The notes beneath the pieces are model-generated. The model worked only from the letters and a program-made list of their open reading frames with translations, had not been told where the DNA came from and did no database searches. A stretch of 64,000 nt of DNA. It comes from a virus. This document shows, piece after piece, positions 1 through 64,000 of this stretch. Numbering within the stretch: the first letter of the stretch is position 1; each line of letters begins with the position of its first letter. Made by a program: the position numbers and the translations under genes. Location: the IMG/VR virus record IMGVR_UViG_3300029305_004190; one strand, given 5' to 3'.

Positions 1-77
1 CCCTTGCGGTTAAGGGTGCAGGGCAAGACCCCGCAGACCCCCGCCGCTCACAGGGTGTACCCCTTGCGGTTAAGGGT
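1..77. repeat. Direct repeat of an 18-nt element (ccccttgcggttaagggt at 1-17 and 60-77), each copy itself a small hairpin (CCCTT-gcggtt-AAGGG)
   Basis: Identical 17-18 nt string seen twice 60 bp apart; internal inverted symmetry; no ORF in any + frame across 1-690. Confidence 0.6.
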
Positions 78-697
78 AAGAGGGCGGGAAACCCGCCCAA
101 AGCGGCAAGTTTGCCGTTGTAGTTTTTGCTATGGGAATACAAGCGAAGATGTTCGCCGCTTCCTTTGAGTAGCAAGAACAAAACGCCACGGAAACGGTGT
201 TAGAACATTTCCGAGTATCCCCGAATCTGACGGGGCGTCGCTGGTGCGTGAGAATTAAGCTCACGGTTCGAGATTGTGAAAATCCCCAGAGGTTTGTGCC
301 TATGAACCTAAGTGCGGCTTGCATAACTGATGGCTATACAAAAAAGGTCATTGAGGATTAGTAATATCGTCCAAGTTATCCACCCAAGGGTGTAGTGCTC
401 CGAGGAGCCGGTGATGAGGGCATATAGGTATGAAAGTCTAATTTGATTGAGTATTGCGAAAAAGAAAATCGAAAATCCACTCTAATCGGGTGAGTATTAG
501 GAATGATACGCACAGCGATGAATACTGCATTTACCACCTATGGGACAGAGTGTTCGCCAAGGGGTATGAGTGCAGAGCCGCTGTCATTCGATTGAGTTTA
601 TCATTCATACCAAGCCGCAGAGCCGTAAAAAAGTTCTGCGGTTTTAATGAGTGATAAACCTGTTATCACCTAATATCTGTGAAAGGGGCATTTAATT

Positions 698-1447
698 ATG
701 ACCAGAGAAGAAAACACCGCCAAATTGGTACAGTTGCGCTCTGAAGCCGAAGCCCTTGTCAAGGATTACAATGACGCAATCCAGAATGGCAAGTATGAGG
801 ACGCAAGCAAAGCTGATACCGCCCTGACCGAAAAGGTCAATGAGTACACCGCAACCGTCCGTGATATGTGTTTTGAGGATTGCAAGAACACTGAAAATCC
901 TATGCTCACTGCTGTCACAACTCTGATGTATGTTACTATCGGAGTAAAAGACGAGCAGAAGGGTGATGACAAGGTTCCTGTCCGCACCATTGTGGATAAG
1001 GAAAGAGCTATCGACCTGCTCAAACTGCACAAGTATTGCGGTAAAATCGGTGCCGATGAAAACTGGTCGCATATCGCGCAGAAGATGAATTTCCTGCTGA
1101 CTGCGCAGAAGTGCGTTGACCTCGGTATCGACCCCAAAGCTGTCAATGACAGTTATGCTATGAGTGAGATTGCCCGCGAGTTCGATATGGGCAAGAATCC
1201 CACCAGCAAGACCAACCTGCTCAAAACCCTGCAGACCGTAGTTACCGCTATGCTCGGCGAAGACTACAAGGCAACCAGCCATGATGTCAACTTCCTGCTG
1301 TCCGTCTATTCCAAGAAGAATCGCAAGGCGTTGACTGTAACCTGTGCAAATCACCGGTATTTCAGAAATTTCCTCGCTGAGGTTTGTCACCGTATCGTAA
1401 CCGGTAAGACCTATGAGGTCGATTTCAAGACCAAAAAGGATAGCTGA
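698..1447 (+). CDS. Hypothetical protein (249 aa)
   Basis: Long ORF with AAAGGGG SD upstream of ATG; followed by intrinsic terminator; overlapping minus-strand ORFs judged spurious. Confidence 0.6.
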   Translation: MTREENTAKLVQLRSEAEALVKDYNDAIQNGKYEDASKADTALTEKVNEYTATVRDMCFEDCKNTENPMLTAVTTLMYVTIGVKDEQKGDDKVPVRTIVDKERAIDLLKLHKYCGKIGADENWSHIAQKMNFLLTAQKCVDLGIDPKAVNDSYAMSEIAREFDMGKNPTSKTNLLKTLQTVVTAMLGEDYKATSHDVNFLLSVYSKKNRKALTVTCANHRYFRNFLAEVCHRIVTGKTYEVDFKTKKDS

Positions 1448-1466
1448 ATATCTGAATAGGATAGTT

Positions 1467-1499
1467 AAGCCGCTGATGGTGCTCGTCAGCGGCTTTTCT
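1467..1499 (+). terminator. Rho-independent terminator
   Basis: AAGCCGCTGA-tggtgctcg-TCAGCGGCTT hairpin followed by TTCT. Confidence 0.6.
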
Positions 1500-1823
1500 A
1501 ATCCCCGAAAGAGGTGAAAGTTTTGCAGAATAAGTATCGCTGGCTCTCATCCACAACGGGTGAGGTAGTCGAAAGTTTTTCAGAAGTCGTGAAATCGGTA
1601 ATTGAGTGCCTTTTCCACTATCGTTTTCTCAATGTTCGTTGGCGTTATAACGCTAAGGGATGGTAAGGCTCGCTCAGAGCCGCACTGATGAGCCGTAATC
1701 ACGGCGAAACCGGTGGTTTTCCATCTGTCTGCGGATGCGTTTGGCAGTAAGTCCACAAGGATTGGCTATCGGCTCCCTTGTGGCAGCCCCGCTCCCAATT
1801 CACTACATAAAGGAGTTTTTCAT

Positions 1824-2015
1824 ATGTCCTATGATGTTTTCAAAGAACGAGTAAAAGGGCTTGCAAAACGCTCCGGTTCTAAAGTGAGTTTTTCACATGA
1901 GGACGGGAAGCATATCGCCCGGTGCTCTGACGGAGTCACAATCGTCGGTAATAAGTTTTGCCCGAATGTCCTCGTGAAATGGGGTAGTGGTCACACTGCT
2001 TATGCCACTATCTGA
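1824..2015 (+). CDS. Small hypothetical protein (63 aa)
   Basis: ATG preceded by AAAGGAG SD (1811-1817); the longer track ORF starting at 1713 lacks an SD. Confidence 0.45.
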   Translation: MSYDVFKERVKGLAKRSGSKVSFSHEDGKHIARCSDGVTIVGNKFCPNVLVKWGSGHTAYATI

Positions 2016-2462
2016 GTCTAAAATGTGTTAGCCATTCTTTCCATTTTCCTCCATTCCTTTCTAAATATGCACTGGTACGCCGTTTCTAAAGGCTTATGCG
2101 GCGGTAAATGAGGTGGGAGCCAGTGCCTCCGTAATGCAGCCATTGACGTGTCGCAAGCCCGTATGAAAAATGCAGAGCGCGGAATTTTCCAGAGGAGGTT
2201 TCTTTATGGCTATTAAGGCGAAAACAGGAAACCGGCTTCATTCGACCGCACCGATGAGGCTTGGTTTGTTGGTTTCAAACTGAAGCCCCATTGAGTGAGT
2301 TTTGATTATTACGCCCCGTATTACAATGCCGACGAAATCTGCAACAAGTTCTATGGTACATACCATCCAAATGATTCGAGGTTTGAGAACGGATTGGGTA
2401 CGGGGTGTGGTAATGAAAATGAACTTATCCATTATTGTTGAAATAGAAAGGGAGTAAACGCT

Positions 2463-2669
2463 ATGTTTTTACAGGTTCTCGGAATCATCGTTTTGTGCAT
2501 CTATCTCGTTTTCAATTTCTTGACCGCAATGATGTATACGGTCGAGGAAATGCTGAAGCACTTTGTCGTTGGACAGTGCAAGGTTGGCATGGTTTTTGCC
2601 AACATCTTCTATGCTCCGGCATGGTTTTTGAAAGGACTTCGTTTCGCTATCATTCACCTTGTTGCATGA
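2463..2669 (+). CDS. Small hydrophobic membrane protein (68 aa)
   Basis: AAAGGGAG SD; sequence dominated by hydrophobic residues consistent with two TM helices. Confidence 0.5.
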   Translation: MFLQVLGIIVLCIYLVFNFLTAMMYTVEEMLKHFVVGQCKVGMVFANIFYAPAWFLKGLRFAIIHLVA

Positions 2670-2834
2670 GGTGAAGTATGTACGAAGTGGTATTTCTCGT
2701 CAAAGAAACCGGCGCAAAAGTAAAGAAGTCATTCGATTCGCTTTACAGATGCCGATTATTCGTAAATAAGCTCAACCATTCCAAGAGGCTTACGCTTATC
2801 TCTTGTCCCCTATTCGATTAAGCAGGAGGTTTCC

Positions 2835-3119
2835 ATGAACAAAGAAGAAATGGTAAATGCGTTATCGCAGAAAATCGGACTCACCAAAAAGGATTCCGAG
2901 GTTGCGCTTGACGCAGTCATCCAAATCATCACCGACACGCTGGCGTCGGGTCATAAGGTTCAGATTGTCGGGTTTGGAACCTTTGAGGTAAAAGAACGTG
3001 CGCCCAGAACGGGCAGAAACCCGAAAGCAAATCTGCCGGTTTATATCCCGGCAAAGAGGGTTCCCTATTTCACGCCGGGTAAGGTTTTGAAATCTCGTGT
3101 GGAGCGTCCTCACAAGTAA
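2835..3119 (+). CDS. hup: HU/IHF-family histone-like DNA-binding protein
   Basis: MNKEEMVNALSQKIGLTKKDSEVALDAV...GFGTFEVKERAPRTGRNPKANLPVYIPAKRVPYFTPGKVLK is the classic HU fold signature with the beta-arm RNP motif; GGAGG SD. Confidence 0.9.
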   Translation: MNKEEMVNALSQKIGLTKKDSEVALDAVIQIITDTLASGHKVQIVGFGTFEVKERAPRTGRNPKANLPVYIPAKRVPYFTPGKVLKSRVERPHK

Positions 3120-3145
3120 TATAAAGTTCAAAGGAGTAAAAGTTT

Positions 3146-3787
3146 GTGACCACAGAAAAGATGAGTGTACATAAGGCTCTTTGCGAGCTGAAAACGCTCG
3201 ATTCCCGTATTCAGAAAAGTATTCAGCAGGCGGTTTTCGTCTTTGCTAACAAGCACGCAAATACAAAGATTTCCGGCGTTCCTGTCGGTGAGTACAGCGC
3301 AGAGGTCAAGGCTGCTTATCAGTCTGTAAAAGACCTTATCGCAAGACGTGATGCAATCAAGCGTGCGGTTACGCTCTCCAACGCTGCAGTCAAGGTTGTT
3401 ATCGGTGGCAAGGAATACACCGTTGCTGAGGCAATCGAAATGAAGAACCACGGAATTTCACATCTCCAGTTGCTTCTCAGAAAGCTGGAAACTGATAATC
3501 AGAGAGCACGCCGTGAGTCTGACAATAACAACGGCGAAGCACTCGAAGACCGTGCCGATGAGTACGTTAAATCCCTGTATGGCAATGTCGATATGAAGGG
3601 TGCAAGCGAGGAAATCAAAAAGGTTCGCACTGATTTTATCGCAGCACAGACGATGGAAATCGTTGACCCTATCGGCATCAGGGCTGAGATGGAACGCCTT
3701 GAAAAGGAAATCAATGATTTCACAGTTGAAATCGACTCTGCGCTCTCGGTTTCCAATGCGCTTACCGAGCTGACAATCGAATACTAA
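3146..3787 (+). CDS. Hypothetical coiled-coil protein (213 aa)
   Basis: ORF with AAAGGAG SD, GTG/ATG start region; heptad-rich charged sequence. Confidence 0.6.
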   Translation: MTTEKMSVHKALCELKTLDSRIQKSIQQAVFVFANKHANTKISGVPVGEYSAEVKAAYQSVKDLIARRDAIKRAVTLSNAAVKVVIGGKEYTVAEAIEMKNHGISHLQLLLRKLETDNQRARRESDNNNGEALEDRADEYVKSLYGNVDMKGASEEIKKVRTDFIAAQTMEIVDPIGIRAEMERLEKEINDFTVEIDSALSVSNALTELTIEY

Positions 3788-3942
3788 AGCAATCAACATC
3801 GCTGCCGTCCGAAAACCCTGAATCATATGCCTTCTCTGTTTATGCGAAATACAGATAAGTAAAGATAAAAAGAATTTCGCTCCAGCCTGCTAAGCTGATA
3901 TAATTTTGTAAATCGGGTAACTTTACAAATATTTTTTTACAG

Positions 3943-3973
3943 TCGCCGCTATAGGATTTTTGCGGCGATTTTG
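3943..3973 (+). terminator. Rho-independent terminator
   Basis: TCGCCGC-tataggattttt-GCGGCGA followed by TTTTG. Confidence 0.55.
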
Positions 3974-4192
3974 AAGAAGGACTGTAAAGCTCAAAGTACA
4001 AAATTAAAAGCTGAAACCTCAAGAATCAAAGTTCTTCAAGGTATAAAGCTAACAGCTAAAAGCATAAACACCAAACCTTTACAAAATCCAAGAGATAGGG
4101 TTATCGGGTGCATATGTGACCGGTGGGAGAACCACTTGGCTGGACGGTAGCGAGTTGTTTATATATAGCCGGTCGAAAGACCGGCACCCTAT

Positions 4193-4265
4193 GGGAGAGT
4201 GGCGCAATCGGTTAGCGCAAGAAGTAGTTTGTCTGTTGTTGGTTCGAGTCCAACCTCTCCCACCA
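4193..4265 (+). tRNA. tRNA-like gene with intact acceptor, D and T arms but no Watson-Crick anticodon stem (possible pseudo-tRNA or non-canonical tRNA)
   Basis: GGGAGAG/CTCTCCC acceptor, GCGC-AATCGGTTA-GCGC D arm, GTTGG-TTCGAGT-CCAAC T arm, ACCA 3' end; region 4220-4237 cannot form a 5-bp anticodon stem. Confidence 0.4.
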
Positions 4266-4291
4266 TCATTATTAACTTAGGAGGGCTAAAG

Positions 4292-4531
4292 ATGAGGGTT
4301 ATAAATTTTTCCTACAACGGCTTTTCTGGTAGTGTAACTGGTGGGTATGCCAACTACACAGCGGAATTCAAAGAGTGGACAGAAGACCCGGGCGTGGCGG
4401 TCTGCCTTTGTAGTGATGGCGTGGAACGGTTAATACCAACCTTTGCACTTGAGGGATTCTGTGAAAAAGACTATCCGGTGCAGAACAATGAAAACAAGTT
4501 TTTCTATATCGGGAAACCGTGTAAGAGTTAA
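4292..4531 (+). CDS. Hypothetical protein (79 aa)
   Basis: ATG preceded by AGGAGG SD at 4279-4284; the 5' part of the track ORF 4199-4531 overlaps the tRNA-like gene and is rejected. Confidence 0.5.
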   Translation: MRVINFSYNGFSGSVTGGYANYTAEFKEWTEDPGVAVCLCSDGVERLIPTFALEGFCEKDYPVQNNENKFFYIGKPCKS

Positions 4532-4534
4532 TAA

Positions 4535-4643
4535 GGGCAGGTATGCAAGCGGTTAAAGCGGAGTCCGGAAAACTCGCAATTATCAACTTGAAGCGCTACG
4601 TGGTTGATAATGTTCGATGGTTCGAATCCATCCTTGCCCACCA
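4535..4643 (+). tRNA. Atypically long (109 nt) tRNA-like gene with a perfect 8-bp internal hairpin; isotype not assignable (possible type-II/Ser(GGA)-like or insert-containing tRNA)
   Basis: GGGCAGG/CTTGCCC acceptor (one GU), Ser-like D arm (GC-AAGCGGTTAAA-GC), GATGG-TTCGAAT-CCATC T arm, ACCA end; internal TTATCAAC...GTTGATAA 8-bp stem with 15-nt loop; candidate anticodon loop CCGGAAA lacks U33. Confidence 0.4.
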
Positions 4644-4646
4644 TTT

Positions 4647-4729
4647 GCGGAGCTGGCGGAATGGCAGACGCAGCGGATTCAAAACCCGCCGCCTTTGGCG
4701 TAAGGGTTCAAGTCCCTTGCTCCGCACCA
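4647..4729 (+). tRNA. tRNA-Leu (anticodon CAA), type II
   Basis: GCGGAGC/GCTCCGC acceptor, 3-bp D stem GCG/CGC, anticodon loop TTCAAAA, variable arm CGCC-TTT-GGCG, AAGGG-TTCAAGT-CCCTT T arm, ACCA. Confidence 0.7.
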
Positions 4730-4733
4730 ATAT

Positions 4734-4820
4734 GCTGGTATGGCGAAACTGGCAGACGCGATAGATTCAGAGTCTATTGGGCTTATGCTCGTGCAGGTTC
4801 GATTCCTGTTACCAGCACCA
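4734..4820 (+). tRNA. tRNA-Leu (anticodon CAG), type II
   Basis: GCTGGTA/TACCAGC acceptor, ATAGA-TTCAGAG-TCTAT anticodon arm, long variable arm, GCAGG-TTCGATT-CCTGT T arm, ACCA. Confidence 0.75.
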
Positions 4821-4841
4821 AATAACCTTTCGGAGGTACAT

Positions 4842-5174
4842 ATGGCTACAACAAAAATGATTGATTCGCTGTCAGAAGCGCTGCTTCGTGCAAAGGATAG
4901 TGCCTTGATATATGCTGATGCCGAGGACGATGGAACGTGCAACTTTGACACGCCGCAGTTGAGCCTCAGCGAATGGAAACCCAAAGAGGTAGAGCAGGCA
5001 TTTGTCAAGGCTGATTTAAGGTGTGATATCCAAAAGTCCGGTAAAGGACTTATCGTAGACATTCTCGGATGCACAACCGGTCAGGGTTCTCGCAGAACAC
5101 AAATGGCTGAAGCTGTACGAGACAGCTTGAAAGTGGATGGTTACGAAGCCTATGTGTACTATCAGATGGATTAA
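4842..5174 (+). CDS. Hypothetical protein (110 aa)
   Basis: ATG with GGAGG SD immediately after the tRNA cluster; upstream part of the track ORF overlaps the tRNAs. Confidence 0.5.
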   Translation: MATTKMIDSLSEALLRAKDSALIYADAEDDGTCNFDTPQLSLSEWKPKEVEQAFVKADLRCDIQKSGKGLIVDILGCTTGQGSRRTQMAEAVRDSLKVDGYEAYVYYQMD

Positions 5175-5191
5175 GGAAATGGAGGTATTAC

Positions 5192-5857
5192 ATGAGCGCG
5201 AAGATACATATTCCAGCAGACGAGGTATGGTCGTTCTTCTTCAAAAATAAGGAACGCTGTACTGAAGAAATGGTGGAAATCGCATCAAACGATGAAACCA
5301 AATATGCGGTATACCTTACCGAAGATGAGGGGTACCCGATGCTCTCTGTATGCCACGGAGATGACGAACCCGAGTATGAAGAGGGTACAATCAGTAAAGA
5401 TGACTGTACTGAAACCGCAAAAAGAATGTTTATCCGTTACCTTTTCCCGGTGACAGTGACCTGTGGTAAGACGATTTTCCAAGAAAACGTCGAAAAGGAT
5501 GACGAGGTGGACGAGGATGATGACCCGACGGAACAGGATAGACTTGATGAAATCTATGAGCGCGACGATGAATTGACGCTTGCTCTCTGCGAATTCTTGA
5601 AAGTCGTATTTGAGGAGGATACCGATGGCGCAGAACTCCTTGAAACGTATACAGAGGCGGTCATTGCTGAAATCCTTGACGAATTCCTCGATTTATTGGC
5701 AGTCAATCACAGCTTTACGGATATAAGACGACCGACATTCATAAACGACCCCGAGACAGGAGTTGAGTTCTTCACAGAATATCCTTACGACCCTGATGTG
5801 GTTTTTGAGGATGGAATGGCGGCAGTCGAAGAAGAAACCGATGGGGATGCAGAGTAA
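5192..5857 (+). CDS. Highly acidic hypothetical protein (221 aa; D/E-rich), candidate DNA-mimic/anti-restriction protein
   Basis: GGAGG SD; runs such as DEVDEDDDPTEQDRLDEIYERDDE; net charge strongly negative. Confidence 0.55.
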   Translation: MSAKIHIPADEVWSFFFKNKERCTEEMVEIASNDETKYAVYLTEDEGYPMLSVCHGDDEPEYEEGTISKDDCTETAKRMFIRYLFPVTVTCGKTIFQENVEKDDEVDEDDDPTEQDRLDEIYERDDELTLALCEFLKVVFEEDTDGAELLETYTEAVIAEILDEFLDLLAVNHSFTDIRRPTFINDPETGVEFFTEYPYDPDVVFEDGMAAVEEETDGDAE

Positions 5858-5871
5858 TCCCCGTCTACTAC

Positions 5872-5962
5872 GGCGGAGTGGCAGAGATGGCTTATTGCAG
5901 CAGTCTTGAAAACTGTCGGCGGGTCAAACCGCCCGTGGGTTCGAATCCTACCTCCGCCGCCA
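5872..5962 (+). tRNA. tRNA-Ser (anticodon TGA), type II
   Basis: GGCGGAG/CTCCGCC acceptor, GCA-GAGATGGCTTAT-TGC D arm, anticodon loop CTTGAAA, variable arm GGCGG-GTCAAA-CCGCC, GTGGG-TTCGAAT-CCTAC T arm, G-CCA. Confidence 0.75.
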
Positions 5963-5989
5963 ACTTGAGAATAATGGAGGTTTTTGAAT

Positions 5990-6649
5990 ATGCCTGAGTG
6001 TTTAGACAATTTCCCGTGGCGCTCGCTGAAAGGGTGCGGCAGCATGGCTCCGGCTATGTTCAAAGTCGGTGATTATAAGAATGAACGTCTGAAAGACGGA
6101 ACTGAAGTCCAGTTCAGAATCATCGGATTCAATCACGATAAAACCATTACAGGCGACATCGTCCCGTTCACTTGGGAGATGGTTGACTGTATGCCAAATC
6201 GTTACCCGTGGAATGAGCGTGATACGACTGAGGGCTCTTGGGGCGCGACATTCCTGCGGCGTGAAATGAACCAACCGGACGGTCGAATCTTCCGATTGAT
6301 GCCCGATGAAATCGTTGAGCTGGCAGTGCCGGTCATCAAGCTGACTGCCAATACATATACCGGTGAAAACAACATCCTTGAGACTGAGGATAAGTTTTGG
6401 ATAAAGTCTGAAAAAGAGCTTTTTGGACGAAACATCCTTTCAGCACCCGGCGAAGGTCACTGGTACGAATATTACAGACAGGAAGATGTGGCTTGGGGCA
6501 AAAAGCGTAATGGTTCCAACGAGTATACCATGCTGCGTTCCCCTAGTTGCAACGACAGCACCTATTTCTGCATTGTGGACACGGACGGCATTGCGGACTT
6601 TTACTACGCAAGGAATTCCATTGGGCTCGCCCCGGCTTTCTGCTTCTAA
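5990..6649 (+). CDS. Hypothetical protein (219 aa), W/Y-rich
   Basis: ATG 9 nt after GGAGG (5976-5980); no recognisable catalytic motif. Confidence 0.6.
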   Translation: MPECLDNFPWRSLKGCGSMAPAMFKVGDYKNERLKDGTEVQFRIIGFNHDKTITGDIVPFTWEMVDCMPNRYPWNERDTTEGSWGATFLRREMNQPDGRIFRLMPDEIVELAVPVIKLTANTYTGENNILETEDKFWIKSEKELFGRNILSAPGEGHWYEYYRQEDVAWGKKRNGSNEYTMLRSPSCNDSTYFCIVDTDGIADFYYARNSIGLAPAFCF

Positions 6650-6840
6650 TCTACTTATCTAATCGGATTCAGCACCACGAAAGTGGTGCGAGTTCAAACC
6701 ATATCATGACGAGAACAACCCACCAAACGGTGGGTTTTCTCATGCTCACAACGGCTCCAGCCTCCACGCGGCGTGAGTGGATAGCCATAAGGCTAACGAA
6801 TAGGGGTACATATTTTATAGTACAAAAGGAGTACAAAAAC

Positions 6841-7242
6841 ATGGCAAGAATCACTATCGCAGGCGACGCAGTAGTCGTAACTTCCGCACTGAAGCTTGAG
6901 GACATCAAGACCATCGCAAAGTATCGCCCCAACGAGCTCATTCTCAAGGGTGGCGAGGACGGTAAGGAGCCGATTTTCGGTATCGGCGTAACTTCCGGCT
7001 GTGGTTCCATCAATGAGGTCGGCGCATCTTTCGGTCGTGAATCCCACGATGAAGACAAGCTCGCTACCATCACGATGTGCACCGGCGGCGATGTAACCGG
7101 TGATGTCAAGGAGTGGGTCGCAGACCACATCGGCGGCGCAATCATCAAGCTGAACAAGCTCGAAGAGAAGCTTCCCGCAGTTCTCGCAGAAATCGCAGAC
7201 GAAAAGGCTGCGGTTATGAGCAACATCTCCGTCGCTCAGTAA
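6841..7242 (+). CDS. Hypothetical protein (134 aa) with strong SD and structured leader, probably highly expressed
   Basis: AAAAGGAG SD; ~185-nt leader with three perfect hairpins; followed by strong terminator. Confidence 0.6.
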   Translation: MARITIAGDAVVVTSALKLEDIKTIAKYRPNELILKGGEDGKEPIFGIGVTSGCGSINEVGASFGRESHDEDKLATITMCTGGDVTGDVKEWVADHIGGAIIKLNKLEEKLPAVLAEIADEKAAVMSNISVAQ

Positions 7243-7249
7243 GAAATAT

Positions 7250-7280
7250 GGGGCGGTTCCCGCCGCCCCTCCCCTTTTCT
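7250..7280 (+). terminator. Rho-independent terminator
   Basis: GGGGCGG-ttcc-CGCCGCCCC followed by TCCCCTTTT. Confidence 0.65.
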
Positions 7281-7331
7281 TCTATCAACCAATCCATCAA
7301 AAAATTTTCATGAATCAAAGGAGAATACATA

Positions 7332-7562
7332 ATGATTAAGGTAACTGTAGGTAACAACGTAAAGCGCGAATCCGTTATCATCGACGAAAACACCACCCTC
7401 CGTTCCTGCCTTGAGGCAAACGGCGTTGACTACACTCGCGGTGTTATGCATCTCGACGGTTCCTCCCTGAACCCCGGCGACCTCGACAAGACCTTCGCAA
7501 GCTTCGGTATCACTGAGAAGTGCTTCCTGCTGAACGTGGTCAAGGCGGATAACGCTGCCTGA
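7332..7562 (+). CDS. 76-aa ubiquitin-like beta-grasp protein (Ubl candidate), C-terminal tail ...KADNAA rather than GG
   Basis: AAAGGAG SD; same length as ubiquitin and aligns block-for-block by eye (IKVTVGN.. ~ IFVKTLTG..; HLDGSSLNPGDLDKTFASFGITEKCFLLNVVK ~ [29 protein letters not shown]); two intrinsic-terminator-like hairpins follow. Confidence 0.5.
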   Translation: MIKVTVGNNVKRESVIIDENTTLRSCLEANGVDYTRGVMHLDGSSLNPGDLDKTFASFGITEKCFLLNVVKADNAA

Positions 7563-7617
7563 TTCGGATGTGTGGGCGACTTCGCCCATAAATAATAACA
7601 AAGGGCACGCTCTGTCG

Positions 7618-7636
7618 AAGGGCTTGCCCTTTTTCC
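7618..7636 (+). terminator. Terminator-like hairpin with T-run (a second hairpin GGGCGA-ct-TCGCCC lies at 7574-7587)
   Basis: AAGGGC-tt-GCCCTT followed by TTTTCC. Confidence 0.5.
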
Positions 7637-7638
7637 AT

Positions 7639-7724
7639 GGGGGATTGGCGGAACTGGCAGACGCAGCGGGTTTAAGCCCCGCTGGTGTTTCACCGTATCG
7701 GTTCGACCCCGATATCCCCCACCA
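7639..7724 (+). tRNA. tRNA-Leu (anticodon TAA), type II
   Basis: GGGGGAT/ATCCCCC acceptor, GCG/CGC D stem, GCGGG-TTTAAGC-CCCGC anticodon arm, GGTG-TTT-CACC variable arm, ATCGG-TTCGACC-CCGAT T arm, A-CCA. Confidence 0.75.
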
Positions 7725-7751
7725 TAATGTATAAACAAGAGAGGTGTTTCT

Positions 7752-9236
7752 ATGTTCAAAACAAGCATTGCATCAACGCCTTTGACATCTGATGCAGCGA
7801 ACGCCTATTTCCATAATATCTATGGTGATAACTTCGGAAGCGATAACTCGTTTGTCGCTACACTGCGAGCGTTGGTGGCTCCTCGAATGAAAGAGGATGA
7901 GCACATATACCTTATGTTTGGTCAGTCGAACTACGACACAACCGCTGTAAGTAGTGCACCGACCGAAAGGGTTGTTTCAGCAATCTGCCGCAACTATGAG
8001 CTGAATGATACAAATGGTACGATTATCATTCACAGCTTCACATCCAGCGAAGAAAACAATCTCGCAAATTTCCGAGCAATCGGTGCAAAGTTCACGTCAT
8101 GTTATGACGGATACCACTGTCTCGACAAGGTTAAGGCGTTCTACCATAAGTCTTTTATCGTTGACTGTTATATCAATCCCGAACGGAAAAATGTTATCGT
8201 GTTTGTCGATAACCTCGATACGAAAAAGCTTCACTATCTGCAGGTTTCAATCTTGGCTTTCCTGCCTTGGTACTTTGACCCCGAAGCAGGTGTATCCGAG
8301 CTTGAAATGGAACTCCTTTACTCCCTCCGCGAGACAACTTCGGAAAAATACGAAAGCTGTATTGCAAAAATCGCAGAGGCTTACGACTTCAAGAGCGCAA
8401 GAGTTCGGCAGTTGCTTGCCGGTTTTGAAACTCGCTATGAGCGTATGGAATGCGATAAGGTGCGCAGAGAAATCCAGCAGTTTGACAATGAAATGAATCG
8501 TCTCAACGAACAAATCGGTGTTCTTTTGGGACGAAGAAATGATACTTGTATCAAGCTGATGGGGCTTGAACGTAAAATCGCCGAGGGTGGCGAAGATTCC
8601 GAAATTATGGAATACTTCCTCTGTAACAACAGATTGTATCTTGAGAATGTTACTGACCAAGATATGTATTTTGCTGTCAAGGATTATCTCATGTATTTCG
8701 ACCGTGAAATGGCAGAGAGAGCAATCAGCAATACGCGCAGCTTTGTATATCCGTATGACAACAATACTCATAACGGCATCACGAAAGACGGCATGAAAAA
8801 GCTCATGACAGAGATTTTTGTCAGCGAAGAACCGAGACTGAGAATCAAATTCTGTGCCGCATACCGATTTGCTCTGAATGGAAGCGTTAGTACACAGGGT
8901 GGTCACCGTTTCCCGAGTGAGTTTTCTGACTGTATGCCAAACACCCATATCGACAGATACAACTGTATGGGTAACTATCCGATGACCATCAATAAGCTTC
9001 TTGCAAACCACGATTACATAGGTGCACTTGAACAGTGCATTGCTTCGTGTAAGAGTCTCAACTGGGGTGACAGTACAGTCATGGGTTCCTTTATGGAAAA
9101 TATGTGGGGCAGTGGTCGCACAAACAATCGTTGTATCGAACTTCCCGATGGTCGAGTGGTCAAGCCTGTTGAAGCCATCAAATGGCTTGAAGAACAGGAG
9201 GCAATCTCAAATGTCAAGGAAAAAGAGGAGGAATAA
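7752..9236 (+). CDS. Large Cys-rich hypothetical protein (494 aa) inside the Ubl/JAB/E1 operon
   Basis: GAGAGG SD; central coiled-coil segment; no motif recognised by eye (E2-like HPN motif not found). Confidence 0.65.
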   Translation: MFKTSIASTPLTSDAANAYFHNIYGDNFGSDNSFVATLRALVAPRMKEDEHIYLMFGQSNYDTTAVSSAPTERVVSAICRNYELNDTNGTIIIHSFTSSEENNLANFRAIGAKFTSCYDGYHCLDKVKAFYHKSFIVDCYINPERKNVIVFVDNLDTKKLHYLQVSILAFLPWYFDPEAGVSELEMELLYSLRETTSEKYESCIAKIAEAYDFKSARVRQLLAGFETRYERMECDKVRREIQQFDNEMNRLNEQIGVLLGRRNDTCIKLMGLERKIAEGGEDSEIMEYFLCNNRLYLENVTDQDMYFAVKDYLMYFDREMAERAISNTRSFVYPYDNNTHNGITKDGMKKLMTEIFVSEEPRLRIKFCAAYRFALNGSVSTQGGHRFPSEFSDCMPNTHIDRYNCMGNYPMTINKLLANHDYIGALEQCIASCKSLNWGDSTVMGSFMENMWGSGRTNNRCIELPDGRVVKPVEAIKWLEEQEAISNVKEKEEE

Positions 9237-9243
9237 ACAGAAA

Positions 9244-10149
9244 ATGAGTAAGCCAATCAAAATGACAGAGCAGTACATGAGCGAATGCCGTGCTGACTTT
9301 GAAAAAGCATTACAGCTTACCAAGCTTGCTGATGGTAAGCTGAATTTCACCAAGGTCTTTTCCATTGCAGACAAGAAAGCAACTGTTTACTTCACGGGCG
9401 AGGCATGGACGAAGATGGTCATGCTCATTAAGGAGTTTGACAAGGAAGTAGCATGGCATGGTGTTGCACGTCGTGTCGAAGACGAGTCCAAGGACGAGTA
9501 TATCATCTCCGATATCATGGTATATCCGCAGACAGTTACCGGTGCATCAGTTGAAATGGATACTGAAAAGTATGCAGTGTGGCTGATGGATAACGCCGAT
9601 GATGAGCGTTTCGATAACATCCATATGCAGGGTCACTCCCATGTCAATATGGGAACCACTCCTTCAAGCGTTGACCTCAATCATCAGGAAGAAATCCTGA
9701 ATATGCTTGGTGATGAGGATTTCTATATCTTCATGATATGGAACAAGTCTTTCACAAGCACAAACAAGGTGTATGACCTGAAGAAAAACATCCTGTTTGA
9801 GGACAGAGATATCACCGTAAAGATTATTGGCGGTGTTGAAGACCTTGATGCCTTTGTCAAGGCGGCAAAAGACATGGTAAAAACCAAAGCATATGTCACC
9901 CCATCCTACAATGCCAATGGTGGATATCAGTACAACAAGCCCGCCGGAACTCCGTACAATCCGGTATCTACCACAACCACTCCCAAGTCCGATAAGTCCG
10001 ATGACAAGGAAAATAAGAAGAGTGGTAAAAAGGACAAGCCCAGAACAAAAATCGAGGGCACATCCGGCAAAAATGCTTGTCAGCAAAGCATCTTCGATAT
10101 GTATGATGATGCGGACGACCCGTACAGTTCATATTACAGGGGGTATTAA
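9244..10149 (+). CDS. JAB/MPN+ (JAMM) metalloprotease-domain protein with low-complexity basic C-terminal tail
   Basis: HMQGHSHVNMGTTPSSVD = H-x-H-x7-S-x2-D JAMM zinc motif with upstream Glu residues; GAGGAGG SD; alternative in-frame ATG at 9211. Confidence 0.65.
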   Translation: MSKPIKMTEQYMSECRADFEKALQLTKLADGKLNFTKVFSIADKKATVYFTGEAWTKMVMLIKEFDKEVAWHGVARRVEDESKDEYIISDIMVYPQTVTGASVEMDTEKYAVWLMDNADDERFDNIHMQGHSHVNMGTTPSSVDLNHQEEILNMLGDEDFYIFMIWNKSFTSTNKVYDLKKNILFEDRDITVKIIGGVEDLDAFVKAAKDMVKTKAYVTPSYNANGGYQYNKPAGTPYNPVSTTTTPKSDKSDDKENKKSGKKDKPRTKIEGTSGKNACQQSIFDMYDDADDPYSSYYRGY

Positions 10150-10152
10150 GAT

Positions 10153-10824
10153 ATGGATTTATCCAAAAGCTACGAATATTTTCAGCCTGAAAAGCAGGAC
10201 GACCGCATCCACATCATCGGATGCGGTTCCGTCGGCTCTACAGTCGCATATATGCTGGCACGTACCGGCGTAACCAATTTCACTCTGTGGGATTTCGACA
10301 TTGTCGAACCTCACAACCTCGCAAATCAGATGTTCCGTCAGAAAGATATCCATAAGCCCAAGGTCGAGGCGCTGCTTGATATTATCTGCGAAATCAATCC
10401 CGATATCGCAGAATGTGCAAAGCTCAAACCCGAGGGGTGGAAAGGACAGCAGCTTTCCGGTTATGTGTTCCTTTGCGTAGACAACATCGACCTGCGCAGA
10501 GAAATCGTTGAAAAGCATTTCGATAATCCGTATGTCAAGGCAATGTTCGATTTCAGAACTCGTCTTGAAGATGCACAGCATTATGCTGCTGACTGGTCAG
10601 ACTATAAGATGAAAAAAGATTTCCTTAACTCCATGAATTTCTCTCACGACGAAGCCAAGGAAGAAACTCCTGTGTCAGCGTGCAATGTAACGCTGTCGGT
10701 ATGCCCCACTGTCCTTGTAATCTGCGCAAGAGGTGTGGCGAACTTCATGAATTTCTGGAACGGCAAAGGAATCAAGAAGCTTGTTCTCGACGATGCGTTC
10801 AAGTTCGTCTGTGACGCATTCTAA
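10153..10824 (+). CDS. E1-like adenylyltransferase (ThiF/MoeB/ubiquitin-activating family), 223 aa
   Basis: IIGCGSVGSTVAYMLARTGV Rossmann GxGxxG motif, DFDIVEPHNLANQ (ThiF DxDxxExSNLNRQ-like), LCVDNID; translationally coupled to the JAB gene. Confidence 0.75.
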   Translation: MDLSKSYEYFQPEKQDDRIHIIGCGSVGSTVAYMLARTGVTNFTLWDFDIVEPHNLANQMFRQKDIHKPKVEALLDIICEINPDIAECAKLKPEGWKGQQLSGYVFLCVDNIDLRREIVEKHFDNPYVKAMFDFRTRLEDAQHYAADWSDYKMKKDFLNSMNFSHDEAKEETPVSACNVTLSVCPTVLVICARGVANFMNFWNGKGIKKLVLDDAFKFVCDAF

Positions 10825-10859
10825 AAACAATTCAAAAAAGATGAAAGGAGGTGTGTGCC

Positions 10860-11663
10860 GTGGATGTAAAGATAAGCGACCTTAAAATCGGCGCACAACT
10901 GATACTGGGGAAATATGGTGTCAGAAATAACATTCCTTTCCCGGTTATGTGGCTTAAATGCACTCCAAACAGTGATTTTATAACGCAATCAGCGGTCGAT
11001 TATCTGCCTTTTGATGCAAATGAGCCTGATAATGATGAGTTCAGAGGATATGGAAACCCAAATTACGGATTATCCAATCTCTTGGCATTCATGAATAGTG
11101 CCGATGAGTCATGGTATCGACCGACGCATTCGACGGATACGCCTCCCGACATGATGCATACCACACGGTCATCCCAGTATCAATCACACTATGGTTTTCT
11201 GTATCACTTTGAAGAGTACGAGATTGAAAGCCTTGTGAAGACAACTGTTGAGGTGTCGGGCGAACGTGTCACTTCTGCGATTCGTTTACCATCGAGTGAG
11301 GAACTTTCGGGAGCACAACGATTCGAATTGTTCCAGCGAAAAGGAATCCGAGCTAAAGGCACTGAGGATATGATTGCCAATCGCCTCGGGCATAATTTCG
11401 ATTACAATTCATTCATTCCGGTTTGGGTGCGTAACAAAAGTGTGCACTTTGTCAAGAGCGCATTGTGCCTGAGCAGAAATTGTAGTCTGGATACGGTATC
11501 ACCTCGGAACAGTTCGGGATTGCGTCCTGTTTGTACAATCAATCCTGATACGCCAGTGATTCTCGGCGAAGATGGATACTACTACATAAAACCCCGTCCC
11601 GTACAGCGAAATGTCTATACAGACGAGGAGCTTTTTGAACTCTTAGGTTTGGCGCAGCCTTAA
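10860..11663 (+). CDS. Hypothetical protein (approx. 268 aa)
   Basis: GTG 8 nt after GGAGG (alternative GTG at 10851); no recognisable motif. Confidence 0.55.
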   Translation: MDVKISDLKIGAQLILGKYGVRNNIPFPVMWLKCTPNSDFITQSAVDYLPFDANEPDNDEFRGYGNPNYGLSNLLAFMNSADESWYRPTHSTDTPPDMMHTTRSSQYQSHYGFLYHFEEYEIESLVKTTVEVSGERVTSAIRLPSSEELSGAQRFELFQRKGIRAKGTEDMIANRLGHNFDYNSFIPVWVRNKSVHFVKSALCLSRNCSLDTVSPRNSSGLRPVCTINPDTPVILGEDGYYYIKPRPVQRNVYTDEELFELLGLAQP

Positions 11664-11664
11664 T

Positions 11665-12016
11665 TGCGCCGAAGCTGTAACGCATTTTCCCTCTGGGGAG
11701 CTTTACGCCAAAGGCTAAAGTAACACATTGCTGGAGAAGATATACACCGCCTCCCTGAAAGGAGGAGAAGGCGCCACGAGAAGTCGGCGAGCCAATCGCC
11801 GGATTGCGGTCGTCTTGACATTTGAATATCACATATACATTTCTTTGTCAAGCCACTTTCCACACTTTTCCACATCACAATCGGTACATTTGGATTACTT
11901 TTCTCGAAAAGACTCCGAAATCACCGTCAGCCCGTGCCTCAGAACTCGAACGAAGAGTCTGGGCAGAAAGCTGCACTTTTACAAAGGTTACAGCCTCTAA
12001 TTTTGGATAGGAGGTA
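11665..12016 (+). ncRNA. Putative structured non-coding RNA upstream of the reverse transcriptase (candidate retron msr/msd-like template RNA)
   Basis: 352 nt with no ORF; several perfect hairpins (CGGCGA-gccaa-TCGCCG; CTTGACA-25nt-TGTCAAG; CTTTTC-tc-GAAAAG); imperfect inverted repeat gaagctgtaacg (11671-11682) / ggttacagcctc (11986-11997) resembling retron a1/a2 boundaries. Confidence 0.3.
11701..11739 (+). repeat. Copy 1 of a ~40-nt paralogous motif (ctttacgcc-aaaggctaaagtaacacattgctggagaag), followed by a GC-rich hairpin region
   Basis: About 80% identical to copies at 13215-13253 and 13488-13528, all in + orientation. Confidence 0.55.
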
Positions 12017-13159
12017 ATGAATATGATTTATATCACAGTAAAACAATCTCCGATATATCATCAAATGACTATCGAAGAACTCCTTATGCAGGATTTCACT
12101 GCTCCTGCAGTTATAAATCCGAATTTGACAAACACAAAAACATACGAAGTGGAGTATGTTAGCGAAAGATTCATGCGCAGACTTGATGTGGATATGCTTA
12201 TTGCAAAGCTCGTCCAGTTCAATCAGTCGGTTGAATCGCTGCGCCAACAGAAACGCAGCGACCTGTATGAAACATTCTATATTCCTAAAAAGTCAGGTGG
12301 TCTTAGAAGAATCGACGCACCCAAAGCTGAACTTATGGATGCGTTGCGTCGGCTCAAGACCATCTTGGAAGAAGATTTCCATGTTCTCTATCATACATCA
12401 GCATTTGCCTATGTAAAAAAGCGTTGTACAGTTGATGCAGTTAAGCGCCACCAAGCCAACAACAGTAAGTGGTTTGGCAAGCTCGACCTCCACGATTTCT
12501 TTGGAAGCACCACTTTGGATTTCGCTATGTCTATGCTTTCAAAAATCTTCCCTATCAGCGAAGTGGTTAAGGTGGAGACAGGCAGAAATGCATTGCAATG
12601 CGCGCTCGAACTTGCTTTCCTTAATGGCGGACTTCCGCAGGGGACTCCCATTTCACCGCTCATCACAAATGTTATGATGATTCCGGTTGATTTCAAGTTG
12701 GCAAATACCTTGAGAGAGTTTGAACAGCAGAAATTTGTGTACACCAGATATGCGGATGACTTTATCATTTCGTCCAAATATGACTTTGATGTACATAAGG
12801 TCGAAGAACTTGTTGTTTCAACTCTCAAGGATTTCAATGCTCCATTTTCAATCAACGCTTCTAAAACAAGATATGGCTCATCTGCAGGACGAAATTGGAA
12901 TCTCGGTGTAATGCTGAATAAAGACAACGAGATTACAGTTGGTCACAAAAAGAAACACCAGCTTCAGTCTATGATGTTCAACTATATCACCGATAAACGT
13001 AAGGGCATCGAGTGGAGTCGTGAAGACATCATGGTAATGCAGGGACTGCATAGCTATTATCGCATGGTTGAAGAAACAGTGATTGATGCAATCGTAAAAC
13101 ATATCAATGAAAAGATGGGCGTAGATGTATTGCGCCTTATCAAAGAAGATTTAAGATAA
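12017..13159 (+). CDS. Reverse transcriptase, retron-type (RT-only, 380 aa)
   Basis: FYIPKKSGGLRRIDAP (RT motif 1/2), LDLHDFFGST (motif 4), GLPQGTPISPL (motif 5), YTRYADDFII (YxDD); C-terminal region aligns by eye with retron Ec86 RT around the VTG region (here NLGVMLN) and downstream (IMVMQGLHSYYRMVE ~ HVRGWLSFILSVD); GGAGG SD. Confidence 0.85.
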   Translation: MNMIYITVKQSPIYHQMTIEELLMQDFTAPAVINPNLTNTKTYEVEYVSERFMRRLDVDMLIAKLVQFNQSVESLRQQKRSDLYETFYIPKKSGGLRRIDAPKAELMDALRRLKTILEEDFHVLYHTSAFAYVKKRCTVDAVKRHQANNSKWFGKLDLHDFFGSTTLDFAMSMLSKIFPISEVVKVETGRNALQCALELAFLNGGLPQGTPISPLITNVMMIPVDFKLANTLREFEQQKFVYTRYADDFIISSKYDFDVHKVEELVVSTLKDFNAPFSINASKTRYGSSAGRNWNLGVMLNKDNEITVGHKKKHQLQSMMFNYITDKRKGIEWSREDIMVMQGLHSYYRMVEETVIDAIVKHINEKMGVDVLRLIKEDLR

Positions 13160-13214
13160 ACAACTGGCGGTTGGACAAACCGTCCACCCTGTAATGCATA
13201 GCCTTTCGAGGCGC

Positions 13215-13253
13215 TTATCGCTTATGGCATAAGTAACACATTGGTGAGAAAGA
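13215..13253 (+). repeat. Copy 2 of the ~40-nt motif (cgcttatggcataagtaacacattggtgagaaag), followed by a GC-rich hairpin region
   Basis: Shares aagtaacacattg core and flanks with copies 1 and 3. Confidence 0.55.
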
Positions 13254-13487
13254 AGGAAGGCGGGCGACGCGACGCCGGGCTCCGAAGACCGGTCATCGCA
13301 CAACTTCAGTCCAATTCATCTGATGAGATTTACCTTCAAGCCCTTGTCGCACAATAAGACACTGCTCATCGCTCACCAGCAAAGCAGGTTCTGCAGCATG
13401 AATCCGGTATCCTTCTGCTGGCAGCCATCCTACGTAGATTACAGGAAATAAAACACATTTGCAATGAATAATACTCTATTGAGTATG

Positions 13488-13528
13488 CTTTACGCTCATG
13501 GCTAAAGTACCAACTTGCTCGGAGAACA
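13488..13528 (+). repeat. Copy 3 of the ~40-nt motif (ctttacgctcatggctaaagtaccaacttgctcggagaaca), followed by a GC-rich hairpin region
   Basis: Shares ctttacgc...ggctaaagta...ttgct.ggagaa with copy 1. Confidence 0.55.
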
Positions 13529-13747
13529 GAGGGCACGCACTGGAGGTGCCGTCCCGGTGACCATGGTCTGGCAAGAGCTTGGACAACATCCTCAGAAAGC
13601 CCAAACCACTGTGCCACAATAAGGACGACCCGAATTCAACTGTAAAATATAATTTTTACAGCTCTATAAAAGATGTCTCCTAAGCTTCCGCCCAGTCTTC
13701 AGATGCCTGCTTATCCTATGTAGATTGCAAATGAGAAAGGAAAATTC

Positions 13748-14434
13748 ATGATATATGTAACCGGTGATATCCACGCACACATCGACATCGGGAAGTTAAA
13801 TACACAGAGATTTCCCCAACAAAAATCATTGACTAAATCGGACTATCTCATCGTATGCGGTGATTTTGGACTGGTATGGGATAACTCCAAAAGTGACCTG
13901 TATTGGCGAGATTGGCTGTCAGATAAACCATTTACCACATTGTGGGTGGATGGAAACCATGAGAACTTTGAACTGTTATATCAGTTCCCGCTTGAAGATA
14001 AATTCGGCGGAAAGGTTCGTGAAATCGCACCCAGCATATATCATTTGGATAGAGGACAAGTCCTCACCATTGACAATAAGACGTTCTTTGTTATGGGCGG
14101 TGCTGCTTCGCATGACAAAGAATATCGCAAGGAACATATATCTTGGTGGAAAGATGAGTTGCCAACCGTCGCAGAGATGGAACGAGGTATCAAAGCACTT
14201 GAAGCCAATAACTGGACAGTTGATTTCGTTATTTCACATTGCGCTCCGCGCTCTGTCCAGACAATGATTGCCAGTTGGTATGAAAGTGACCCATTGGTCA
14301 GCTTCTTTGAACGAGTTCGAACAGACCTTAATTTTAAGAAGTGGTTCTTTGGTCACTATCATGTTGATAAACAGCTTAACGAGCAGTTTATTGCACTGTA
14401 TAACAATATTATTCCTCTCGATACAGTTTGTTGA
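13748..14434 (+). CDS. Calcineurin-like metallophosphoesterase
   Basis: GDIHAH, CGDFG, GNHE motifs in canonical order. Confidence 0.8.
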   Translation: MIYVTGDIHAHIDIGKLNTQRFPQQKSLTKSDYLIVCGDFGLVWDNSKSDLYWRDWLSDKPFTTLWVDGNHENFELLYQFPLEDKFGGKVREIAPSIYHLDRGQVLTIDNKTFFVMGGAASHDKEYRKEHISWWKDELPTVAEMERGIKALEANNWTVDFVISHCAPRSVQTMIASWYESDPLVSFFERVRTDLNFKKWFFGHYHVDKQLNEQFIALYNNIIPLDTVC

Positions 14435-14515
14435 CAAAAATGAAATCTGGAACATATTGTGGCGCAGTTGTTTAATGACTATTTGATAGAATGTGTTATT
14501 GCATATAACACATAC

Positions 14516-14589
14516 AGGGGTGTGGTGTAATGTAACATAGCGGTCTCCAAAACCGCCTGATTGGGGTTCGAATCCCTACACCCCTGCCA
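14516..14589 (+). tRNA. tRNA-Trp (anticodon CCA) with atypical D loop lacking GG
   Basis: AGGGGTG/CACCCCT acceptor, GCGGT-CTCCAAA-ACCGC anticodon arm, TGGGG-TTCGAAT-CCCTA T arm, G-CCA; D arm GTGT-AATGTA-ACAT. Confidence 0.65.
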
Positions 14590-14836
14590 GTTGTCGGGTC
14601 GCTCCCGACTGATGTGAGAGTGTGAGCAGGAATCCTCACGGAGAATAACAATGTCCGCTGAAAACAGTATGAATGCGTACCACGACAGGTCAATGAATCT
14701 GTCACGCTTAACATACCGACAATCTAAGCGGGAACTGCTCCAAAAAAGACATTTTAACTGGATGTCGCGCCCTGCTCGGGAGAAAGAGCCGCCACCCGGA
14801 GGGCGACCATGGTGAAAAAAACATCCGGGGCACTAA

Positions 14837-14931
14837 TGGGGTATCGCCAAGCGGTAAGGCATCAGACTTTGACTCTGACAAGAGCGGTGTAATGCCCTCG
14901 CTCGCCGGTTCGAATCCGGCTACCCCAGCCA
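14837..14931 (+). tRNA. 95-nt tRNA with anticodon TTG (Gln) but an unusually long (~24 nt) variable arm
   Basis: TGGGGTA/TACCCCA acceptor, GCC-AAGCGGTAA-GGC D arm, TCAGA-CTTTGAC-TCTGA anticodon arm, variable arm GAGCG-12nt-CGCTC, GCCGG-TTCGAAT-CCGGC T arm, G-CCA. Confidence 0.55.
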
Positions 14932-14957
14932 ATAAAAATCAAGAAAGGAATTGAACA

Positions 14958-15515
14958 ATGAAACCTTATGATGTAGGCTTAATATGTGGACGATTCCAGA
15001 CTTTTCATAAAGGACATGAGAAGTTGGTGGAAACAGGCTTGATGCTCTGTGACCGTCTTCTCATTCTCATCGGAAGCTCTCAGGAATGTGGTACAGAACG
15101 TAATCCATTAAATATCAATACAAGAACCAAGATGCTGAAGATGGTATATGGTGATGACCCAAACATTATGATATATGGTCTCCCTGACCTGTCAAATGAA
15201 AATGATATCCGTCCTGAATGGGGACGTTATTTGCTTGCCAACGCAGACCGATACATCTATAAGAATCCCGATGTCATGATTTATGGCAACGATGAGAGTA
15301 GAAGCGCTTGGTTTGCAAAAGAAGATTTGAAATATACAACAGAACTTATCATCAATAGAAGCGAGCTTCCTATCTCCGCGACTATGTTAAGAAAATACAT
15401 GGTTGAGGATAACCGCAAGGCTTGGATGGAGCTTGTGAATCCAAAGCTTCATAAGATGTATGATGAACTTCGCCGTGAACTCATGACAGTTGAATTCTAT
15501 CAACAAATGTCATAG
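14958..15515 (+). CDS. nadM: Nicotinamide/nicotinate mononucleotide adenylyltransferase (NMNAT, NadM/NadR-type cytidylyltransferase fold)
   Basis: ICGRFQTFHKGHEKLV (HxGH nucleotidyltransferase motif), 185 aa, C-terminal ISATMLR; GGAA SD. Confidence 0.8.
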   Translation: MKPYDVGLICGRFQTFHKGHEKLVETGLMLCDRLLILIGSSQECGTERNPLNINTRTKMLKMVYGDDPNIMIYGLPDLSNENDIRPEWGRYLLANADRYIYKNPDVMIYGNDESRSAWFAKEDLKYTTELIINRSELPISATMLRKYMVEDNRKAWMELVNPKLHKMYDELRRELMTVEFYQQMS

Positions 15516-15674
15516 TCAATAAACAAGGGTTTACAGTAATGACTCCAAACCAGAAACCCTGAGACCTACCATGTAGGGCGACAGCGATTGTGTAAGGCAA
15601 CGTATTGCGCTGTTAGGGAGTTATGTGAAAGTCAAGCCATCCAATTCTGGATGTTCCGTTATAGCCGGCATCAT

Positions 15675-15768
15675 GGAGAGTTAAGCATAATTGGTACTGC
15701 AGCGGATTGCTAATCCGTTCGCCGTCATTTAGTGCGGCGTGGAGGTTCGAGTCCTCTACTCTCCGCCA
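15675..15768 (+). tRNA. tRNA-Ser (anticodon GCT), type II
   Basis: GGAGAGT/ACTCTCC acceptor, GCGGA-TTGCTAA-TCCGT anticodon arm, CGCCG-TCATTTAGTG-CGGCG variable arm, GGAGG-TTCGAGT-CCTCT T arm, G-CCA. Confidence 0.75.
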
Positions 15769-15771
15769 AGT

Positions 15772-15847
15772 GCTGGAATAGTTCAGTTGGCAGAACAGGG
15801 CATTCGTACTGCTCAGGTCTTCGGTTCGACTCCGAATTCCAGCTCCA
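15772..15847 (+). tRNA. tRNA-Thr (anticodon CGT)
   Basis: GCTGGAA/TTCCAGC acceptor, GTTC-AGTTGGCA-GAAC D arm, GGGCA-TTCGTAC-TGCTC anticodon arm, TTCGG-TTCGACT-CCGAA T arm, T-CCA. Confidence 0.8.
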
Positions 15848-16050
15848 TTTAGGAGAGGCTATACTCCGAGGTACCCTTGAGGTCTGGAGCAACAAGGAAA
15901 AAGAAAGTCCCCAGAATGTTTTACGGTGTTCAGACAAACCGCCATAGAGCAGAAGTGTTTAGGGTCAGTGCTCCCATATAGCAAGTGTGGAGAGACGGTA
16001 AGGACAAGGCGTGGAAATCTGCAGAAGCGCGAAAAACCCTTCACAAATAC

Positions 16051-16126
16051 GCTGGTGTAGCTCAGATGGTAGAGCACTGGTTTTGTACTCCAGATGTCGC
16101 GGGTTCGATGCCTGTCACCAGCTCCA
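16051..16126 (+). tRNA. tRNA-Thr (anticodon TGT)
   Basis: GCTGGTG/CACCAGC acceptor, TAGCTCAGATGGTAGAGC D arm, anticodon loop TTTGTAC, GCGGG-TTCGATG-CCTGT T arm, T-CCA. Confidence 0.8.
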
Positions 16127-16129
16127 TAC

Positions 16130-16205
16130 GCTGATGTAACTCAGTTGGTAGAGTAGCGGATTTTTAATCCGTCAGTCGCAGGTTCGACTCCTGTCATCGG
16201 CACCA
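16130..16205 (+). tRNA. tRNA-Lys (anticodon TTT)
   Basis: GCTGATG/CATCGGC acceptor, AACTCAGTTGGTAGAGT D arm, GCGGA-TTTTTAA-TCCGT anticodon arm, GCAGG-TTCGACT-CCTGT T arm, A-CCA. Confidence 0.8.
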
Positions 16206-16355
16206 CCCCTCAAAGGGGATGAACATAGTGTACGTGAACCTACAGTTCACACCTTCCTCTCTCATATATTGTCAAGCATTGATGTGATGCTTACGGTGAA
16301 GATGGCTTCGAACCCATCGGCAATATATGCTCCCTTTAACCGTATTCCTTCCTAT

Positions 16356-16431
16356 ATGGGCGTAGCGCAGTTGGAAGCGCACCTGCCTTGGGGACAGGGG
16401 GTCGTGGGTTCGAACCCCACCGCCCATACCA
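16356..16431 (+). tRNA. tRNA-Pro (anticodon TGG)
   Basis: ATGGGCG/CGCCCAT acceptor, GCGC-AGTTGGAA-GCGC D arm, anticodon loop CTTGGGG with G37, GTGGG-TTCGAAC-CCCAC T arm, A-CCA. Confidence 0.75.
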
Positions 16432-16453
16432 TAACTGAATAAGGAGAGTCGAT

Positions 16454-16942
16454 ATGCTTTTATATCACGGAACACCGAACATTTTTAGCGAACCGTCTCT
16501 CGCAAAGTGTAAGCCGCACCGAGATTTCGGATGCGGCTTTTATCTTGCCCAAAATTTTCAAGACGCTTTACCGCTCGCAATCAAGCATTCACGCATCGGA
16601 TATGTATATACCTATGTGCTCAAAGACACTGACGACCTCAACGTCATCACTTTGGATGGATATTCCGATGAGTGGCTTGAATTAGTTGTGCGGTCAAGGC
16701 TCGGCTGCCCTCCAAATGCCGATTTGGTAATCGGGAATACAGCAGGAGGCGGCGCAAACCTTAAAGATAAGTTCACTAAGCTGAGGAATAGTGATGCATC
16801 GGTTAAAGAAGTAATCAACCTCATGCGAGATGAGCTGACAAAAACAAGCCTTGGAATTCAGTATTGTTTTCTGACTCCGAAGGCTTTATCAAAACTTCAA
16901 AAAATCAATGGTGAAATGTTTGAAAGGGAGGCAATAAGATGA
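16454..16942 (+). CDS. Hypothetical protein (162 aa) with N-terminal LYHGT...GFY motif (possibly ADP-ribosyltransferase-like H-Y-E fold; unverified)
   Basis: AAGGAG SD; motif order YHGT / GCGFY / later acidic residues resembles the H-Y-[ED] ART signature but cannot be confirmed by eye. Confidence 0.5.
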   Translation: MLLYHGTPNIFSEPSLAKCKPHRDFGCGFYLAQNFQDALPLAIKHSRIGYVYTYVLKDTDDLNVITLDGYSDEWLELVVRSRLGCPPNADLVIGNTAGGGANLKDKFTKLRNSDASVKEVINLMRDELTKTSLGIQYCFLTPKALSKLQKINGEMFEREAIR

Positions 16943-17478
16943 CCAGAGCCGAGTTTTTAGATAACATTACCGATTGGGGCGAGCTTAAAGAGTTCTGCTC
17001 TGACTGGGAATGCGACTACTGTGACGACATCTACGATGAAGACGGGAGAGACGACCAAATCAACGAGGACATCGGTGATTATAGTTGCGATTACTCATGG
17101 GATTCCCTCAGAGATTTGCTGAATGATATCCCTTCTGGGTACGATTATTACTGTAGAAGTTCTGCGTTCAACTGGGAAGAAGCTGACGACGAAATGTTCG
17201 AACGCTACAAGTCTGATGTCTGCGAGTGGGCAGACAACGGCGGCGTTTGGGATGAAGATGAGGAAGATGAGGATATCTTCGAAGAAGAGGATGATTTCTT
17301 TGCAGAAGAACCTGACGAAACACCCGTCGAAGACGAAGACTTCTCCGTTGGCGACCTGATTGGTATGTGTAGTGTAGCATTCGTTACAATCCAAAAGGAT
17401 AATATGCGCAAGATTCAGGAAGATAAAAAGGCATTCGACGAGTTCGTTGATGTGAATATTCCGAAAGTTCTGAAATAA
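16939..17478 (+). CDS. Extremely acidic Cys/Trp-containing protein (179 aa), candidate DNA mimic / anti-restriction factor
   Basis: Runs such as DEDEEDEDIFEEEDDFFAEEPDETPVEDED; start overlaps previous stop (ATGA). Confidence 0.55.
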   Translation: MTRAEFLDNITDWGELKEFCSDWECDYCDDIYDEDGRDDQINEDIGDYSCDYSWDSLRDLLNDIPSGYDYYCRSSAFNWEEADDEMFERYKSDVCEWADNGGVWDEDEEDEDIFEEEDDFFAEEPDETPVEDEDFSVGDLIGMCSVAFVTIQKDNMRKIQEDKKAFDEFVDVNIPKVLK

Positions 17479-17771
17479 TGATTCATTACACGTAAGTGTT
17501 TTGATATAGGTTACCGTGTAGATTGACTTTGCTTTACATATATTAAGTAGCGAAAAGGCAAAGTATCTTCTCGCTTATGGCAGAAGAATGAATTCGTGTT
17601 CTTCATTTTTATCATCGCATCTTGAGCGTTATTCTTTATTTAATCGGGGATTAAATAAAGAAAAACACCAAGATTGCTCGCTAAAAATGTCACGTAGTGC
17701 ACACGCCTCGCCTTTTGTTAGACTTGGGCTCGGCGTGCAGACGGTAACAAATGATTAACGGAGGTGAGTGC

Positions 17772-17927
17772 AATGATAGAAAAGAATGTGAAAAAGCAGG
17801 AAGCAAAACGCAGGCGTAATTTCTGGACTTGTGCTCGCCCTGTTACTCAAATCGTCCCAAATAAAAAGGCTTACAATCGTAAGCGTGCAAAAGATACAAT
17901 AAATAAGAAAGGTGGAGGATTCGAATG
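17772..17927 (+). CDS. Small basic protein (51 aa), not in supplied ORF track
   Basis: ATG preceded by AACGGAGGTGAG SD; MIEKNVKKQEAKRRRNFWTCARPVTQIVPNKKAYNRKRAKDTINKKGGGFE; stop overlaps start of next gene. Confidence 0.3.
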
Positions 17928-18479
17928 AATAAGGTTCTTGTTGTTGTCGATATGCAGAAAGACTTCGTGGATGGAGCGCTTGGCAGCAAGGAGGCAGTTG
18001 CAATCGTTCCAAAAGTGGTTGAGAAAATCAATGGATTTGAGGGGCTTTTTGCGGTAACGCATGACACTCATACCAACGCTTATCTCGATACGCAGGAAGG
18101 AAAGAATCTGCCGGTAGTTCACTGTGTCGAACAGAGCGACGGTTGGCAGTTGACACCCCCTGTATACGATGCGCTGAACAATCGCTTTAACGACGGAGTT
18201 TTGCCGCAGTTTTTCTACAAGCCTACATTTGGCTCCGTCGAGTTAGCTGACTGGCTGCTCAACGTGAACAAAAAGACTGCCGTTGACGAAGTCGTTCTCA
18301 TCGGTTTATGTACCGATATTTGCGTTATCTCAAACGCAATGCTTATCAAGGCATTTTTACCCGAGGTCAAGGTAACAGTGGATGCGGCGTGCTGCGCCGG
18401 TGTCACTCCTGAAAGCCACAACAATGCACTGGCTGCAATGAAGATGTGCCAGATTAACATCGAAAACTGGGAGGGCTAA
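17925..18479 (+). CDS. pncA: Isochorismatase-family cysteine hydrolase, probable nicotinamidase (PncA-like)
   Basis: VVVDMQKDF N-terminal motif, catalytic Cys context LIGLCTDICV, 184 aa; GGAGG SD. Confidence 0.75.
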   Translation: MNKVLVVVDMQKDFVDGALGSKEAVAIVPKVVEKINGFEGLFAVTHDTHTNAYLDTQEGKNLPVVHCVEQSDGWQLTPPVYDALNNRFNDGVLPQFFYKPTFGSVELADWLLNVNKKTAVDEVVLIGLCTDICVISNAMLIKAFLPEVKVTVDAACCAGVTPESHNNALAAMKMCQINIENWEG

Positions 18480-18480
18480 T

Positions 18481-19284
18481 ATGATTTCTGTTAACAATCA
18501 GCCTATCGACTTTACTTCGTTTCCCGATGGAACAACATCGTTTCGTTATGAGCCGCAGGAAGATTCCGATTTTACAATCGAATGGCGGTATGACAGCGAT
18601 AAAGAGTGTATCCTGCTGTGGTATCTTACCAAGCACATCAGGCAGTGTTACCTGAATGCCAATATCACTCTCGTTCTTCCGTATATCCCCAATGCCAGAA
18701 TGGACAGGGTTAAAAACAAGGACGAAGTATTCACGCTGAAATACTTTGCAGAAATCATCAACATCCTGCACTTCAATGAAGTTTATGTGTGCGACCCACA
18801 CTCCAGCGTCTCAACAGCTCTTCTGGATAGAGTCAAGGTAATCGACGCCAAGGAAAATATCGAAGAAGTTCTTCGAATTCTCGATAGCAATCAGAAGAAA
18901 GATATCCTTCTTTGCTATCCTGACGAAGGTGCTGCAAAGCGCTATTCAGAACAGCTTAACGCCGAGTATGTCTTCTGCATTAAGCACCGCGACTGGCGAA
19001 CCGGAAAGATACAGAGGTTGGAGCTCACGTCCCCCGAAACAGTTAAGGGCAGAAATATTCTTATCGTTGATGATATCTGTTCACGCGGCGGCACGTTCAC
19101 TTTTACCGCACAGGCATTGAAAGATGCAGGTGCAAAAGAGGTTTTCCTGTACGTTACACACTGCGAAAACACTATCGAAAAGGGTTCAGTTCTCACTGAT
19201 GGGCTGATTTCTCATGTGTTTACCACGAGCAGTATTTACCGTGGAAATCATGCTAATGTAACTGTATTCAAAGGGGGATATTGA
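18481..19284 (+). CDS. Ribose-phosphate pyrophosphokinase (PRPP synthetase)-like protein; candidate ADP-ribose pyrophosphate synthetase (Adps) of a phage NAD+ reconstitution pathway
   Basis: Type I PRTase PRPP-binding loop ILIVDDICSRGGTF in C-terminal half, Prs-like two-domain length (267 aa); coupled to pncA-like gene. Confidence 0.7.
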   Translation: MISVNNQPIDFTSFPDGTTSFRYEPQEDSDFTIEWRYDSDKECILLWYLTKHIRQCYLNANITLVLPYIPNARMDRVKNKDEVFTLKYFAEIINILHFNEVYVCDPHSSVSTALLDRVKVIDAKENIEEVLRILDSNQKKDILLCYPDEGAAKRYSEQLNAEYVFCIKHRDWRTGKIQRLELTSPETVKGRNILIVDDICSRGGTFTFTAQALKDAGAKEVFLYVTHCENTIEKGSVLTDGLISHVFTTSSIYRGNHANVTVFKGGY

Positions 19285-19682
19285 TGGGCATCGAAGAAGT
19301 TGAAGCATTATGTAAAGAAAGAAATCTTCCATATAAAGGCGAATTTCTCAAGTCGCTGAGTGATGAACAGCGAGATGCAGGATATATAAAATTCAATATT
19401 CCTGATATCGAAAATCTCGACAGTGCAAACGGTGAAGGTGTCTGGGGATGGGTTTCTCCAGAAGATAAACTAAAACATGATGATGACCGTTATCATGGAG
19501 AGATTACCGCAATCTTGTGTAATACACCGCTTAACTTCTATGGTATTCTTTGGTGGGGCTCTGAGGTCAAGATTACTTGCCATGGAAGTTCTCGCCCCAC
19601 ATTGTCAAAACAATGGGTAACAGACAATATTCTGAATGCGCCGTGGTTTGACAATAATGACGACAATATCGAAGAAGATTAA
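19281..19682 (+). CDS. Hypothetical protein (133 aa)
   Basis: ORF overlapping upstream stop (ATGA), acidic C-terminus. Confidence 0.55.
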   Translation: MMGIEEVEALCKERNLPYKGEFLKSLSDEQRDAGYIKFNIPDIENLDSANGEGVWGWVSPEDKLKHDDDRYHGEITAILCNTPLNFYGILWWGSEVKITCHGSSRPTLSKQWVTDNILNAPWFDNNDDNIEED

Positions 19683-19706
19683 CAATATCCCAAGGAGGGC
19701 AAACAT

Positions 19707-20912
19707 ATGATTGAGTTGCAAGGCAAGTATGCAACTGCGAAGGTGTTCACCGATGTGGTTGATAATGAATCAATCTCACAGGTAATCAACCTTTTGAATC
19801 AACCCTACATAGAGGGCAGCAAAGTTCGTATGATGCCGGACATCCATGCTGGAGCTGGATGCACCATCGGCACCACTATGACAATCAGTGATAAGATTTG
19901 CCCGAATCTTGTTGGCGTTGATATCGGATGCGGAATGGAAACCATCCGCATCAAGGAAACTTTCATCGAGCCGCAGAAGCTGGATAAAGTTATCCGTTCA
20001 GAAATTCCATCCGGTTTTGAAATCCGTAAGAATCCGCACCGTTTCGCTAAAGGCATTGATTTATCTGCATTGTATTGCGCCAAGAAGATTAAGCTCGACC
20101 GAGCATATAACAGCATTGGCACACTTGGTGGAGGTAACCACTTTATCGAAGCGAACAAAGACGAAGATGGTCATATCTACATCGTAGTTCACTCCGGTAG
20201 TCGCCATCTCGGTTTGGAGATTGCTAATCTGTATCAGGAGGCGGCGTATGCTTCACTCACCTCTTACAGCAAGGATGAAATCGAAAAGATTATCGAGGAA
20301 CTGAAGGCTGCGGGGCGGCAGAAAGAAATTCAGAATGTTCTGAAAAACTTGAAAGCCAAGCATTCTCCGATTCCGAAACCTCTTGCTTATGTTGAGGGAG
20401 AACTGTTCGAGCAGTATCTGCACGATATGCGCATTGCTCAACAGTACGCCAACCTCAACAGAAAAGCAATGATGGACACTATCGTGAAAGCGATGGGTTT
20501 CCACGTTGAAGAACAGTTTACCACAATTCATAACTACATTGATGTGGAAAATATGATTCTGCGCAAGGGAGCTGTATCGGCTCAGGCTGGCGAACGCCTG
20601 CTGATTCCTATCAATATGCGTGACGGTAGTTTGGTGTGCACTGGTAAAGGCAACGAGGATTGGAACTGTTCCGCACCTCACGGTGCCGGTCGGTTAATGA
20701 GCCGAAGCGAGGCAAAGCAAACCTTCACTGTTTCTGAGTTCAAGAAACAGATGGACGGTATCTACACCACTTCTGTTGGACGAAGCACACTCGATGAATG
20801 CCCGATGGCATATAAGAATATGGAAGATATCGTGAAAAACGTAGAACCAACTGTCACGATTGATTCCGTTATCAAGCCTATCTACAACTTCAAGGCGGGT
20901 GATGAAGAATGA
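19707..20912 (+). CDS. rtcB: RtcB-family RNA 3'-phosphate ligase
   Basis: VGVDIGCGM, GGGNHFIE, VHSGSRHLG, HNYIDVEN, CSAPHGAGR motifs in RtcB order; AAGGAGGG SD. Confidence 0.9.
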   Translation: MIELQGKYATAKVFTDVVDNESISQVINLLNQPYIEGSKVRMMPDIHAGAGCTIGTTMTISDKICPNLVGVDIGCGMETIRIKETFIEPQKLDKVIRSEIPSGFEIRKNPHRFAKGIDLSALYCAKKIKLDRAYNSIGTLGGGNHFIEANKDEDGHIYIVVHSGSRHLGLEIANLYQEAAYASLTSYSKDEIEKIIEELKAAGRQKEIQNVLKNLKAKHSPIPKPLAYVEGELFEQYLHDMRIAQQYANLNRKAMMDTIVKAMGFHVEEQFTTIHNYIDVENMILRKGAVSAQAGERLLIPINMRDGSLVCTGKGNEDWNCSAPHGAGRLMSRSEAKQTFTVSEFKKQMDGIYTTSVGRSTLDECPMAYKNMEDIVKNVEPTVTIDSVIKPIYNFKAGDEE

Positions 20913-21151
20913 TTGTTTTTCTGGTTTTCTTTTTCATCTTCCTGTACATCCTTATAGGCGCGGCTGTCACATATTACCTACATTATTTGTACAGCAATAA
21001 AGCGTGCTATAAACCCAAAGAAACATATGATTCCATTTCAACCCCTTCATACTGTGTGGTGATAGGAATTTTCTGGCTCTTTGCAGCACCGTTTGCTTTT
21101 GCATTATATTATTCACGTTACGGATTTCCGCAATCCAAAGAAAAGAGGTAA
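20909..21151 (+). CDS. Small hydrophobic membrane protein (80 aa)
   Basis: Two predicted TM segments (MIVFLVFFFIFLYILIGAAV..., IGIFWLFAAPFAFALYY); overlaps upstream stop. Confidence 0.45.
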   Translation: MIVFLVFFFIFLYILIGAAVTYYLHYLYSNKACYKPKETYDSISTPSYCVVIGIFWLFAAPFAFALYYSRYGFPQSKEKR

Positions 21152-21157
21152 CATCAA

Positions 21158-22672
21158 ATGATTCAATACAATCCACTTTTGTGTCTGGACTTCTACAAGA
21201 CTGCTCATGCGGAACAGTACCCGCAGAGCTTGACCAAGATGGTTTCTTACTACACTCCTCGTATGAGCCGACTGGCTGATACGGAAAAGGTAACTCTGTT
21301 CGGATTGCAGGCATTCATTCAGGAGTATCTTGTCGATGCGTTCAATGAGAACTTTTTTGGTAAGCCCTACCCGAAGGTTCTTGAGGAGTACAAACGTGTC
21401 CTCGGTGCAACAATCGGTACGACTGGTGTCGGCGAAAAGCGCATCGAAAAACTTTACAACCTTGGCTATCTCCCCCTGAAGATTCGTGCGGTGCCTGAGG
21501 GTACACGAACCAATATCAAGGTTCCGCAAATTGAAATTTCCAATACACACCCCGACTTCGTATGGCTTGTCAACAGTATCGAAACGATGTTGTCCAGTAC
21601 AATGTGGCACACGCAGGTTTCCGCAGAAGTTGGCTACAGATACCGTCAAATCGTCAATGAATATGCAGATGAAACCTGTGATGACAGCGTTGCTCGTGCA
21701 AGACTTCTTGGCGATTTTTCAATGCGTGGTCAGGAAAGTGTTGAGAGCGCAACAAAGAGTTCTGCGGCATTCTGCTTGAGCTTCCTCAACACGGCAACAG
21801 TCCCTGCAATTCTGTGGCTGGAAGACAATTACGATTGTGACTGTGAAAAGGAGCCCGTTGCCTTTGGCGCTCTTTCCACAGAGCACAGTGTTATGTGTTC
21901 CAACTATGCTGTAGATGGTGATGAGATTACACAGATTCGAAGACTTCTGACAAGCATCTATCCTCACCAGAATTTCTCGATGGTCAGCGACAGCTACGAT
22001 TACTGGAATCTGGTTGACAATCTTTTGCCACAGCTCAAGGACGAAATCCTTGCTCACGATGGTTTCATTTCCATTCGCGGAGACAGTGGTGACCCTGTCG
22101 ATGTTGTTACCCAGACAGTATTTAAGCTGTGGGATATCTTCGGCGGTACCGTAAACAGCAAGGGGTATAAAGTTCTCGACCCTCACGTCAAAGCCATCTA
22201 TGGCGATAGCATTACACCACAGAGATGCGAGGCAATCTATAAGATTCTAAAAGAGAACGGCTTCGCAATCAACAATGTTTCTCTTGGCGTTGGTTCATTC
22301 TCAATGCAGTGCCTTGAAACCATTACAATGGAGCATATGGGTAACTGTGCGATGGGTGTCAGAACTCATTATTCACCGTATACTCGTGACACGTTCGGCA
22401 TTGCGGTTAAAGCTACTTATGCCGAAGACGAGAACGGCAATCCCATCATGATTTTCAAGAACCCCAAGACCGACAGCGGAAACTTCAAGAAGTCGCAGCG
22501 TGGTTGTTGCCGTGTATATAAGACAGATAATGGATATGCGTATGAGGACGGCTTAACTTGGGCAGAAGCTCAGGAAGAGAACGAACTGATTACGGTATTT
22601 GAGAACGGTGAATTTGTCAAGCGCTACACGCTGAACGAAGTTCGCCAGAATCTCCATGGGGGTAATTTCTGA
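21158..22672 (+). CDS. nadV: Nicotinamide phosphoribosyltransferase family protein (NAMPT/NadV, or the homologous Namat)
   Basis: N-terminal NPLLCLDFYKTAHAEQYP (NAMPT D-x-YK-x-H-x-x-QYP signature), 504 aa typical NAMPT length, GDS/ GVGS phosphoribosyltransferase segments; GAGG SD. Confidence 0.85.
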   Translation: MIQYNPLLCLDFYKTAHAEQYPQSLTKMVSYYTPRMSRLADTEKVTLFGLQAFIQEYLVDAFNENFFGKPYPKVLEEYKRVLGATIGTTGVGEKRIEKLYNLGYLPLKIRAVPEGTRTNIKVPQIEISNTHPDFVWLVNSIETMLSSTMWHTQVSAEVGYRYRQIVNEYADETCDDSVARARLLGDFSMRGQESVESATKSSAAFCLSFLNTATVPAILWLEDNYDCDCEKEPVAFGALSTEHSVMCSNYAVDGDEITQIRRLLTSIYPHQNFSMVSDSYDYWNLVDNLLPQLKDEILAHDGFISIRGDSGDPVDVVTQTVFKLWDIFGGTVNSKGYKVLDPHVKAIYGDSITPQRCEAIYKILKENGFAINNVSLGVGSFSMQCLETITMEHMGNCAMGVRTHYSPYTRDTFGIAVKATYAEDENGNPIMIFKNPKTDSGNFKKSQRGCCRVYKTDNGYAYEDGLTWAEAQEENELITVFENGEFVKRYTLNEVRQNLHGGNF

Positions 22673-23139
22673 TGTCAATCAAGATTATTGACGGCGACCT
22701 GTTCAACACAAAAGCAAAGTATATCTGCCATCAGGTGAATTGCCAAGGTAGGATGGGGAGTGGTGTTGCTAAACAGGTTCGAGTCAAATTCCCGGAAGCA
22801 TACAAGGCATACTCTGACAGATGCAACGGCGAAAAGAGTATGAAAGACCCGCTCTGGACACTGGGCAAAGCACAGTTTGTGAGATGCAGCAACGGTGTTA
22901 CTATCGTAAATATGTATTCGCAAGGTAATTATGGCTACGATGGTAAACAGTATACAGACTATTCAGCTTTCCAGAATTGTCTGCACGAAATCCGAAAAAC
23001 AGTTCCCACTGATGCTGTGATTGCAATGCCGTATAAAATCGGATGCGGTCTTGGCGGCGGCGATTGGAACATTGTCATGGAGCTAATCGAAAAAGAACTT
23101 CCCGACCACACCGTAGAGTTGTGGAGAAAAGAGGCGTAA
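22672..23139 (+). CDS. Macro-domain (ADP-ribose binding/hydrolase) protein
   Basis: ICHQVNCQGRMGSGVAKQV and later CGLGGGDW glycine-rich loops characteristic of macro domains; 155 aa. Confidence 0.7.
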   Translation: MSIKIIDGDLFNTKAKYICHQVNCQGRMGSGVAKQVRVKFPEAYKAYSDRCNGEKSMKDPLWTLGKAQFVRCSNGVTIVNMYSQGNYGYDGKQYTDYSAFQNCLHEIRKTVPTDAVIAMPYKIGCGLGGGDWNIVMELIEKELPDHTVELWRKEA

Positions 23140-23140
23140 T

Positions 23141-23896
23141 ATGCTTGTTGACCCCAAGAAAACAAAGGACGATGTAGTCCAGTGGATTCGCAATTACTTT
23201 GCTGAAAATGGCAAAGATTGTTCAGCAGTTATCGGTATCTCCGGTGGAAAGGACAGCAGTATTGTAGCCGCTCTTTGCGTCGAAGCACTTGGTGCGGATA
23301 GGGTTGTCGGTGTTTTAATGCCAAATGGCAGGCAGAAAGACATTGCTGACTCAACTCGTCTTGTGGAAGCGCTCGGAATCCAAAGCATTGTTGTGAACAT
23401 CGGCGGTGCATACTGCAACATGGTTGATGTTCTTGGACGTACAGTTCCGGGTGGAATCAGCGAACAGGCAAAAATCAATCTTCCTCCCAGACTCAGAATG
23501 GCAACACTCTATGCAGTAGCTCAGTCCATTCCGGGTGGCGGTAGAGTTGCAAATACTTGCAATCTTTCGGAAGATTTCGTTGGTTACTCCACGAAATTCG
23601 GTGACAGTGCAGGTGACTTCAGTCCTCTTGCCAACCTTATGGTTCACGAAGTTGTACAGATTGGTCACGAGCTTCCCATCCCCGCTGACCTTGTTGATAA
23701 AGTGCCGTCCGATGGGCTGTGCGGTAAAACCGATGAAGATAACCTCGGTGTAAGTTACCGCGAAATTGACAGCTACATTGAAACAGGAACCTGTGCGGTA
23801 GCCGCGCATGAGCATCGCATTGAGGATTTACACAGAAAGAATCTTCATAAGGTAAATCCCATGCCTGCGTTCAGCAAATATAGTGTTCAATCGTAA
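23141..23896 (+). CDS. nadE: NH3-dependent NAD+ synthetase (NadE)
   Basis: PP-loop SGGKDSS, overall NadE architecture (251 aa), coupled to macro gene. Confidence 0.85.
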   Translation: MLVDPKKTKDDVVQWIRNYFAENGKDCSAVIGISGGKDSSIVAALCVEALGADRVVGVLMPNGRQKDIADSTRLVEALGIQSIVVNIGGAYCNMVDVLGRTVPGGISEQAKINLPPRLRMATLYAVAQSIPGGGRVANTCNLSEDFVGYSTKFGDSAGDFSPLANLMVHEVVQIGHELPIPADLVDKVPSDGLCGKTDEDNLGVSYREIDSYIETGTCAVAAHEHRIEDLHRKNLHKVNPMPAFSKYSVQS

Positions 23897-23909
23897 GGTG
23901 AAACACAAG

Positions 23910-25196
23910 ATGTTGGAAACAATCGCGCAAATCTATTGCCTCCAGAATATGGTGGGTTCAATCAAAAAGATGGAAGTATTACGGGAGTTCAAGGATAACG
24001 AGGACTTCCGTAAACTTTTATATTATGCTCTGAATCCTATGTTAACCTACAAGATTTCAGAGCACACACTTCGCAAAGAAGTAGAGTACGACCCAACAAT
24101 TACGCTTACACTGACAGATATTTATACCATATGCGAAACACTCTCAAACCGCAAGGCTTTGGATGATGCCACCGTGTATCAGGTATGTACATATCTGCAG
24201 TGTATGTGTGACCCTGAAGAAGCTAAGTTTTACATTAAGCTCCTTTCCAAAACACTTCGCCTTGGAGTAACAGCAAAAACGGTCAATAAAGTTATTCCCG
24301 GATTGATACCCGAATGGGAAGTACAACAGGCATATCCCATTGACAAATATCCTGTTAAAAACGACACCGAGTTTTGGCTCACACAGAAGCTGAACGGAGT
24401 TCGGGCTACATATTATAAAGGAAAACTTTATGCGAGAAGTGGTGTTCCGTTCAAAGGGCTTGAACACATAACAAGTGTGCTTGAGTGGTTGGAGAGTGAA
24501 GCGAGCTATCCGCAAGTTTTTGACGGAGAGCTGACACTGAAAAACAAAAACAGCCTCAGCGACAACGAAGCTTTCCGCATAGCCACGGGCATTATAAACT
24601 CATCAGATGATGATAAAACGGCAATTTGCTATACAGTTTTTGATGTTCTTCCTGCAAACGAGTTTGAGGGTGGAGAAAGTAAAGAGTTGTATGGTAAAAG
24701 ACGTGCTCAGCTTGAAGACATCAGGGCTATACTTCCTGATGAATGCCCGGTATATATTTTGCCCGTTCTGTATCACGGCAGTAACTCAGCCAAGATTGAT
24801 GAATATCTTGAGCAAATGGTTCGTGAAGACAAAGAGGGACTGATGCTTAATCTCGATGTTCCGTACAAGTGTAAACGACATAACGGAATATTGAAGGTCA
24901 AGCGTTTCTACGCAATGGACTTGCGAATCACAGGTTGCGAAGAAGGAACAGGAAGACTGGCTGGAACTTTGGGTGCTTTTGTACTTGATTATAAAGGAAA
25001 CGAGGTTCGTGTTGGTTCCGGTTTCACCGACGAACAGCGTACAGAATTCTGGGCAAATCGTGAAAGCATTATTGGACTTCTATGCGAAGTAAAATACAAA
25101 GAAATATCCTACGATAAAAACACCGGCGCAGATAGTCTGCAGTTTCCGGTGTTTGTTACGTTAAGGACAGATAAAGATGATGTGAGCTTCGCTTAA
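23910..25196 (+). CDS. lig: ATP-dependent DNA ligase
   Basis: Motif I KLNGVRA (KxNG), motif IV EGLMLN, motif V LKVK; ATG 8 nt after AAGGTGA (track lists GTG 23883 overlapping nadE stop). Confidence 0.8.
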   Translation: MLETIAQIYCLQNMVGSIKKMEVLREFKDNEDFRKLLYYALNPMLTYKISEHTLRKEVEYDPTITLTLTDIYTICETLSNRKALDDATVYQVCTYLQCMCDPEEAKFYIKLLSKTLRLGVTAKTVNKVIPGLIPEWEVQQAYPIDKYPVKNDTEFWLTQKLNGVRATYYKGKLYARSGVPFKGLEHITSVLEWLESEASYPQVFDGELTLKNKNSLSDNEAFRIATGIINSSDDDKTAICYTVFDVLPANEFEGGESKELYGKRRAQLEDIRAILPDECPVYILPVLYHGSNSAKIDEYLEQMVREDKEGLMLNLDVPYKCKRHNGILKVKRFYAMDLRITGCEEGTGRLAGTLGAFVLDYKGNEVRVGSGFTDEQRTEFWANRESIIGLLCEVKYKEISYDKNTGADSLQFPVFVTLRTDKDDVSFA

Positions 25197-25220
25197 CATC
25201 CAAGAAGAGGAGGATTCCAA

Positions 25221-25619
25221 GTGGGTAAAAGCAATAAACCCAAGCCACCGCAGTTTTCACACTCCATCAGTGCGTTCTGTAAGCTGATGGAAGATGCAAA
25301 AAGTGATTATGCGTGGAATTTCAGCGAGGTCAACCGAATGGACAGGCTTACACAGGATTACCTCCACAAACTTGAGCTGGAAGACCTCGATTATCAAGAA
25401 CGAGCCAAAATCGCAACTCAGTTGAGAAGATGCAGACAGGCTCGCAGAGCGTGTAAAGACACGGTCGAGGTTTTGGAACCGCTCGTCCAATTTTTAGAAA
25501 GCGATAAAGGCAAAAACCTTTTGAACCTTGTGCGTGAAGCGTTAGGAAAGACCAGAAAAGTTGAAGAACGCATGGAAACCCGCACATACATACCAAGAGT
25601 CTTAGAACAGGAGGAATGA
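25221..25619 (+). CDS. Hypothetical protein (132 aa)
   Basis: GTG start after AAGAGGAGG SD; basic/helical. Confidence 0.55.
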   Translation: MGKSNKPKPPQFSHSISAFCKLMEDAKSDYAWNFSEVNRMDRLTQDYLHKLELEDLDYQERAKIATQLRRCRQARRACKDTVEVLEPLVQFLESDKGKNLLNLVREALGKTRKVEERMETRTYIPRVLEQEE

Positions 25620-25620
25620 A

Positions 25621-25800
25621 ATGAACATAGTTTTCTGGCTCCTAATCATTATTGCTCTTGTTTTGGTGTGGTTCTGTCTGAGCTTTGCATTCAAAGGCGT
25701 TGGCGGAATCGGACTGAAACTGTACAATGATGCGAAAGACGAAATCACAGGCAAAGATGAAAAACATGAATCAAAGGAGAACAACAAGAATGAAGGGTAA
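25621..25800 (+). CDS. Small membrane protein (59 aa), not in ORF track
   Basis: MNIVFWLLIIIALVLVWFCLSFAF TM segment; ATG 2 nt after upstream stop; overlaps next gene by 12 nt. Confidence 0.35.
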   Translation: MNIVFWLLIIIALVLVWFCLSFAFKGVGGIGLKLYNDAKDEITGKDEKHESKENNKNEG

Positions 25801-26710
25801 GATTGGTGCAGTTATTATCGCCGTAGTGCTTCTGTTGGCACTCATCTGCTGCGTTAGCTGTCTGGAAAAGGTTCCGGCAGGTTATGTTGGCGTTGTGTAC
25901 AACATGAATGGCGGCGTTGACGGAGAAGTTCTGACACAGGGTTGGCATCTGGTGGCTCCCACTAAGAAGGTCACTACATATTCAATCGGTCTGGAACAGT
26001 CATATTTGACTTCTGAGAAAAAGGGTGATTCACCGAACGATGAGAGTTTCAGTATTCCTACATCAGACGGTAAAACTGTTAAGGTGAACCTCGAATTTTC
26101 ATACCGCTTTGATGAAGCGCGTGTGGCAGAAACATTCGTCATGTTTAAGGGTAAGTCAGGCGAATCAATCAAGGATACATTTATTAAGCCCAAGGTCATT
26201 GCTTGGACACAGGAAGTTTCTGCGAATTACCCCGTAACAGATATTTTTGGTGATAAGCGTACAGAAATCAATGCAGAGCTCGATGTTTATCTGCGTGATA
26301 AGTTTAACCAGTACGGTATTATCATCGACACAGTAAACTTTACAGACATTTCAGTAGATGAGGAGACTGCAGCAGCAATCCAGAAGAAAGTAACGGCACA
26401 ACAGGAGCTTGAGCTGGCAACAATCGAGGCGCAGACTGCACAGATTCAGGCGCAGAAAGAAAAGGATGTCGCTCGCATTGCTGCTGAAAAGGATAAGGAA
26501 GTAGCACAGATTGCGGCTGAGAAAGCGCTCATCGAAGCCAACGCACAGGCTGAGGTCATTCGAATTGCTGCCGAGGCGGAAGCAGAGGCAAACCGCGAAA
26601 TTGCAGCATCTCTTACTTCCGAACTGATTGAGAAGATTAAGTACGAACAGTGGAATGGTGTTCTTCCTACGGTTTCCGGCGCAAGTGCGCTGGTAAGCAT
26701 CGAGCCCTAA
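25789..26710 (+). CDS. SPFH/band-7 (stomatin/prohibitin/HflK-like) membrane protein
   Basis: N-terminal TM (IGAVIIAVVLLLALICC), SPFH core (GYVGVVYN...GWHLVAP), C-terminal A/E/Q-rich coiled coil; AAGGAG SD (track start 25727 judged too early). Confidence 0.75.
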
Positions 26711-26713
26711 CCA

Positions 26714-27004
26714 ATGTGGTTTCTTGAACTGCTTCAGTGGTGTTACGGAACTTCCATCATTTTAAGTATCATTTCATTCCTGCTTATGGTGATGAAGGCA
26801 ACGTATCTCTGGAAAAGTAAGCATCCCGACATCAAGTTACCCAAAACACCGTTGAACGACAATTTACACATAGTATTACAGCTCATGCTCATGGTACTGT
26901 GTCCTGTCATCAATGTAGTTTTCTTGTGGCTTGCTCTGTTCCATCTTGAAGAAACGTGTGACGAAGTCATTCGTAAGATGGAAATTAAACACGGGATAAC
27001 CTAA
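26714..27004 (+). CDS. Small membrane protein (96 aa)
   Basis: Two hydrophobic TM segments. Confidence 0.5.
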   Translation: MWFLELLQWCYGTSIILSIISFLLMVMKATYLWKSKHPDIKLPKTPLNDNLHIVLQLMLMVLCPVINVVFLWLALFHLEETCDEVIRKMEIKHGIT

Positions 27005-27025
27005 TTCAAAAGGAGGTAAAGTAAT

Positions 27026-27520
27026 TTGTCAACCACTTTATATCTGGTCGTTTTATTTCTCGCTAAGGTTTTGGACAACACACTTGGTACGGCGAAAACA
27101 ATTCTCGTACAAAGAAACCGTTGTGTACTTGCCGGTATCGCTCTTGGCTTGTCGAATTTCATTTACCTCAGCATCACAAAAAATATAGTAACTTCGGACA
27201 GCAGTCTCGCACTTGTGATAGTTTCCATAGCAAGTGGTGTAGGCTGCTGTTTGGCTGTTGCTTTAAGCAATCGCTTTTCTAAAGAGAAGACATATGTAAA
27301 TGTCATCATGTCCGATAACAAAGAAGCGATGAAAGAATTTCGAGATTTTCTCGCACAACATCATATCACTAATGTGGCAAACGACAGCTACACTTTGGAT
27401 TGGAGTACAAAAACAATCACTATAACGGCATATGCAGAAACAAAAGTGCAAAGCCGATTGATTGATACTTACATCGAAAACAGCCCCTTAAAGTTCAAGA
27501 GGCTGATTCGAAAGGGTTGA
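27026..27520 (+). CDS. Membrane protein (164 aa)
   Basis: TTG start 8 nt after AAAGGAGG; three hydrophobic segments then soluble C-terminal domain. Confidence 0.55.
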   Translation: MSTTLYLVVLFLAKVLDNTLGTAKTILVQRNRCVLAGIALGLSNFIYLSITKNIVTSDSSLALVIVSIASGVGCCLAVALSNRFSKEKTYVNVIMSDNKEAMKEFRDFLAQHHITNVANDSYTLDWSTKTITITAYAETKVQSRLIDTYIENSPLKFKRLIRKG

Positions 27521-27524
27521 TTCA

Positions 27525-27815
27525 ATGAGTACAGAGATAACAAACTTTCTTAAACGATTCCATTCGGATAAGGATGTAGATATTGTATTCACCTGTGGGT
27601 GTTGTTATTGGTTTGCCGAAATTCTATGCCGAAGATTTCCAACACAAAGCCGATTGATGTACGACCAAGTCGCTAATCACTTTGCTGTTGAAATTGATGG
27701 ACGCCTGTATGACATCACAGGCGATGTGACTGATAACTATGATGTCGAACCGTGGGATGAGCTGGACGATGACCTGCTCAAACAACGAATAATTCGAGAC
27801 TGTATTATGTTTTGA
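27525..27815 (+). CDS. Hypothetical protein (96 aa)
   Basis: ORF with Cys cluster CGCCYW. Confidence 0.5.
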   Translation: MSTEITNFLKRFHSDKDVDIVFTCGCCYWFAEILCRRFPTQSRLMYDQVANHFAVEIDGRLYDITGDVTDNYDVEPWDELDDDLLKQRIIRDCIMF

Positions 27816-27824
27816 GGTGATAAG

Positions 27825-28907
27825 ATGCGTAAATTAGCGTCAATCAGACAGATTGCCAATATCCGTCCAATTCCCGGTGCCGACCGAATTGTTGTGGCAC
27901 AGGTTGACGGTTGGGAATGTGTCGTTCAAAAAGATGAATTCCATGTAGGCGACCATGTCGTTTATGTCGAAGTCGATTCGGTAATGCCTGAACGTCCCGA
28001 GTTCGAGTTTTTGCGTGACCGAAAGTTCCGAGTGAGAACCATTAAGCTTCGTGGTCAAGTCAGCCAAGGATTGGTTCTTCCTCTTTCAATTCTTCCCGAG
28101 GGCGATTACTCCTTAGAGGATGATGTTACGGAGTTACTTGGTGTTACCAAGTACGACCCGGAAGCACAGCAGGAGGCGATGCTGCTTCAGAAACAGCCTG
28201 CTCCTCCCAAGAATGCTCTCATTCGATTCCTGATGCGATTCAAGTGGTACCGCAAGCTCTTTATGAAATCCAAACGCAAGGGCGGATTTCCTGAGTGGAT
28301 TACTAAGACGGACGAGACTCGCATTCAGAATCTGACCACACTTTTCAACCATGAACGTGACAAGGGAACGAAATTTTCAGTCACTGAAAAGGTGGATGGT
28401 CAGTCAGCTACATATTATCTTCGTAAAATCTCCAAGAGAAAATATGAGTTCGGCGTATGCAGTAGAAATATCTACCTTGGTACACCGGATAACAGTTCCT
28501 ACTGGACGGTTGCAAAACAGTATGACATCGAGAAAGCGCTCAAGAAGCTCATCGGTGATAATAATACCATTGTAATGCAGGGCGAAATCTGCGGCACTGG
28601 AATCCAAGGAAACAAGTACCACATCAATGGCTACGAGCTGTTTGTTTTCAATCTGATTTTCCCCGACCGTAAGTGTACAACCGCCGAAATTGCAGAACTT
28701 TGCGCCCCCCTCGGACTCAAGACAGTACCTATTCTGGAAGAAGAAAAGGTGCTGCCGCAGACCATTGCCGAAATGGTGGAGTATTCAAAGGACAACTCTG
28801 TTGTGCGTAAAGAGCAGAAGCGAGAGGGTGTTGTGGTTCGCAACATCAGAAACAATATCAGCTTTAAGGTAATCAATCCTGATTTCCTTTTAGCGGAAAA
28901 GGACTAA
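27825..28907 (+). CDS. Putative RNA ligase (covalent nucleotidyltransferase, Rnl-like)
   Basis: KVDGQS lysine-adenylate motif I (KxDG) mid-protein, later EGVVV and K-rich motif V-like region; N-terminal OB-like segment. Confidence 0.55.
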   Translation: MRKLASIRQIANIRPIPGADRIVVAQVDGWECVVQKDEFHVGDHVVYVEVDSVMPERPEFEFLRDRKFRVRTIKLRGQVSQGLVLPLSILPEGDYSLEDDVTELLGVTKYDPEAQQEAMLLQKQPAPPKNALIRFLMRFKWYRKLFMKSKRKGGFPEWITKTDETRIQNLTTLFNHERDKGTKFSVTEKVDGQSATYYLRKISKRKYEFGVCSRNIYLGTPDNSSYWTVAKQYDIEKALKKLIGDNNTIVMQGEICGTGIQGNKYHINGYELFVFNLIFPDRKCTTAEIAELCAPLGLKTVPILEEEKVLPQTIAEMVEYSKDNSVVRKEQKREGVVVRNIRNNISFKVINPDFLLAEKD

Positions 28908-28909
28908 TT

Positions 28910-29392
28910 ATGGGCAGAGGAAAATACGAAGATTTAACCGGCACATGGTTCGATAAAATCGAGGTTTTGAATCGTGCTCCGAGAGAGCGAGGCGGTCATC
29001 CCAAATGGGTATGCCGTTGTGAGTGTGGTAATATCTTTATTGCTCAAGCGAGATATCTGAAATCCGGCAAAACCAAGTCATGCGGTTGTCTTAAAAAAGG
29101 CAAGCCCGCAAACGAGATGCCAATCCGCGATATGTGGAAGAATTCAGAAAGTCTCGATGCGCTTGACATGGAAAATGAAGAACCGTATCAGAACCTTGCC
29201 AATGCGATTATCGCCGTTGCTGCAGATGATTACAGAGCTGCTCTGAAAGAGAACAATGAGAAGCTCAAAGCAAGTTTGGAGAAGTTTTTCCATTCAAATT
29301 GGTATAAGACACTTACCAATGTGGACGGCGACAGTTTGATTGCTCTACTGCAAAAAGAGCACACTGCAGCACTCGCTACTGCAAATACATAA
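28910..29392 (+). CDS. Hypothetical zinc-ribbon protein (160 aa)
   Basis: CRCECG...SCGC cysteine cluster. Confidence 0.55.
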   Translation: MGRGKYEDLTGTWFDKIEVLNRAPRERGGHPKWVCRCECGNIFIAQARYLKSGKTKSCGCLKKGKPANEMPIRDMWKNSESLDALDMENEEPYQNLANAIIAVAADDYRAALKENNEKLKASLEKFFHSNWYKTLTNVDGDSLIALLQKEHTAALATANT

Positions 29393-29422
29393 TTCAATAT
29401 ACATCATTTCAAGGAGGTTCCT

Positions 29423-30043
29423 ATGAATCTGAAAGAATCATTCCGCTACCAAAATTTCTTGGAGAGCATGATGAGCTCTGCCGGTGAAAGTATCACAAAT
29501 CGTGAGCACAGCTTGGCGGTTACCAAGAAACATCTTCGCAGTAAAGCAAACAGCGATGCCGAGGATATGTATGAAAACGTAGATTTCGGCGAGTTCCATA
29601 AAAACGATGATGTGCTGAGCTTTATGCTTTTTCTTGTGAACGAGAGAGAAAAGCTGACAACTGCAATCGGAAAGGCGAAAGCGACGATTGGCTTTGACCT
29701 TGACGCGGCTGTAGAAACAAACAAGTTCCGCCAGACGTTGGCTTACAGAGCAAAGATAATGTTGCGTTACGCTTCTTCAAAGAAGATGGAGCGTGGCACA
29801 GATTATAAGTTCAATGCCGAGGGTAACCAGAACCAGTATTTCTATGACATCGAGGTTGAATATACCGAAGCATTTGACCGCGAAGCAGCAAAGCGCTTGG
29901 TTAAAGAGATTGCAACAGAGGCGGACAAAACCTCTGCCGCGATTGATTCAGCCATGATTAACACGCAGGTTGATTATACTGCGCCTTTCAATGTGAATGA
30001 TTCCTTCGATGATGTAATGGAAGAGTTCCTTGCAATGAAGTAA
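29423..30043 (+). CDS. Hypothetical protein (206 aa)
   Basis: AAGGAGG SD. Confidence 0.6.
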   Translation: MNLKESFRYQNFLESMMSSAGESITNREHSLAVTKKHLRSKANSDAEDMYENVDFGEFHKNDDVLSFMLFLVNEREKLTTAIGKAKATIGFDLDAAVETNKFRQTLAYRAKIMLRYASSKKMERGTDYKFNAEGNQNQYFYDIEVEYTEAFDREAAKRLVKEIATEADKTSAAIDSAMINTQVDYTAPFNVNDSFDDVMEEFLAMK

Positions 30044-30053
30044 ATAGCAGACG

Positions 30054-30078
30054 AGCCGACTTGTTCGGCTCCCTGCTT
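30054..30078 (+). terminator. Stem-loop at operon end (weak terminator; no U-tract)
   Basis: GAGCCGA-cttgt-TCGGCTC directly after stop codon. Confidence 0.35.
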
Positions 30079-30544
30079 CAGGCAGAAGCAATCAGAGATA
30101 CTTTATTTGGCGTTTGACAGAGCGCATCTGTCACCGACAGCGATGCCGGTTTCACAATCATAAATACCGGAACAGTGATATTGCATCATGGTTCTGCTCT
30201 TTATAGATGTAAATACTACTTATCAAGTAAGTTGATGATAAATCATTCCACCTTCTTGGGATGCTTTAGCAAGAAAAAAGAACGTAAGCCGTATTACAAA
30301 GCGCCAAAACAATATCCGCTCTAACACCATTCTCCAACCACAAGACGTATCGCTAATGAGTCAGCCACAAAAGTCCCCGCCGACAACCATCAGACGGCTG
30401 ATTTCTGGAGTTTGATAGACTCAAATAAAATCGTTTTGAGGATGTTCCTCTTAACAATTTAATGCGTTGGTTAACAGCGACATATTGTATATCCAAAATA
30501 AAATATCAACGTGCGTTTCTGCTTGAAGCAGAGTGCCGAACTCA

Positions 30545-30575
30545 AAGCCAGCCAATTCGAGCTGGCTTTTCTTAT
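30545..30575 (+). terminator. Rho-independent terminator
   Basis: AAGCCAGC-caattcga-GCTGGCTT followed by TTCTTATATCTTT. Confidence 0.55.
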
Positions 30576-30605
30576 ATCTTTACCGAATTTACAGGAGGTG
30601 GTTTC

Positions 30606-31271
30606 TTGCGTGTAAGCATAAGTAAGGGCAACGAAAAACTGGGTTCTATTCAAAGCGTGTCGTTACCCTCTGGCGTGACCTGCAGAGAATGTGACTGCAG
30701 AAAGAAATGTTATGCTCGACGAATTGAGCAGCGTCGTAAGAGTGTGCGAAATGCATACCAAAACAATCTGACTGTATTGAATAAAGAACCTGATACATAT
30801 TGGCGGGAGGTCGAAGCAGCAATCATGCTGTCACGATACTTCCGCTTTCATGTTTCTGGCGATATCCCATCCTCCGATTACTTTGAACGGATGGTAGAAA
30901 TCGCAAAGCGCAATCCACATTGCGAGGTTTTGTGCTTTACAAAGAAGTATGAAATCATAAATGACTATCTCAGCAAGTCTTATTTGGATTCCATCAGAGG
31001 AACCACCATTCACCCGCAACTCTACAATATGTGGATGATAGCAGAACAGTTTCTTCCCAAAAACTTGCACATCATCATGAGTGCATGGAAAGGGTTGGAA
31101 ATGAATAATCCGTACACACTACCGGAGGCTCACGTTCGATACCGCGATGGTACAACAACTGCCAAAGAGGGAGCAAAAGAATGTAGCGGGAACTGTACCG
31201 AATGTGCCATCACAGATGAAGGTTGCTGGACACTTGGATATGGAGAACAGGTGATATTCAATGAACACTAA
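30606..31271 (+). CDS. Cys-rich hypothetical protein (221 aa)
   Basis: TTG start 6 nt after AGGAGG; the upstream part of track ORF 30462-31271 contains the terminator above and is rejected; CxxC...CxxC clusters. Confidence 0.55.
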   Translation: MRVSISKGNEKLGSIQSVSLPSGVTCRECDCRKKCYARRIEQRRKSVRNAYQNNLTVLNKEPDTYWREVEAAIMLSRYFRFHVSGDIPSSDYFERMVEIAKRNPHCEVLCFTKKYEIINDYLSKSYLDSIRGTTIHPQLYNMWMIAEQFLPKNLHIIMSAWKGLEMNNPYTLPEAHVRYRDGTTTAKEGAKECSGNCTECAITDEGCWTLGYGEQVIFNEH

Positions 31272-31641
31272 TGTAAAGAAATTCTTTGAACGCTTGACCC
31301 GCAGTGGTTTTGAAAAAGCTTGGCAGAAAGTACATGACGAATACGATGCCGTATGCAAAGAACGTGACCGCTGCCGCCAACTCGTAAACGAGTGGAACAA
31401 GGATGAAGAAATTCAAAAAGCACAGCAACAAGCTGAGTTTTACAGGAGGCATAGCCTTCATGAACTCTCCAAAGAAGAGGCTCGACGAATTCATGAGTTC
31501 CGTGAAACTCATTACAAATCATGTAAAAACAGCGGAATGTACCTGTTCGTATTGGAAGGCACCGGTCTCGGAGAGGCAATAACGATTAAATGCCCATGCT
31601 GTAATGAGGAAGAAGATGTGACCGATTACAGTACATGGTAA
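31261..31641 (+). CDS. Hypothetical protein (126 aa) with C-terminal CPCC zinc-finger-like motif
   Basis: ORF overlapping upstream stop. Confidence 0.5.
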   Translation: MNTNVKKFFERLTRSGFEKAWQKVHDEYDAVCKERDRCRQLVNEWNKDEEIQKAQQQAEFYRRHSLHELSKEEARRIHEFRETHYKSCKNSGMYLFVLEGTGLGEAITIKCPCCNEEEDVTDYSTW

Positions 31642-31650
31642 GGAGGTAAC

Positions 31651-31947
31651 ATGGATTTTTTCGAAATGGATGAACTATTCCGCACCTATAAGCCACCTGC
31701 GATGTATCTTCTTACAGTGGCTGAATCCAAGAAAGATAACCCGGTTCACGATGATATTAACGGACGGGTAGCCTATCCATTATATCTTCAAAAGGGTGAG
31801 CGTGGATACATATGTTTCTTGACCGATGATGAAAAGTTTCATCGCTTGCACACCTCGTTGATTGAGGATGTAACGCCATGGGGCAATGGAGAAGATACAA
31901 TCATTGTTCAGACAATGAATACTAAGTATGCAATGATAAAGTTATAA
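31651..31947 (+). CDS. Hypothetical protein (98 aa)
   Basis: AAGGAGG SD. Confidence 0.55.
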   Translation: MDFFEMDELFRTYKPPAMYLLTVAESKKDNPVHDDINGRVAYPLYLQKGERGYICFLTDDEKFHRLHTSLIEDVTPWGNGEDTIIVQTMNTKYAMIKL

Positions 31948-31974
31948 ACCGCAGACAAAAGGAAGGAGCTTCCT

Positions 31975-32466
31975 ATGATGAAAATTTCGGGTAAGAATTT
32001 TACTTGTGATGAATGTCCCGCTTGCAAGGGTCTTGATTACAGACTGAAAGTCGCAGAAGAGGGCGGATACGAACCGCAGATTGAATACTGTGGCTGTGAC
32101 AAAGTGCAGTCCGAGTTTTATGCCGGTGGTTTTTGTGGCGATGCTTTCACAGATGAGACACCGCAGAAGAAACACAAACCCAGAAAGACAGGTTCAGCAT
32201 ACCGTCGCTTAATGAAGAAACAGAAGAAAGACAGGTTGATGAAAATCATCAACAGGGGTGGGTACAATCCAGCAGCAGGATATGTCGATTGGGACTTTGT
32301 TGACGGCGAGTGGAAGCCTATCGGAAAGTACATCAAGTACCCTAAGAATTCAAACCAGCAGAGATTCTTCAAACGCTATTCTAACAGAAAAGCGAGAAGA
32401 GAGGAACTCCCGACCAAAGGCAACGGATACCGCAGACACTTCGATTACTGGTGGACGTTGTATTGA
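31975..32466 (+). CDS. Hypothetical basic protein (163 aa)
   Basis: AAGGAGC SD; CDECPACK zinc-ribbon-like N-terminus. Confidence 0.55.
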   Translation: MMKISGKNFTCDECPACKGLDYRLKVAEEGGYEPQIEYCGCDKVQSEFYAGGFCGDAFTDETPQKKHKPRKTGSAYRRLMKKQKKDRLMKIINRGGYNPAAGYVDWDFVDGEWKPIGKYIKYPKNSNQQRFFKRYSNRKARREELPTKGNGYRRHFDYWWTLY

Positions 32467-32475
32467 TAAGAAAGG

Positions 32476-32709
32476 ATGAGAGATATGCACAAATATAAAA
32501 TCGAACTTGTTACAACATCTGACATCGTGACCTTCGTAAATATTGCCTCCGCTCAAAACGGAAGTGTGAAGCTCATTGATGATTCTGGATTCTGCGTCAA
32601 TGGAAAGAGCTTGCTTGGAGCAATGGCAACGGTTGAGTGGAACTCCTTGTACTGTGTTTCAGACGAGGACATCTACATGAAGATTAAGCAGTTCTGCACG
32701 GAGGATTGA
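32476..32709 (+). CDS. Hypothetical protein (77 aa)
   Basis: ORF with SD AAGGATGAG. Confidence 0.45.
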   Translation: MRDMHKYKIELVTTSDIVTFVNIASAQNGSVKLIDDSGFCVNGKSLLGAMATVEWNSLYCVSDEDIYMKIKQFCTED

Positions 32710-32710
32710 A

Positions 32711-33292
32711 ATGTTTGAAGCTATTACAGTGTTCAAGGGCGAACACTATTTTCTCAGTAACTTTTATTCCGCTCCTGTAGTTTTCGAGGGAGTACGATAC
32801 GAAAACAATGAAGCAGCATTTCAGGCTGCCAAGTGTCCAAGCAGAAAGCATGAGTTCTGTAATCTGAACCCATCAGAAGCCAAGCGCCTTGGTCGTCAAG
32901 TTGAACTTCGTCCGGATTGGGAGCGGGTTAAGTACGATATCATGTATCGAATCTGCAAGGAAAAATTCATGCAGAATCATGACCTTAGAATTAAGCTCAT
33001 CGGTACGAAAGATGCTGAGCTTATTGAAGGCAATGACTGGAATGATACGATTTGGGGCGTGTGCAACGGTGTTGGTGAAAATCATCTTGGCAGAATTTTG
33101 ATGCGGGTCAGAGACGAGGTCAAATTCGGTTACAAATGCGAGCACAGCGAATGTACAGAAAGGGATTGTATTTTCCACAAGAACAGCACCGGAAAGTATG
33201 CCGAATCAACGGACAAGATGCCTTTCTATTACCCGGAGAGCGCATGGGAAGTTGAATGCTGTATGTGTTATGACATAAGGAGTTCGTTATGA
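32711..33292 (+). CDS. NADAR-domain protein (YbiA-like; NAD/ADP-ribose metabolism)
   Basis: N-terminal FKGEHYFLSNFYSAPVVFEGVRYENNEAAFQAAK matches the YbiA/NADAR signature (FLSNFYP...Y.S.EHYFQA.K). Confidence 0.7.
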   Translation: MFEAITVFKGEHYFLSNFYSAPVVFEGVRYENNEAAFQAAKCPSRKHEFCNLNPSEAKRLGRQVELRPDWERVKYDIMYRICKEKFMQNHDLRIKLIGTKDAELIEGNDWNDTIWGVCNGVGENHLGRILMRVRDEVKFGYKCEHSECTERDCIFHKNSTGKYAESTDKMPFYYPESAWEVECCMCYDIRSSL

Positions 33293-33648
33293 AATACCGA
33301 GTGTATGATACAGTCAAAGAAAAATATGTAACTGACAACCCATGCTGGATTTTGAAACCCGATGGGACATTGAAATACAATGATTATGGCGACGAAACGG
33401 GTATGCCTCATTGTATTGCCGAATTCTCAACCGGAGAAACAGACAAGAATGGCGTTGAAATCTTTGAAGGCGATATTGTCTTAATGAACGGTTATCGCGG
33501 TGGAAGACATCGCGCCACTGTATATTTCCGTAAAGGAAAATTTGCTGTTGACGGAACAAATTACCACTTCAAAGACTTGGCACCCTCGACATATGAGGTG
33601 ATTGGAAACATTCACGATACAGCCGATAGGAGAAAAGCACATGGCTGA
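33289..33648 (+). CDS. YopX-family phage protein
   Basis: DKNGVEIFEGDIV...YEVIGNIHD pattern typical of YopX. Confidence 0.65.
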   Translation: MKYRVYDTVKEKYVTDNPCWILKPDGTLKYNDYGDETGMPHCIAEFSTGETDKNGVEIFEGDIVLMNGYRGGRHRATVYFRKGKFAVDGTNYHFKDLAPSTYEVIGNIHDTADRRKAHG

Positions 33649-34255
33649 GTTTTGTTTCGAATGCTTCTGCAAACTGATTGCAGATACCAATGATTTTCCG
33701 ATTGTTGGCGAGAAGAAAGATTTGTGTGAGGGGTGCGGTCAGGTCAAGCCTGTGGTAGTAACCACAATTCCAAAGCCTGTGAGAGTTCTGTTTTTGGACT
33801 ACGATGGTGTGGTAAACACACCGATGTGGAATGAAGACGGTACCAAATGCAGATATAACTTCCCAAGCGACGGTAAGGTAAACAACTTCCAAGCCGTCCA
33901 ATGGATATCTGAATTCTGCCAGAAGTACGGATATCACATCGTAGTAACGAGCACATGGCGGTTAGATAGTAACTATAAAGAGTGTCTCACTAACGGTGGT
34001 CTTCGTAATGGCATCGAGATTTTAGGCAGAACAGAGAGCTTGAACAAAAAGTGCCGTGGGGATGAAATCAAGTTGTATCTTGAATCACACCCTGAAATCA
34101 AAAGTTACATAATCGTCGATGACGAAGACGATATACTCGAAGAGCAGCGTCCATATTTCGTCGAGACAGATGGTTACTTTGGTTTCGGATTGGCAGATGT
34201 TAATAAATGCGAACGGATTCATAAGCAGGTGGCAAATGCCAAAAGCGCCGATTGA
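33642..34255 (+). CDS. HAD-superfamily phosphatase (polynucleotide 3'-phosphatase-like) with N-terminal zinc ribbon
   Basis: LFLDYDGVV (DxDx[TV] motif I), later IIVDDEDD motif; CFECFC...CEGCG N-terminus; start chosen at 33642 (track ORF starts inside the previous gene). Confidence 0.6.
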
Positions 34256-34472
34256 TATTCAAGAGCTAAAGTTCAGATGTACCACAATGGATAAAGACCC
34301 GGATTTCAACTTCGGTGTTAATCCATGTGGCAACTCAATCAAGGTCGGTGATATCTGGTTATGCGGAGATAAGAACGGGAGATACTGTCCGAGTTACACA
34401 TTTGAACGCTGTGGTGGTGCGGTTTCTTTGCGAAAAAGTAATGGAGGTTTAACAAGTGGAGATAGTGGTTGA
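34236..34472 (+). CDS. Hypothetical protein (78 aa)
   Basis: ATG start chosen to avoid overlap with upstream gene. Confidence 0.4.
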   Translation: MPKAPIDIQELKFRCTTMDKDPDFNFGVNPCGNSIKVGDIWLCGDKNGRYCPSYTFERCGGAVSLRKSNGGLTSGDSG

Positions 34473-34686
34473 AACTTTTGATGGAGTCCGCATTTATTTC
34501 GATGAGGGAGATACCATCATAATGAACGATACTTTTATCACTTTTAACGACATCATTTCTTGGATGTCAGACGGAACGCTTTCATTACATGGACTAAGGG
34601 GCGCAACCCCTATCAAGTCCTCGGGGCATAGTCGAAGCAAGACTAAGTTACAAATGCAGCTTCCATTGTTGGCGGCAACTTTTTGA
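34456..34686 (+). CDS. Hypothetical protein (76 aa)
   Basis: ORF with GGAGG SD. Confidence 0.45.
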   Translation: MEIVVETFDGVRIYFDEGDTIIMNDTFITFNDIISWMSDGTLSLHGLRGATPIKSSGHSRSKTKLQMQLPLLAATF

Positions 34687-34704
34687 TTATGAAAGGCTGA
34701 TTTT

Positions 34705-34929
34705 ATGCACGAGATAACAAGATGGGACGAGCGTAATGAGTGGCTGACTACTCGTGAGCGTATTGGTTTTATCGGTAGTTCAGATACTGTTGCACTACAG
34801 AATGATATCTGGACGATAGAATTGTATCAAAAACACGATGGTGGTTACTCAATCTTCATAACACTTGACTCGGATGAGTCTTGGTTCGTGTGCGATTTTG
34901 AAGATGTCCCTGAGATGATGAAAGGTTAA
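34705..34929 (+). CDS. Hypothetical protein (74 aa)
   Basis: ORF in compact small-gene array. Confidence 0.45.
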   Translation: MHEITRWDERNEWLTTRERIGFIGSSDTVALQNDIWTIELYQKHDGGYSIFITLDSDESWFVCDFEDVPEMMKG

Positions 34930-34933
34930 TTTT

Positions 34934-35278
34934 ATGAGATTGGATAACTTAAAAGTCAAACTTGCATTGGTGATTCCGTTTGGTCGTCCGGACAAAAACG
35001 GTGTTATGTACTCGAGGGAAGCCATCGAAAAGGCAGTGGGTGATTTCAATGGAAAACTGCCAATTATCTATCGTGATAACGATTCGTGTAAAGACGGAGT
35101 TGTTATTGGCAACACAGTCGGAGAAACTTGTTCTGTGTTATGGGATGATGAGCAACAGGTATGTGAAGTAGTTGTCAATGGAAATGTGTACTATGGCGGC
35201 GCTGATATCATTGCGAATGAAATCAAAGATGGTGCGGTAACAGATTTCCGTATCACATCCGTTGGTTTGTCACGATGA
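34934..35278 (+). CDS. Hypothetical protein (114 aa)
   Basis: ORF in compact small-gene array. Confidence 0.5.
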   Translation: MRLDNLKVKLALVIPFGRPDKNGVMYSREAIEKAVGDFNGKLPIIYRDNDSCKDGVVIGNTVGETCSVLWDDEQQVCEVVVNGNVYYGGADIIANEIKDGAVTDFRITSVGLSR

Positions 35279-35293
35279 GGAGAGGATAATGTT

Positions 35294-35497
35294 ATGAGCA
35301 AGGCAAAGTTATTGGAATATATGGATAAACCGGTCGTAGTTAATGCGAGAAACAGAATGGGTTGTGACGAGAACTGGTATAACTCATACTATGCCATATC
35401 GCACACCTTTTCACGAGAAGAAATCGAAGCGATGAGCGAAGCAGAGGTGAGCAACCTTATTAAGCTCGGCGATACGATTGCAGAATATCTGTATTGA
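35294..35497 (+). CDS. Hypothetical protein (67 aa)
   Basis: GAGGAG SD. Confidence 0.45.
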   Translation: MSKAKLLEYMDKPVVVNARNRMGCDENWYNSYYAISHTFSREEIEAMSEAEVSNLIKLGDTIAEYLY

Positions 35498-35805
35498 GGA
35501 TGATTTTTTTGAGAAACGCAATATATGAGCCATTCATGGATATAGACAGAATCACATTTAACACAGAGTTTCCAACATATATCTTAGCCTTCTGCCCAGA
35601 CACAGATAGTTGGTTTGCCACCAATCAGCGATTCTTTTATTATGAATACCCTATGGACTTCCCGAATGAAAGAGCTGCGATTGACTATTTCAGGATGAAT
35701 CCAGATGTGTTTTTGAAATTAGAAGAGAGCATGAAAGTTTATCGCCCATCATTCTTCAATGGCGGGGTGTGGCTGGATAATGCAAGAGAACTTGTGAAAA
35801 TATAG
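35494..35805 (+). CDS. Hypothetical protein (103 aa)
   Basis: ORF overlapping upstream stop. Confidence 0.5.
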   Translation: MRMIFLRNAIYEPFMDIDRITFNTEFPTYILAFCPDTDSWFATNQRFFYYEYPMDFPNERAAIDYFRMNPDVFLKLEESMKVYRPSFFNGGVWLDNARELVKI

Positions 35806-35821
35806 GATTAAGGTGGCTTAT

Positions 35822-35989
35822 ATGCACGCTATTAAAATATATGTAACTGCCAAAGATTTCGATGAGTTCATAAAGAAACATCTTAGTGAAGAGGATTCCA
35901 AAAAGTTTCAGGACTGCGAATGGATTCCGGTGAAAATCAATGTCACAGACCTACTGGAAATTGAAGTGACAGCAGTTCCAGCAAAATAA
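35822..35989 (+). CDS. Small hypothetical protein (55 aa), not in ORF track
   Basis: ATG after AAGGTGG SD; fills otherwise empty 180-nt gap. Confidence 0.35.
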   Translation: MHAIKIYVTAKDFDEFIKKHLSEEDSKKFQDCEWIPVKINVTDLLEIEVTAVPAK

Positions 35990-36001
35990 ATGGAGGTTTG
36001 T

Positions 36002-36355
36002 ATGACCCCTACCGCAAAACAACTAAATGCAATCGCATTTATTGAAAGAACTCTGCCATATCTGAAATTTGTTGGAACAACAAAAGGTGAGGCATCTGAA
36101 TTCATTGCTCTCCATTTGGGACAATCGAAAAGTAAGCAGCTTACACGAGTCAAGAACAAATATAGCAATTCATCTGTTGAAAGACAAAGCAACTCCAAAC
36201 AAATGACGGACGAAGAACGCTATGAAACATATATTGACAGCGTATCGCAGAATTACCTCGATGACTGTAGCGATAGTTATGGATGGTCATCCGAACACAA
36301 AGATATAGCTCGTAGACTTCACCCATTCGATGAATGGAAAAAGAACGGAGGTTAA
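36002..36355 (+). CDS. Hypothetical protein (117 aa)
   Basis: ATG after TGGAGG SD. Confidence 0.5.
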   Translation: MTPTAKQLNAIAFIERTLPYLKFVGTTKGEASEFIALHLGQSKSKQLTRVKNKYSNSSVERQSNSKQMTDEERYETYIDSVSQNYLDDCSDSYGWSSEHKDIARRLHPFDEWKKNGG

Positions 36356-36357
36356 CA

Positions 36358-36572
36358 TGAGAGACCTGAACAGACTTTATAAGTTCTATGAACAGTTACG
36401 CAATATCCATATGGAATACTTTCCCGATTTGCGGTTTGGTCAACTCTGTTACAATTTCTTTTCATGGCTATCAACAGAAAGAGGAGTGGATTATTTCTTC
36501 CCGGAAGAAAACGAGATGCTCCGTGCTTTAGAGCGGTATGCTGAGGCACAACGTGCCTGTCGCAAGAGGTAA
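36358..36572 (+). CDS. Hypothetical protein (71 aa)
   Basis: ATG after AACGGAGG SD. Confidence 0.45.
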
Positions 36573-36575
36573 CCT

Positions 36576-36908
36576 ATGAATACAGCTTACATATACGAGT
36601 ATTGGGGTCGCACAGAAATCGGGCGAAAGATGATTAAGTCCGACAGAGTATCTGAGAGCGACCTTCTTTTCTTGATGCCAAACAATGTTAAGAAGATGCA
36701 TGGTCTTCCCATGACACGAGTGGCAGCTAAACACAAATCACATTACAAGCGGCTTAGAAAAAGAATAATATTATCATTCAGACTTTTCGAAATAATTGAG
36801 GATGTCATCGACGAAATTTTGCCGCAAACATATAACGAAGAATTTTTTGGACAGTTTGTAGAGTTCAAAAATTATGAGTGTGGAGACAATGATATTCTCC
36901 TTGAATGA
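36576..36908 (+). CDS. Hypothetical protein (110 aa)
   Basis: ORF in compact array. Confidence 0.5.
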   Translation: MNTAYIYEYWGRTEIGRKMIKSDRVSESDLLFLMPNNVKKMHGLPMTRVAAKHKSHYKRLRKRIILSFRLFEIIEDVIDEILPQTYNEEFFGQFVEFKNYECGDNDILLE

Positions 36909-36917
36909 GAGGTGCGC

Positions 36918-37109
36918 ATGAAAAACAAAGGCATTTATGTCGGGCAGTTCTCCGAACAGGACATTACGCTCGGTCTTGATAAGGCTGCAGTTGAAAAGGC
37001 AAAGACTGAAACAGGGCTCAAATACACCAACACCGAATTTGTTAAGCGTAACGGCAAGGTTGTCGCTATGAAAATCTGGGTGTGCGGAATGGAGGATTTC
37101 AAAGTATGA
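36918..37109 (+). CDS. Hypothetical protein (63 aa)
   Basis: ATG after GAGGTG SD. Confidence 0.45.
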   Translation: MKNKGIYVGQFSEQDITLGLDKAAVEKAKTETGLKYTNTEFVKRNGKVVAMKIWVCGMEDFKV

Positions 37110-37483
37110 TTAAATCACCAAGAAAAGTGCTTAACGCAATCATCACGATATGCGTTGTCAGCTTGATTATTGGTTGTTTTGCGGCACTTATTTCGCATGG
37201 CAATAAGTGCGTAGAGCACAACTACTCATTGTCTGAATTATCCGAAGGAACTTACGGTTGGTATTACCGTGTTTCATCACAGGTTCCGGCACAAAATTAT
37301 GATGTCATTACCTTGTGTTGCAATGGTGTGGTAGCCACCTTTCAAGGCAATGTACACATCACCTACACAGATAGTAAGGAACCATATGCAGTCGTAAAAG
37401 ATTATAATCTTGTCAACGCCGACAAGATATATGTGTATGTTCCCAGAGGAACAATTCACTTCCAAGAAAATGTAGGTGTTTGA
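37106..37483 (+). CDS. Hypothetical membrane-anchored protein (125 aa)
   Basis: N-terminal TM helix (AIITICVVSLIIGCFAALI); GGAGG SD. Confidence 0.5.
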   Translation: MIKSPRKVLNAIITICVVSLIIGCFAALISHGNKCVEHNYSLSELSEGTYGWYYRVSSQVPAQNYDVITLCCNGVVATFQGNVHITYTDSKEPYAVVKDYNLVNADKIYVYVPRGTIHFQENVGV

Positions 37484-37484
37484 A

Positions 37485-37688
37485 ATGGGCGATAAGTGCT
37501 ACAAATGTTTAGGCTTCTCACGCTGCCTTTCAGCAGCGCTCAATAACACAACCATCCGCTGCATTGATTTTGGCGCACTGAAAAAGTGTGTCGATGAAAC
37601 GTTAGACAAGTTCAACGAGCTTGGATTACCGAATCCATTAACGCAAGAAGAAATGAAAGAGCTTATTTACTGTGTAAATAGAAGATAG
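37485..37688 (+). CDS. Small Cys-rich protein (67 aa)
   Basis: CYKCLGFSRC motif. Confidence 0.4.
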   Translation: MGDKCYKCLGFSRCLSAALNNTTIRCIDFGALKKCVDETLDKFNELGLPNPLTQEEMKELIYCVNRR

Positions 37689-37696
37689 AGGTCGCT

Positions 37697-38239
37697 GTGC
37701 AATACAAAAACAAGGTTAAATTATACGATACATACGGAGTTCTGTACGTCGATACAGCCGAGTTTCTCTTTGACCTTGAAGACCTTCCGATAATCCAGAG
37801 TCGAGATAGCTGGTATAAAGATAAGGATGGATACCTTGTCAGCAGTTATTTTTTTGATGATAGGCGACGGTTTGTTCGGTTTCACCGAATCATTATGAAT
37901 GCCCAACCTAACCAATGCGTTGACCACATCAATAAAAACAAGGCAGATAACCGCAAACAGAATCTCAGATGCTGTGAGCGAGCCGACAATGACCTCAACC
38001 GGAACCTCTATGTGACGAATACGTCTGGAGTTTCCGGTGTTTATTTTGATAGGAAACGCAATAAGTGGGTTGCAAGCATCACATACCGGCGAACGAAGAT
38101 TTATATCGGACGCTTTGATATCAAGGAAGATGCTGTACGAGCACGGCTCGACAAAGAAATGGAATTGTATAAAGAGTTTGCACCGCAGAGAGAACTGTGG
38201 GAGTCTATGAGAAAAGGAGATGCCACCATATGTGGATAA
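37697..38239 (+). CDS. HNH endonuclease with AP2 DNA-binding domain (homing-endonuclease-like)
   Basis: CVDHINKNKADNRKQNLR HNH motif; SGVSGVYFDRKRNKWVASI AP2-type motif. Confidence 0.75.
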   Translation: MQYKNKVKLYDTYGVLYVDTAEFLFDLEDLPIIQSRDSWYKDKDGYLVSSYFFDDRRRFVRFHRIIMNAQPNQCVDHINKNKADNRKQNLRCCERADNDLNRNLYVTNTSGVSGVYFDRKRNKWVASITYRRTKIYIGRFDIKEDAVRARLDKEMELYKEFAPQRELWESMRKGDATICG

Positions 38240-38538
38240 AGAAATCCGTTTATGAAGCTATGAAATCGTGTGCCGATAACAATGAGCATGATGCCAATTT
38301 ATTCAGAAGCCTGCTTTACTCACTACAAAAAGATGATGTGTGCGTCTTGTTAAGTTCTGATTTCGCACTGATGAAGCGGGATGTATACAACAGATTCTGC
38401 GATGAACAGGCTGTAACTAAGAAAAAGCTTGCAGATGCACTCATAGAACTTGAGTGGTACAAGAATAAATACCGCGAAACGACATGGAATGAAATCAATA
38501 AAACGGTAGATAATCTTTATGGGGAAAGCGAAACGTAA
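38197..38538 (+). CDS. Hypothetical protein (113 aa)
   Basis: ORF overlapping the HNH gene end. Confidence 0.45.
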   Translation: MGVYEKRRCHHMWIKKSVYEAMKSCADNNEHDANLFRSLLYSLQKDDVCVLLSSDFALMKRDVYNRFCDEQAVTKKKLADALIELEWYKNKYRETTWNEINKTVDNLYGESET

Positions 38539-38725
38539 ACCTCGTCCAGCTATGCCAAGATGGTATTGGCTTGGACAGGATGGTTGTTGGTTCTGCAAGA
38601 ACCGTAACAACTGTAATAACTGTAAGCCGAACCGTGAATACGTAAAAGAGTTCGGCGAAAAGAAAATCAAAGGAAAAACTGCAAGCAGCAAAATCAACCA
38701 CAGAAAGGAGCCGGATTATGAGTAA
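38519..38725 (+). CDS. Small basic Cys-rich protein (68 aa)
   Basis: CWFCKNRNNCNNCK cluster. Confidence 0.4.
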   Translation: MGKAKRKPRPAMPRWYWLGQDGCWFCKNRNNCNNCKPNREYVKEFGEKKIKGKTASSKINHRKEPDYE

Positions 38726-39560
38726 CAAGAAAGATTCGCTCGGCGACAGAATGAAACGATATGAGTATGTCTCTCGTACATATCTGACCAGAAGAACACC
38801 GGTAATCATCCGCATTGATGGTAAAGCGTTTCATACTTTTACCAAGGGTATGAGAAAACCTTTTGATAAAGTGCTGATGAATGTAATGCAGGAAACGATG
38901 AAGTCTCTGTGCGAAAACATCCAAGGCTGTGTGTTCGGCTATACACAATCTGACGAAATCACACTGGTGCTTACCGATTACGAAACAATTACCACCGAGG
39001 CATGGTTCGGTAACAACGTCCAAAAGATGGTGAGTGTTTCCGCTTCTATGGCAACGCAGTATTTCAATAAATATTTCAAACGTGAATACTCCAGATATTG
39101 TGGAGAAAACCTCGATGCTCCTGTTACAGAAGGTGAGCGTGAGTACAGAGAAACCCTTTATATCAAATTTGATAAAGCTTTGTTTGATTCGAGAGTTTTC
39201 ATCTTGCCCAAAGAGGAAGTTTGCAACTGCCTGATTTGGCGACAGCAGGATGCCACACGAAACAGCATCGAAGCCGTTGGACAAGCATACTTCTCTCACA
39301 AGGAACTTCACAAGAAAACGTGCAATCAAATTCAGGATATGCTCTGGAAGGAACGCAAAATTAACTGGAACGACTACCCGGTCGATTGTAAGCGAGGTTC
39401 TTGTTGTGTGAGAAAAGAATTTACCGAAGAACAATATCCAAAAGATTTCCTCGAAAACCCTGATGCAGAATCCACCTATATTGTTCGCAAGAGATGGGTA
39501 ATCGACAAAGAGCCTCCGATTTTCACTCAGGATAGAGAGTATGTGGAAAGGTGGTTATAA
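38718..39560 (+). CDS. Thg1-like protein (tRNA-His guanylyltransferase family, 3'-5' nucleotide addition)
   Basis: IIRIDGKAFHTFTKG is the hallmark Thg1/TLP active-site motif; 280 aa. Confidence 0.8.
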   Translation: MSNKKDSLGDRMKRYEYVSRTYLTRRTPVIIRIDGKAFHTFTKGMRKPFDKVLMNVMQETMKSLCENIQGCVFGYTQSDEITLVLTDYETITTEAWFGNNVQKMVSVSASMATQYFNKYFKREYSRYCGENLDAPVTEGEREYRETLYIKFDKALFDSRVFILPKEEVCNCLIWRQQDATRNSIEAVGQAYFSHKELHKKTCNQIQDMLWKERKINWNDYPVDCKRGSCCVRKEFTEEQYPKDFLENPDAESTYIVRKRWVIDKEPPIFTQDREYVERWL

Positions 39561-39832
39561 TGGGGGAACAAGGAACTAACCTGATTGAAGCTCTCCAAGA
39601 ACGAATTTCTTGGCTTGAGGGTCAAGCTGCGGAAGCAAACTGCAGAGCGGCTACAGCCAATAATCGTATCGAGTTATTGGAGGAAGAGATACGCCATCTC
39701 AGAGAGAAATTTGCTGGTGATTTGCTTGTGGAAATTGCTGACCGATTCAAACGCTTTGTTGATAACAGAGAGCTTGTTGGCATGACAAACGATGAGTTTA
39801 ACTACGAACTTCATCAGTTGCTGTTCAGTTGA
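39551..39832 (+). CDS. Hypothetical coiled-coil protein (93 aa)
   Basis: Heptad-like LEEEIRHLREKF. Confidence 0.5.
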   Translation: MVIMGEQGTNLIEALQERISWLEGQAAEANCRAATANNRIELLEEEIRHLREKFAGDLLVEIADRFKRFVDNRELVGMTNDEFNYELHQLLFS

Positions 39833-39835
39833 GAT

Positions 39836-40090
39836 ATGAGCAAACGAATCAATAAAAATACGAACGAATATGCTATCCGCCGATTGTGGTCAAGAAGACA
39901 GTTGGCTGAAGCATTGGTTCAGTGGCATCAAGAAGAAACAACAGATTATGACTGGGATGAGAACCCAATCCCGGGTTATATGGAAGACTATTATACTACA
40001 AGTGATAATCAAGAGTTCAGTGATTACGAAGAAGCGGTCGAACACGAACTTTGGTGGCTTGCACAGGAGGTGAGCAGCAGTGGTGAATAA
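39836..40090 (+). CDS. Hypothetical acidic protein (84 aa)
   Basis: ORF in compact array. Confidence 0.5.
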   Translation: MSKRINKNTNEYAIRRLWSRRQLAEALVQWHQEETTDYDWDENPIPGYMEDYYTTSDNQEFSDYEEAVEHELWWLAQEVSSSGE

Positions 40091-40634
40091 GAAGTTTTAC
40101 ATTTCCGACTGGCATTACGGTCATGAAAACATAATTGCATTTGATAACCGCCCATTCAAATCACTGGATGAAATGAATGAGGTATTGGTTGAACGGTGGA
40201 ATAATGTGGTTTCTGCCGGTGACATTGTTTATGTTCTCGGCGATATGTTCTGGTGCAATGCGGAAACGGCAATTCCTGTTCTCGATAAACTGAACGGACA
40301 GAAGTTTCTCATTCAGGGTAACCATGACAGATGCAATGATAACAGGTTTAAGAAGAAGTTTGTCAAGGTTACAGAGTATCTTGAGGTCGAGGATGGCGAT
40401 AAAAGAGTTGTCCTTTGTCACTACCCTATTCCCTGCTTTAAGAACCACTTCTATGGATGGTACCACTTGTATGGTCATGTCCACAATTCTTTTGAGGCGA
40501 ACATGATGGAACACAATAAGTATCTGATGCAGGAGCTGTACGGACATCAATGCCATATGTTCAATGTCGGTGCAATGATGCCATGGATGGATTATACTCC
40601 AAGAACACTCAGTCAAATTATAGGTCAAAGTTAA
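40080..40634 (+). CDS. Calcineurin-like metallophosphoesterase (second copy)
   Basis: ISDWHYGH, LGDMF, GNHD, GHVH motifs. Confidence 0.8.
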   Translation: MVNKKFYISDWHYGHENIIAFDNRPFKSLDEMNEVLVERWNNVVSAGDIVYVLGDMFWCNAETAIPVLDKLNGQKFLIQGNHDRCNDNRFKKKFVKVTEYLEVEDGDKRVVLCHYPIPCFKNHFYGWYHLYGHVHNSFEANMMEHNKYLMQELYGHQCHMFNVGAMMPWMDYTPRTLSQIIGQS

Positions 40635-40680
40635 AGGCGGCTAAGCAAGAAAATGCTCAACCGCCTTCTTATATAATTAC

Positions 40681-41205
40681 TCAGTCTACATACATTAGGC
40701 AGAAATCAACGCCATAATCAACTGAGATTTCAAGCTCCTTATAGGTATACTCTGTGAATAAGTAAACATACTTGGCATCATCACAATGCTTTTCTAATAT
40801 ATTTTTCAGATTCTCTTCATATTCACCATCAAACAGCAGTGAATATTTTCCATCTGAAATATCGTATGTGAGGCTGCTAACAGGGATGTTATAAAACTTG
40901 ATTCCACAGTCTTCGTATTCCCATTTGTCTCCATCGGTTTCTGATGGCAAACCTAAAAAGAATATCGTGGCAACTTTTCCGTTTTTAATATCAAAGTCAT
41001 TCATTTTGATGTTTGGTCTTAAAAGGATGCTGATTGTCAGAACGATGCAAGCAATCACAAAGATTGCTACTGCTATTGTCATCGACCTCTTTTTATTGCC
41101 CGAAATGTTATTCAAAATTGATTTACGCACATAGCCACAGTGAGGACATTTATTTGCGGTGTCGCTGATTTCTTTCCCGCATTCAGGGCAGTTAATCAAT
41201 GCCAT
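40681..41205 (-). CDS. Zinc-ribbon membrane protein
   Basis: N-terminal CPECG...CPHCG zinc ribbon, one TM helix, extracytoplasmic domain; one of only two minus-strand genes. Confidence 0.6.
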   Translation of the reverse strand: MALINCPECGKEISDTANKCPHCGYVRKSILNNISGNKKRSMTIAVAIFVIACIVLTISILLRPNIKMNDFDIKNGKVATIFFLGLPSETDGDKWEYEDCGIKFYNIPVSSLTYDISDGKYSLLFDGEYEENLKNILEKHCDDAKYVYLFTEYTYKELEISVDYGVDFCLMYVD

Positions 41206-41400
41206 AATATCACCTCTCATTTTATGTAAACACGAAACAAACCCATTTTATTATACCACAAAAAGCTTCAAAAGTCAAGATTTCCAATAGCCATTAAACC
41301 TGTTGACAAAAATGGATTCACTCAAACCAATGCGACCCAAGGGATGCAGGGTGGCGTGATGGAGCGTAGTAATGCATCTCTATAACACAACTCAAGGACG

Positions 41401-42588
41401 GTGATTCCGATGATTTATTTAGACAACGCGGCAACAACAAAGGTTGCTCCAGAAGTTCTTGAAGCCATGATGCCTTACCTTACAGACGAATACGGTAATG
41501 CCGGTTCAACATATAAATTTGGACGAGCTGCTAAAGCAGCAATTCAAAATGCAAGAGGACAAGTGGCTGGTCTATTCAACTGCCAACCGAACAATGTGGT
41601 ATTCACTTCTGGTGGCAGCGAGAGCAACAACATGGTCTTTCAAGGACTCAGACATAAACTCTTGGAAGCAGGCAAGAAACACCTTGTAGTTTCCGCCATC
41701 GAACACGATTCCGTCTTGAAGGCAGCAGAAATGCTTACCAAAGACGGATTTTATATTACTTATATCGCGCCGGACAAAGACGGATATATTCGTCCAAGAG
41801 ATATTTCGGAAGCGATTACAGAGGAAACAGGACTCGTCTCCGTTATGTATGTCAACAATGAAACTGGCGCAGTCAATGACATCAAGGAAATCGGGCGTAT
41901 CTGCTGTCAGAAAAATGTGTTATTCCACACAGACTGTGTTCAAGCGGCAGGTCAGTACAATATTGATGTGAACGATTGCTGCATTGATTTCGCGTCAATT
42001 TCATCTCATAAGATTCATGGATGCAAAGGCGTTGGTGCGCTGTATATCAGAAATCTGGATGTACAGCCATTGATTTCCGGCGGAGCGGAGCAAGAATTCG
42101 GTTTGCGAGGAGGAACAGAAAATGTTGCGGGAATTATTGGTTTCGGTAAGGCTGCTGAATTGACCATTGAACACCTCCGCGTAGACATGATTGAAATCTC
42201 CGTCATGAAGCAACAGTTTTATATGAAGCTTCGTGATGTTTTCAAAGCATCTGGTGGTGACATTGAAACAATCCATGTGAATGGTCATCCTGTAATTGAA
42301 CCGGGAAAAATCTTGAACATACGAATCGATGGTGTGGATGCAGAAACGCTTCTGCTTATGCTTGACACAAGAAATATTTGTATTTCAGCAGGTTCTGCCT
42401 GTCGAAGCCATGAAGCACAACCAAGCCATGTACTTACGGCAATGGGCTTGACGGACGAGGAGTCCAGAGGCTCTGTAAGGATTTCATTCTCAAGGTATAA
42501 CACCCATGATGAAGTTATGGAGGCGGCGGAGAAGATTGCTCTTTGTGTGAGAGCTCTCCAAGAAGAACTGCAAAACTTACAACAGTAA
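41401..42588 (+). CDS. Cysteine desulfurase (class V aminotransferase, NifS/IscS-like)
   Basis: PLP-lysine motif SSHKIHG, active-site Cys region SAGSACRS, N-terminal LDNAATT. Confidence 0.85.
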   Translation: MIPMIYLDNAATTKVAPEVLEAMMPYLTDEYGNAGSTYKFGRAAKAAIQNARGQVAGLFNCQPNNVVFTSGGSESNNMVFQGLRHKLLEAGKKHLVVSAIEHDSVLKAAEMLTKDGFYITYIAPDKDGYIRPRDISEAITEETGLVSVMYVNNETGAVNDIKEIGRICCQKNVLFHTDCVQAAGQYNIDVNDCCIDFASISSHKIHGCKGVGALYIRNLDVQPLISGGAEQEFGLRGGTENVAGIIGFGKAAELTIEHLRVDMIEISVMKQQFYMKLRDVFKASGGDIETIHVNGHPVIEPGKILNIRIDGVDAETLLLMLDTRNICISAGSACRSHEAQPSHVLTAMGLTDEESRGSVRISFSRYNTHDEVMEAAEKIALCVRALQEELQNLQQ

Positions 42589-42605
42589 CAAAGGAGATGA
42601 ACAGC

Positions 42606-43628
42606 ATGACGATTGAACAAATCAAGGAAATGGTCTCTGGGGCGGATTATGATTTTCTGCGTACAAATGAGCACCTTCGTAATCGAACCATCTTTCTGAC
42701 GCTTGGTGGAAGCTACTCATACGGTACAAACATTGAAACGTCGGATGTAGATGTACGAGGATGTGCGCTGAATAGTCCGTCAGATTTGCTTGGTCTTACT
42801 AACTTTGAGCAGGTGGTAAACGAAGCAACAGACACCACGGTGTACAGTTTTAATAAGCTCATTGGCTTATTGTTAAACTGCAATCCTAACACGATTGAAA
42901 TGTTGGGTTGTAAGCCGGAGCATTACTTTTTCATCACAGATATTGGGCAAAGCATGATTGACAATCGTAAGCTGTTTCTCTCCAAGCGGGCTGTTAATTC
43001 CTTTGGAGGGTACGCCACACAACAGCTTCGCCGATTGGAAAATGCTCTTGCACGAGATAAGCTTTCGCAAGCTCGTAAAGAAGAGCATATTTTGAAATCA
43101 ATGCAAAGTTCTGTTAAGGCTTTTGAGGAAAAGTACACTTCTTTCGAACACGGAAGCCTCACACTATATACCGCTGACAGTACACGGGATGATTTGGATA
43201 GAGAAATTTTCGCTGATATCCATATAGACAAATATCCTGCACGTGAGTTCAATGGAATGGTCAATGCGCTTGCCAATGTGCTTGGCACATATGAAAAATT
43301 GAATCATCGAAATCACAAGAAAGATGACAATCACTTGAACAAGCACGCTATGCATTTGGTTCGTCTTTATCTTATGTGTCTTGATATTCTCGAAAAAGAA
43401 GATATCATCACATATCGAGAGAACGACCATGATTTGCTGATGAGCATCCGCTCGGGTGCATTCCAACTCGAAGATGGGACTTATCACCCCGAGTTTTTCA
43501 AAATGATTGATGATTTTGAAAAAAGGTTGGCTTACGCAAAAGAGAATACCTCGTTACCAGAACATCCAAACATGAAGCTTGTGCAAGAATTTGTGATGGA
43601 TATCAATAGGAGGTCGCTTGATGTATAA
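42606..43628 (+). CDS. Pol-beta-superfamily nucleotidyltransferase with helical C-terminal domain (CD-NTase/cGAS-DncV-like or OAS-like signature)
   Basis: LTLGGSYSYGTNIETSDVDVRG = GS-x9-13-[DE]h[DE]h nucleotidyltransferase motif; AAAGGAG SD. Confidence 0.6.
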   Translation: MTIEQIKEMVSGADYDFLRTNEHLRNRTIFLTLGGSYSYGTNIETSDVDVRGCALNSPSDLLGLTNFEQVVNEATDTTVYSFNKLIGLLLNCNPNTIEMLGCKPEHYFFITDIGQSMIDNRKLFLSKRAVNSFGGYATQQLRRLENALARDKLSQARKEEHILKSMQSSVKAFEEKYTSFEHGSLTLYTADSTRDDLDREIFADIHIDKYPAREFNGMVNALANVLGTYEKLNHRNHKKDDNHLNKHAMHLVRLYLMCLDILEKEDIITYRENDHDLLMSIRSGAFQLEDGTYHPEFFKMIDDFEKRLAYAKENTSLPEHPNMKLVQEFVMDINRRSLDV

Positions 43629-44982
43629 GATATGTGTTCCTCGCGGAGCGCAATCAATCGTAATGGGGCTCAGATATGCTCACCATGAAGCGTATGTGGT
43701 TGGAGGATGTGTCAGAGATAGTCTCCTTGGCAAGGAGCCCAAAGATTGGGATATTTGCACATCTGCCACACCAGATGAAATGAAAGAGCATTTCATAAGA
43801 GCAGGCTTTGAAACAATCGACACGGGTTTGAAACACGGAACTATTACTGTCAAGGTCGGAAAAGGTGAACAATATGAAGTAACCACATTTCGAGTTGATG
43901 GTAATTATTCTGACAGCCGTCATCCGGACAGTGTAGAATTTGTTGACAGCGTTTATAAAGATTTATCCAGACGAGATTTTACAATCAATGCAATGGCATA
44001 CAATTCCGCCGGATTGATTGACCCATATCACGGTCGTCAGGATTTGGAACGTGGCGTCATTTCTTGCGTTGGAAATCCCGATGACCGCTTTTCAGAAGAT
44101 GCTTTACGGATTCTCAGAGCATTACGGTTCGCTTCCACATATAATTTCACGATTGATGATAAGACAGCAGAGTCAATTCATAAGAATAAGGATAACCTGA
44201 AGAATATTGCAGTTGAACGTATTCAATCAGAGTTGTGCAAGATGCTTTGTGGTAAAGGTGTTTTACAGGTTTTGCTGGATTTTAGCGACGTAATGTCCAC
44301 TATCATTCCCGAAATCACACCATGTATAGGATTCAAACAGAACAATCCATATCACCAATATACAATCTATGACCACATCGCCCATGCAGTAGCCAACTGT
44401 GACACATCTGATGTTTCAATTAAGGTTGCACTGCTGCTCCATGACATTGGAAAGCCGATGTGTTATTCGGAGGATGAGAATGGAGGGCACTTTCATGGTC
44501 ATGCGCTGCCCGGAAGAGACATTGCTGAAACCGTCATGAATCGGCTTCGTTTTGATAATAAAACAAAAGAGGAAGTCCTTGACCTTGTCTTGTATCATGA
44601 TGCAACGATTGAGCCAACACTAAAAACGGTACGCCGTTGGTTGAATAAGATTGGCGAAAGGCGGTTTTCACAGCTACTTGATATCAGAATGGCTGACATT
44701 AAAGCTCATGCCGAAGGTACTCAGGATTCACGCATCGAGAGGTGCCAAGCGCTTGGGACAATCATGTCAGAAATTCTGGAACAAGAGCAGTGTTTTTGCC
44801 TAAAAGATTTGGCTATCAGAGGTAAAGATATTTTGTCATTTGGAATTCAAGAGGGTAAGCTTGTCGGAGATACCTTGAATCATATCCTCGATATGGTTAT
44901 CAACGGTGAACTTGAAAACTATATCGAAGTTCAGATGGAAGAAGCCAAACAATACTTGGAGGCAAGGCAAAATGGCGGATAA
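43618..44982 (+). CDS. cca: CCA-adding tRNA nucleotidyltransferase with HD domain
   Basis: GGCVRDSLLGKEPKDWDI head motif, RRDFTINA, HD domain HDIGK. Confidence 0.85.
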   Translation: MMYKICVPRGAQSIVMGLRYAHHEAYVVGGCVRDSLLGKEPKDWDICTSATPDEMKEHFIRAGFETIDTGLKHGTITVKVGKGEQYEVTTFRVDGNYSDSRHPDSVEFVDSVYKDLSRRDFTINAMAYNSAGLIDPYHGRQDLERGVISCVGNPDDRFSEDALRILRALRFASTYNFTIDDKTAESIHKNKDNLKNIAVERIQSELCKMLCGKGVLQVLLDFSDVMSTIIPEITPCIGFKQNNPYHQYTIYDHIAHAVANCDTSDVSIKVALLLHDIGKPMCYSEDENGGHFHGHALPGRDIAETVMNRLRFDNKTKEEVLDLVLYHDATIEPTLKTVRRWLNKIGERRFSQLLDIRMADIKAHAEGTQDSRIERCQALGTIMSEILEQEQCFCLKDLAIRGKDILSFGIQEGKLVGDTLNHILDMVINGELENYIEVQMEEAKQYLEARQNGG

Positions 44983-45208
44983 GAAAAAAGAATATCCATA
45001 TCCAAAGGGTGAACACGTTTGGGTAGGATATTATACCGATAAGCATGAATTGATGTTCATCATCACAAGTAAGGAATCTTCGAGAGATTACTACTTTCTT
45101 TATGAGTATGCGAATGGCAAGTTCCAGAAACTTGGTAAGTCTCGTTCACCAAAAGAACTTGAAGAAAAGTTTGAGGTCGAAAAGAAGATTCGTTGTCATA
45201 CATCTTGA
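44972..45208 (+). CDS. Hypothetical protein (78 aa)
   Basis: ATG overlapping cca stop; track ORF 44906 start rejected. Confidence 0.4.
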   Translation: MADKKKEYPYPKGEHVWVGYYTDKHELMFIITSKESSRDYYFLYEYANGKFQKLGKSRSPKELEEKFEVEKKIRCHTS

Positions 45209-45246
45209 GATTTTTACAAATATATGATATAATGTAATGTGAAGGA

Positions 45247-45648
45247 GTGTGGTTTCACATGGACAACAACTTTGAAGTAAGATTTTTAACCGATGCCGAA
45301 CTTGAAAAAGCTATGGATGAAGTGGTTAATGGCATCAAGGATGATATAAATAAAGACGAACTGAGAACAACAATCCTCAATCCATTGAAGATGGAACAGT
45401 TCAAGTTTGCGTATGCGGCGCTGCAGTATATTATGAAAGGAAAGAACGTACAGATTTCCTATAAAATGTACGAACCTTTCAAGACCATGGGCAGTATCAC
45501 AGTCGAAGGAACGGTTTTGGAGTTCGACAAGCCAGAGTGGTTTGCTCGAATTGCAGAATTTGCAAGCAACACAGAAATTTATCCGCTGACTAAGAATATT
45601 GTGCGTATGACCTTTACATTCCACGGTCTTACTACGCCGATTGAATAA
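45247..45648 (+). CDS. Hypothetical protein (133 aa)
   Basis: ORF following A/T-rich promoter-like region. Confidence 0.5.
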   Translation: MWFHMDNNFEVRFLTDAELEKAMDEVVNGIKDDINKDELRTTILNPLKMEQFKFAYAALQYIMKGKNVQISYKMYEPFKTMGSITVEGTVLEFDKPEWFARIAEFASNTEIYPLTKNIVRMTFTFHGLTTPIE

Positions 45649-45662
45649 GGAGGTGTACCCGT

Positions 45663-46010
45663 ATGGAATATAAAGGATGTTATAGTTCTGCTGTCGAACT
45701 TATCAAAGAGGCTTCACAGGAATTCGGTGACAGAGTATCTTTGAATGAAGTAAAGTTTGATTCTCTGAAGCTGGTGTGTGAAGAAGTTGATAATCTGGTC
45801 GAAGAAATCGACTGCGAAAGCGTGGATGTCAGCGTCAACGAAGCCACAAAACAGTTTACTATTGAAGTTGTCTGCGATGAAGTTATTTTTGAGCACGGCA
45901 GAAGCAATGGTTTCTTCAAGTTAATCCAGATGTTGAGTTCATTCTCTTTTTCAAAGAAAGGAAGGAGTTACATTCGTATCGCTTTGAACATTGACAATAT
46001 GTGGGAGTGA
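45663..46010 (+). CDS. Hypothetical protein (115 aa)
   Basis: GGAGG SD. Confidence 0.5.
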   Translation: MEYKGCYSSAVELIKEASQEFGDRVSLNEVKFDSLKLVCEEVDNLVEEIDCESVDVSVNEATKQFTIEVVCDEVIFEHGRSNGFFKLIQMLSSFSFSKKGRSYIRIALNIDNMWE

Positions 46011-46014
46011 ACGA

Positions 46015-46245
46015 GTGGATACAAAAAGAAGAAATCGTCTTCGTGACGCATTAAAAATGTTGGCAAATGTGGCGGCAATCGTTGAATCTGTTTGTGACAA
46101 GGAAGAGGATTGTATGGATAACTACCCTGAAAATCTTCAAAACACAGAACGGTTTGAAAATATGGAGGCTGCTGTTGATAATCTAAATGATGCCTTGGAA
46201 AAGCTGGATGATGCCAAGGGTCACATTGAATCTGCGATAGGATGA
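46015..46245 (+). CDS. Hypothetical protein (76 aa)
   Basis: GTG 7 nt after GGGAG; track lists TTG 45991. Confidence 0.4.
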   Translation: MDTKRRNRLRDALKMLANVAAIVESVCDKEEDCMDNYPENLQNTERFENMEAAVDNLNDALEKLDDAKGHIESAIG

Positions 46246-46255
46246 GGTAATAAAT

Positions 46256-46831
46256 ATGTGGGATATTTTGGGTGCAGTGTTTGGAGGTGCATATTTAGCG
46301 GGGAAAGTATCTTCTGAGCGTAGTGCTTCGATGGAAGCGGCACAAAAACGAGACGAATGGAAGCACGCTTTTGATGAGTGGTCGGCAAGCGTAACAAACA
46401 GAAGTCTTGAAGCAAAACTTGAATTGTTTATCCATCAAAGACCGCAAGATGCTGCCCAAAAAGCTAAAGCACTATGTAACTGTATCCCAGAAGACCAACA
46501 TAATAACACAACTTACCTCCGAGTATTGCTGGCGGAGCATGGAAAGATAAGAAGTGTTGATGCCGGTTTCGGTATCGAGACACCCCTCTATCCGGCGACC
46601 CCGGTTTTGAAGTCAAGGCAACAATATATGGCGTTTTACCAGTTTATTTGGTGGATTAAAGAATCCATTGAAAAGAACGGAGCTCCAAAAGCTGATATGT
46701 TTTTTGTTCCAGCGTATCCGGGGAACAATTCTACGAAGTACCATGATTTGCATGATACAAGTAATCTCATGCGAAGCGGCACCTATGTTTGGTTTCCGCA
46801 GAGAATCGGCACATATTTGGACAAAAGATAA
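46256..46831 (+). CDS. Hypothetical protein (191 aa)
   Basis: ORF ending at bidirectional terminator. Confidence 0.55.
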   Translation: MWDILGAVFGGAYLAGKVSSERSASMEAAQKRDEWKHAFDEWSASVTNRSLEAKLELFIHQRPQDAAQKAKALCNCIPEDQHNNTTYLRVLLAEHGKIRSVDAGFGIETPLYPATPVLKSRQQYMAFYQFIWWIKESIEKNGAPKADMFFVPAYPGNNSTKYHDLHDTSNLMRSGTYVWFPQRIGTYLDKR

Positions 46832-46855
46832 GCGGGGCATACACCCCGCTATCTT
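46831..46855. terminator. Bidirectional terminator between convergent genes
   Basis: AGCGGGG-cataca-CCCCGCT hairpin. Confidence 0.55.
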
Positions 46856-47663
46856 AATCTTCGTCATCAAATAGATAGTCGGGTAAATCTATTCTCTGAC
46901 CAAGCAAAACCTTTCCGCACACCTTGACAGAAACCTCGCTATCTGCCGATACATAGATGTTGGTATGACGAAGGTCGGGGTTTGCCGAAACTAAAGTTAA
47001 GTTTCTTTCGTCGTCTACATACAACTGCTTGCAGTACATAGCACCGTCTACACAGAAAATTCCCACATCTCCATTGGACAGTTCTTCGTCCTTCTTTACA
47101 TAAACCATGTCTCCATCGTTGATGTATGGATACATACTGTTACCTTGAATGTCTACTGCATAATCTGCGTCAGTAGGCACATTGCTATCAACAAGCATCA
47201 TCTCAAAGTCGGTTCCATCGAGAGGTACGTTGTAACCGGCGGCGGATGGTGTTGTATAACGAGGGATATATCTTTCTCTCGTTTTCTTTGGAATAAATTC
47301 TGCCTTCTTTGTTAGAACAATTTGTTCGGAAGCATCCATGCGTTCTTTTTCCAAAGCACAAATCATATCAACTGCTTTTTTACCATGCGAATCCAGTGCT
47401 TGGTAGGTTTTAAGCAGTTTTTTCTCTTCTGGCGATAAAATAATACTTCTTCGTACAATACCAAATGTGTTGACATCAAGTAACCCATCTGTTGTTATCT
47501 TCAATTCACGAGCAAGAGCAATTATTGCATCCATCGCAGGCTTCTTTGTCCCGCGCTCCCAGTTCCGAACAGTAACAACTGATACTCCTACAGATTCAGC
47601 CAGTTCTTGCTGAGTTATGTTCTGTTCTAACCTGAGATTTTTTAATCTCTGACCGAAGTCCAT
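46854..47663 (-). CDS. CI/LexA-like repressor (XRE HTH + S24 peptidase domain)
   Basis: N-terminal LKNLRLEQNITQQELAESVGVSVVTVRNWERG HTH; C-terminal GNSMYPYINDGDMVYV...K Ser/Lys dyad autopeptidase; GGAGGAAGAT SD on minus strand. Confidence 0.85.
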   Translation of the reverse strand: MDFGQRLKNLRLEQNITQQELAESVGVSVVTVRNWERGTKKPAMDAIIALARELKITTDGLLDVNTFGIVRRSIILSPEEKKLLKTYQALDSHGKKAVDMICALEKERMDASEQIVLTKKAEFIPKKTRERYIPRYTTPSAAGYNVPLDGTDFEMMLVDSNVPTDADYAVDIQGNSMYPYINDGDMVYVKKDEELSNGDVGIFCVDGAMYCKQLYVDDERNLTLVSANPDLRHTNIYVSADSEVSVKVCGKVLLGQRIDLPDYLFDDED

Positions 47664-47696
47664 ATCTTCCTCCGAAAATAAATTTTGATTACCCTG

Positions 47697-47725
47697 TTGA
47701 CAGGAGCGAGATTTTGTGGTATGAT
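47697..47725 (+). promoter_or_regulatory. Consensus sigma-70-type promoter (rightward)
   Basis: TTGACA (47697-47702) - 17 nt - TATGAT (47720-47725). Confidence 0.6.
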
Positions 47726-47758
47726 ATATTCACGAGCGAAACAAGAGTTTCTGTATAT

Positions 47759-47787
47759 ATTATAGCATAAACTTTAGTATCTGTCAA
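47759..47787 (-). promoter_or_regulatory. Consensus sigma-70-type promoter (leftward, toward repressor gene)
   Basis: On minus strand TTGACA (47787-47782) - 17 nt - TATAAT (47764-47759); predicted start sites of the two promoters about 20 bp apart with overlapping transcripts. Confidence 0.6.
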
Positions 47788-48010
47788 GAGCAAAAGAAGA
47801 GACAGTCTATCTTTTTCGGATAAACTGTCTCAGGAAAGTACGCCGCAACGCAACCAACGAAAACGGCGAACATGAAACTGCGCTAAAACCAAAGCGCAGC
47901 CGGTACCTGCATTACTACAGGCATGAGACATTAAGACACCACTCAAAATGCCTCATACTGTAGTATACCACAAATTCATAAAAAAATCAATGGGGGAATT
48001 TAACTACAGG

Positions 48011-48334
48011 ATGAAAAAAATTATAAGTGTCAAGGAGTTTAAGGATTATTGTGAAAAAAATAAGCCGCAATCTATAATCTACCAAACAGAAAACCAAAAA
48101 TGGTATCGAGTTTCAGACCCATGCAAAGTCAGAATGTCCTTCCCGATTATGTTGATATGCGAAAACCCAAACCTAATTTGTCTGAAGTCCGGAACCAATA
48201 CTATTTTGTTCGATATGGTGAAATATATAGAAATTGACACAGATTCCACAGTCCTCGGAACACTTATTACGGTGTTTTGTGGTGAATTTGGAACAAATGG
48301 TCACGATATTACATATACACTCATCGCTGCATAA
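48011..48334 (+). CDS. Hypothetical protein (108 aa) downstream of long structured leader
   Basis: ATG after GGGGGAA; track start 47948 also possible. Confidence 0.4.
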   Translation: MKKIISVKEFKDYCEKNKPQSIIYQTENQKWYRVSDPCKVRMSFPIMLICENPNLICLKSGTNTILFDMVKYIEIDTDSTVLGTLITVFCGEFGTNGHDITYTLIAA

Positions 48335-48440
48335 AAAATTTGATGTTGTCTATATAATTGACTTGACTTATTGAGATAAATATGCTATACTTATACCATC
48401 AACATACATCAACATAATTGTACTGAAGGAGTATAGCAGA

Positions 48441-48872
48441 TTGGGGAATAATATCGTTCGTGCCCCTCAGATTGGGGATATCTATATGATGAAGTTTGGT
48501 GGCAGTGCTAATGAGCAGTGTGGTTGGAGACCCGGACTTGTATTTCAGAACAATGTCGGCAACACATATAGCCCGAATATCATTGCACTTCCGTTAACCA
48601 GCGTTCTGAAAAAAGCGAATCAGCCGACTCACGTTGTCGTGAGAGCAAACGATACTGGGCTGAAAAGAGACAGCATGGTTCTTTGTGAGAATCCAGAGCG
48701 TATGTCCAAGGAAAGAGTGGGAGATTATATCACCACACTTTCCGATGCATATATGAAACAGGTAGCAGAAGCAAGCCTTCTCTCCTCGTCGGTCATTTCC
48801 TTTTTGGATATTGAGCTCTTGGTATCAGTTTGGAAAAAGGCTGTTGCTCTCAACACAGCCATTCCTGCATAA
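48441..48872 (+). CDS. MazF/PemK-family toxin-like endoribonuclease
   Basis: GDIYMMKFGG...RPGLVFQNN...IIALPLTS...PTHVVV...GLKRDSMVLCENPERMSKERV follows the PemK/MazF fold signature; TTG start 8 nt after AAGGAG. Confidence 0.7.
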   Translation: MGNNIVRAPQIGDIYMMKFGGSANEQCGWRPGLVFQNNVGNTYSPNIIALPLTSVLKKANQPTHVVVRANDTGLKRDSMVLCENPERMSKERVGDYITTLSDAYMKQVAEASLLSSSVISFLDIELLVSVWKKAVALNTAIPA

Positions 48873-48884
48873 TGGAGGTTCGCT

Positions 48885-49835
48885 ATGTATAACGAAGAAC
48901 AAAAGAAAAGATTCATCAGAGACTATACGGGCAGTTTGAGCACTGCTAATGTTGCAGCAACGATATTCAATGAAACAGAAAAATATGAGGTATCTTGGGG
49001 CGCAGATTTATGTACCAAGGGAGTCGAAGAACTCCAACCCGTTGTCAATGAGATAACTGGTCTCAGAAACAAAAGTCAGTGGATGTCGCTTACGATTCTT
49101 AAAGAATATGTCAAGTGGTGTCTTGCAATGAAGGTACCCGGAGCCTGTGATGGAATGCTCCATATCGAGGCTGTCGGGCTTGACAAGATTAAGAAACAAA
49201 TGGTGGCAAGCCCACTGCACCTGCAAAGATATTTAGATGATATCTTCGATAAGGAGTTTGAAGAGACAATCGACAACTTATACAGATGTTACTTTTGGAT
49301 GGCATACGGAGGAATTGACGAGGAAGATACGATTCTTGTAAGAACAGAAGATGTTGACTTGTCGCAAATGCTGATTCGTTACAAAACAACAAGTGTGCCT
49401 ATATACCGAGAGGCTATCCCTGCTTTCAAAAACGCAGTAACACTAACGAATTTCCTGTACAAACATCCAAACTACACCAAGCCGATTCGAAGAGATAGAG
49501 TCCCCGGTGATACAATCATGCGAGGGCTGAAAGCTACAACCAAAACCTTTACGATGCGAACCACCATATCTAAGCGAAACATCAGTGCCATTGAAGATGG
49601 TCTCACAGAGCTTCAGTTGAGTTTTTATCGCGTAAGAATGTCTGGTTTGTTTTACAGAACATACGAAATGGAGAGGGCTGGGATTCCTGTTACCTTTTCT
49701 GAAGCTGCACTGCGTGTAATGGATGGAAAGACATACGCGCTGAGCGGTAGAGAAAAGATAATCCACAAACAGAATCGAATTGAAAGAGATTATTTCGACG
49801 ACTACCAGCGTTGGAAGTTGGCATTTTCCATCTAA
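48885..49835 (+). CDS. Hypothetical protein (316 aa)
   Basis: GGAGG SD; ends at strong terminator. Confidence 0.55.
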   Translation: MYNEEQKKRFIRDYTGSLSTANVAATIFNETEKYEVSWGADLCTKGVEELQPVVNEITGLRNKSQWMSLTILKEYVKWCLAMKVPGACDGMLHIEAVGLDKIKKQMVASPLHLQRYLDDIFDKEFEETIDNLYRCYFWMAYGGIDEEDTILVRTEDVDLSQMLIRYKTTSVPIYREAIPAFKNAVTLTNFLYKHPNYTKPIRRDRVPGDTIMRGLKATTKTFTMRTTISKRNISAIEDGLTELQLSFYRVRMSGLFYRTYEMERAGIPVTFSEAALRVMDGKTYALSGREKIIHKQNRIERDYFDDYQRWKLAFSI

Positions 49836-49849
49836 ATAAATATTTCTAA

Positions 49850-49878
49850 GAGAGCCGAAACCAAAGGCTCTCTTTTTT
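49850..49878 (+). terminator. Rho-independent terminator
   Basis: GAGAGCC-gaaaccaaa-GGCTCTC followed by TTTTTT. Confidence 0.75.
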
Positions 49879-49959
49879 CAACCGCAATCAACATAATTAA
49901 ATAGCCAACAACGCCGCAAGGCTTTTGGAATACATAATTGAATGAAAGGGGAACACACA

Positions 49960-50232
49960 ATGGTTTTCAAAAGAAAACAGACGCTCGATTTGCTGCAAAA
50001 GAAAGAGGCTCATCTTACAGAATTGATGACTCGTTCTGAATCAGCACTCCAGTTGGTGCATGATACGATGGAAAATCTCGCCATCGTTAATCAGGACATT
50101 GATTCAACGGTGAGTGAGATTGATACATATCTGCAGCGACTCAATGACACCAAAAACAGTCTTGACCTGACTCGAAACAAGAATCAGCGAATCATGCAGA
50201 ATTTTTCAAAGCTTCTGTGTATTGATGATTAA
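49960..50232 (+). CDS. Hypothetical coiled-coil protein (90 aa)
   Basis: ATG after AAAGGGG. Confidence 0.5.
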   Translation: MVFKRKQTLDLLQKKEAHLTELMTRSESALQLVHDTMENLAIVNQDIDSTVSEIDTYLQRLNDTKNSLDLTRNKNQRIMQNFSKLLCIDD

Positions 50233-50243
50233 GGAGGCTGCCA

Positions 50244-50813
50244 GTGAGTCAAACCAAAGAACGCTTCATTGAAGAGTATAATGCACATATCAAAAGAGAC
50301 GGCGCAGACGAATTGCTGAATTGGTTGCAATCGTCTGATTTTTTATACGCTCCGGCTTCCACAAAGTATCATGGCAGCTATGATGGTGGTTTGGTGGAGC
50401 ACTCTTTGAATGTCTATGACTGCTTGGTCAAAGAGCTTGAAACTGCCGGGCTGTCAGATACATACACCAATGAGACTGTAGCGATTGTGTCATTACTTCA
50501 TGATATCTGCAAGGCTAATTTTTATAAGAAGACTCCTCGCAATGTCAAGGAAAATGGTCAGTGGGTGACCAAAGAAGTTTTCGAGATTGATGAAAAGTTC
50601 CCGTGTGGGCATGGCGAAAAATCTGTGATTATCCTGCAGAATTTTATTCATCTCGATGCCGAAGAAATCTTTGCTATTCGAGCACATATGGGTGGCTTTG
50701 ACACATCTGTGAAGGGTGGCGACTATTTTATCGGCAAAATTTTTGAGAAAAGCAAGCTTGCGGTTTTGCTGCATCTTGCCGATATGAAAGCAACTTATTT
50801 ATTGGAGGGTTGA
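50244..50813 (+). CDS. HD-domain phosphohydrolase
   Basis: H..H...SLNV and LLHDICK (HD) motifs; GTG after TAAGGAGG. Confidence 0.7.
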   Translation: MSQTKERFIEEYNAHIKRDGADELLNWLQSSDFLYAPASTKYHGSYDGGLVEHSLNVYDCLVKELETAGLSDTYTNETVAIVSLLHDICKANFYKKTPRNVKENGQWVTKEVFEIDEKFPCGHGEKSVIILQNFIHLDAEEIFAIRAHMGGFDTSVKGGDYFIGKIFEKSKLAVLLHLADMKATYLLEG

Positions 50814-50816
50814 TAT

Positions 50817-51512
50817 ATGTCAGAGAATCTTAACATCTATCAGCGACTTGCAAAAATTCGTAAGCAGGTCGAAGTTATCCAGAGAAACAAATCTGGTTAT
50901 GGCTACAAATATGTAAGTGAGGATAAAATCCTCGCAAAAATTTCAGGCTTTATGGACAAGTATAATCTGTCTCTTATCCCCTGTGTTGTACATAGCAGTT
51001 CCGTCATCTCCCCTTATAACACAAAGAAAACCAAAGCAACCAATAAAGGCGACATTTATGAAGAGAATGTCAATGAGGTATTGGTGAGCGCTGACATGAT
51101 TTTCAGATGGGTCAACAATGACAATCCTGAAGAGTTCATCGAGGTACCGTGGATTCTTGTCGGACACCAGACGGATGGTTCCCAGAGTTTTGGTTCTGGA
51201 CTCAGTTATGCGATGCGTTACTTCCTGCTGAAATTCTTCAACATTGCAACTCCCGATGATGACCCCGATAAGTGGAGAAGCGAACAGAAGGCTGCAGGTG
51301 TGGCAGAGGATAAAATGATTGCTGAAGAAATCATCCAGAATGTAGATGCAGCAATTAAGGAGTTCCTTACCGCGAATCCCGGCAAAGCAGAAGACGTTAA
51401 GAAGATGGTTGCAAAATATGTGAAGGGTGGAAATTACTTCGCAATTACCGAGTCCGTAGTGGCTTCCAAGCTGTTAAACGATTTCAAAGAAACATTCAAT
51501 GTAAAGGAGTAA
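50817..51512 (+). CDS. ERF-family single-strand annealing protein
   Basis: N-terminal NIYQRLAKIRKQVEVIQRNKSGYGYKYVSEDKILAKI typical of ERF recombinases. Confidence 0.7.
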   Translation: MSENLNIYQRLAKIRKQVEVIQRNKSGYGYKYVSEDKILAKISGFMDKYNLSLIPCVVHSSSVISPYNTKKTKATNKGDIYEENVNEVLVSADMIFRWVNNDNPEEFIEVPWILVGHQTDGSQSFGSGLSYAMRYFLLKFFNIATPDDDPDKWRSEQKAAGVAEDKMIAEEIIQNVDAAIKEFLTANPGKAEDVKKMVAKYVKGGNYFAITESVVASKLLNDFKETFNVKE

Positions 51513-51518
51513 TCGAAT

Positions 51519-51896
51519 ATGGGTTTCAGAACAGGCGCGTATGCAAAAGTTTGGGAGGTAACTCCTATGAGCGACACCAGCACAAAGGTGCGGATGTCTG
51601 TAAGTCGTAAGAATAAGCAGTCCGGTGAATATGAACAGGACTTTTCTGGTTTTGTTCTGTGCATTGGCACGGCGGCAGCGAAGAAGGCTTCGCAGCTTCA
51701 GGAAGGCTCTCGTATTAAGATTGGTGATTGTGATGTAACCACCAAGTACGATGAGCAGAAGAAGATTACATATACCAATTTTAAGATGTTCTCCTTTGAG
51801 GACGCTGACGGAGAAAACAGTTCGCCTGCAGAACAGGCAGCTCCTGAACCTACGGTCGATGACGGTGAAATCGACGACAACCGCCTTCCGTTTTAA
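51519..51896 (+). CDS. ssb: Single-stranded DNA-binding protein (SSB)
   Basis: OB-fold-length protein with acidic C-terminal tail ending DDGEIDDNRLPF (SSB D-D-D-I-P-F-like tip). Confidence 0.7.
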   Translation: MGFRTGAYAKVWEVTPMSDTSTKVRMSVSRKNKQSGEYEQDFSGFVLCIGTAAAKKASQLQEGSRIKIGDCDVTTKYDEQKKITYTNFKMFSFEDADGENSSPAEQAAPEPTVDDGEIDDNRLPF

Positions 51897-51908
51897 CGGA
51901 GGCGGCGT

Positions 51909-52694
51909 ATGGGAGAAGTCAATTACGCACCAATAATCCAAGACATGACATGGAGTTATTCCAGAATCAAATCTTTCTATGATTGCCCGTACCGGTGGTA
52001 TTTAAGATACATACGGAAGTTAAAAAGCAAAGAGATGTTCTTCGCAAGCTACGGTACATTCATGCACAAGATGATTGAAATGTACCTTAAAAATGAGAAG
52101 ACACCCAAGCAACTTAGCGATTTATATCTGCAAGGCTTCAAAGAAGAAGTAGTTGGATGGGCTCCAAGTAAGCAAGTGTTTGCAAACTATTTTACAAGTG
52201 GACTGCGGTATTTGAAAGAACTGCAGCCTTTTCCTTATAACGTAGTTGCGGTTGAGAAACGTGTTGACTTCAATATCGACGGCATTCCGTTTATTGGCTA
52301 CATTGACTTCCTTGGTGAAAAAGATGGTGATTTATTTGTTATCGACAATAAGTCAAGAACATTAAAGCCACGGAGCAAAAAAGGAAAAGTAACCAAGACC
52401 GATGAAGAGCTGGACAGTTACTTGAAACAGTTGTATTTGTACTCGATGGCAGTTGAACAAGAGTATGGCAAGCTTCCAAAGTCCCTATGCTTTAACTGTT
52501 ATCGCACTCCCCTATTTATTGAAGAGCCATTCATGGAACAGGCATATGCCGAATCCAAGATATGGCTTTCCGAAAGCGTAAAGGAGATAACAACGGAAAC
52601 TGATTTTAAGCCCAATGCTGAGTTCTTCAAATGCAAACATTTATGCGAAATGCAGGACTACTGCGAATACTACAAATTAACGCAAAAGAGGTGA
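51909..52694 (+). CDS. PD-(D/E)XK nuclease of RecB/Cas4-like type with C-terminal Cys cluster
   Basis: YSRIKSFYDCPYRWYL N-terminal motif, GYIDFLGE...LFVIDNKS (D...D/ExK core), C-terminal CKHLCEMQDYCEY Fe-S-like Cys cluster. Confidence 0.7.
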   Translation: MGEVNYAPIIQDMTWSYSRIKSFYDCPYRWYLRYIRKLKSKEMFFASYGTFMHKMIEMYLKNEKTPKQLSDLYLQGFKEEVVGWAPSKQVFANYFTSGLRYLKELQPFPYNVVAVEKRVDFNIDGIPFIGYIDFLGEKDGDLFVIDNKSRTLKPRSKKGKVTKTDEELDSYLKQLYLYSMAVEQEYGKLPKSLCFNCYRTPLFIEEPFMEQAYAESKIWLSESVKEITTETDFKPNAEFFKCKHLCEMQDYCEYYKLTQKR

Positions 52695-52793
52695 CTAACG
52701 ATTAGAGCAGAAGATATTACAAGAATCGAAAGTGAAGCCGGTATCATTGCGACGCTGGTTTATCATCCAGAGTATACATTCTACTCTGAGGGT

Positions 52794-54029
52794 TTGTTGC
52801 CGAATCATTTCTACAACAAAGCAAATAAATACATATATGCAGCCATCTGTAATTTGGCACAGCGCGGTGTCGAACGAGTTGATTCATTCAGTATTATTGA
52901 ATCTCTTAAATCCAAAGAGAGTACCGCACAGTATGCAAATGAACTGACAATCGAGCAGCTCAACGACTTCATTGACAACAGCGAAAATCTTGCAAGACAT
53001 ACTGTTGAAGATTATAAACTGTGTGTCGATAACGTAATGAATGCAGCTTTTCGCAGGGATACGCTACAGAGCTTAAAGAAGTGTGAAGCTTTGTGCTTCA
53101 ATGAGTCTGTGCAAGGGATTGAGCAACAGATTTATAAAGCGCTGGATGATGTGATGATGGAGTTTTCCAACACCACCGAGGTTCCTGCTTATAAAGATGT
53201 GATTGATGATTGCTGGGACGAAATCAAGGGTAGGCAAAGCACAGGCTATGCAGGAATTCCTTTTAAGTTTTCTGCACTGAACGACTATGCCACAATAGAA
53301 CGTGGGGAGTTATTCATTTTTGGCGCAGAACAGAAACAAGGTAAGAGCATGATGCTTCTTAACTGTGCGGTTGACCTGCTCAGGCAGGATTACGCAGTTC
53401 TGTATCTGGACAGTGAGCTGAACACGCGAATGTTTACTGCCCGTATTCTTGCTCATCTTTCAGGAATCGAGTACAAGAGATTGGCTTCTGGTGCTTATAC
53501 GAAAGAGGAAGAAGCAAAGATTCTTGAAGCTAAAGAGTGGCTGAAAACAAGAAAGTTTACACACATCTATATTCCGACCTTCGACCAGCACAGTATTTAT
53601 ACTGCGGTAAAGAAAGTAAACCATACACAAGGGCTGGATGTTCTTATTGTCGATTACTTCAAAGGTAAAGGCGAAGGTGATGCGTTTGACAGCTACCAAG
53701 AGCTTGGACGTTTTGTAGATATGGTCAAAAACCAAATCTGCGGCGACATGAATATCGCAGGAATCGGAGCTGCACAGGCAACGGTCACAGGGAAACTGGC
53801 AGACAGTGCCAAGATTGCCAGAAACGCTTCTACAATCGCAATGATTTCCGATAAAACACCGGAAGAAATCGAAGCTGACGGTGCAGAATGCGGCAATAAG
53901 AAACTCCGAGTCACCGTAAACCGTAATGGAATGCAGATGGCTCAAGGAGAATACATAGACTTGCTTTTCGATGGAAACCACATCCTCTACGAGCAAGCGA
54001 AACAGCATATACCTCAAACCCCATTTTAA
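52794..54029 (+). CDS. dnaB: DnaB-like replicative DNA helicase
   Basis: Walker A GAEQKQGKS, DnaB C-terminal RecA-like domain motifs, N-terminal DnaB-N-like region; ORF is open from 52695 with AAGAGGTGA SD and possible non-canonical ATT start at 52701. Confidence 0.85.
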   Translation: MLPNHFYNKANKYIYAAICNLAQRGVERVDSFSIIESLKSKESTAQYANELTIEQLNDFIDNSENLARHTVEDYKLCVDNVMNAAFRRDTLQSLKKCEALCFNESVQGIEQQIYKALDDVMMEFSNTTEVPAYKDVIDDCWDEIKGRQSTGYAGIPFKFSALNDYATIERGELFIFGAEQKQGKSMMLLNCAVDLLRQDYAVLYLDSELNTRMFTARILAHLSGIEYKRLASGAYTKEEEAKILEAKEWLKTRKFTHIYIPTFDQHSIYTAVKKVNHTQGLDVLIVDYFKGKGEGDAFDSYQELGRFVDMVKNQICGDMNIAGIGAAQATVTGKLADSAKIARNASTIAMISDKTPEEIEADGAECGNKKLRVTVNRNGMQMAQGEYIDLLFDGNHILYEQAKQHIPQTPF

Positions 54030-54050
54030 TCTGACAAAGGAGGAGACGGC

Positions 54051-55031
54051 GTGGAGCTTACAGAATTGATTTCATCAATCGACATTCTTGAGTATATCTC
54101 ACAATACACTGAGTTCACCGAGAAGAACGGCGAATACTGGGCACTTTCCCCTTTGAAAGAAGAAAACACGCCGTCATTCTCCGTAAGAAAAGAAGAAAAT
54201 ACCTTTTATGATTTTTCATCCGGTGTTGGCGGCAACGTATTGACATTTGTTCGATTCTACAACAAGTGTGGATATACCGAAGCAATAGAAAAATTGAAAG
54301 AATATGCCGGTTTCGATGGGACAATCAGACCACATCAGAAACTTGCAGCAACGGAAATTGCAAAACGGTTTTCACCACCAAAAAAGACGGTCAGAACAAA
54401 CAAATCCGTCATCTTACCGAATGATTACATGGAACGATATGAAAAACGAGAAGATAAACTCGATGTCTGGCGTGCGGAGGGCATCTCAAGTGCTTCTCTG
54501 GACAAGTTTCAGGTATATTACGATAGTTTTTCAGACAGACTTGTGTATCCAATACGAGATGCAGATGGAAATATCGTAAATGTTGGTGGAAGAACCCTTG
54601 ATAAGGATTGGAAAGATAAAGGTTTACGAAAATACACCTACTTTAAGCCTTGGGGCGAACTAAATGTAATATATGGTCTTTCCGAAAACTTGCAAAGCAT
54701 CAAACAAAAGGGAGAAATCATCCTTTTTGAAGGATGTAAATCGGTTTTGCTCGCAGATACATGGGGAATCCACAACACTGGTGCGATTTTGACATCGCAT
54801 CTTAATCCGAACCAGATGAAATTGCTTGCAAGGTTGGCTTGTCGAGTGGTTTTTGCACTTGATAAAGATGTTGTGGTTCGAGAAGACCACAATATTAACC
54901 GTTTGAAGCAATTTGTGAAGGTTGAATACATATGGGACAAAGATAATCTGCTCAATGATAAAGACGCTCCGGTTGACAAAGGTCTGGAAGCGTGGAAAAA
55001 ATTATATGAAGGGAGGCTGTCATGGAGATGA
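54051..55031 (+). CDS. dnaG: DNA primase (DnaG-like, zinc-binding N-terminus + TOPRIM)
   Basis: N-terminal primase zinc-binding-domain-like segment, TOPRIM ILFEGCKSVL...ALDKD; GTG after GGAGGAG. Confidence 0.8.
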   Translation: MELTELISSIDILEYISQYTEFTEKNGEYWALSPLKEENTPSFSVRKEENTFYDFSSGVGGNVLTFVRFYNKCGYTEAIEKLKEYAGFDGTIRPHQKLAATEIAKRFSPPKKTVRTNKSVILPNDYMERYEKREDKLDVWRAEGISSASLDKFQVYYDSFSDRLVYPIRDADGNIVNVGGRTLDKDWKDKGLRKYTYFKPWGELNVIYGLSENLQSIKQKGEIILFEGCKSVLLADTWGIHNTGAILTSHLNPNQMKLLARLACRVVFALDKDVVVREDHNINRLKQFVKVEYIWDKDNLLNDKDAPVDKGLEAWKKLYEGRLSWR

Positions 55032-58000
55032 GCGGGCAATATACAGTGTACCACTTACATAGTGACCTTAGTAACGGTGTAACAAACATCGACTCGGTCA
55101 CAAAATATGGCGAATACATAAAGAAAGCCAAAGAATGCGGTATGAAGGCATTGGCTTTCTCAGAACATGGTTCAGTTTTTGAATGGTGGCATAAGAAAAA
55201 GGAAATCGAAGAAGCGGGTATGAAATATATCCATGCGGTCGAGGCATATCTCACCGTGACTTTGGACGAAAAAATCCGAGATAATTACCACTGCGTATTA
55301 CTGGCTAAGAACTACGACGGGTTCCTTGAATTGAACAGCCTTGTTTCAAACAGTTTCAATCGAAAAGACAACCATTATTACTACGCTCCTCGTATTACGT
55401 TCGAGGAGCTCTTTTCAACCTCAGACAATATTATCATCACGACCGCCTGTGTTGGTGGTGTGCTTGGTAAAGCCGATGATGAAATCAAACAGCGATATGT
55501 GGAGTTTTTAATCAACAATAAACACAGATGCTTTCTTGAAGTCGGTCACCATCTTGATGAAAAGCAGGTTGAATACAACCGTATGTTGCTTTCGTTAAGC
55601 GAAATCACGGGTGTCTCCTTAATCGCCGGAACTGACACGCACGTTCTGGATGAAGTCCATGAAAGAGGGCGTAGTATTCTACAGCAATCAAAAGACATTA
55701 CATTTGATGGCGAAGAAAAATGGGATTTGAAGTTCAAAACCTACGATGAACTTGTTACCGCATATCGCAAGCAGCGTTCTCTCCCAGAGGCAGCATTTCT
55801 GCAGGCAATCGAAAACACGAATGTAATGGCAGACATGGTAGAGCCGTTTGAACTTGACCGCAATACCAAGTATCCACACATCTATGAGAACCCCGAAGAA
55901 ACTTTCAAAAAGAAAGTAACGGATGCAATGTATCGTCATCCATATGCTCTGAAAAACCACACCGAGGCAGAGTTACTTGCTGTCTTGGATGAGGAATATA
56001 AGGTGTACCAAGCAACAAAGTCAATCGACTTTATGCTTCTTCAGACTTATCTCAGAGAATGGGAAAAAGAACATGGAATCCAGTGTGGATATGGTCGTGG
56101 TTCAGTTTCTGGTAGCATGATTGCCTATCTGCTCGGTGTAACACAGATGGACAGCATCCGCTTTGACCTGAACTTCTTCCGATTTATGAATCCGTCACGA
56201 GTAACAAACGCTGATATTGATACAGACTACTCTGGCAAAGACCGTGATGCAGTAAAGCAGTTTCTGCTTCGTGACAAAATGAATCTGCCTAATATTCGTT
56301 CGGCAGAAATCATCACGTTCAACACGATTGCTATGAAAGGCGCAGTTCGTGATGTGTGCCGTGCCTTGTATAAGGACAGAAGCGATGTGAACTACATCAA
56401 TGTAGCAAATACCATTTGTAATGAGGTAGTTTTGCAAGATAACCAGTGGGTTGTCAGCGATAAAATGCGTAAAGACTACCCAGAGGTTTTCAAGTATGTT
56501 GACATCGTAAATGGTACTATCGTATCAATCGGTACTCATCCGAGCGGCGTGTTAATCAGTGACCTTCCAATCGAACAGACAGTCGGTCTGTGTAGCATCT
56601 CAACATCAGATTACCCGGTATCCATGATTAACATGAAGGAACTCGACGACCTCATGTATGTAAAGCTCGATATCCTCGGGCTTGACAATATCGGCGTAAT
56701 CAATGAAACCTGTAAGATGCTTGGAATCGAACGACTTACACCGGATAACACAGATATGGATGACATGGATGTGTGGAAAAGCATCCGTGACAACACGACA
56801 CTTATCTTCCAATGGGAGTCTAACAGCGCACAGCAGTATATGAAGAAGTTCATGTCTGATGAGACACTGGAAATTGCCCGTTCAAAGATTCCGAACTTCT
56901 CCATGCTGAAATGGATGTCGTTCGGTAATGGTCTTCTCAGACCGGCTTGTGCAAGCTTCCGAGACAGCGTTGCAAATGGCGAGTTCTACGACAATGGTTT
57001 TGATGCGCTAAACGAATTCTTGGCACCTGAAGCTGGAAGAATTGCTATGCAGGAGACCATCATGCAGTTTCTCGTTAAGTTCTGCGGTTATTCGGCAGCA
57101 GAATCTGATAACGTAAGACGAGCAATCGCAAAGAAAAAAGGAACGGAAACACTTCTTCCTGAAATTGAACAGCGCTTTATCGCATTCTGTTCAGAACATT
57201 ATGACATGACCGTTGAACAGTGCGAAGAGGTCATCAAACCTTTCCTACAGATTATTCTGGACGCTTCTGCATACGGATTTTCATGGAACCACTCCGATGC
57301 GTATTCATCCATTGGATATATCTGTGGCTATCTGCGCCATTATTATCCGTTAGAGTTTCTTACTGCGGCACTGAATATCTTCGGTGACAATATGGACAAG
57401 ACAGCAGACATCACTTCTTACGCAACAAGGGTAGGAGTTAAGATTACACTTCCCAAATGGGGATTATCCAGAGGCGAGTATTTCTACGATAAAGAAAAGA
57501 GAATCATTGCCAAGGGCTTAACCTCAATCAAGTATATGAGCGCAGCTCTTGCGGACGAGCTTTACAATCTATCCAAAACAAAGAAGTATACCAGCTTCAT
57601 GGAGTTGCTTGAAGACCTTGATACCAAGACCACAATCAACTCACGACAGCTTGATATCTTAATCAAACTCGATTTCTTCTCTGACTTCGGAAACCAAAGA
57701 GAGCTTCTGAGAATGACTGATTTATTTACAAACACATTCAAGAAGGGCGAAGCTAAGAAGATTAAGAAATCTGATGTGGATGGTACACCCTTGGAGGATA
57801 TTGTAAAGAAGTATGCAGTCGGCATGACAAAGGCAGGCGGCGTTGCAAAGAGTTATACACTTCTTGATGTATCGTCAATTCTGCAGGAAGCAGAACAGGT
57901 CATCCGTTCAGTCGGCATGGACGATTTAAGCGACATTATCAAAGTTCGTAACTTTTACGATGTCATGGGCTATATCGGTTATGTGTCCGGTAAGGATGAG

Positions 58001-58237
58001 GACAGACCAAAGTTATATGTAACAGAGGTCAAGCCATTACATAGAAAGTCAGACAATAAGAAGTTTGGCTATAGCATTTTCACCAAGTCAATCGGAAGCG
58101 GTAAGGAAAGTCGCTTCACCGTGTTTTCACGAGTTTATGATAATGACCCAATCAAGGAAGGCGACATCATCTATTGTCAACGCTACGAGAGGGACGGTCA
58201 GTATTTCAAACTCACAGCATATAGCAAAGTGATGTAA
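55022..58237 (+). CDS. dnaE: DNA polymerase III alpha subunit (DnaE/PolC family, PHP domain)
   Basis: N-terminal PHP motif YTVYHLHSDLSNG, 1071 aa, polymerase core motifs (GVLISDLP, LDILGLDN). Confidence 0.9.
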   Translation: MEMSGQYTVYHLHSDLSNGVTNIDSVTKYGEYIKKAKECGMKALAFSEHGSVFEWWHKKKEIEEAGMKYIHAVEAYLTVTLDEKIRDNYHCVLLAKNYDGFLELNSLVSNSFNRKDNHYYYAPRITFEELFSTSDNIIITTACVGGVLGKADDEIKQRYVEFLINNKHRCFLEVGHHLDEKQVEYNRMLLSLSEITGVSLIAGTDTHVLDEVHERGRSILQQSKDITFDGEEKWDLKFKTYDELVTAYRKQRSLPEAAFLQAIENTNVMADMVEPFELDRNTKYPHIYENPEETFKKKVTDAMYRHPYALKNHTEAELLAVLDEEYKVYQATKSIDFMLLQTYLREWEKEHGIQCGYGRGSVSGSMIAYLLGVTQMDSIRFDLNFFRFMNPSRVTNADIDTDYSGKDRDAVKQFLLRDKMNLPNIRSAEIITFNTIAMKGAVRDVCRALYKDRSDVNYINVANTICNEVVLQDNQWVVSDKMRKDYPEVFKYVDIVNGTIVSIGTHPSGVLISDLPIEQTVGLCSISTSDYPVSMINMKELDDLMYVKLDILGLDNIGVINETCKMLGIERLTPDNTDMDDMDVWKSIRDNTTLIFQWESNSAQQYMKKFMSDETLEIARSKIPNFSMLKWMSFGNGLLRPACASFRDSVANGEFYDNGFDALNEFLAPEAGRIAMQETIMQFLVKFCGYSAAESDNVRRAIAKKKGTETLLPEIEQRFIAFCSEHYDMTVEQCEEVIKPFLQIILDASAYGFSWNHSDAYSSIGYICGYLRHYYPLEFLTAALNIFGDNMDKTADITSYATRVGVKITLPKWGLSRGEYFYDKEKRIIAKGLTSIKYMSAALADELYNLSKTKKYTSFMELLEDLDTKTTINSRQLDILIKLDFFSDFGNQRELLRMTDLFTNTFKKGEAKKIKKSDVDGTPLEDIVKKYAVGMTKAGGVAKSYTLLDVSSILQEAEQVIRSVGMDDLSDIIKVRNFYDVMGYIGYVSGKDEDRPKLYVTEVKPLHRKSDNKKFGYSIFTKSIGSGKESRFTVFSRVYDNDPIKEGDIIYCQRYERDGQYFKLTAYSKVM

Positions 58238-58250
58238 GAGAGGTGGCAAC

Positions 58251-58661
58251 GTGGATATATTAAACGGCAACACATTCTGCCAAGCGTTGGAATTGTGTGA
58301 CAGTTTTTCAGATGCCAATATCGGTATTATTATGAAAAACTCTCGCTCAGTTGACGAATTTGCAGAAGCGATTTTTTCGGAAATCTGTAGTGGACGCATG
58401 GGCGGCTGGACAATCAACAAAGGAATACATAACGGATACGCAGTTTTGAAGTCAAGCACCGATAGCTTTATCCATTTATTAAGTGTGCACGACCCTGAAC
58501 GGTTGCATAGTCGTTCATTCCATTGGGTTCTGTATGAAGAAGGAGTCAGTAAAGACGCTTTGCCGATTATCGCCTCTGTTGAAAGGTTGTTGCTTCCTGA
58601 TGAGGAACTCAAAGACAGCAAAGAATTGGATGATTTTTTGAACAGCTTCAAGATAGTCTGA
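58251..58661 (+). CDS. Hypothetical protein (136 aa)
   Basis: GTG after GAGAGGTGG SD. Confidence 0.5.
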   Translation: MDILNGNTFCQALELCDSFSDANIGIIMKNSRSVDEFAEAIFSEICSGRMGGWTINKGIHNGYAVLKSSTDSFIHLLSVHDPERLHSRSFHWVLYEEGVSKDALPIIASVERLLLPDEELKDSKELDDFLNSFKIV

Positions 58662-58678
58662 AATAAGGGAGAAAAAAT

Positions 58679-58999
58679 ATGAAAGCAATGTTATCACAGC
58701 CGATGGCTGGTAAAACCGAAAAGGAAATCGTAGAAACCCGCGAACGAGCTATCGCCGCGCTTCATGAAGCCGGATATGACGTAATCAATACTCTTTTTAC
58801 CGATGAATGGTATAGCAAAGAGTCGATGACCGAACGCGGAGTCGTGCAAATTCCACTCTGTTTTCTTGCAAAATCTTTGGAGAATATGAGTCTGTGTCAT
58901 GCGGCTTATTTCTGCAAGGGTTGGGAGGATGCCCGTGGATGCCGAATTGAACACGACGCGGCTGTAGCATATGGATTGACTGTGCTGTATGAGGAATGA
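58679..58999 (+). CDS. Hypothetical protein (106 aa), possibly DUF4406-like (nucleoside 2-deoxyribosyltransferase-like fold)
   Basis: MKAMLSQPMAGKTEKEI...GYDVIN resembles DUF4406 N-terminus; weak. Confidence 0.45.
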   Translation: MKAMLSQPMAGKTEKEIVETRERAIAALHEAGYDVINTLFTDEWYSKESMTERGVVQIPLCFLAKSLENMSLCHAAYFCKGWEDARGCRIEHDAAVAYGLTVLYEE

Positions 59000-59011
59000 G
59001 CAGTATAAAAC

Positions 59012-59356
59012 ATGAATTTGATGAACGGAATTCGTAATTTGAGTAGATACTGGGTTGATAAACATACCGGCATTATTATGCGTCAATGGACAAGTGAAGA
59101 GTATGAGGCTGTAAGCCCTCGTACACATATTTTTGAAATGTACTGGAGTTATCAGTGCCCAATATGTAGTTTTCTGCCAGTCCCACATTGTAATGAAGCC
59201 GAAGCAATGCACGGTGCAAATACACATGAACGATATGCTGGAAGCAGACATAGATGTGTAGTCGAACACAGGGAGCATGAATTGGTTTGCTTAGAATGTA
59301 AAGAAGAGTATGTAGATGAGCTCGGTGTCTGGGTAAATAAACAAGAAATTATGTGA
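59012..59356 (+). CDS. Hypothetical Cys-rich protein (114 aa)
   Basis: CPICSF...CLEC clusters. Confidence 0.5.
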   Translation: MNLMNGIRNLSRYWVDKHTGIIMRQWTSEEYEAVSPRTHIFEMYWSYQCPICSFLPVPHCNEAEAMHGANTHERYAGSRHRCVVEHREHELVCLECKEEYVDELGVWVNKQEIM

Positions 59357-59363
59357 GGCATTC

Positions 59364-59561
59364 ATGAAAGATAAACGGCAAGAGTACATTGACTACTTCA
59401 CGCATATGGAGAAGGAGCATAAGCGAATACCGCTTGGCGGTATGGCTTGGAGCGACATTGGCTGGTGGGTTTACGACGCAATCGAAACGGACAAGTTATT
59501 TACCAGAAAAGAACTCGCTGATATGTTCCCTGATTTGTTAGGATATTTGAAAGATAATTAA
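59364..59561 (+). CDS. Hypothetical protein (65 aa)
   Basis: ORF in compact array. Confidence 0.45.
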   Translation: MKDKRQEYIDYFTHMEKEHKRIPLGGMAWSDIGWWVYDAIETDKLFTRKELADMFPDLLGYLKDN

Positions 59562-59584
59562 ATTGTTAACAGGAGGTATTTCAC

Positions 59585-59788
59585 TTGCAAGACAAGAAAG
59601 TTTGCAACCACTGCGGCAGAGAGCTTGATGTCTTTGACCTGCAGCAAGATTTCACTATACATAAAAAAATCCAATATGGCAGTTCCTACGACGGCTGCCG
59701 GGTTCACTTCCAACTCTGCTGTGACTGCTTTGATAAAGCCGTTGAGCAGTGCAAGGTAAATCCGATTGAGGAGGTAGAAGACGAATGA
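59585..59788 (+). CDS. Zinc-ribbon protein (67 aa)
   Basis: TTG after AGGAGG; CNHCG...CCDC. Confidence 0.45.
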   Translation: MQDKKVCNHCGRELDVFDLQQDFTIHKKIQYGSSYDGCRVHFQLCCDCFDKAVEQCKVNPIEEVEDE

Positions 59789-60708
59789 TTGAAAGAGCCG
59801 AATACACGGCTATGGCTGAGCAAGCTATTGAAAGATTTCGAACGCTCAGCGCTATTATGCCGTATAATGCGGAAATCGTGTATGTCATTTCAAGAGAAGT
59901 GTATGAAGCAATGCAGGCATACGAATATGACTTTTGGAATGAGCACGCCAGAGTTAATGTAAGACCAGATGGTATCGTGGGCGTATACTATGGTACACGC
60001 CTTGCTCTTATCAATGAAGATATTGCCGATAATTTCTTCATGCCAGTGGTTTACAGCAGAAACTTCCAACATTATAACGGGTTGCAAGTAGATGATTTCG
60101 TGATTTTCAATGATGATGACAACGACCTTCTTTTCCGTCTTGCAAGACTGACCCCGGATGCTATGTATACGGATACGGGATTGACTGTAAGTTTCGTTCT
60201 TACACGTATTCACGATATTGCTGCTACCGACAATGCAGTAGCAAACCTTGCCGATAACGCAGTGACGATTGGAGATGCTATTGAGGAACTTGGGCAGGCA
60301 GTCGAAGACATGAATGAAACAGTTGCCAACTGGATTGCTGATGAAATTCACGGTACAAGACATGATACACCTGTGAGATATGTACATGACGCAATAATCA
60401 ATCCGAACAATCCATATGAAGTTGGAGTACAGACAATCGAGGAGCTTATTGAAGCGGTTCAAGAAATGTCAACTGCTGATTATTTAACGGCTGAACAGGT
60501 CATCAGACCTAATCAGTTAGCAGATGGTACAATCACATTGAATTTGGACGGTGCTCAAATCAATGTAGATTTGCTCCAAGAACTTGCAGGAGAAGTTAGC
60601 ACACCTCGTCGTGCTAAGAAACGTACAAGCAAAGAAAAAGAACTCAACCCCGGTGATACAAAACTGCTTGACGAATATCTCCATAGCTTTATGAAAGGCG
60701 GATGTTAA
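59785..60708 (+). CDS. Hypothetical protein (307 aa)
   Basis: ORF overlapping upstream stop. Confidence 0.55.
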   Translation: MIERAEYTAMAEQAIERFRTLSAIMPYNAEIVYVISREVYEAMQAYEYDFWNEHARVNVRPDGIVGVYYGTRLALINEDIADNFFMPVVYSRNFQHYNGLQVDDFVIFNDDDNDLLFRLARLTPDAMYTDTGLTVSFVLTRIHDIAATDNAVANLADNAVTIGDAIEELGQAVEDMNETVANWIADEIHGTRHDTPVRYVHDAIINPNNPYEVGVQTIEELIEAVQEMSTADYLTAEQVIRPNQLADGTITLNLDGAQINVDLLQELAGEVSTPRRAKKRTSKEKELNPGDTKLLDEYLHSFMKGGC

Positions 60709-61382
60709 TGGGACAGGTAATTATTCAGGATTTTACAACCAAGACCCCCATCACAATGATTGGCACAGAAGCCGGTGTGTGCTGGGGTGCTGATATCAGC
60801 GATGCCCGTAAGAATTTCAAGCGTGGCATTGACTGCCTTGAGAGCGAACACGGCAGAACTTTTGAGTTTCCGGATGTTTATATGATTCTTGACGGTTATT
60901 CCGCAAGGGTTATTCGTGAATGGTATACGCATATCGGTGGTTCTCCTACAAGATTGCAGGCAAGCACCAGATATATCGACTACGAACACGGATTCGATTA
61001 CATAACACCAGACACCATTCGCAGAAACAAAGAGGCGAACTCCATCTATAACAATATGATGCTGAATCTTCAAAACAGCCTCAGTAAGCTCGATGAGTTG
61101 GGTATTCCGAGAGAAGACTCTGCACTCGGTTTACCTCTTGGCATGACAACAAAAATTGTATGCAAGCATAATGCCCGTAACCTGATTGATATGTCGCATC
61201 AGCGTCTCTGCACCAGAGCTTACCATGAGTATCGCAAATTGTTTTTGGATTTATGTGACGCTCTTCGTGCTTACTCAGAAGAATGGGCGTATCTCGTTGA
61301 CCATTACTTCATGCCCAAGTGTAAGTATATGGGGTTCTGTAAAGAAAAGAACTCGTGCGGCATGATGCCAAGACGAAAATAA
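60702..61382 (+). CDS. thyX: Flavin-dependent thymidylate synthase (ThyX)
   Basis: VIREWYTHIGGSPTRLQASTRY resembles the ThyX RHR...S..RY signature; ILDGYSARV upstream; about 225 aa typical ThyX length. Confidence 0.7.
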   Translation: MLMGQVIIQDFTTKTPITMIGTEAGVCWGADISDARKNFKRGIDCLESEHGRTFEFPDVYMILDGYSARVIREWYTHIGGSPTRLQASTRYIDYEHGFDYITPDTIRRNKEANSIYNNMMLNLQNSLSKLDELGIPREDSALGLPLGMTTKIVCKHNARNLIDMSHQRLCTRAYHEYRKLFLDLCDALRAYSEEWAYLVDHYFMPKCKYMGFCKEKNSCGMMPRRK

Positions 61383-61488
61383 TATGGAATACATAACACT
61401 TATTGCTATCACGTTCCTCCTCGTATTACTTATCTGGAGTGACGGCGGAGGAAACAATCGCCAGAAACCAGTGTAGTAAGGAGGCAAG

Positions 61489-61899
61489 GTGAAAAGCCGA
61501 ATTCTGAATCCAAAACGAATGAAACAGCTCATTGATTTTTCTGGGCTGGAGCTGGATGGTGGTATTTACCCGACAGACATTGATGGTTTTATCGAATACC
61601 ATGATTCAGAATACATACTTATCGAAGTAAAACACGCAAAAGCTCAAGTACCATACGGACAAAGGCTTGCACTGCAACGAGCTGTTGATGATTTCACAAC
61701 ATCCGGCAAGGACGCTGTAGCAATCGTATGTGAACACCATGTTGATGATGTTTCAGAGAATGTAGTTGCAGCCAAATGCAATGTGAGAGAAATATATTAT
61801 GGTAAGGAGCACTGTTGGAGACCGCCGGACAAGCCTATGAATGTAAGGCAGGCAATCGACAGTTTTCAACTCCATGTAAAACAGAATAAAAGGAGGTAG
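61489..61899 (+). CDS. Hypothetical protein (136 aa)
   Basis: GTG after AGGAGG. Confidence 0.5.
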   Translation: MKSRILNPKRMKQLIDFSGLELDGGIYPTDIDGFIEYHDSEYILIEVKHAKAQVPYGQRLALQRAVDDFTTSGKDAVAIVCEHHVDDVSENVVAAKCNVREIYYGKEHCWRPPDKPMNVRQAIDSFQLHVKQNKRR

Positions 61900-61902
61900 C
61901 CG

Positions 61903-62469
61903 ATGAAGGTTATTTTGATTTCAGGCAAAGCACAGCATGGGAAAGATACAACTGCTGGCATTTTGAAATCAGCACTTGAAGCCGATGGCTTTTCAGTGCT
62001 TGTCGCCCATTACGGCGACTTGGTAAAATACATATGCAAGACATTTTTCAACTGGGATGGCAACAAGGATGAAGCAGGTCGCACGATGCTTCAGTATGTT
62101 GGTACGGATGTGATTCGAAAGCAGGACGAGAACTATTGGGTTCGTTTTGTGGGAGAAATGCTCACATTCTTCAATAATAAATGGGACTATGTACTTATCC
62201 CTGATTGCAGATTCCCCAATGAAGTAGACTATCTCAAGGAAATGGGATTTGATGCAGTTCATATGCGGGTCGTTCGTGAGAATTTTGACAGTCCACTTAC
62301 CGCAGAGCAGCAAATGCACCCTTCAGAAACGGCGCTTGATGATGCGACTGCAGATTATTACATCTATAATAATGGTTCTCAGAAGGAGCTTCAAGGAAAA
62401 GTAATCCAGTGGATTGTTGAGACGAACGGTTCCCATCAAATGACTTTTGATGAAATCGTTGAGGGCTAA
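61903..62469 (+). CDS. Deoxynucleoside monophosphate kinase (P-loop, T4 gp1-like)
   Basis: Walker A ILISGKAQHGKDT; about 188 aa. Confidence 0.65.
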   Translation: MKVILISGKAQHGKDTTAGILKSALEADGFSVLVAHYGDLVKYICKTFFNWDGNKDEAGRTMLQYVGTDVIRKQDENYWVRFVGEMLTFFNNKWDYVLIPDCRFPNEVDYLKEMGFDAVHMRVVRENFDSPLTAEQQMHPSETALDDATADYYIYNNGSQKELQGKVIQWIVETNGSHQMTFDEIVEG

Positions 62470-62472
62470 ATT

Positions 62473-63036
62473 ATGAAGCGTCTGACCATTCTTGTTGATA
62501 TGGATGATACAATTATCAATCTTCTCGATGCGTGGGTAGATAGATTGAATCGTTCATATGGAACAGAAGTAAAAGCAGAAGATGTCACACAGTGGAATAT
62601 CGCTAAATCTTTTCCATCGCTGACAAGCGAACAGGTTTATTCTCCGCTTTTGTGTGATGACTTTTGGTATAATGTCCTACCCAAAGAGGGGGCAGCGGAA
62701 GCGCTTCGGCAACTCATCAACGACGGGCATAAGGTTTTAATTGTAACAAGTTCGTTATATCAGACCTTGCGGACAAAAATGGATGTGACATTGTTTGGCT
62801 ACTTTCCTTTCATCACATGGAAAGACGTAATCATAACCGGTTACAAACAGTTGATTAAGGGCGATGTCTTGGTCGATGATGGAGTACACAATCTTGAAAA
62901 CGGCGATTACTTCAAGATTCTGATGAATGCTCCCCATAATCTTACATACGACGCTGAAGCGAATGGAATGTGTCGTACATCTAATTGGGGAGAGGTATAT
63001 TCGTTAATTACAGAGTATGCAAATACTCTTGAGTAA
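62473..63036 (+). CDS. HAD-family 5'(3')-deoxyribonucleotidase
   Basis: ILVDMDDTI (DxDxT motif I), later VLVDDG motif. Confidence 0.7.
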   Translation: MKRLTILVDMDDTIINLLDAWVDRLNRSYGTEVKAEDVTQWNIAKSFPSLTSEQVYSPLLCDDFWYNVLPKEGAAEALRQLINDGHKVLIVTSSLYQTLRTKMDVTLFGYFPFITWKDVIITGYKQLIKGDVLVDDGVHNLENGDYFKILMNAPHNLTYDAEANGMCRTSNWGEVYSLITEYANTLE

Positions 63037-63062
63037 ATATTTGAGGAGGTAGATAAAGTCGT

Positions 63063-63287
63063 ATGAATATCGTGTTGTATTCAACCGGCTGTCCAAAATG
63101 CAAGGTTCTTAAACAGAAGCTGGACAACAAAGCCATTACATATACAGAAAACAATACAGTAGCTGATATGATGGCTCTTGGCATTACGCAGGTTCCCGTT
63201 CTTGCAGTTGACGGCGAACTTCTTTCGTTCTCACTTGCAAATGAGTGGGTCAATCAATATCATGCTGAGGAGGCAAATGACAGATGA
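63063..63287 (+). CDS. nrdH: Glutaredoxin-like protein NrdH
   Basis: CPKC redox motif near N-terminus, 74 aa; GAGGAGG SD. Confidence 0.8.
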   Translation: MNIVLYSTGCPKCKVLKQKLDNKAITYTENNTVADMMALGITQVPVLAVDGELLSFSLANEWVNQYHAEEANDR

Positions 63288-64000
63288 ACATTCCGCTTAA
63301 AATGAATAGAGACTTTGAGAAAGCCATGGCGGTACTCAATGAAAAGTATGGTGAAGACTTCGAGTTTCTGAACGGCTTTCATGAGACACAACTCAACTTT
63401 TCCGATTTCATTGATGGCTTCATCGACCGCAATGTCGCTGATGTAACCATTGATGCAAACGCCAATGCATCCAATAAAGACATCAGGAGTCTTCTGAACG
63501 AGAAGGGTAAGTCGCACGATAAATTGTTTGCGTTTAACAAAATCTTTTACGAGATGAAGAAACGCTACAATCTGCGCACAGCAAAAGAATGGCTTGAAAC
63601 AGAATACAACGGTGGTTTTTACCTCCACGATGCTTCATCATCTACATATCTGCCCTACTGTTATGCATATGACCTTACACGTCTTGCGACTGAGGGTCTT
63701 TTCTTTTTGAAAAATTATAACAATCAGGCACCCAAACACCTGACTACATTCATGGACGATGTGATTGAGTATATCAGCTATATGAGCAATCGCAGTTCTG
63801 GCGCAGTTGGTATCCCCAATGTCTTAATCTGGACATATTACTTCTGGAAAAAGGACTGCGAGACAGGATATGTTATCAAAGACCCCGATTACTATATTCG
63901 TCAGTGCTTCCAGAAGTTTATCTACCGTCTCAATCAGCCGTTTATGCGTATCGACCAGACCGCTTTTGTAAATGTGTCAATCTTCGACCGTAACTACATC
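63284..64000 (+). CDS. nrdD: Anaerobic ribonucleoside-triphosphate reductase NrdD (class III), N-terminal part; continues beyond window
   Basis: Open frame to window end; ...GGFYLHDASSSTYLPYCYAYDL... matches conserved class III RNR N-terminal region; overlapping minus ORF 63260-63628 rejected. Confidence 0.8.
   Translation, partial: MNIPLKMNRDFEKAMAVLNEKYGEDFEFLNGFHETQLNFSDFIDGFIDRNVADVTIDANANASNKDIRSLLNEKGKSHDKLFAFNKIFYEMKKRYNLRTAKEWLETEYNGGFYLHDASSSTYLPYCYAYDLTRLATEGLFFLKNYNNQAPKHLTTFMDDVIEYISYMSNRSSGAVGIPNVLIWTYYFWKKDCETGYVIKDPDYYIRQCFQKFIYRLNQPFMRIDQTAFVNVSIFDRNYI

Follow-up and report, generated by a model that had tools for sequence, protein, structure and literature searches.

The window analysed here is a 64,000-nucleotide stretch of DNA. 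It is phage DNA, as seen from the genes it encodes (DNA polymerase, DnaB helicase, CCA-adding enzyme and a Hoc-like protein) and from its relatives, which are IMG/VR contigs; the source is a gut phage with a tightly packed NAD+ gene set. Every open reading frame (ORF) named in an earlier sequence-only reading is present on the + strand with matches to its family. The features are as follows:

14958-15515, + strand: cytidylyltransferase-like (NMNAT-like) protein, 185 aa (motifs GRFQTFHKGH and ISATMLR; PDB matches)
between 15675 and 16431: five tRNA genes
16454-16942: DUF3990 protein
16939-17478: very acidic ORF, 179 aa
17925-18479, + strand: PncA-like protein of the isochorismatase family, 184 aa (Pfam Isochorismatase, E 1.9e-20)
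18481-19284, + strand: Prs-like protein, putative Adps-type ADP-ribose pyrophosphokinase, 267 aa (canonical-Adps HMM; phrog_619, 258 bits)
19281-19682, + strand: unassigned ORF, 133 aa (between Adps and RtcB, a position of variable content)
19707-20912, + strand: RtcB RNA ligase (Pfam RtcB, E 1.2e-66)
20909-21151, + strand: predicted two-helix membrane ORF, 80 aa (from the translation)
21158-22672, + strand: putative Namat-lineage transferase (NAMPT_N + NAPRTase), 504 aa (SPbetaL1 Namat match)
22672-23139, + strand: Macro-domain protein (Pfam Macro; phrog_335, 162 bits)
23141-23896, + strand: NadE, NH3-dependent NAD synthetase, 251 aa (TIGR00552, 169.5 bits, cut-off 63.65)
23883-25196, + strand: ATP-dependent DNA ligase (Pfam DNA_ligase_A_M, OB_2, A_N)
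32711-33292, + strand: NADAR-domain protein, predicted ADP-ribose processing (Pfam NADAR, E 7.6e-27; phrog_1017, 163 bits)

From 17925 to 25196 all genes run in the same direction and abut or overlap. Within the span it covered, the sequence-only reading did not list the tRNAs, the DUF3990 protein, the acidic, 133-aa and 80-aa ORFs, RtcB or the DNA ligase. The NAD+ genes do not cluster by chance: 77 of 80 unique related loci carry the same core set.

Two of the proteins point to NARP1, the Adps plus Namat pathway of phages Bas63, SPbetaL1 and FADO (Osterman et al. 2024, 10.1101/2024.02.11.579819), which the sequence-only reading had offered as an alternative and which proves to be the correct lineage. 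The 504-aa enzyme is 44.7% identical to SPbetaL1 Namat and matched its crystal sequence (9w5x) with 414 bits, compared with 150-173 bits against true NAMPTs; by sequence it belongs to the Namat lineage and not to the Nampt clade. Similarly, an HMM built from the Adps proteins of 63 canonical NARP1 loci matched the Prs-like protein with 278 bits, compared with 97 bits for E. coli Prs. Every NCBIfam Prs model fell below its cut-off for this protein, as was also the case for the validated SPbetaL1 Adps (37.6% identical), and its C-terminus is short, a signature of Adps (PMC13586617). On these scores the Prs-like protein is assigned to the Adps family.

The nicotinamide pocket of the Namat-like enzyme is altered. 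Seven residues contact nicotinamide in the SPbetaL1 Namat structure (F189, R192, D215, A242, R306, D13' and Y15'; PMC12774641), and five are kept in the window. The two that differ are exactly D215A and A242S (Ala213 and Ser240 in the window), the residues that face the nicotinamide amide. Asp219 of human NAMPT, the equivalent of Asp215, is described in PMC7096376 (citing Khan et al.) as defining substrate specificity. Outside the pocket, conservation extends to the catalytic His, the contacts to ribose and phosphate, most of those to AMP/adenine and the residues that handle ADPR-PP (R40, F392, T398, R399, D400 and D361). Counting all 20 NAD contacts, 16 are kept; the other two changes are A362S and Y396C, the latter followed by a 22-aa insert in the adenine-clamp helix. 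Of 150 representatives obtained by clustering at 50% identity, 97 had D/A at positions 215 and 242, 35 had A/S and 18 had S/S, other pairs being almost absent, so that the two positions covary. Absence of the amide-binding Asp throughout a clade, together with this covariation, argues that a different pocket was fixed by selection.

The pocket change is accompanied by a change in gene content. We compared 136 unique homologous loci, of which 56 encode an Asp-type and 80 a non-Asp Namat. All 56 Asp-type loci have Adps nearby and none has NadE or a PncA-like gene, whereas the PncA-like gene, Adps and NadE all lie within a few kilobases in 77 of the 80 non-Asp loci, sampling being biased in that the latter are mostly from gut metagenomes and the former are relatives of SPbetaL1 and FADO. 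A single gene is missing from each of the three exceptions, of which at least two are on short contigs. The association persists through at least five gene orders; PncA and NadE are obligately linked to the Namat subfamily with the remodelled pyridine pocket. A neighbour-joining tree puts the non-Asp sequences together to one side of the same split, so that just one change is inferred, and the linkage is therefore one evolutionary event kept over a large clade rather than the outcome of repeated independent evolution. NadE homologs are otherwise rare (48 of 50,697 phage records), yet are found in 79 of the 80 non-Asp modules; the SGGKDS PP-loop of NadE is intact and conserved. The best PDB match of the PncA-like protein is the P. 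horikoshii pyrazinamidase/nicotinamidase 1ILW, and its catalytic triad (D9/K99/C133) and metal ligands (D47/H49/H66) show conservation of 97% or more across 100 module homologs.

A further member of the module is the Macro gene, which adjoins Namat in the position of Adpp. In NARP1-AP, found in Vibrio phage Gary, Adps and Namat are joined by Adpp, a Macro phosphatase (10.64898/2026.01.28.702374), and the window shows this layout, with a Macro protein from a phage macro family (phrog_335) annotated 'phosphatase'. The sequence-only reading had missed this match. PDB matches of the Macro protein are to BT1257, to DarG-type macrodomains and, weakly and partially, to an ADP-ribose 1''-phosphate phosphatase. 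Macro genes are commoner in non-Asp modules (55 of 80) than in canonical ones (11 of 56).

Our preferred reading, held with somewhat better than even confidence, is that five core genes form an NAD+ reconstitution module that descends from NARP1-AP and has been rerouted through the deamidated intermediates nicotinate and NaAD (nicotinic acid adenine dinucleotide). A host NADase would cleave NAD+ to ADPR and nicotinamide, and the PncA-like protein would convert nicotinamide to nicotinate and NH3; where the host makes ADPR-1''-phosphate instead, the Macro protein would remove the phosphate to give ADPR. Adps would then use ATP to convert ADPR to ADPR-PP, with release of AMP, the altered Namat would join ADPR-PP and nicotinate to form NaAD and PPi, and NadE would convert NaAD, ATP and NH3 to NAD+. 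The net reaction would be ADPR + nicotinamide + 2 ATP to NAD+. Compared with canonical NARP1, this would cost one additional ATP, which counts against the nicotinate route; there would be two irreversible steps, and free nicotinate could also be used. Also counting against it, the PncA-like protein scored under the cut-off of the NCBIfam nicotinamidase model (36 versus 174 bits). We infer the substrate choice from the linkage of the genes and two pocket residues. The route requires precisely these enzymes (PncA, Adps, the altered Namat and NadE), and a nucleotide adenylyltransferase conserved with the module was not found among the related loci. The sequence-only reading had regarded PncA and NadE as making the toolkit more complete. 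Both genes are indeed present, but they are not simple additions, since their obligate linkage to the remodelled-pocket Namat points to a different chemical route via nicotinate and NaAD.

It is also conceivable, though unlikely, that the genes form a PRPP-based Preiss-Handler pathway, in which the Prs-like protein makes PRPP, the NAMPT-family enzyme makes NaMN, host NadD or the phage NMNAT produces NaAD, and NadE finishes. The pocket change predicts nicotinate use with either ribosyl donor, and canonical Namat retains PRPP activity in vitro, making NMN from PRPP and nicotinamide (PMC12774641), so that the chemistry would allow the NaMN route. In the subgroup to which the window belongs, moreover, Tyr396 is lost and an insert of variable length (9-60 aa) splits the clamp motif, changes that could weaken the preference for ADPR-PP. 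However, most AMP/adenine contacts are kept, and several non-Asp members, for example Phass-1, retain the full clamp motif GAYTYQYVTRD; the Prs-like protein scores as an Adps, with a truncated C-terminus; and the module as a whole has no conserved adenylyltransferase. An adenylyltransferase is present in the window, but it is of the archaeal/NadM type, which prefers NMN, and not NadD; all of its PDB matches are NMN adenylyltransferases, and it falls below the cut-off of the NCBIfam NMNAT models (58.6 versus 127 bits). An actual phage set of this kind, gp275-gp283 of Bacillus phage G, shares with the window a nicotinamidase, NadE and a deamidated route via NaAD. It is PRPP-based, its PncB (653 bits, NF006695) and NadD (TIGR00482) being true members of their families, and Adps was not found in phage G, whereas the window has a Namat derivative with Adps and lacks NadD. 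The 'pncB-nadD-nadE' clusters annotated as Preiss-Handler in gut jumbo phages (PMC11662467), which lend the PRPP-based route some precedent, group with the phage G cluster.

An ordinary NARP1-AP pathway, in which Adps, Adpp and Namat turn ADPR and nicotinamide directly into NAD+ while PncA and NadE are separate helpers that feed host salvage or clear surplus nicotinamide, appears distinctly improbable. The window has the published layout of Adps, Namat and Macro and keeps the catalytic His along with the contacts to ribose and phosphate, and a D215A mutant of SPbetaL1 Namat retains some activity, with an eightfold drop (PMC12774641). On the other hand, the amide-binding Asp is missing from the whole clade in covariation with A242S, and NadE and PncA track the two pocket residues closely, from none of the Asp-type loci to nearly all non-Asp ones, as independent helper genes would not do. 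We give slightly less credence to a general metabolic role, in which the module would boost NAD+ for the enzymes of phage replication and repair, with no specific link to immune depletion. This is how gut jumbo phages carrying genes for NAD synthesis have been interpreted (PMC11662467), and NARP2 increases NAD+ even without a defence system (10.1101/2024.02.11.579819), but ADPR and ADPR-1''P, the substrates of Adps and Macro, are products of NAD+ cleavage rather than general precursors, the DNA ligase that the phage encodes depends on ATP, and canonical Adps/Namat modules are anti-defence by experiment (10.1101/2024.02.11.579819). Finally, a NARP2 pathway like that of Vibrio phage KVP40 (where NMN, formed by Nampt from PRPP and nicotinamide, is adenylated to NAD+ by Nmnat), which the sequence-only reading had matched to the window, is very improbable and is contradicted by lineage and linkage: NMNAT-like and NAMPT-family genes share the genome and Prs could supply PRPP, but the enzyme is of the Namat lineage without the nicotinamide-binding Asp, NMNAT is missing from relatives with 99% identical Namat, and Adps, present here, is lacking in NARP2 phages (10.1101/2024.02.11.579819).

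The remaining genes vary among relatives. Of 80 related loci, 78 have no NMNAT within 10 kb of the module; the gene varies between strains and is an accessory outside the conserved core. NMNAT, RtcB, NADAR and the DNA ligase are lineage- or strain-specific companions. RtcB sits between Adps and Namat in this lineage, with the same placement in loci L005, L006, L010, L074 and L178-L180; most other modules lack it. The 133-aa ORF had no Pfam, NCBIfam or PHROG match, and a 54-aa ORF replaces it in near-identical relatives. For the 80-aa membrane ORF, conserved in a few close relatives, no Pfam family match was found. The ligase also directly follows NadE in L178-L180 and several IMG/VR loci, a constant downstream neighbour in the lineage, and being ATP-dependent may reduce dependence on the host NAD-dependent ligase. 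NADAR is loosely linked, lying less than 10 kb from the module in only a few relatives; together with Macro it possibly has a link to DarT.

The window thus shares with NARP1 both protein families and the predicted rebuilding of NAD+ from ADPR via ADPR-PP. It differs in the two pocket residues, in the clamp-helix insert, in the separation of Adps from Namat by RtcB and two small ORFs, in the tie to PncA-like and NadE genes and in the predicted transferase product, NaAD instead of NAD+; relative to NARP1-AP, it adds the putative nicotinate-type pocket, PncA and NadE. NARP3, consisting of the PnuC transporter and a NadR-like enzyme in phage Bas30 (PMC13464706), likewise restores NAD+ under immune depletion, and the window NMNAT is distantly related to the NadR-like enzyme (PDB 9x6f, E 2.3e-8). 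Its chemistry is different, however, and neither a nicotinamide riboside kinase domain nor PnuC was identified in the window. A nicotinate-routed Adps/Namat module was not found described in the literature searched, and the detour through nicotinic acid, unlike the published direct route, is probably undescribed. The sequence-only reading was right that the phage carries an NAD toolkit, most plausibly aimed at NAD-depleting immunity: the module most likely rebuilds NAD+ after bacterial immune enzymes destroy it.

All the NAD-related genes listed by the sequence-only reading were recovered at the positions it gave, on the + strand.

NAD-related genes in the window, each assigned by family match
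14958-15515, +, cytidylyltransferase-like (NMNAT-like) ORF, 185 aa
17925-18479, +, isochorismatase-family (PncA-like) ORF
18481-19284, +, Prs-like (Adps-like) ORF, 267 aa
21158-22672, +, NAMPT-family (Namat-like) ORF, 504 aa
22672-23139, +, Macro ORF
23141-23896, +, NadE
32711-33292, +, NADAR

Additional features were tRNA genes at 15675-16431, a DUF3990 gene, an acidic 179-aa ORF, RtcB (between the Prs-like and NAMPT-like genes), a small membrane ORF, and an ATP-dependent DNA ligase gene that overlaps the end of NadE. Genes across 17925-25196 abut or overlap, with the start of the Macro ORF overlapping the Namat stop codon by one base. The Adps-like and Namat-like genes lie on the same strand, separated by a 1.9-kb gap that holds RtcB and two small ORFs; Adps and Namat are adjacent in most relatives. 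Genes for a DNA polymerase, a DnaB helicase, a CCA-adding enzyme and a Hoc-like protein mark the window as phage DNA, and IMG/VR viral contigs of about 100-170 kb are its relatives. The 9-kb span was compared by megablast with 50,697 deposited phage records and matched none of them at the nucleotide level; comparisons were therefore made at the protein level. In an Rfam scan of the window, no regulatory RNA, NAD+ riboswitches included, lay near the module; the only hits were tRNAs and a far-upstream RAGATH-16 structured RNA (219-291, +; 86 bits versus a gathering score of 65.6). Matches in promoter and terminator scans were no more frequent than in shuffled sequence and did not delimit an operon.

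NARP1 combines Adps, a Prs-like enzyme that converts ADPR to ADPR-PP, with Namat, a NAMPT-like enzyme acting on ADPR-PP and nicotinamide, while NARP2 combines a true Nampt with Nmnat; no phage was found with both pathways (10.1101/2024.02.11.579819). The sequence-only reading had allowed that the window might carry an Adps/Namat pair of the NARP1 type, and this lineage was borne out for both proteins. The best solved relative of the Namat-like protein was PDB 9w5x, a crystal sequence identical to SPbetaL1 Namat; the match scored 414 bits, compared with only 150-173 bits for Xanthomonas and human NAMPTs. The closest named relatives in the phage collection were from SPbetaL1 and FADO, both experimentally validated NARP1 phages (10.1101/2024.02.11.579819), and the window enzyme grouped next to Namat sequences in a neighbour-joining tree constructed without KVP40-type Nampt. 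With an HMM built from the Adps of 63 canonical NARP1 loci, the Prs-like protein scored 278 bits and E. coli Prs 97 bits, which places the former on the Adps side. Its short C-terminus agrees: at 267 aa, versus 315 aa for Prs, it fits the C-terminal truncation of Adps, a family whose signature is a missing alpha11-alpha12 module (PMC13586617). NCBIfam Prs models all scored under cut-off, as they did for the validated SPbetaL1 Adps. A PDB sequence search with the Adps-like protein returned Prs structures only; the published Adps structure derives from UniProt F1D1Q1, and the assignment here relies on the HMM of canonical Adps instead of numbered Adps residues. Together, the scores, the truncation and the sub-threshold Prs models place the gene pair, as judged from sequence, in the Adps/Namat lineage and not with Prs/Nampt. 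The NCBIfam model NF006629 ('nicotinate phosphoribosyltransferase') matched the window enzyme, but its name is uninformative for the transferase because it also captures the validated SPbetaL1 Namat.

In the SPbetaL1 Namat structure, seven residues surround nicotinamide (F189, R192, D215, A242, R306, D13' and Y15'), and D215 hydrogen-bonds the amide (PMC12774641). With ligand contacts taken from this 45%-identical crystal structure, five of the seven were kept in the window enzyme; only D215 (Ala213 in the window) and A242 (Ser240) were altered, and the same two replacements were present in 83 of 83 close relatives. Sixteen of the 20 NAD-contacting residues were identical to those of SPbetaL1 Namat, including the catalytic-His region, the ribose and phosphate ligands, and most AMP/adenine contacts (R40, D361, F392, T398, R399, D400). 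The stacking residue of the clamp loop, an Arg, Lys or Tyr in third position, is Arg38 in the window, aligned with SPbetaL1 Arg40. The window enzyme thus differs from NARP1 enzymes in missing Asp215, the counterpart of NAMPT Asp219; Asp219 of human NAMPT is reported to define substrate specificity (PMC7096376). Among 150 representatives of 50% identity clusters, the residue pair at positions 215 and 242 was D/A in 97, A/S in 35 and S/S in 18, a near-perfect covariation.

The clamp-helix motif, with the consensus GSFTYQYNTRD, reads GSFSMQC, a 22-aa insert and YTRD in the window. The position-3 Phe and the TRD are retained and the position-7 Tyr is replaced by Cys, a departure from the NARP1 motif; other non-Asp members, e.g. 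that of Phass-1, keep the motif in full. Three IMG/VR loci (L140, L141 and L145) have a second non-Asp pocket, Ser215/Ser242, with the clamp motif intact (GSYSFQYNTRD), and also carry PncA-like, Adps, Macro and NadE genes. A D219S mutant of human NAMPT reportedly accepts nicotinic acid, and the Ser at position 215 in these loci matches that substitution. Three other Namat homologs of 778-822 aa (P0170, P0188, P0192) contain long Cys-initial insertions directly after GS[FY] of the clamp-helix motif (GSFCVTPDT..., GSYCVSRGT...), which look like inteins in the active-site region; similar elements may be present in many further homologs of 800-1,100 aa.

Gene linkage was analysed in two IMG/VR scans, one seeded with window-type enzymes and the other with the Namat of SPbetaL1 and FADO, which together gave 160 loci with 10-kb flanks and 136 unique Namat sequences. 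Six-frame ORFs of these loci were searched with the window proteins, and the Namat homologs were aligned.

Genes accompanying Namat, by residues at positions 215/242
Asp215/Ala242 Namat: 56 unique loci; Adps in 56, NadE in 0, PncA-like in 0, Macro in 11
Non-Asp Namat (Ala/Ser or Ser/Ser): 80 unique loci; Adps in 80, NadE in 79, PncA-like in 78, Macro in 55

PncA-like, Adps and NadE genes occurred together in 77 of the 80 non-Asp loci; the three exceptions lacked one gene each, and at least two of them were on short contigs. Linkage persisted through at least five gene orders, e.g. PncA-Adps-Namat-(Macro)-NadE, Adps-Namat-Macro-NadE-PncA, and the window version with RtcB inserted. The same gene set was present in MT835544 and in Phass-1, a complete human-gut phage genome (L001). 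Phass-1 is assigned to a 'code 15' Caudoviricetes clade and has a suppressor tRNA (CTA), yet carries a PncA-Adps-Namat-NadE module; the module therefore spans phages with different genetic codes. In a neighbour-joining tree built without columns 215 and 242, a single change separated non-Asp from Asp sequences, and the association of pocket and linkage is thus best read, from this tree, as one ancient switch kept across a large, diverse clade, not as repeated convergence. NadE homologs were found in 48 of the 50,697 phage records, compared with 2,042 records with a Namat or Nampt homolog.

The companion proteins were characterized individually. The PncA-like protein, whose best solved relative is a Pyrococcus nicotinamidase, has a triad (D9/K99/C133) and a metal site (D47/H49/H66) that are at least 97% conserved across 100 module homologs; its whole-protein NCBIfam score was under cut-off. 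NadE scored 169.5 bits on TIGR00552 (cut-off 63.65) and contains the SGGKDS motif. The Macro protein scored 162 bits on phrog_335, annotated 'phosphatase'; in the PDB it matched BT1257 and DarG-type macrodomains better than an ADP-ribose 1''-phosphate phosphatase, to which the hit was weak and partial (E 1.5e-4). The NMNAT-like protein has the expected motifs and matched only NMNATs in the PDB, with NCBIfam scores under cut-offs; it is of the NMN-preferring archaeal/NadM type, and NadD models did not match. Its gene is accessory: phages with a 99% identical Namat lack it and have other genes, or none, in the slot, and in 78 of 80 related loci it does not occur within 10 kb. The slot itself (14434-16454, metallophosphoesterase to DUF3990) is hypervariable among near-identical phages, holding NMNAT and tRNAs in the window, Hydrolase_2 and PDDEXK_5 in one relative (L178) and almost nothing in another (L179).

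We propose that PncA would convert nicotinamide to nicotinate and Adps would convert ADPR to ADPR-PP, that the altered Namat would then join ADPR-PP and nicotinate to form NaAD, and that NadE would convert NaAD to NAD+. The Macro protein would supply the Adps step by handling ADPR-1''P, and the ammonia freed by PncA would be the substrate of NadE. Such a deamidated route would require exactly the four enzymes that are conserved. The substrates assigned here, and an anti-defence purpose, are predicted from family membership, pocket residues, covariation and linkage, and on these grounds we give the ADPR-PP/nicotinate route a little better than an even chance. Possible explanations for its extra ATP cost are competition with host nicotinamidase, a gut nicotinate pool, two irreversible pulling steps, avoided re-cleavage of the product, or a defence that removes nicotinamide.

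The main rival, a PRPP-based route through NaMN, is in our judgement unlikely. The window does share a nicotinamidase active site and NadE with the Preiss-Handler pathway (PncA-PncB-NadD-NadE). A PRPP route needs Prs activity from an Adps-family protein, and an adenylyltransferase, which the module does not conserve. No PncB-type protein was detected among the window ORFs scanned, the window enzyme had no significant BLASTP similarity to phage G PncB, and the only adenylyltransferase found in the window was of the archaeal/NadM type, not a NadD-type NaMN adenylyltransferase. A real Preiss-Handler set is present in Bacillus phage G (L177, 200123-207372), which encodes a Nudix protein, an isochorismatase, a true PncB, a KptA/Tpt1-like phosphotransferase, a true NadD and NadE, with no Adps; in this jumbo phage the locus amounts to the whole deamidated NAD pathway in its classical form. 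The 'Preiss-Handler' clusters of a survey of gut jumbo phages were annotated solely by gene name (PMC11662467). NadE genes of marine T4-like phages are unrelated to the module and lie in sugar-modification clusters: in Pelagibacter phage HTVC008M (L175) and Synechococcus phage S-SSM7 (L176), NadE-like genes lie among carbamoyltransferase, methyltransferase and nucleotide-sugar genes, which suggests a role other than NAD synthesis.

It is more doubtful still that the module is an unaltered NARP1-AP plus unrelated helper genes. NARP1-AP adds Adpp, a Macro-domain ADPR-1''-phosphate phosphatase, to NARP1 and thereby defeats aRES defence; Macro genes occur in about 15% of NARP1 operons (10.64898/2026.01.28.702374). 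The window likewise has its Macro gene within two genes of the NARP1 genes. NadE and PncA-like genes, by comparison, are confined in our loci to the non-Asp enzymes. NARP3 consists of a PnuC-like transporter and a NadR-like enzyme (PMC13464706), a bifunctional kinase/adenylyltransferase, whereas the 185-aa NMNAT-like protein of the window is without a kinase domain. NARP2, which the sequence-only reading had matched to the NMNAT and NAMPT-family genes, did not hold up and is highly improbable: the window enzyme belongs to the Namat lineage, is without the Asp and always has Adps alongside, and NMNAT is missing from near-identical relatives. A literature search of incomplete coverage found no link of NadE, nicotinamidase, nicotinate or NaAD to NARP1 or ADPR-PP; earlier publication is possible.

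Several other features surround the module. A 380-aa reverse transcriptase (RVT_1; phrog_2825; 12017-13159, +) is conserved about 5-10 kb upstream in many relatives; it is not obviously part of a diversity-generating retroelement, as direct repeats of 50 bp or more are absent from the entire window. Between it and the NAD module in several relatives is a calcineurin-like metallophosphoesterase (phrog_1649; 13748-14434, +), which could process nucleotides, ADPR or RNA ends. The DUF3990 protein (16454-16942, +; E 5e-23) belongs to a family that we take to be grouped with the ADP-ribosyltransferase fold, and if so would be another NAD-using protein encoded beside the module. Next to it, the 179-aa protein (16939-17478, +) is extremely Asp/Glu-rich, has no family match and is encoded just upstream of the PncA-like gene in about 10 related loci; it might mimic DNA or inhibit a defence. 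Twelve tRNA genes lie in two arrays (4193-16431, +), of which one (4193-4265) has an unassignable two-base anticodon call and two, tRNA-Gln (14837-14931) and tRNA-Ser (15675-15768), are unusually long. RNA repair genes on the + strand comprise RtcB (19707-20912, inside the NAD module), an Rnl-type RNA ligase with a PHA02142 OB domain (27825-28907) and a CCA-adding tRNA nucleotidyltransferase (43618-44982), a set of functions suggesting that the phage counters anticodon nucleases.

The phages probably infect Clostridia. Lachnospiraceae and Oscillospiraceae assemblies contain close copies of the module, one of which lies on a 368-kb scaffold from a cultured Oscillospiraceae isolate; most other such assemblies are metagenome bins and may simply include phage contigs. 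We regard it as evenly balanced whether a large clade of gut-phage NARP1 modules, probably of Clostridia-infecting phages, switched its pyridine substrate, such that the Namat descendant is a nicotinate ADP-ribose transferase making NaAD directly from ADPR-PP, with a phage nicotinamidase upstream and a phage NadE downstream.

Few bacterial antiviral strategies are as common as NAD+ depletion, and the phage answers to it are defined by NARP1, NARP1-AP, NARP2 and NARP3. If the ADPR-PP/nicotinate route is correct, it would be a fourth, deamidated route of NAD+ reconstitution, and its key step a previously unknown enzymatic synthesis of NaAD that bypasses NaMN; a natural NaAD-forming transferase would also become available for enzyme engineering. 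The residue pair at 215 and 242 would then serve as a two-residue code distinguishing nicotinamide-type from nicotinate-type enzymes, both of which current annotation labels 'nicotinamide/nicotinate phosphoribosyltransferase'. The direct formation of NaAD from ADPR-PP and nicotinate would constitute a new biochemical branch; with 3,374 member sequences in one protein cluster alone, this branch appears abundant in human-gut phages.

Follow-up and report, generated by a model that had tools for sequence, protein, structure and literature searches.

The DNA analysed here (the window) is a stretch of 64,000 nucleotides, which forms the early/accessory region of a large phage infecting gut Clostridia, with an Oscillospirales-like host. 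When positions 19000-22000 were searched by megablast against 50,697 phage records, zero matches were obtained, and therefore the phage has no close cultured or sequenced relative. It was found that ~35 related gut-phage contigs keep two gene blocks. One runs from the RNA ligase RtcB through a DNA ligase and a Band7 protein to an Rnl5-family ligase (~30 IMG/VR contigs), and the other comprises a Thg1-like protein (TLP), a metallophosphoesterase (MPE2), a cysteine desulfurase, the nucleotidyltransferase RlaP and a CCA-adding enzyme (~15 contigs). RtcB and the TLP were both present on at least 12 contigs, and the entire repair set lies within 12.3 kb in relative L154 and ~20.7 kb in relative L114. 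The original prediction had described a dispersed tRNA-repair arsenal of eight protein features. All eight were recovered in place with significant Pfam family matches, apart from the start of the HAD gene; the word dispersed was misleading, because the repair genes form two conserved clusters in the ~35 related contigs.

The RtcB gene (19707..20912, + strand) was found to be intact, as had been predicted. It encodes a 3'-phosphate/2',3'-cyclic-phosphate RNA ligase of 401 aa (PF01139, E = 1e-66), which matched the Pfam model over its full length with 226 bits (cut-off 27) but did not reach the NCBIfam equivalog cut-offs, which are stricter (133 vs 407). A strong Shine-Dalgarno sequence (AAGGAGGG) is located 8 nt 5' of the ATG. 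All catalytic motifs (MPDIH, VDIGCG, GGNHF, VHSGSR, IHNY and APHGAGR) were present, and solved RtcB structures were matched. VDIGCG, GGNHF and VHSGSR aligned with 1UC2, and APHGAGR with both 1UC2 and 2EPG (HMMER), while IHNY was located by reading the translation. These motifs supply the metal ligands and the guanylylated His, which in the P. horikoshii enzyme are D95, C98, N202/H203, H234, H329 and H404. Enzymes of the RtcB family use GTP and Mn2+ and join 3'-P or 2',3'-cyclic-P ends to 5'-OH directly. Identity of the phage RtcB was 79-89% across ~37 related IMG/VR contigs, and Clostridia genome assemblies hold RtcBs that are 65-70% identical to it. For the 133-aa ORF 5' of RtcB, no homologue was found in the relatives, Pfam or PHROGs. 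Of the RtcB partners, archease, RtcA, Rsr/Y-RNA and PrfH were not detected within the window by Pfam scans and Rfam. A role of RtcB as tRNA-splicing ligase was rejected, because credible introns are missing from the tRNA genes and Rfam gave no match to a splicing-related RNA family.

RtcB is flanked by NAD+ genes. A nicotinamidase-like gene (17925-18479, PF00857) and a Prs/Adps-like gene (18481-19284, PF00156/PF14572) lie on its 5' side, and a Nampt/Namat-like gene (21158-22672, PF04095 + PF18127), a Macro gene (22672-23139, PF01661) and an NAD synthase gene (23141-23896, PF02540) on its 3' side, all on the + strand. The enzymes listed in the original prediction are there, but these flanking genes were missed, as were RlaP, the cysteine desulfurase, NADAR and Macro. 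The Nampt/Namat-Macro-NAD synthase junctions are 1 to 14 nt apart or overlapping, and the spacing between the genes from 17925 to 25196 is -14 to +24 nt. The terminator scan gave no convincing + strand terminator before 30544. The promoter-scan matches were no better than chance level, and therefore an operon is arguable solely from the gene spacing and the missing convincing terminator. Judged from the sequence, RtcB sits inside a putative NARP1-like NAD+ reconstitution operon, between its two genes. The Prs-like protein showed 37.6% identity over 94% of its length to the protein at the characterised SPbetaL1 Adps locus, with phage proteins as its best matches, and its gene directly adjoins RtcB in ~19 relatives. 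NAD genes were found near RtcB in ~20 relatives and were missing from ~13, in which the DNA ligase comes directly after RtcB. The Prs-Nampt pair is contiguous in Phass-1, BPS10C and FADO. NAD+ and repair genes are neighbours in unrelated phages as well: in FADO four further genes come after the pair and Thg1 is the next, and the order NAMPT-NADAR-NadE-Thg1 was observed in L130 and L132. In the cultured Bacillus phages Kioshi and BPS10C, the RtcB context showed no linkage to NAD or repair genes.

The block that begins with RtcB continues on the + strand with an ATP-dependent DNA ligase (23883-25196, PF01068/PF14743/PF04675), a conserved 132-aa protein (25221-25619), a Band7/SPFH protein (25727-26710, PF01145) and an ATP-dependent RNA ligase (27825..28907). 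The last had been predicted as a KxDG ligase, which was right as far as it went; it could be assigned more precisely to the nick-sealing Rnl5 family (DraRnl/NgrRnl), with an N-terminal OB domain (PHA02142, E = 2e-33) and an adenylyltransferase domain (PF09414, E = 3e-23). It matched Naegleria gruberi RNA ligase 5COT end to end (E = 6e-49; residues 1-113 and 152-360 aligned), its motif I TEKVDGQS aligned to TVKLDGSS of NgrRnl, and the TIGR02306 model (RNA_lig_DRB0094) gave 181 bits against a cut-off of 151. The gene is kept in 33 relatives, not more than 10 kb 3' of RtcB, and the RtcB-ligase-Rnl5 synteny holds down to 79% RtcB identity. Enzymes of this family seal 3'-OH/5'-PO4 nicks in duplexes (PMC7261155). 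Their physiological role is uncharted, and Deinococcus becomes more sensitive to radiation when DraRnl is lost (PMC5397189). The ligase should not be read as an anticodon-loop tRNA ligase like T4 Rnl1.

The second block, also on the + strand, starts with the TLP (38718..39560, PF04446, E = 1.5e-32), a predicted 3'-5' templated polymerase. It matched the Bacillus thuringiensis TLP structure 4KGK with E = 1.8e-66, with the catalytic motifs RIDG and SDEI aligned, and falls in the 52% identity class to BtTLP, whereas eukaryal Thg1 structures gave just E of about 1e-7. By these comparisons, the phage protein resembles bacterial TLPs more than it does eukaryal Thg1. MPE2 (40080..40634, PF12850 Metallophos_2, E = 2e-6), a candidate 3'-end healing enzyme with weak similarity to aq_1665 (1XM7) and to ligase-associated PdeM, lies directly 3' of Thg1 in 15 relatives. 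The NifS/IscS-like cysteine desulfurase (41401..42588, PF00266, E = 2e-81) keeps its place between MPE2 and RlaP in the relatives; its matches to NifS/IscS/DndA models (E = 1e-120 to 1e-100) were all under the equivalog cut-offs, and it would supply sulfur, possibly for tRNA thiolation. RlaP (42597..43628, PF10127, E = 1.7e-13), an RNA-ligase-associated Pol-beta nucleotidyltransferase, scored 51.3 bits (cut-off 23), and a GGS...DVD motif was read in its sequence; a sequence search gave no match to solved structures. The family biochemistry of RlaP fits a repair role, and the incompatibility of its 3'-OH product with RtcB was noted as an open problem (PMC12776372). The end of RlaP overlaps the start of the CCA gene in an operon-like manner, the two adjoin in 19-20 relatives, and RlaP lies within 8-25 kb of RtcB and Rnl5 in the window and the relatives. 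The CCA gene (43621..44982; 43618-44982 in the earlier listing) encodes a class II CCA-adding tRNA nucleotidyltransferase with a C-terminal HD domain (PF01743, E = 1e-38; further matches PF12627, PF13735 and PF01966). It reached 290.5 bits with NF009814 (cut-off 290), while poly(A) polymerase (PcnB) models stayed well under their cut-offs, and the motifs GGCVRD..DWD, RRDFTINA, EDALR and LLLHDIGK were read in the translation. In L092, L093 and L154, Thg1, RlaP and CCA directly abut in another gene order.

Three further members of the original prediction fared less well. The HAD gene was present, but its predicted start at 33642 was one base out of frame, the in-frame ATG being at 33641. The gene (33641..34255, ORF 33602-34255, + strand) encodes a Zn-ribbon + HAD_SAK_2 phosphatase (PF18143, E = 7e-22; 78.7 bits, cut-off 27.5) with the HAD motifs LFLDYDGVV and IIVDDED, a candidate RNA 3'-phosphatase for which the sequence search found no homologue among solved structures. 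It occurs in 2 distant relatives only and is not kept in close ones; it is an isolated, variable accessory gene. The metallophosphoesterase MPE1 (13748..14434, + strand, PF00149, E = 1.5e-11), which also had no homologue among solved structures in the sequence search, always lies directly 3' of a retron-type RT in 31 relatives and never next to a ligase, which makes its membership of the repair set doubtful. No retron RNA family was found by Rfam in the region 5' of this RT. Membership of the HD-domain protein (50244..50813, + strand, PF01966, E = 1e-4) was unsupported, because its match barely exceeds the Pfam threshold (22.7 bits, cut-off 22) and its gene has no conserved linkage to the repair genes; it is located beside the ERF/SSB/nuclease replication module. 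The accessory region further contains a retron, an E1/JAB pair, NADAR (32711-33292) and homing HNH genes.

No polynucleotide 5'-kinase was found in the window by Pfam scans of ORFs of at least 60 aa or by a Walker-A motif scan, which matched the DnaB helicase and a 77-aa ORF only. The dNMP kinase (PF21448) falls outside the Walker-A pattern, with GKD in place of GK[ST], and was found through Pfam. Pnkp, Rnl1 and other kinase families that would make a T4-type system were likewise absent from the Pfam scans within the 64-kb window, and 2H phosphoesterase, KptA/Tpt1, RtcA and archease were not found in it. Because the window contains no 5'-kinase, 5'-OH breaks cannot be fed to Rnl5, which leaves the ATP-ligase arm incomplete where metal-independent RNases have cut.

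The best explanation for these genes, with a probability of roughly 0.6, is that they would form a multi-enzyme toolkit for the repair of RNA, mainly tRNA, beside the phage's own tRNA genes, and would counter host tRNA-cleaving defences. The idea of tRNA repair against host nucleases thus stood with respect to families of the right chemistry, intact motifs, conserved clusters and tRNA genes encoded in mature form, but not with respect to MPE1 and the HD protein. For the RtcB and Rnl5 steps we rely on family membership and established family biochemistry; the end-rebuilding, tRNA-replacement and NAD+ steps are what we infer beyond this. RtcB would rejoin 2',3'-cyclic-P/3'-P and 5'-OH ends, which arise when RNA is cut by metal-independent RNases (e.g. 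anticodon nucleases, HEPN RNases or MazF-type toxins), and Rnl5 would seal 3'-OH/5'-PO4 nicks within base-paired RNA. The block from the TLP to the CCA enzyme may rebuild tRNA ends: the TLP could refill a trimmed 5' acceptor strand with the 3' strand as template, the CCA enzyme and its HD domain could restore the 3' CCA, and RlaP might re-add one or two nucleotides lost at the break. MPE2 and the HAD_SAK_2 phosphatase might strip blocking 3' phosphates, and phage tRNAs might stand in for those that are unrepairable. A single pathway should be read with caution, since clustering in accessory regions can stem from shared regulation or gene accretion.

It is quite unlikely that the CCA enzyme, the TLP and RtcB serve tRNA biogenesis instead, maturing phage or host tRNAs (CCA addition, G-1 on tRNA-His, splicing) and boosting translation of the phage codon set. 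The enzymes do share the accessory region with a tRNA array (4193..16431, + strand; ARAGORN, Rfam), and phage Thg1 homologues are usually annotated as tRNA-His guanylyltransferase. The array was predicted to have about 14 tRNA genes and was found to contain 12 and one tRNA-like gene. The 12 genes are for Leu (three), Ser and Thr (two each), Trp, Gln, Lys and Pro, with one having a defective anticodon arm; 10 of the 12 found by ARAGORN passed the Rfam tRNA model. The tRNA-like gene (4535-4643) was called as a tRNA-Asp(AUC) with an 11-nt intron in ARAGORN intron mode, which was rejected because it is tRNA-Tyr-derived with a disrupted anticodon arm and is not a tRNA by Rfam; where exact-match searches of other viral contigs gave matches at all, these were ordinary tRNA-Tyr genes in phages that are not related. 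The two aberrant tRNA-like genes could speak for biogenesis, and with a visible genome of 64 kb, tRNA-His or CCA-less tRNA genes could be elsewhere. Against this, the 3' CCA is encoded in all 12 genes, all 12 acceptor stems of 7 bp are perfectly paired, tRNA-His is missing from the window and from five relatives, and neither a credible tRNA intron (ARAGORN intron mode) nor a group I intron (Rfam) was detected. CCA addition by the phage enzyme as a need of phage tRNA maturation, and 5' editing of mismatched acceptor stems by the TLP, were therefore both rejected, and the CCA enzyme, TLP and RtcB are not needed for maturing the tRNAs of the window. Moreover, the protein is a bacterial TLP and not a eukaryal G-1-adding Thg1, and RlaP and Rnl5 have no maturation role. 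Since the phage tRNA genes need no CCA addition, 5'-end editing or splicing, repair is favoured over maturation.

It is very unlikely that the genes form no integrated system and are independently acquired moron genes piled up in a hypervariable early region, with the arsenal being the reader's grouping. The HAD_SAK_2 gene, the NMNAT-like gene and the 133-aa ORF 5' of RtcB are rare or unique to this phage, the NAD genes come and go among the relatives as described above, and the region holds the retron, E1/JAB pair, NADAR and homing HNH genes too. Nevertheless, Thg1, RlaP and CCA remain adjacent despite re-ordering, the synteny of RtcB, ligase and Rnl5 is conserved to 79% RtcB identity, and RlaP overlaps the CCA gene. 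Highly improbable is self-inflicted or addiction damage, in which a phage MazF/PemK-like RNase would cut RNA for host shut-off or plasmid-prophage maintenance and RtcB would reverse or limit the damage. Such an endoribonuclease gene (48441-48872; PemK/MazF toxin, E = 6e-19) was found with its own promoter-like TTGACT/TATACT site, and it is kept with a CI-like repressor and an MrpR-like recombinase directly after the CCA block in at least 12 relatives. MazF products carry 2',3'-cyclic phosphate and 5'-OH, i.e. RtcB substrates. E. coli RtcB has been reported to repair MazF-cut rRNA. But 28 kb separates MazF from RtcB, no antitoxin was recognised, many RtcB-bearing relatives showed no MazF within 10 kb, and the TLP, CCA enzyme and RlaP are left unexplained. 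RtcB can also join DNA 3'-PO4 to 5'-OH. Yet very little weight is given to the processing of DNA or RNA-DNA hybrid ends, in which RtcB, Rnl5, the ATP DNA ligase and the PdeM-like phosphoesterase would serve phage genome replication or repair, e.g. at ribonucleotide-containing nicks: RtcB is always beside the ATP-dependent DNA ligase in the relatives, Rnl5 acts on nicked duplexes whose 3'-OH strand is RNA and its loss renders Deinococcus radiation-sensitive (PMC5397189, PMC7261155), and MPE2 weakly resembles PdeM, but the same region is linked to the TLP, CCA enzyme and RlaP, whose families are specific to RNA or tRNA, the RtcBs in Clostridia assemblies share 65-70% identity with the phage protein, and the replication module is elsewhere, at 50.8-58.2 kb.

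The preferred reading, a toolkit for RNA repair, also takes in the position of RtcB: probably co-transcribed with the NARP1-like operon, it would allow RNA repair and NAD+ restoration to be deployed jointly against abortive-infection defences. A stronger form, in which both make up one co-transcribed anti-abortive-infection unit in this lineage and the block from the TLP to the CCA enzyme is a dedicated operon rebuilding both ends of the tRNA acceptor stem, is tentative and rather unlikely. If the RtcB/NAD+ coupling were functional and not merely positional, it would give a first physiological role for bacterial-type TLPs and Rnl5; it could consist in common induction, or in an action of RtcB on ADP-ribose by-products with a cyclic phosphate that arise in the NARP1 reaction, and the lineage would be a natural test of whether Rnl5, a 5'-phosphate ligase, or RtcB seals RlaP products. 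If the repair toolkit works as proposed, a widespread phage family of human and animal guts could counter two abortive-infection classes together, tRNA/RNA cleavage and NAD+ depletion. With its conserved Thg1-like/RlaP/CCA cluster and with both RtcB and Rnl5 present, the family is a tractable system for the in-vivo roles of bacterial TLPs and Rnl5 ligases, and the lineage also suits the question of how RlaP-extended 3'-OH ends are sealed.

The NAD+ locus resembles NARP1 adps-namat (Osterman et al. 2024, bioRxiv 10.1101/2024.02.11.579819) in its Pfam signature, with one gene each of the Prs and Nampt families; these putative assignments were made by Pfam signature and identity. In contrast to NARP1, the pair is split, with RtcB and a small membrane ORF between, as in ~19 relatives, and the phage locus additionally has nicotinamidase, Macro, NAD synthase and an NMNAT-like gene. 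With the bacterial rtcBA and rtcB-rlaP-rtcA operons (PMC7790460; PMC12776372), the window shares a full-motif RtcB and RlaP in one genome. It differs from them in having no RtcA, RtcR, Rsr or Y-RNA, and RlaP adjoins the CCA and Thg1-like genes, not RtcB; the added 5'-phosphate ligase Rnl5 could accept the 3'-OH product of RlaP. In phage T4, Pnkp and Rnl1 mend PrrC-cleaved tRNA-Lys (summarised in PMC7824862 and PMC9503650). The logic is the same, in that the phage heals the ends and reseals tRNA after an anticodon nuclease of the host has cleaved it, and the window also has tRNA-Lys(UUU), but it lacks the kinase-phosphatase Pnkp and Rnl1, and sealing would fall to Rnl5 or to RtcB, for which the ends need not be healed first.

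An earlier source on predicted RNA-repair toolkits is Burroughs and Aravind 2016, as cited by Iyer et al. 2021. The closest counterparts are the RNA-repair toolkits predicted by comparative genomics in large and jumbo phages (Iyer, Anantharaman, Krishnan, Burroughs and Aravind 2021, PMC7824862 section 3.4.9; also PMC9503650). The shared parts are phage tRNAs, RtcB and/or an ATP-dependent RNA ligase, HAD phosphatases including the standalone Swiss-army-knife family, calcineurin-like and HD phosphoesterases, RlaP, the CCA-adding enzyme and, sporadically, Thg1, and the shared proposed purpose is the reversal of host tRNA cleavage. The enzyme set found here is unusually complete, yet of a kind already predicted there; it extends the known picture by a new phage lineage and reveals no new mechanism. 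Compared with those toolkits, the ATP ligase is Rnl5 and not Rnl1/Rnl2, polynucleotide kinase, 2H and KptA were not seen, and the phage is an uncultured Clostridia gut phage with no close sequenced relative, in which Thg1, RlaP and CCA are tightly clustered with a cysteine desulfurase and RtcB lies within the putative NARP1-like operon.

The 401-aa protein encoded at 19707–20912 (+ strand) matched Pfam PF01139 (E 1e-66) and solved RtcB structures, and its metal-binding and nucleophile motifs were complete (MPDIH, VDIGCG, GGNHF, VHSGSR, IHNY and APHGAGR), which bore out the original prediction of an RtcB ligase. A strong Shine-Dalgarno sequence was located 8 nt upstream of its ATG. RtcB was found in 700 of 50,697 phage records. 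A DNA-level search of these records with 19000–22000 returned no close relative among sequenced phages; in IMG/VR, the window belonged to a family of gut viral contigs of 50–133 kb with RtcB identities of 79–89%. The top genome match for RtcB was 83% identical and lay on a 134-kb contig placed in the bin of an Acutalibacteraceae MAG, and chromosomal or prophage copies in Clostridia assemblies (Ruminococcus, Oscillospiraceae, Lachnospiraceae) were 65–70% identical. These identities point to a member of Oscillospirales as the host and suggest that the RtcB gene is of Clostridia origin.

The other proteins predicted to accompany RtcB were each found to be real. The KxDG ligase at 27825–28907 could be assigned more exactly as a full-length Rnl5-family RNA ligase (Naegleria gruberi RNA ligase 5COT, E 6e-49, with KxDG aligned; TIGR02306 over cut-off), with homologues in 344 of the phage records. 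The Thg1-like 3'-5' polymerase (TLP, 38718–39560) was of the bacterial type (B. thuringiensis TLP 4KGK, E 1.8e-66; homologues in 164 records), and the class II CCA-adding enzyme with an HD domain (43621–44982) contained every head motif. The predicted HAD phosphatase-like protein consisted of a Zn-ribbon and HAD_SAK_2 with DxD and DD motifs; its proposed start at 33642 was out of frame, the true ATG being at 33641. By a Pfam scan of all window ORFs of ≥60 aa, run as concatenates, several overlooked genes were added: the nucleotidyltransferase RlaP (42597–43628, PF10127), whose 3' end overlaps the CCA gene start, a NifS/IscS-like cysteine desulfurase (41401–42588), NADAR (32711–33292), Macro (22672–23139), a MazF/PemK-like toxin, an ATP-dependent DNA ligase (23883–25196), a Band7 protein (25727–26710) between this ligase and Rnl5, and an NAD+ set. 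A prohibitin/Band7 gene also lies two genes from a Thg1-like gene in Fusobacterium phage Fnu1 (L245, 5995–8198), so that SPFH proteins recur beside repair genes. No polynucleotide kinase, 2H, KptA, RtcA, archease, Rsr or PrfH was found in the window.

The NAD+ set comprised nicotinamidase (17925–18479), Prs-like (18481–19284), Nampt-like (21158–22672), NAD synthase (23141–23896) and NMNAT-like (14958–15515) genes. Gene spacing from 17925 to 25196 was –14 to +24 nt, and no convincing + strand terminator was found from 17925 until 30544. The top matches of the Prs-like protein were phage proteins, including one at the characterised SPbetaL1 Adps locus (37.6% identity over 94% of the length), and the Prs-family and Nampt-family pair showed the Pfam signature of NARP1, the NAD+ reconstitution operon adps-namat. 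The two genes lie side by side in Phass-1, BPS10C and FADO, whereas in the window RtcB and a small membrane ORF sit between the Adps-like and Namat-like genes of a NARP1-like operon (17925–23896) extended by nicotinamidase, Macro and NAD synthase. Repair and NAD genes are also neighbours elsewhere: in FADO, four genes separate Prs-Nampt from Thg1, and two fetched loci (L130 and L132) carry NAMPT-NADAR-NadE-Thg1. The simplest reading of this gene content would be a shared anti-abortive-infection island.

The repair genes had been described as dispersed. When every window protein was compared by tblastn with 160 fetched loci, it was found instead that they are linked in two conserved blocks. Block A has the order RT-MPE1-[tRNAs]-DUF3990-acidic protein-[PncA-Prs-like]-RtcB-[Nampt-like-Macro-NadE]-DNA ligase-u132-Band7-TM protein-(YunG)-Rnl5, where RT is a retron-type reverse transcriptase, MPE1 a metallophosphoesterase (13748–14434) and u132 a conserved 132-aa protein. 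The RtcB-split layout was kept in ∼19 relatives, in which NAD genes flank RtcB on both sides and Prs-like ends 25 nt upstream of it, and was missing in ∼13 without NAD genes, in which RtcB immediately adjoins the DNA ligase. RtcB is therefore a backbone gene independent of the NAD genes, which are accessory. Block B, Thg1-like-MPE2-CysDes-RlaP-CCA (MPE2, metallophosphoesterase at 40080–40634; CysDes, the cysteine desulfurase), was present in ∼15 relatives and was followed by CI(–)-MazF-MrpR in ∼12. The order was RlaP-CCA-Thg1 in loci L092 and L093 and Thg1-RlaP-CCA in L154, with the genes abutting or overlapping in all three; adjacency kept despite re-ordering is good evidence that the three are functionally coupled, and there is fair evidence that MPE2 and CysDes are coupled to them. 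RtcB, DNA ligase, Rnl5-like, Thg1, RlaP and CCA lay within 12.3 kb in L154 and ∼20.7 kb in L114, and RtcB and TLP occurred together on at least 12 contigs. Not all proposed members were linked in this way. MPE1, although a real protein, is a less secure repair member, as it directly followed RT in all 31 relatives and may be the partner of RT. HAD_SAK_2, which was not conserved among close relatives, and the HD protein (50244–50813), a marginal match beside replication genes and without linkage, are likewise less secure.

Judging from family biochemistry, RtcB would reseal 2',3'-cyclic-phosphate/5'-OH breaks made by metal-independent RNases, and Rnl5 would close 3'-OH/5'-PO4 nicks where the RNA is base-paired (PMC7261155, PMC4408790), both ligase types being present in this phage. 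TLP would refill acceptor stems truncated at the 5' side, with the CCA enzyme rebuilding 3' ends and RlaP putting back one or two missing nucleotides (PMC12776372); removal of 3' phosphates would fall to MPE2 and HAD_SAK_2. This scheme has one gap: because no 5' kinase was found, Rnl5 cannot act on breaks with 5'-OH ends, and the 3'-OH product of RlaP is unsuited to RtcB, a mismatch also raised by the RlaP authors (PMC12776372). Repair of DNA or hybrid nicks would agree with the position of RtcB beside the DNA ligase and with Rnl5 biology (PMC5397189), but the tRNA-specific enzymes do not fit it. Repair of damage by the phage's own MazF-like toxin is possible, but would leave TLP, the CCA enzyme and RlaP unexplained.

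The same enzymes might instead serve tRNA maturation, a reading weakened by the tRNA genes themselves. About 14 had been predicted; ARAGORN identified 12, 10 of which passed Rfam, and there was one further tRNA-like, tRNA-Tyr-derived gene. All 12 encoded the 3' CCA and had perfect 7-bp acceptor stems; neither the window nor five relatives contained a tRNA-His, and no tRNA intron call was credible. These tRNAs can thus be made without the CCA enzyme, TLP or RtcB, which speaks for repair as the role of the three enzymes. A collection of unconnected accessory genes is weakened by the conserved linkage. Together, the tRNA gene features and linked genes partly support the tRNA repair role originally proposed; the arrangement is not dispersed, and the membership of MPE1 and the HD protein is doubtful.

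Some of the tRNA genes were unusual. tRNA-Gln(UUG) (14837–14931) has a 20-nt insertion forming a long class-II-like variable arm and retains U1-A72, G2-C71, G3-C70 and G73; a similar insertion was present in the closest relative (L002), and the gene of L003 was normal (75 nt). Two tRNA-like genes with intact acceptor and T arms, encoded CCA and defective anticodon arms were observed at 4193–4265 (anticodon arm of 13 nt vs 17 nt; Rfam tRNA score 47.5 bits) and 4535–4643 (109 nt, tRNA-Tyr-like acceptor and T arm, rearranged middle, no Rfam tRNA call); decoy, pseudogene or primer are guesses. A RAGATH-16 RNA motif (RF03047) was located at 219–291 (+) (86 bits vs a gathering score of 65.6, E 2e-15).

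Other features of the window were also observed. The region 11671–13159 (+) is likely a phage-borne retron: RT (12017–13159) best matched retron RT models (RT_II-A, E 6e-47), and an 11-nt inverted repeat, GAAGCTGTAAC (11671–11681) and GTTACAGCCTC (11987–11997), surrounds ∼300 nt and ends 20 nt upstream of the RT start. The same-position repeat of relatives showed compensatory changes (GAATTGTAAC/GTTACAATTC, AACTGTAAC/GTTACAGTT, TATCTGTAAC/GTTACAGATA); the repeat region matched no Rfam family. Upstream of RT, a conserved block (7332–11663) encodes a 76-aa possible beta-grasp protein, a 494-aa protein, a JAB/MPN-like protein with an HxH...S..D motif and a ThiF/E1-like protein (PADLOC E1-E2 (Cap2-like) models, E 7e-19) followed by a variable 270-aa protein; this block may encode a ubiquitin-like conjugation or sulfur-carrier system. 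The DUF3990 protein (16454–16942; PF13151, E 4e-21; PADLOC candidate defence families PDC-M13B and PDC-M10A, E 2e-19), between the tRNA array and RtcB, was kept in most relatives. A lysogeny or plasmid-like module (46854–49835), directly after the CCA block in at least 12 relatives, contains a CI-like HTH/S24 repressor (– strand) with a divergent TTGACA-17-TATGAT promoter, a 128-aa protein, the MazF/PemK-like toxin (48441–48872), which has a promoter-like site of its own and for which an antitoxin could not be recognised, and an MrpR-like tyrosine recombinase. The window also encodes a replication module (ERF, SSB, PD-(D/E)XK nuclease, DnaB, primase and Pol III alpha) and ThyX, dNMP kinase and nucleotidase.

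Nearly this exact toolkit was described as a predicted RNA-repair apparatus of large phages by Iyer et al. 2021 (PMC7824862, section 3.4.9), who listed phage tRNAs, RtcB, ATP-dependent RNA ligases, kinases, RlaP, CCA enzyme and sporadic Thg1, together with HAD phosphatases (including a standalone Swiss-army-knife family) and calcineurin-like and HD phosphoesterases; RNA repair has also been tied to NAD+ systems (PMC9503650). The toolkit is not a T4-type Pnkp/Rnl1 system, as neither Pnkp nor Rnl1 appeared in the Pfam scan of the window ORFs. By gene content, the window is a new, rather complete example of a known toolkit, from an uncultured gut phage lineage, rather than a new toolkit. It differs from the published description in that Rnl5 takes the place of Rnl1 or Rnl2, no polynucleotide kinase was found, Thg1, RlaP, CCA and CysDes form a tight cluster, and RtcB lies inside a NARP1-like operon.
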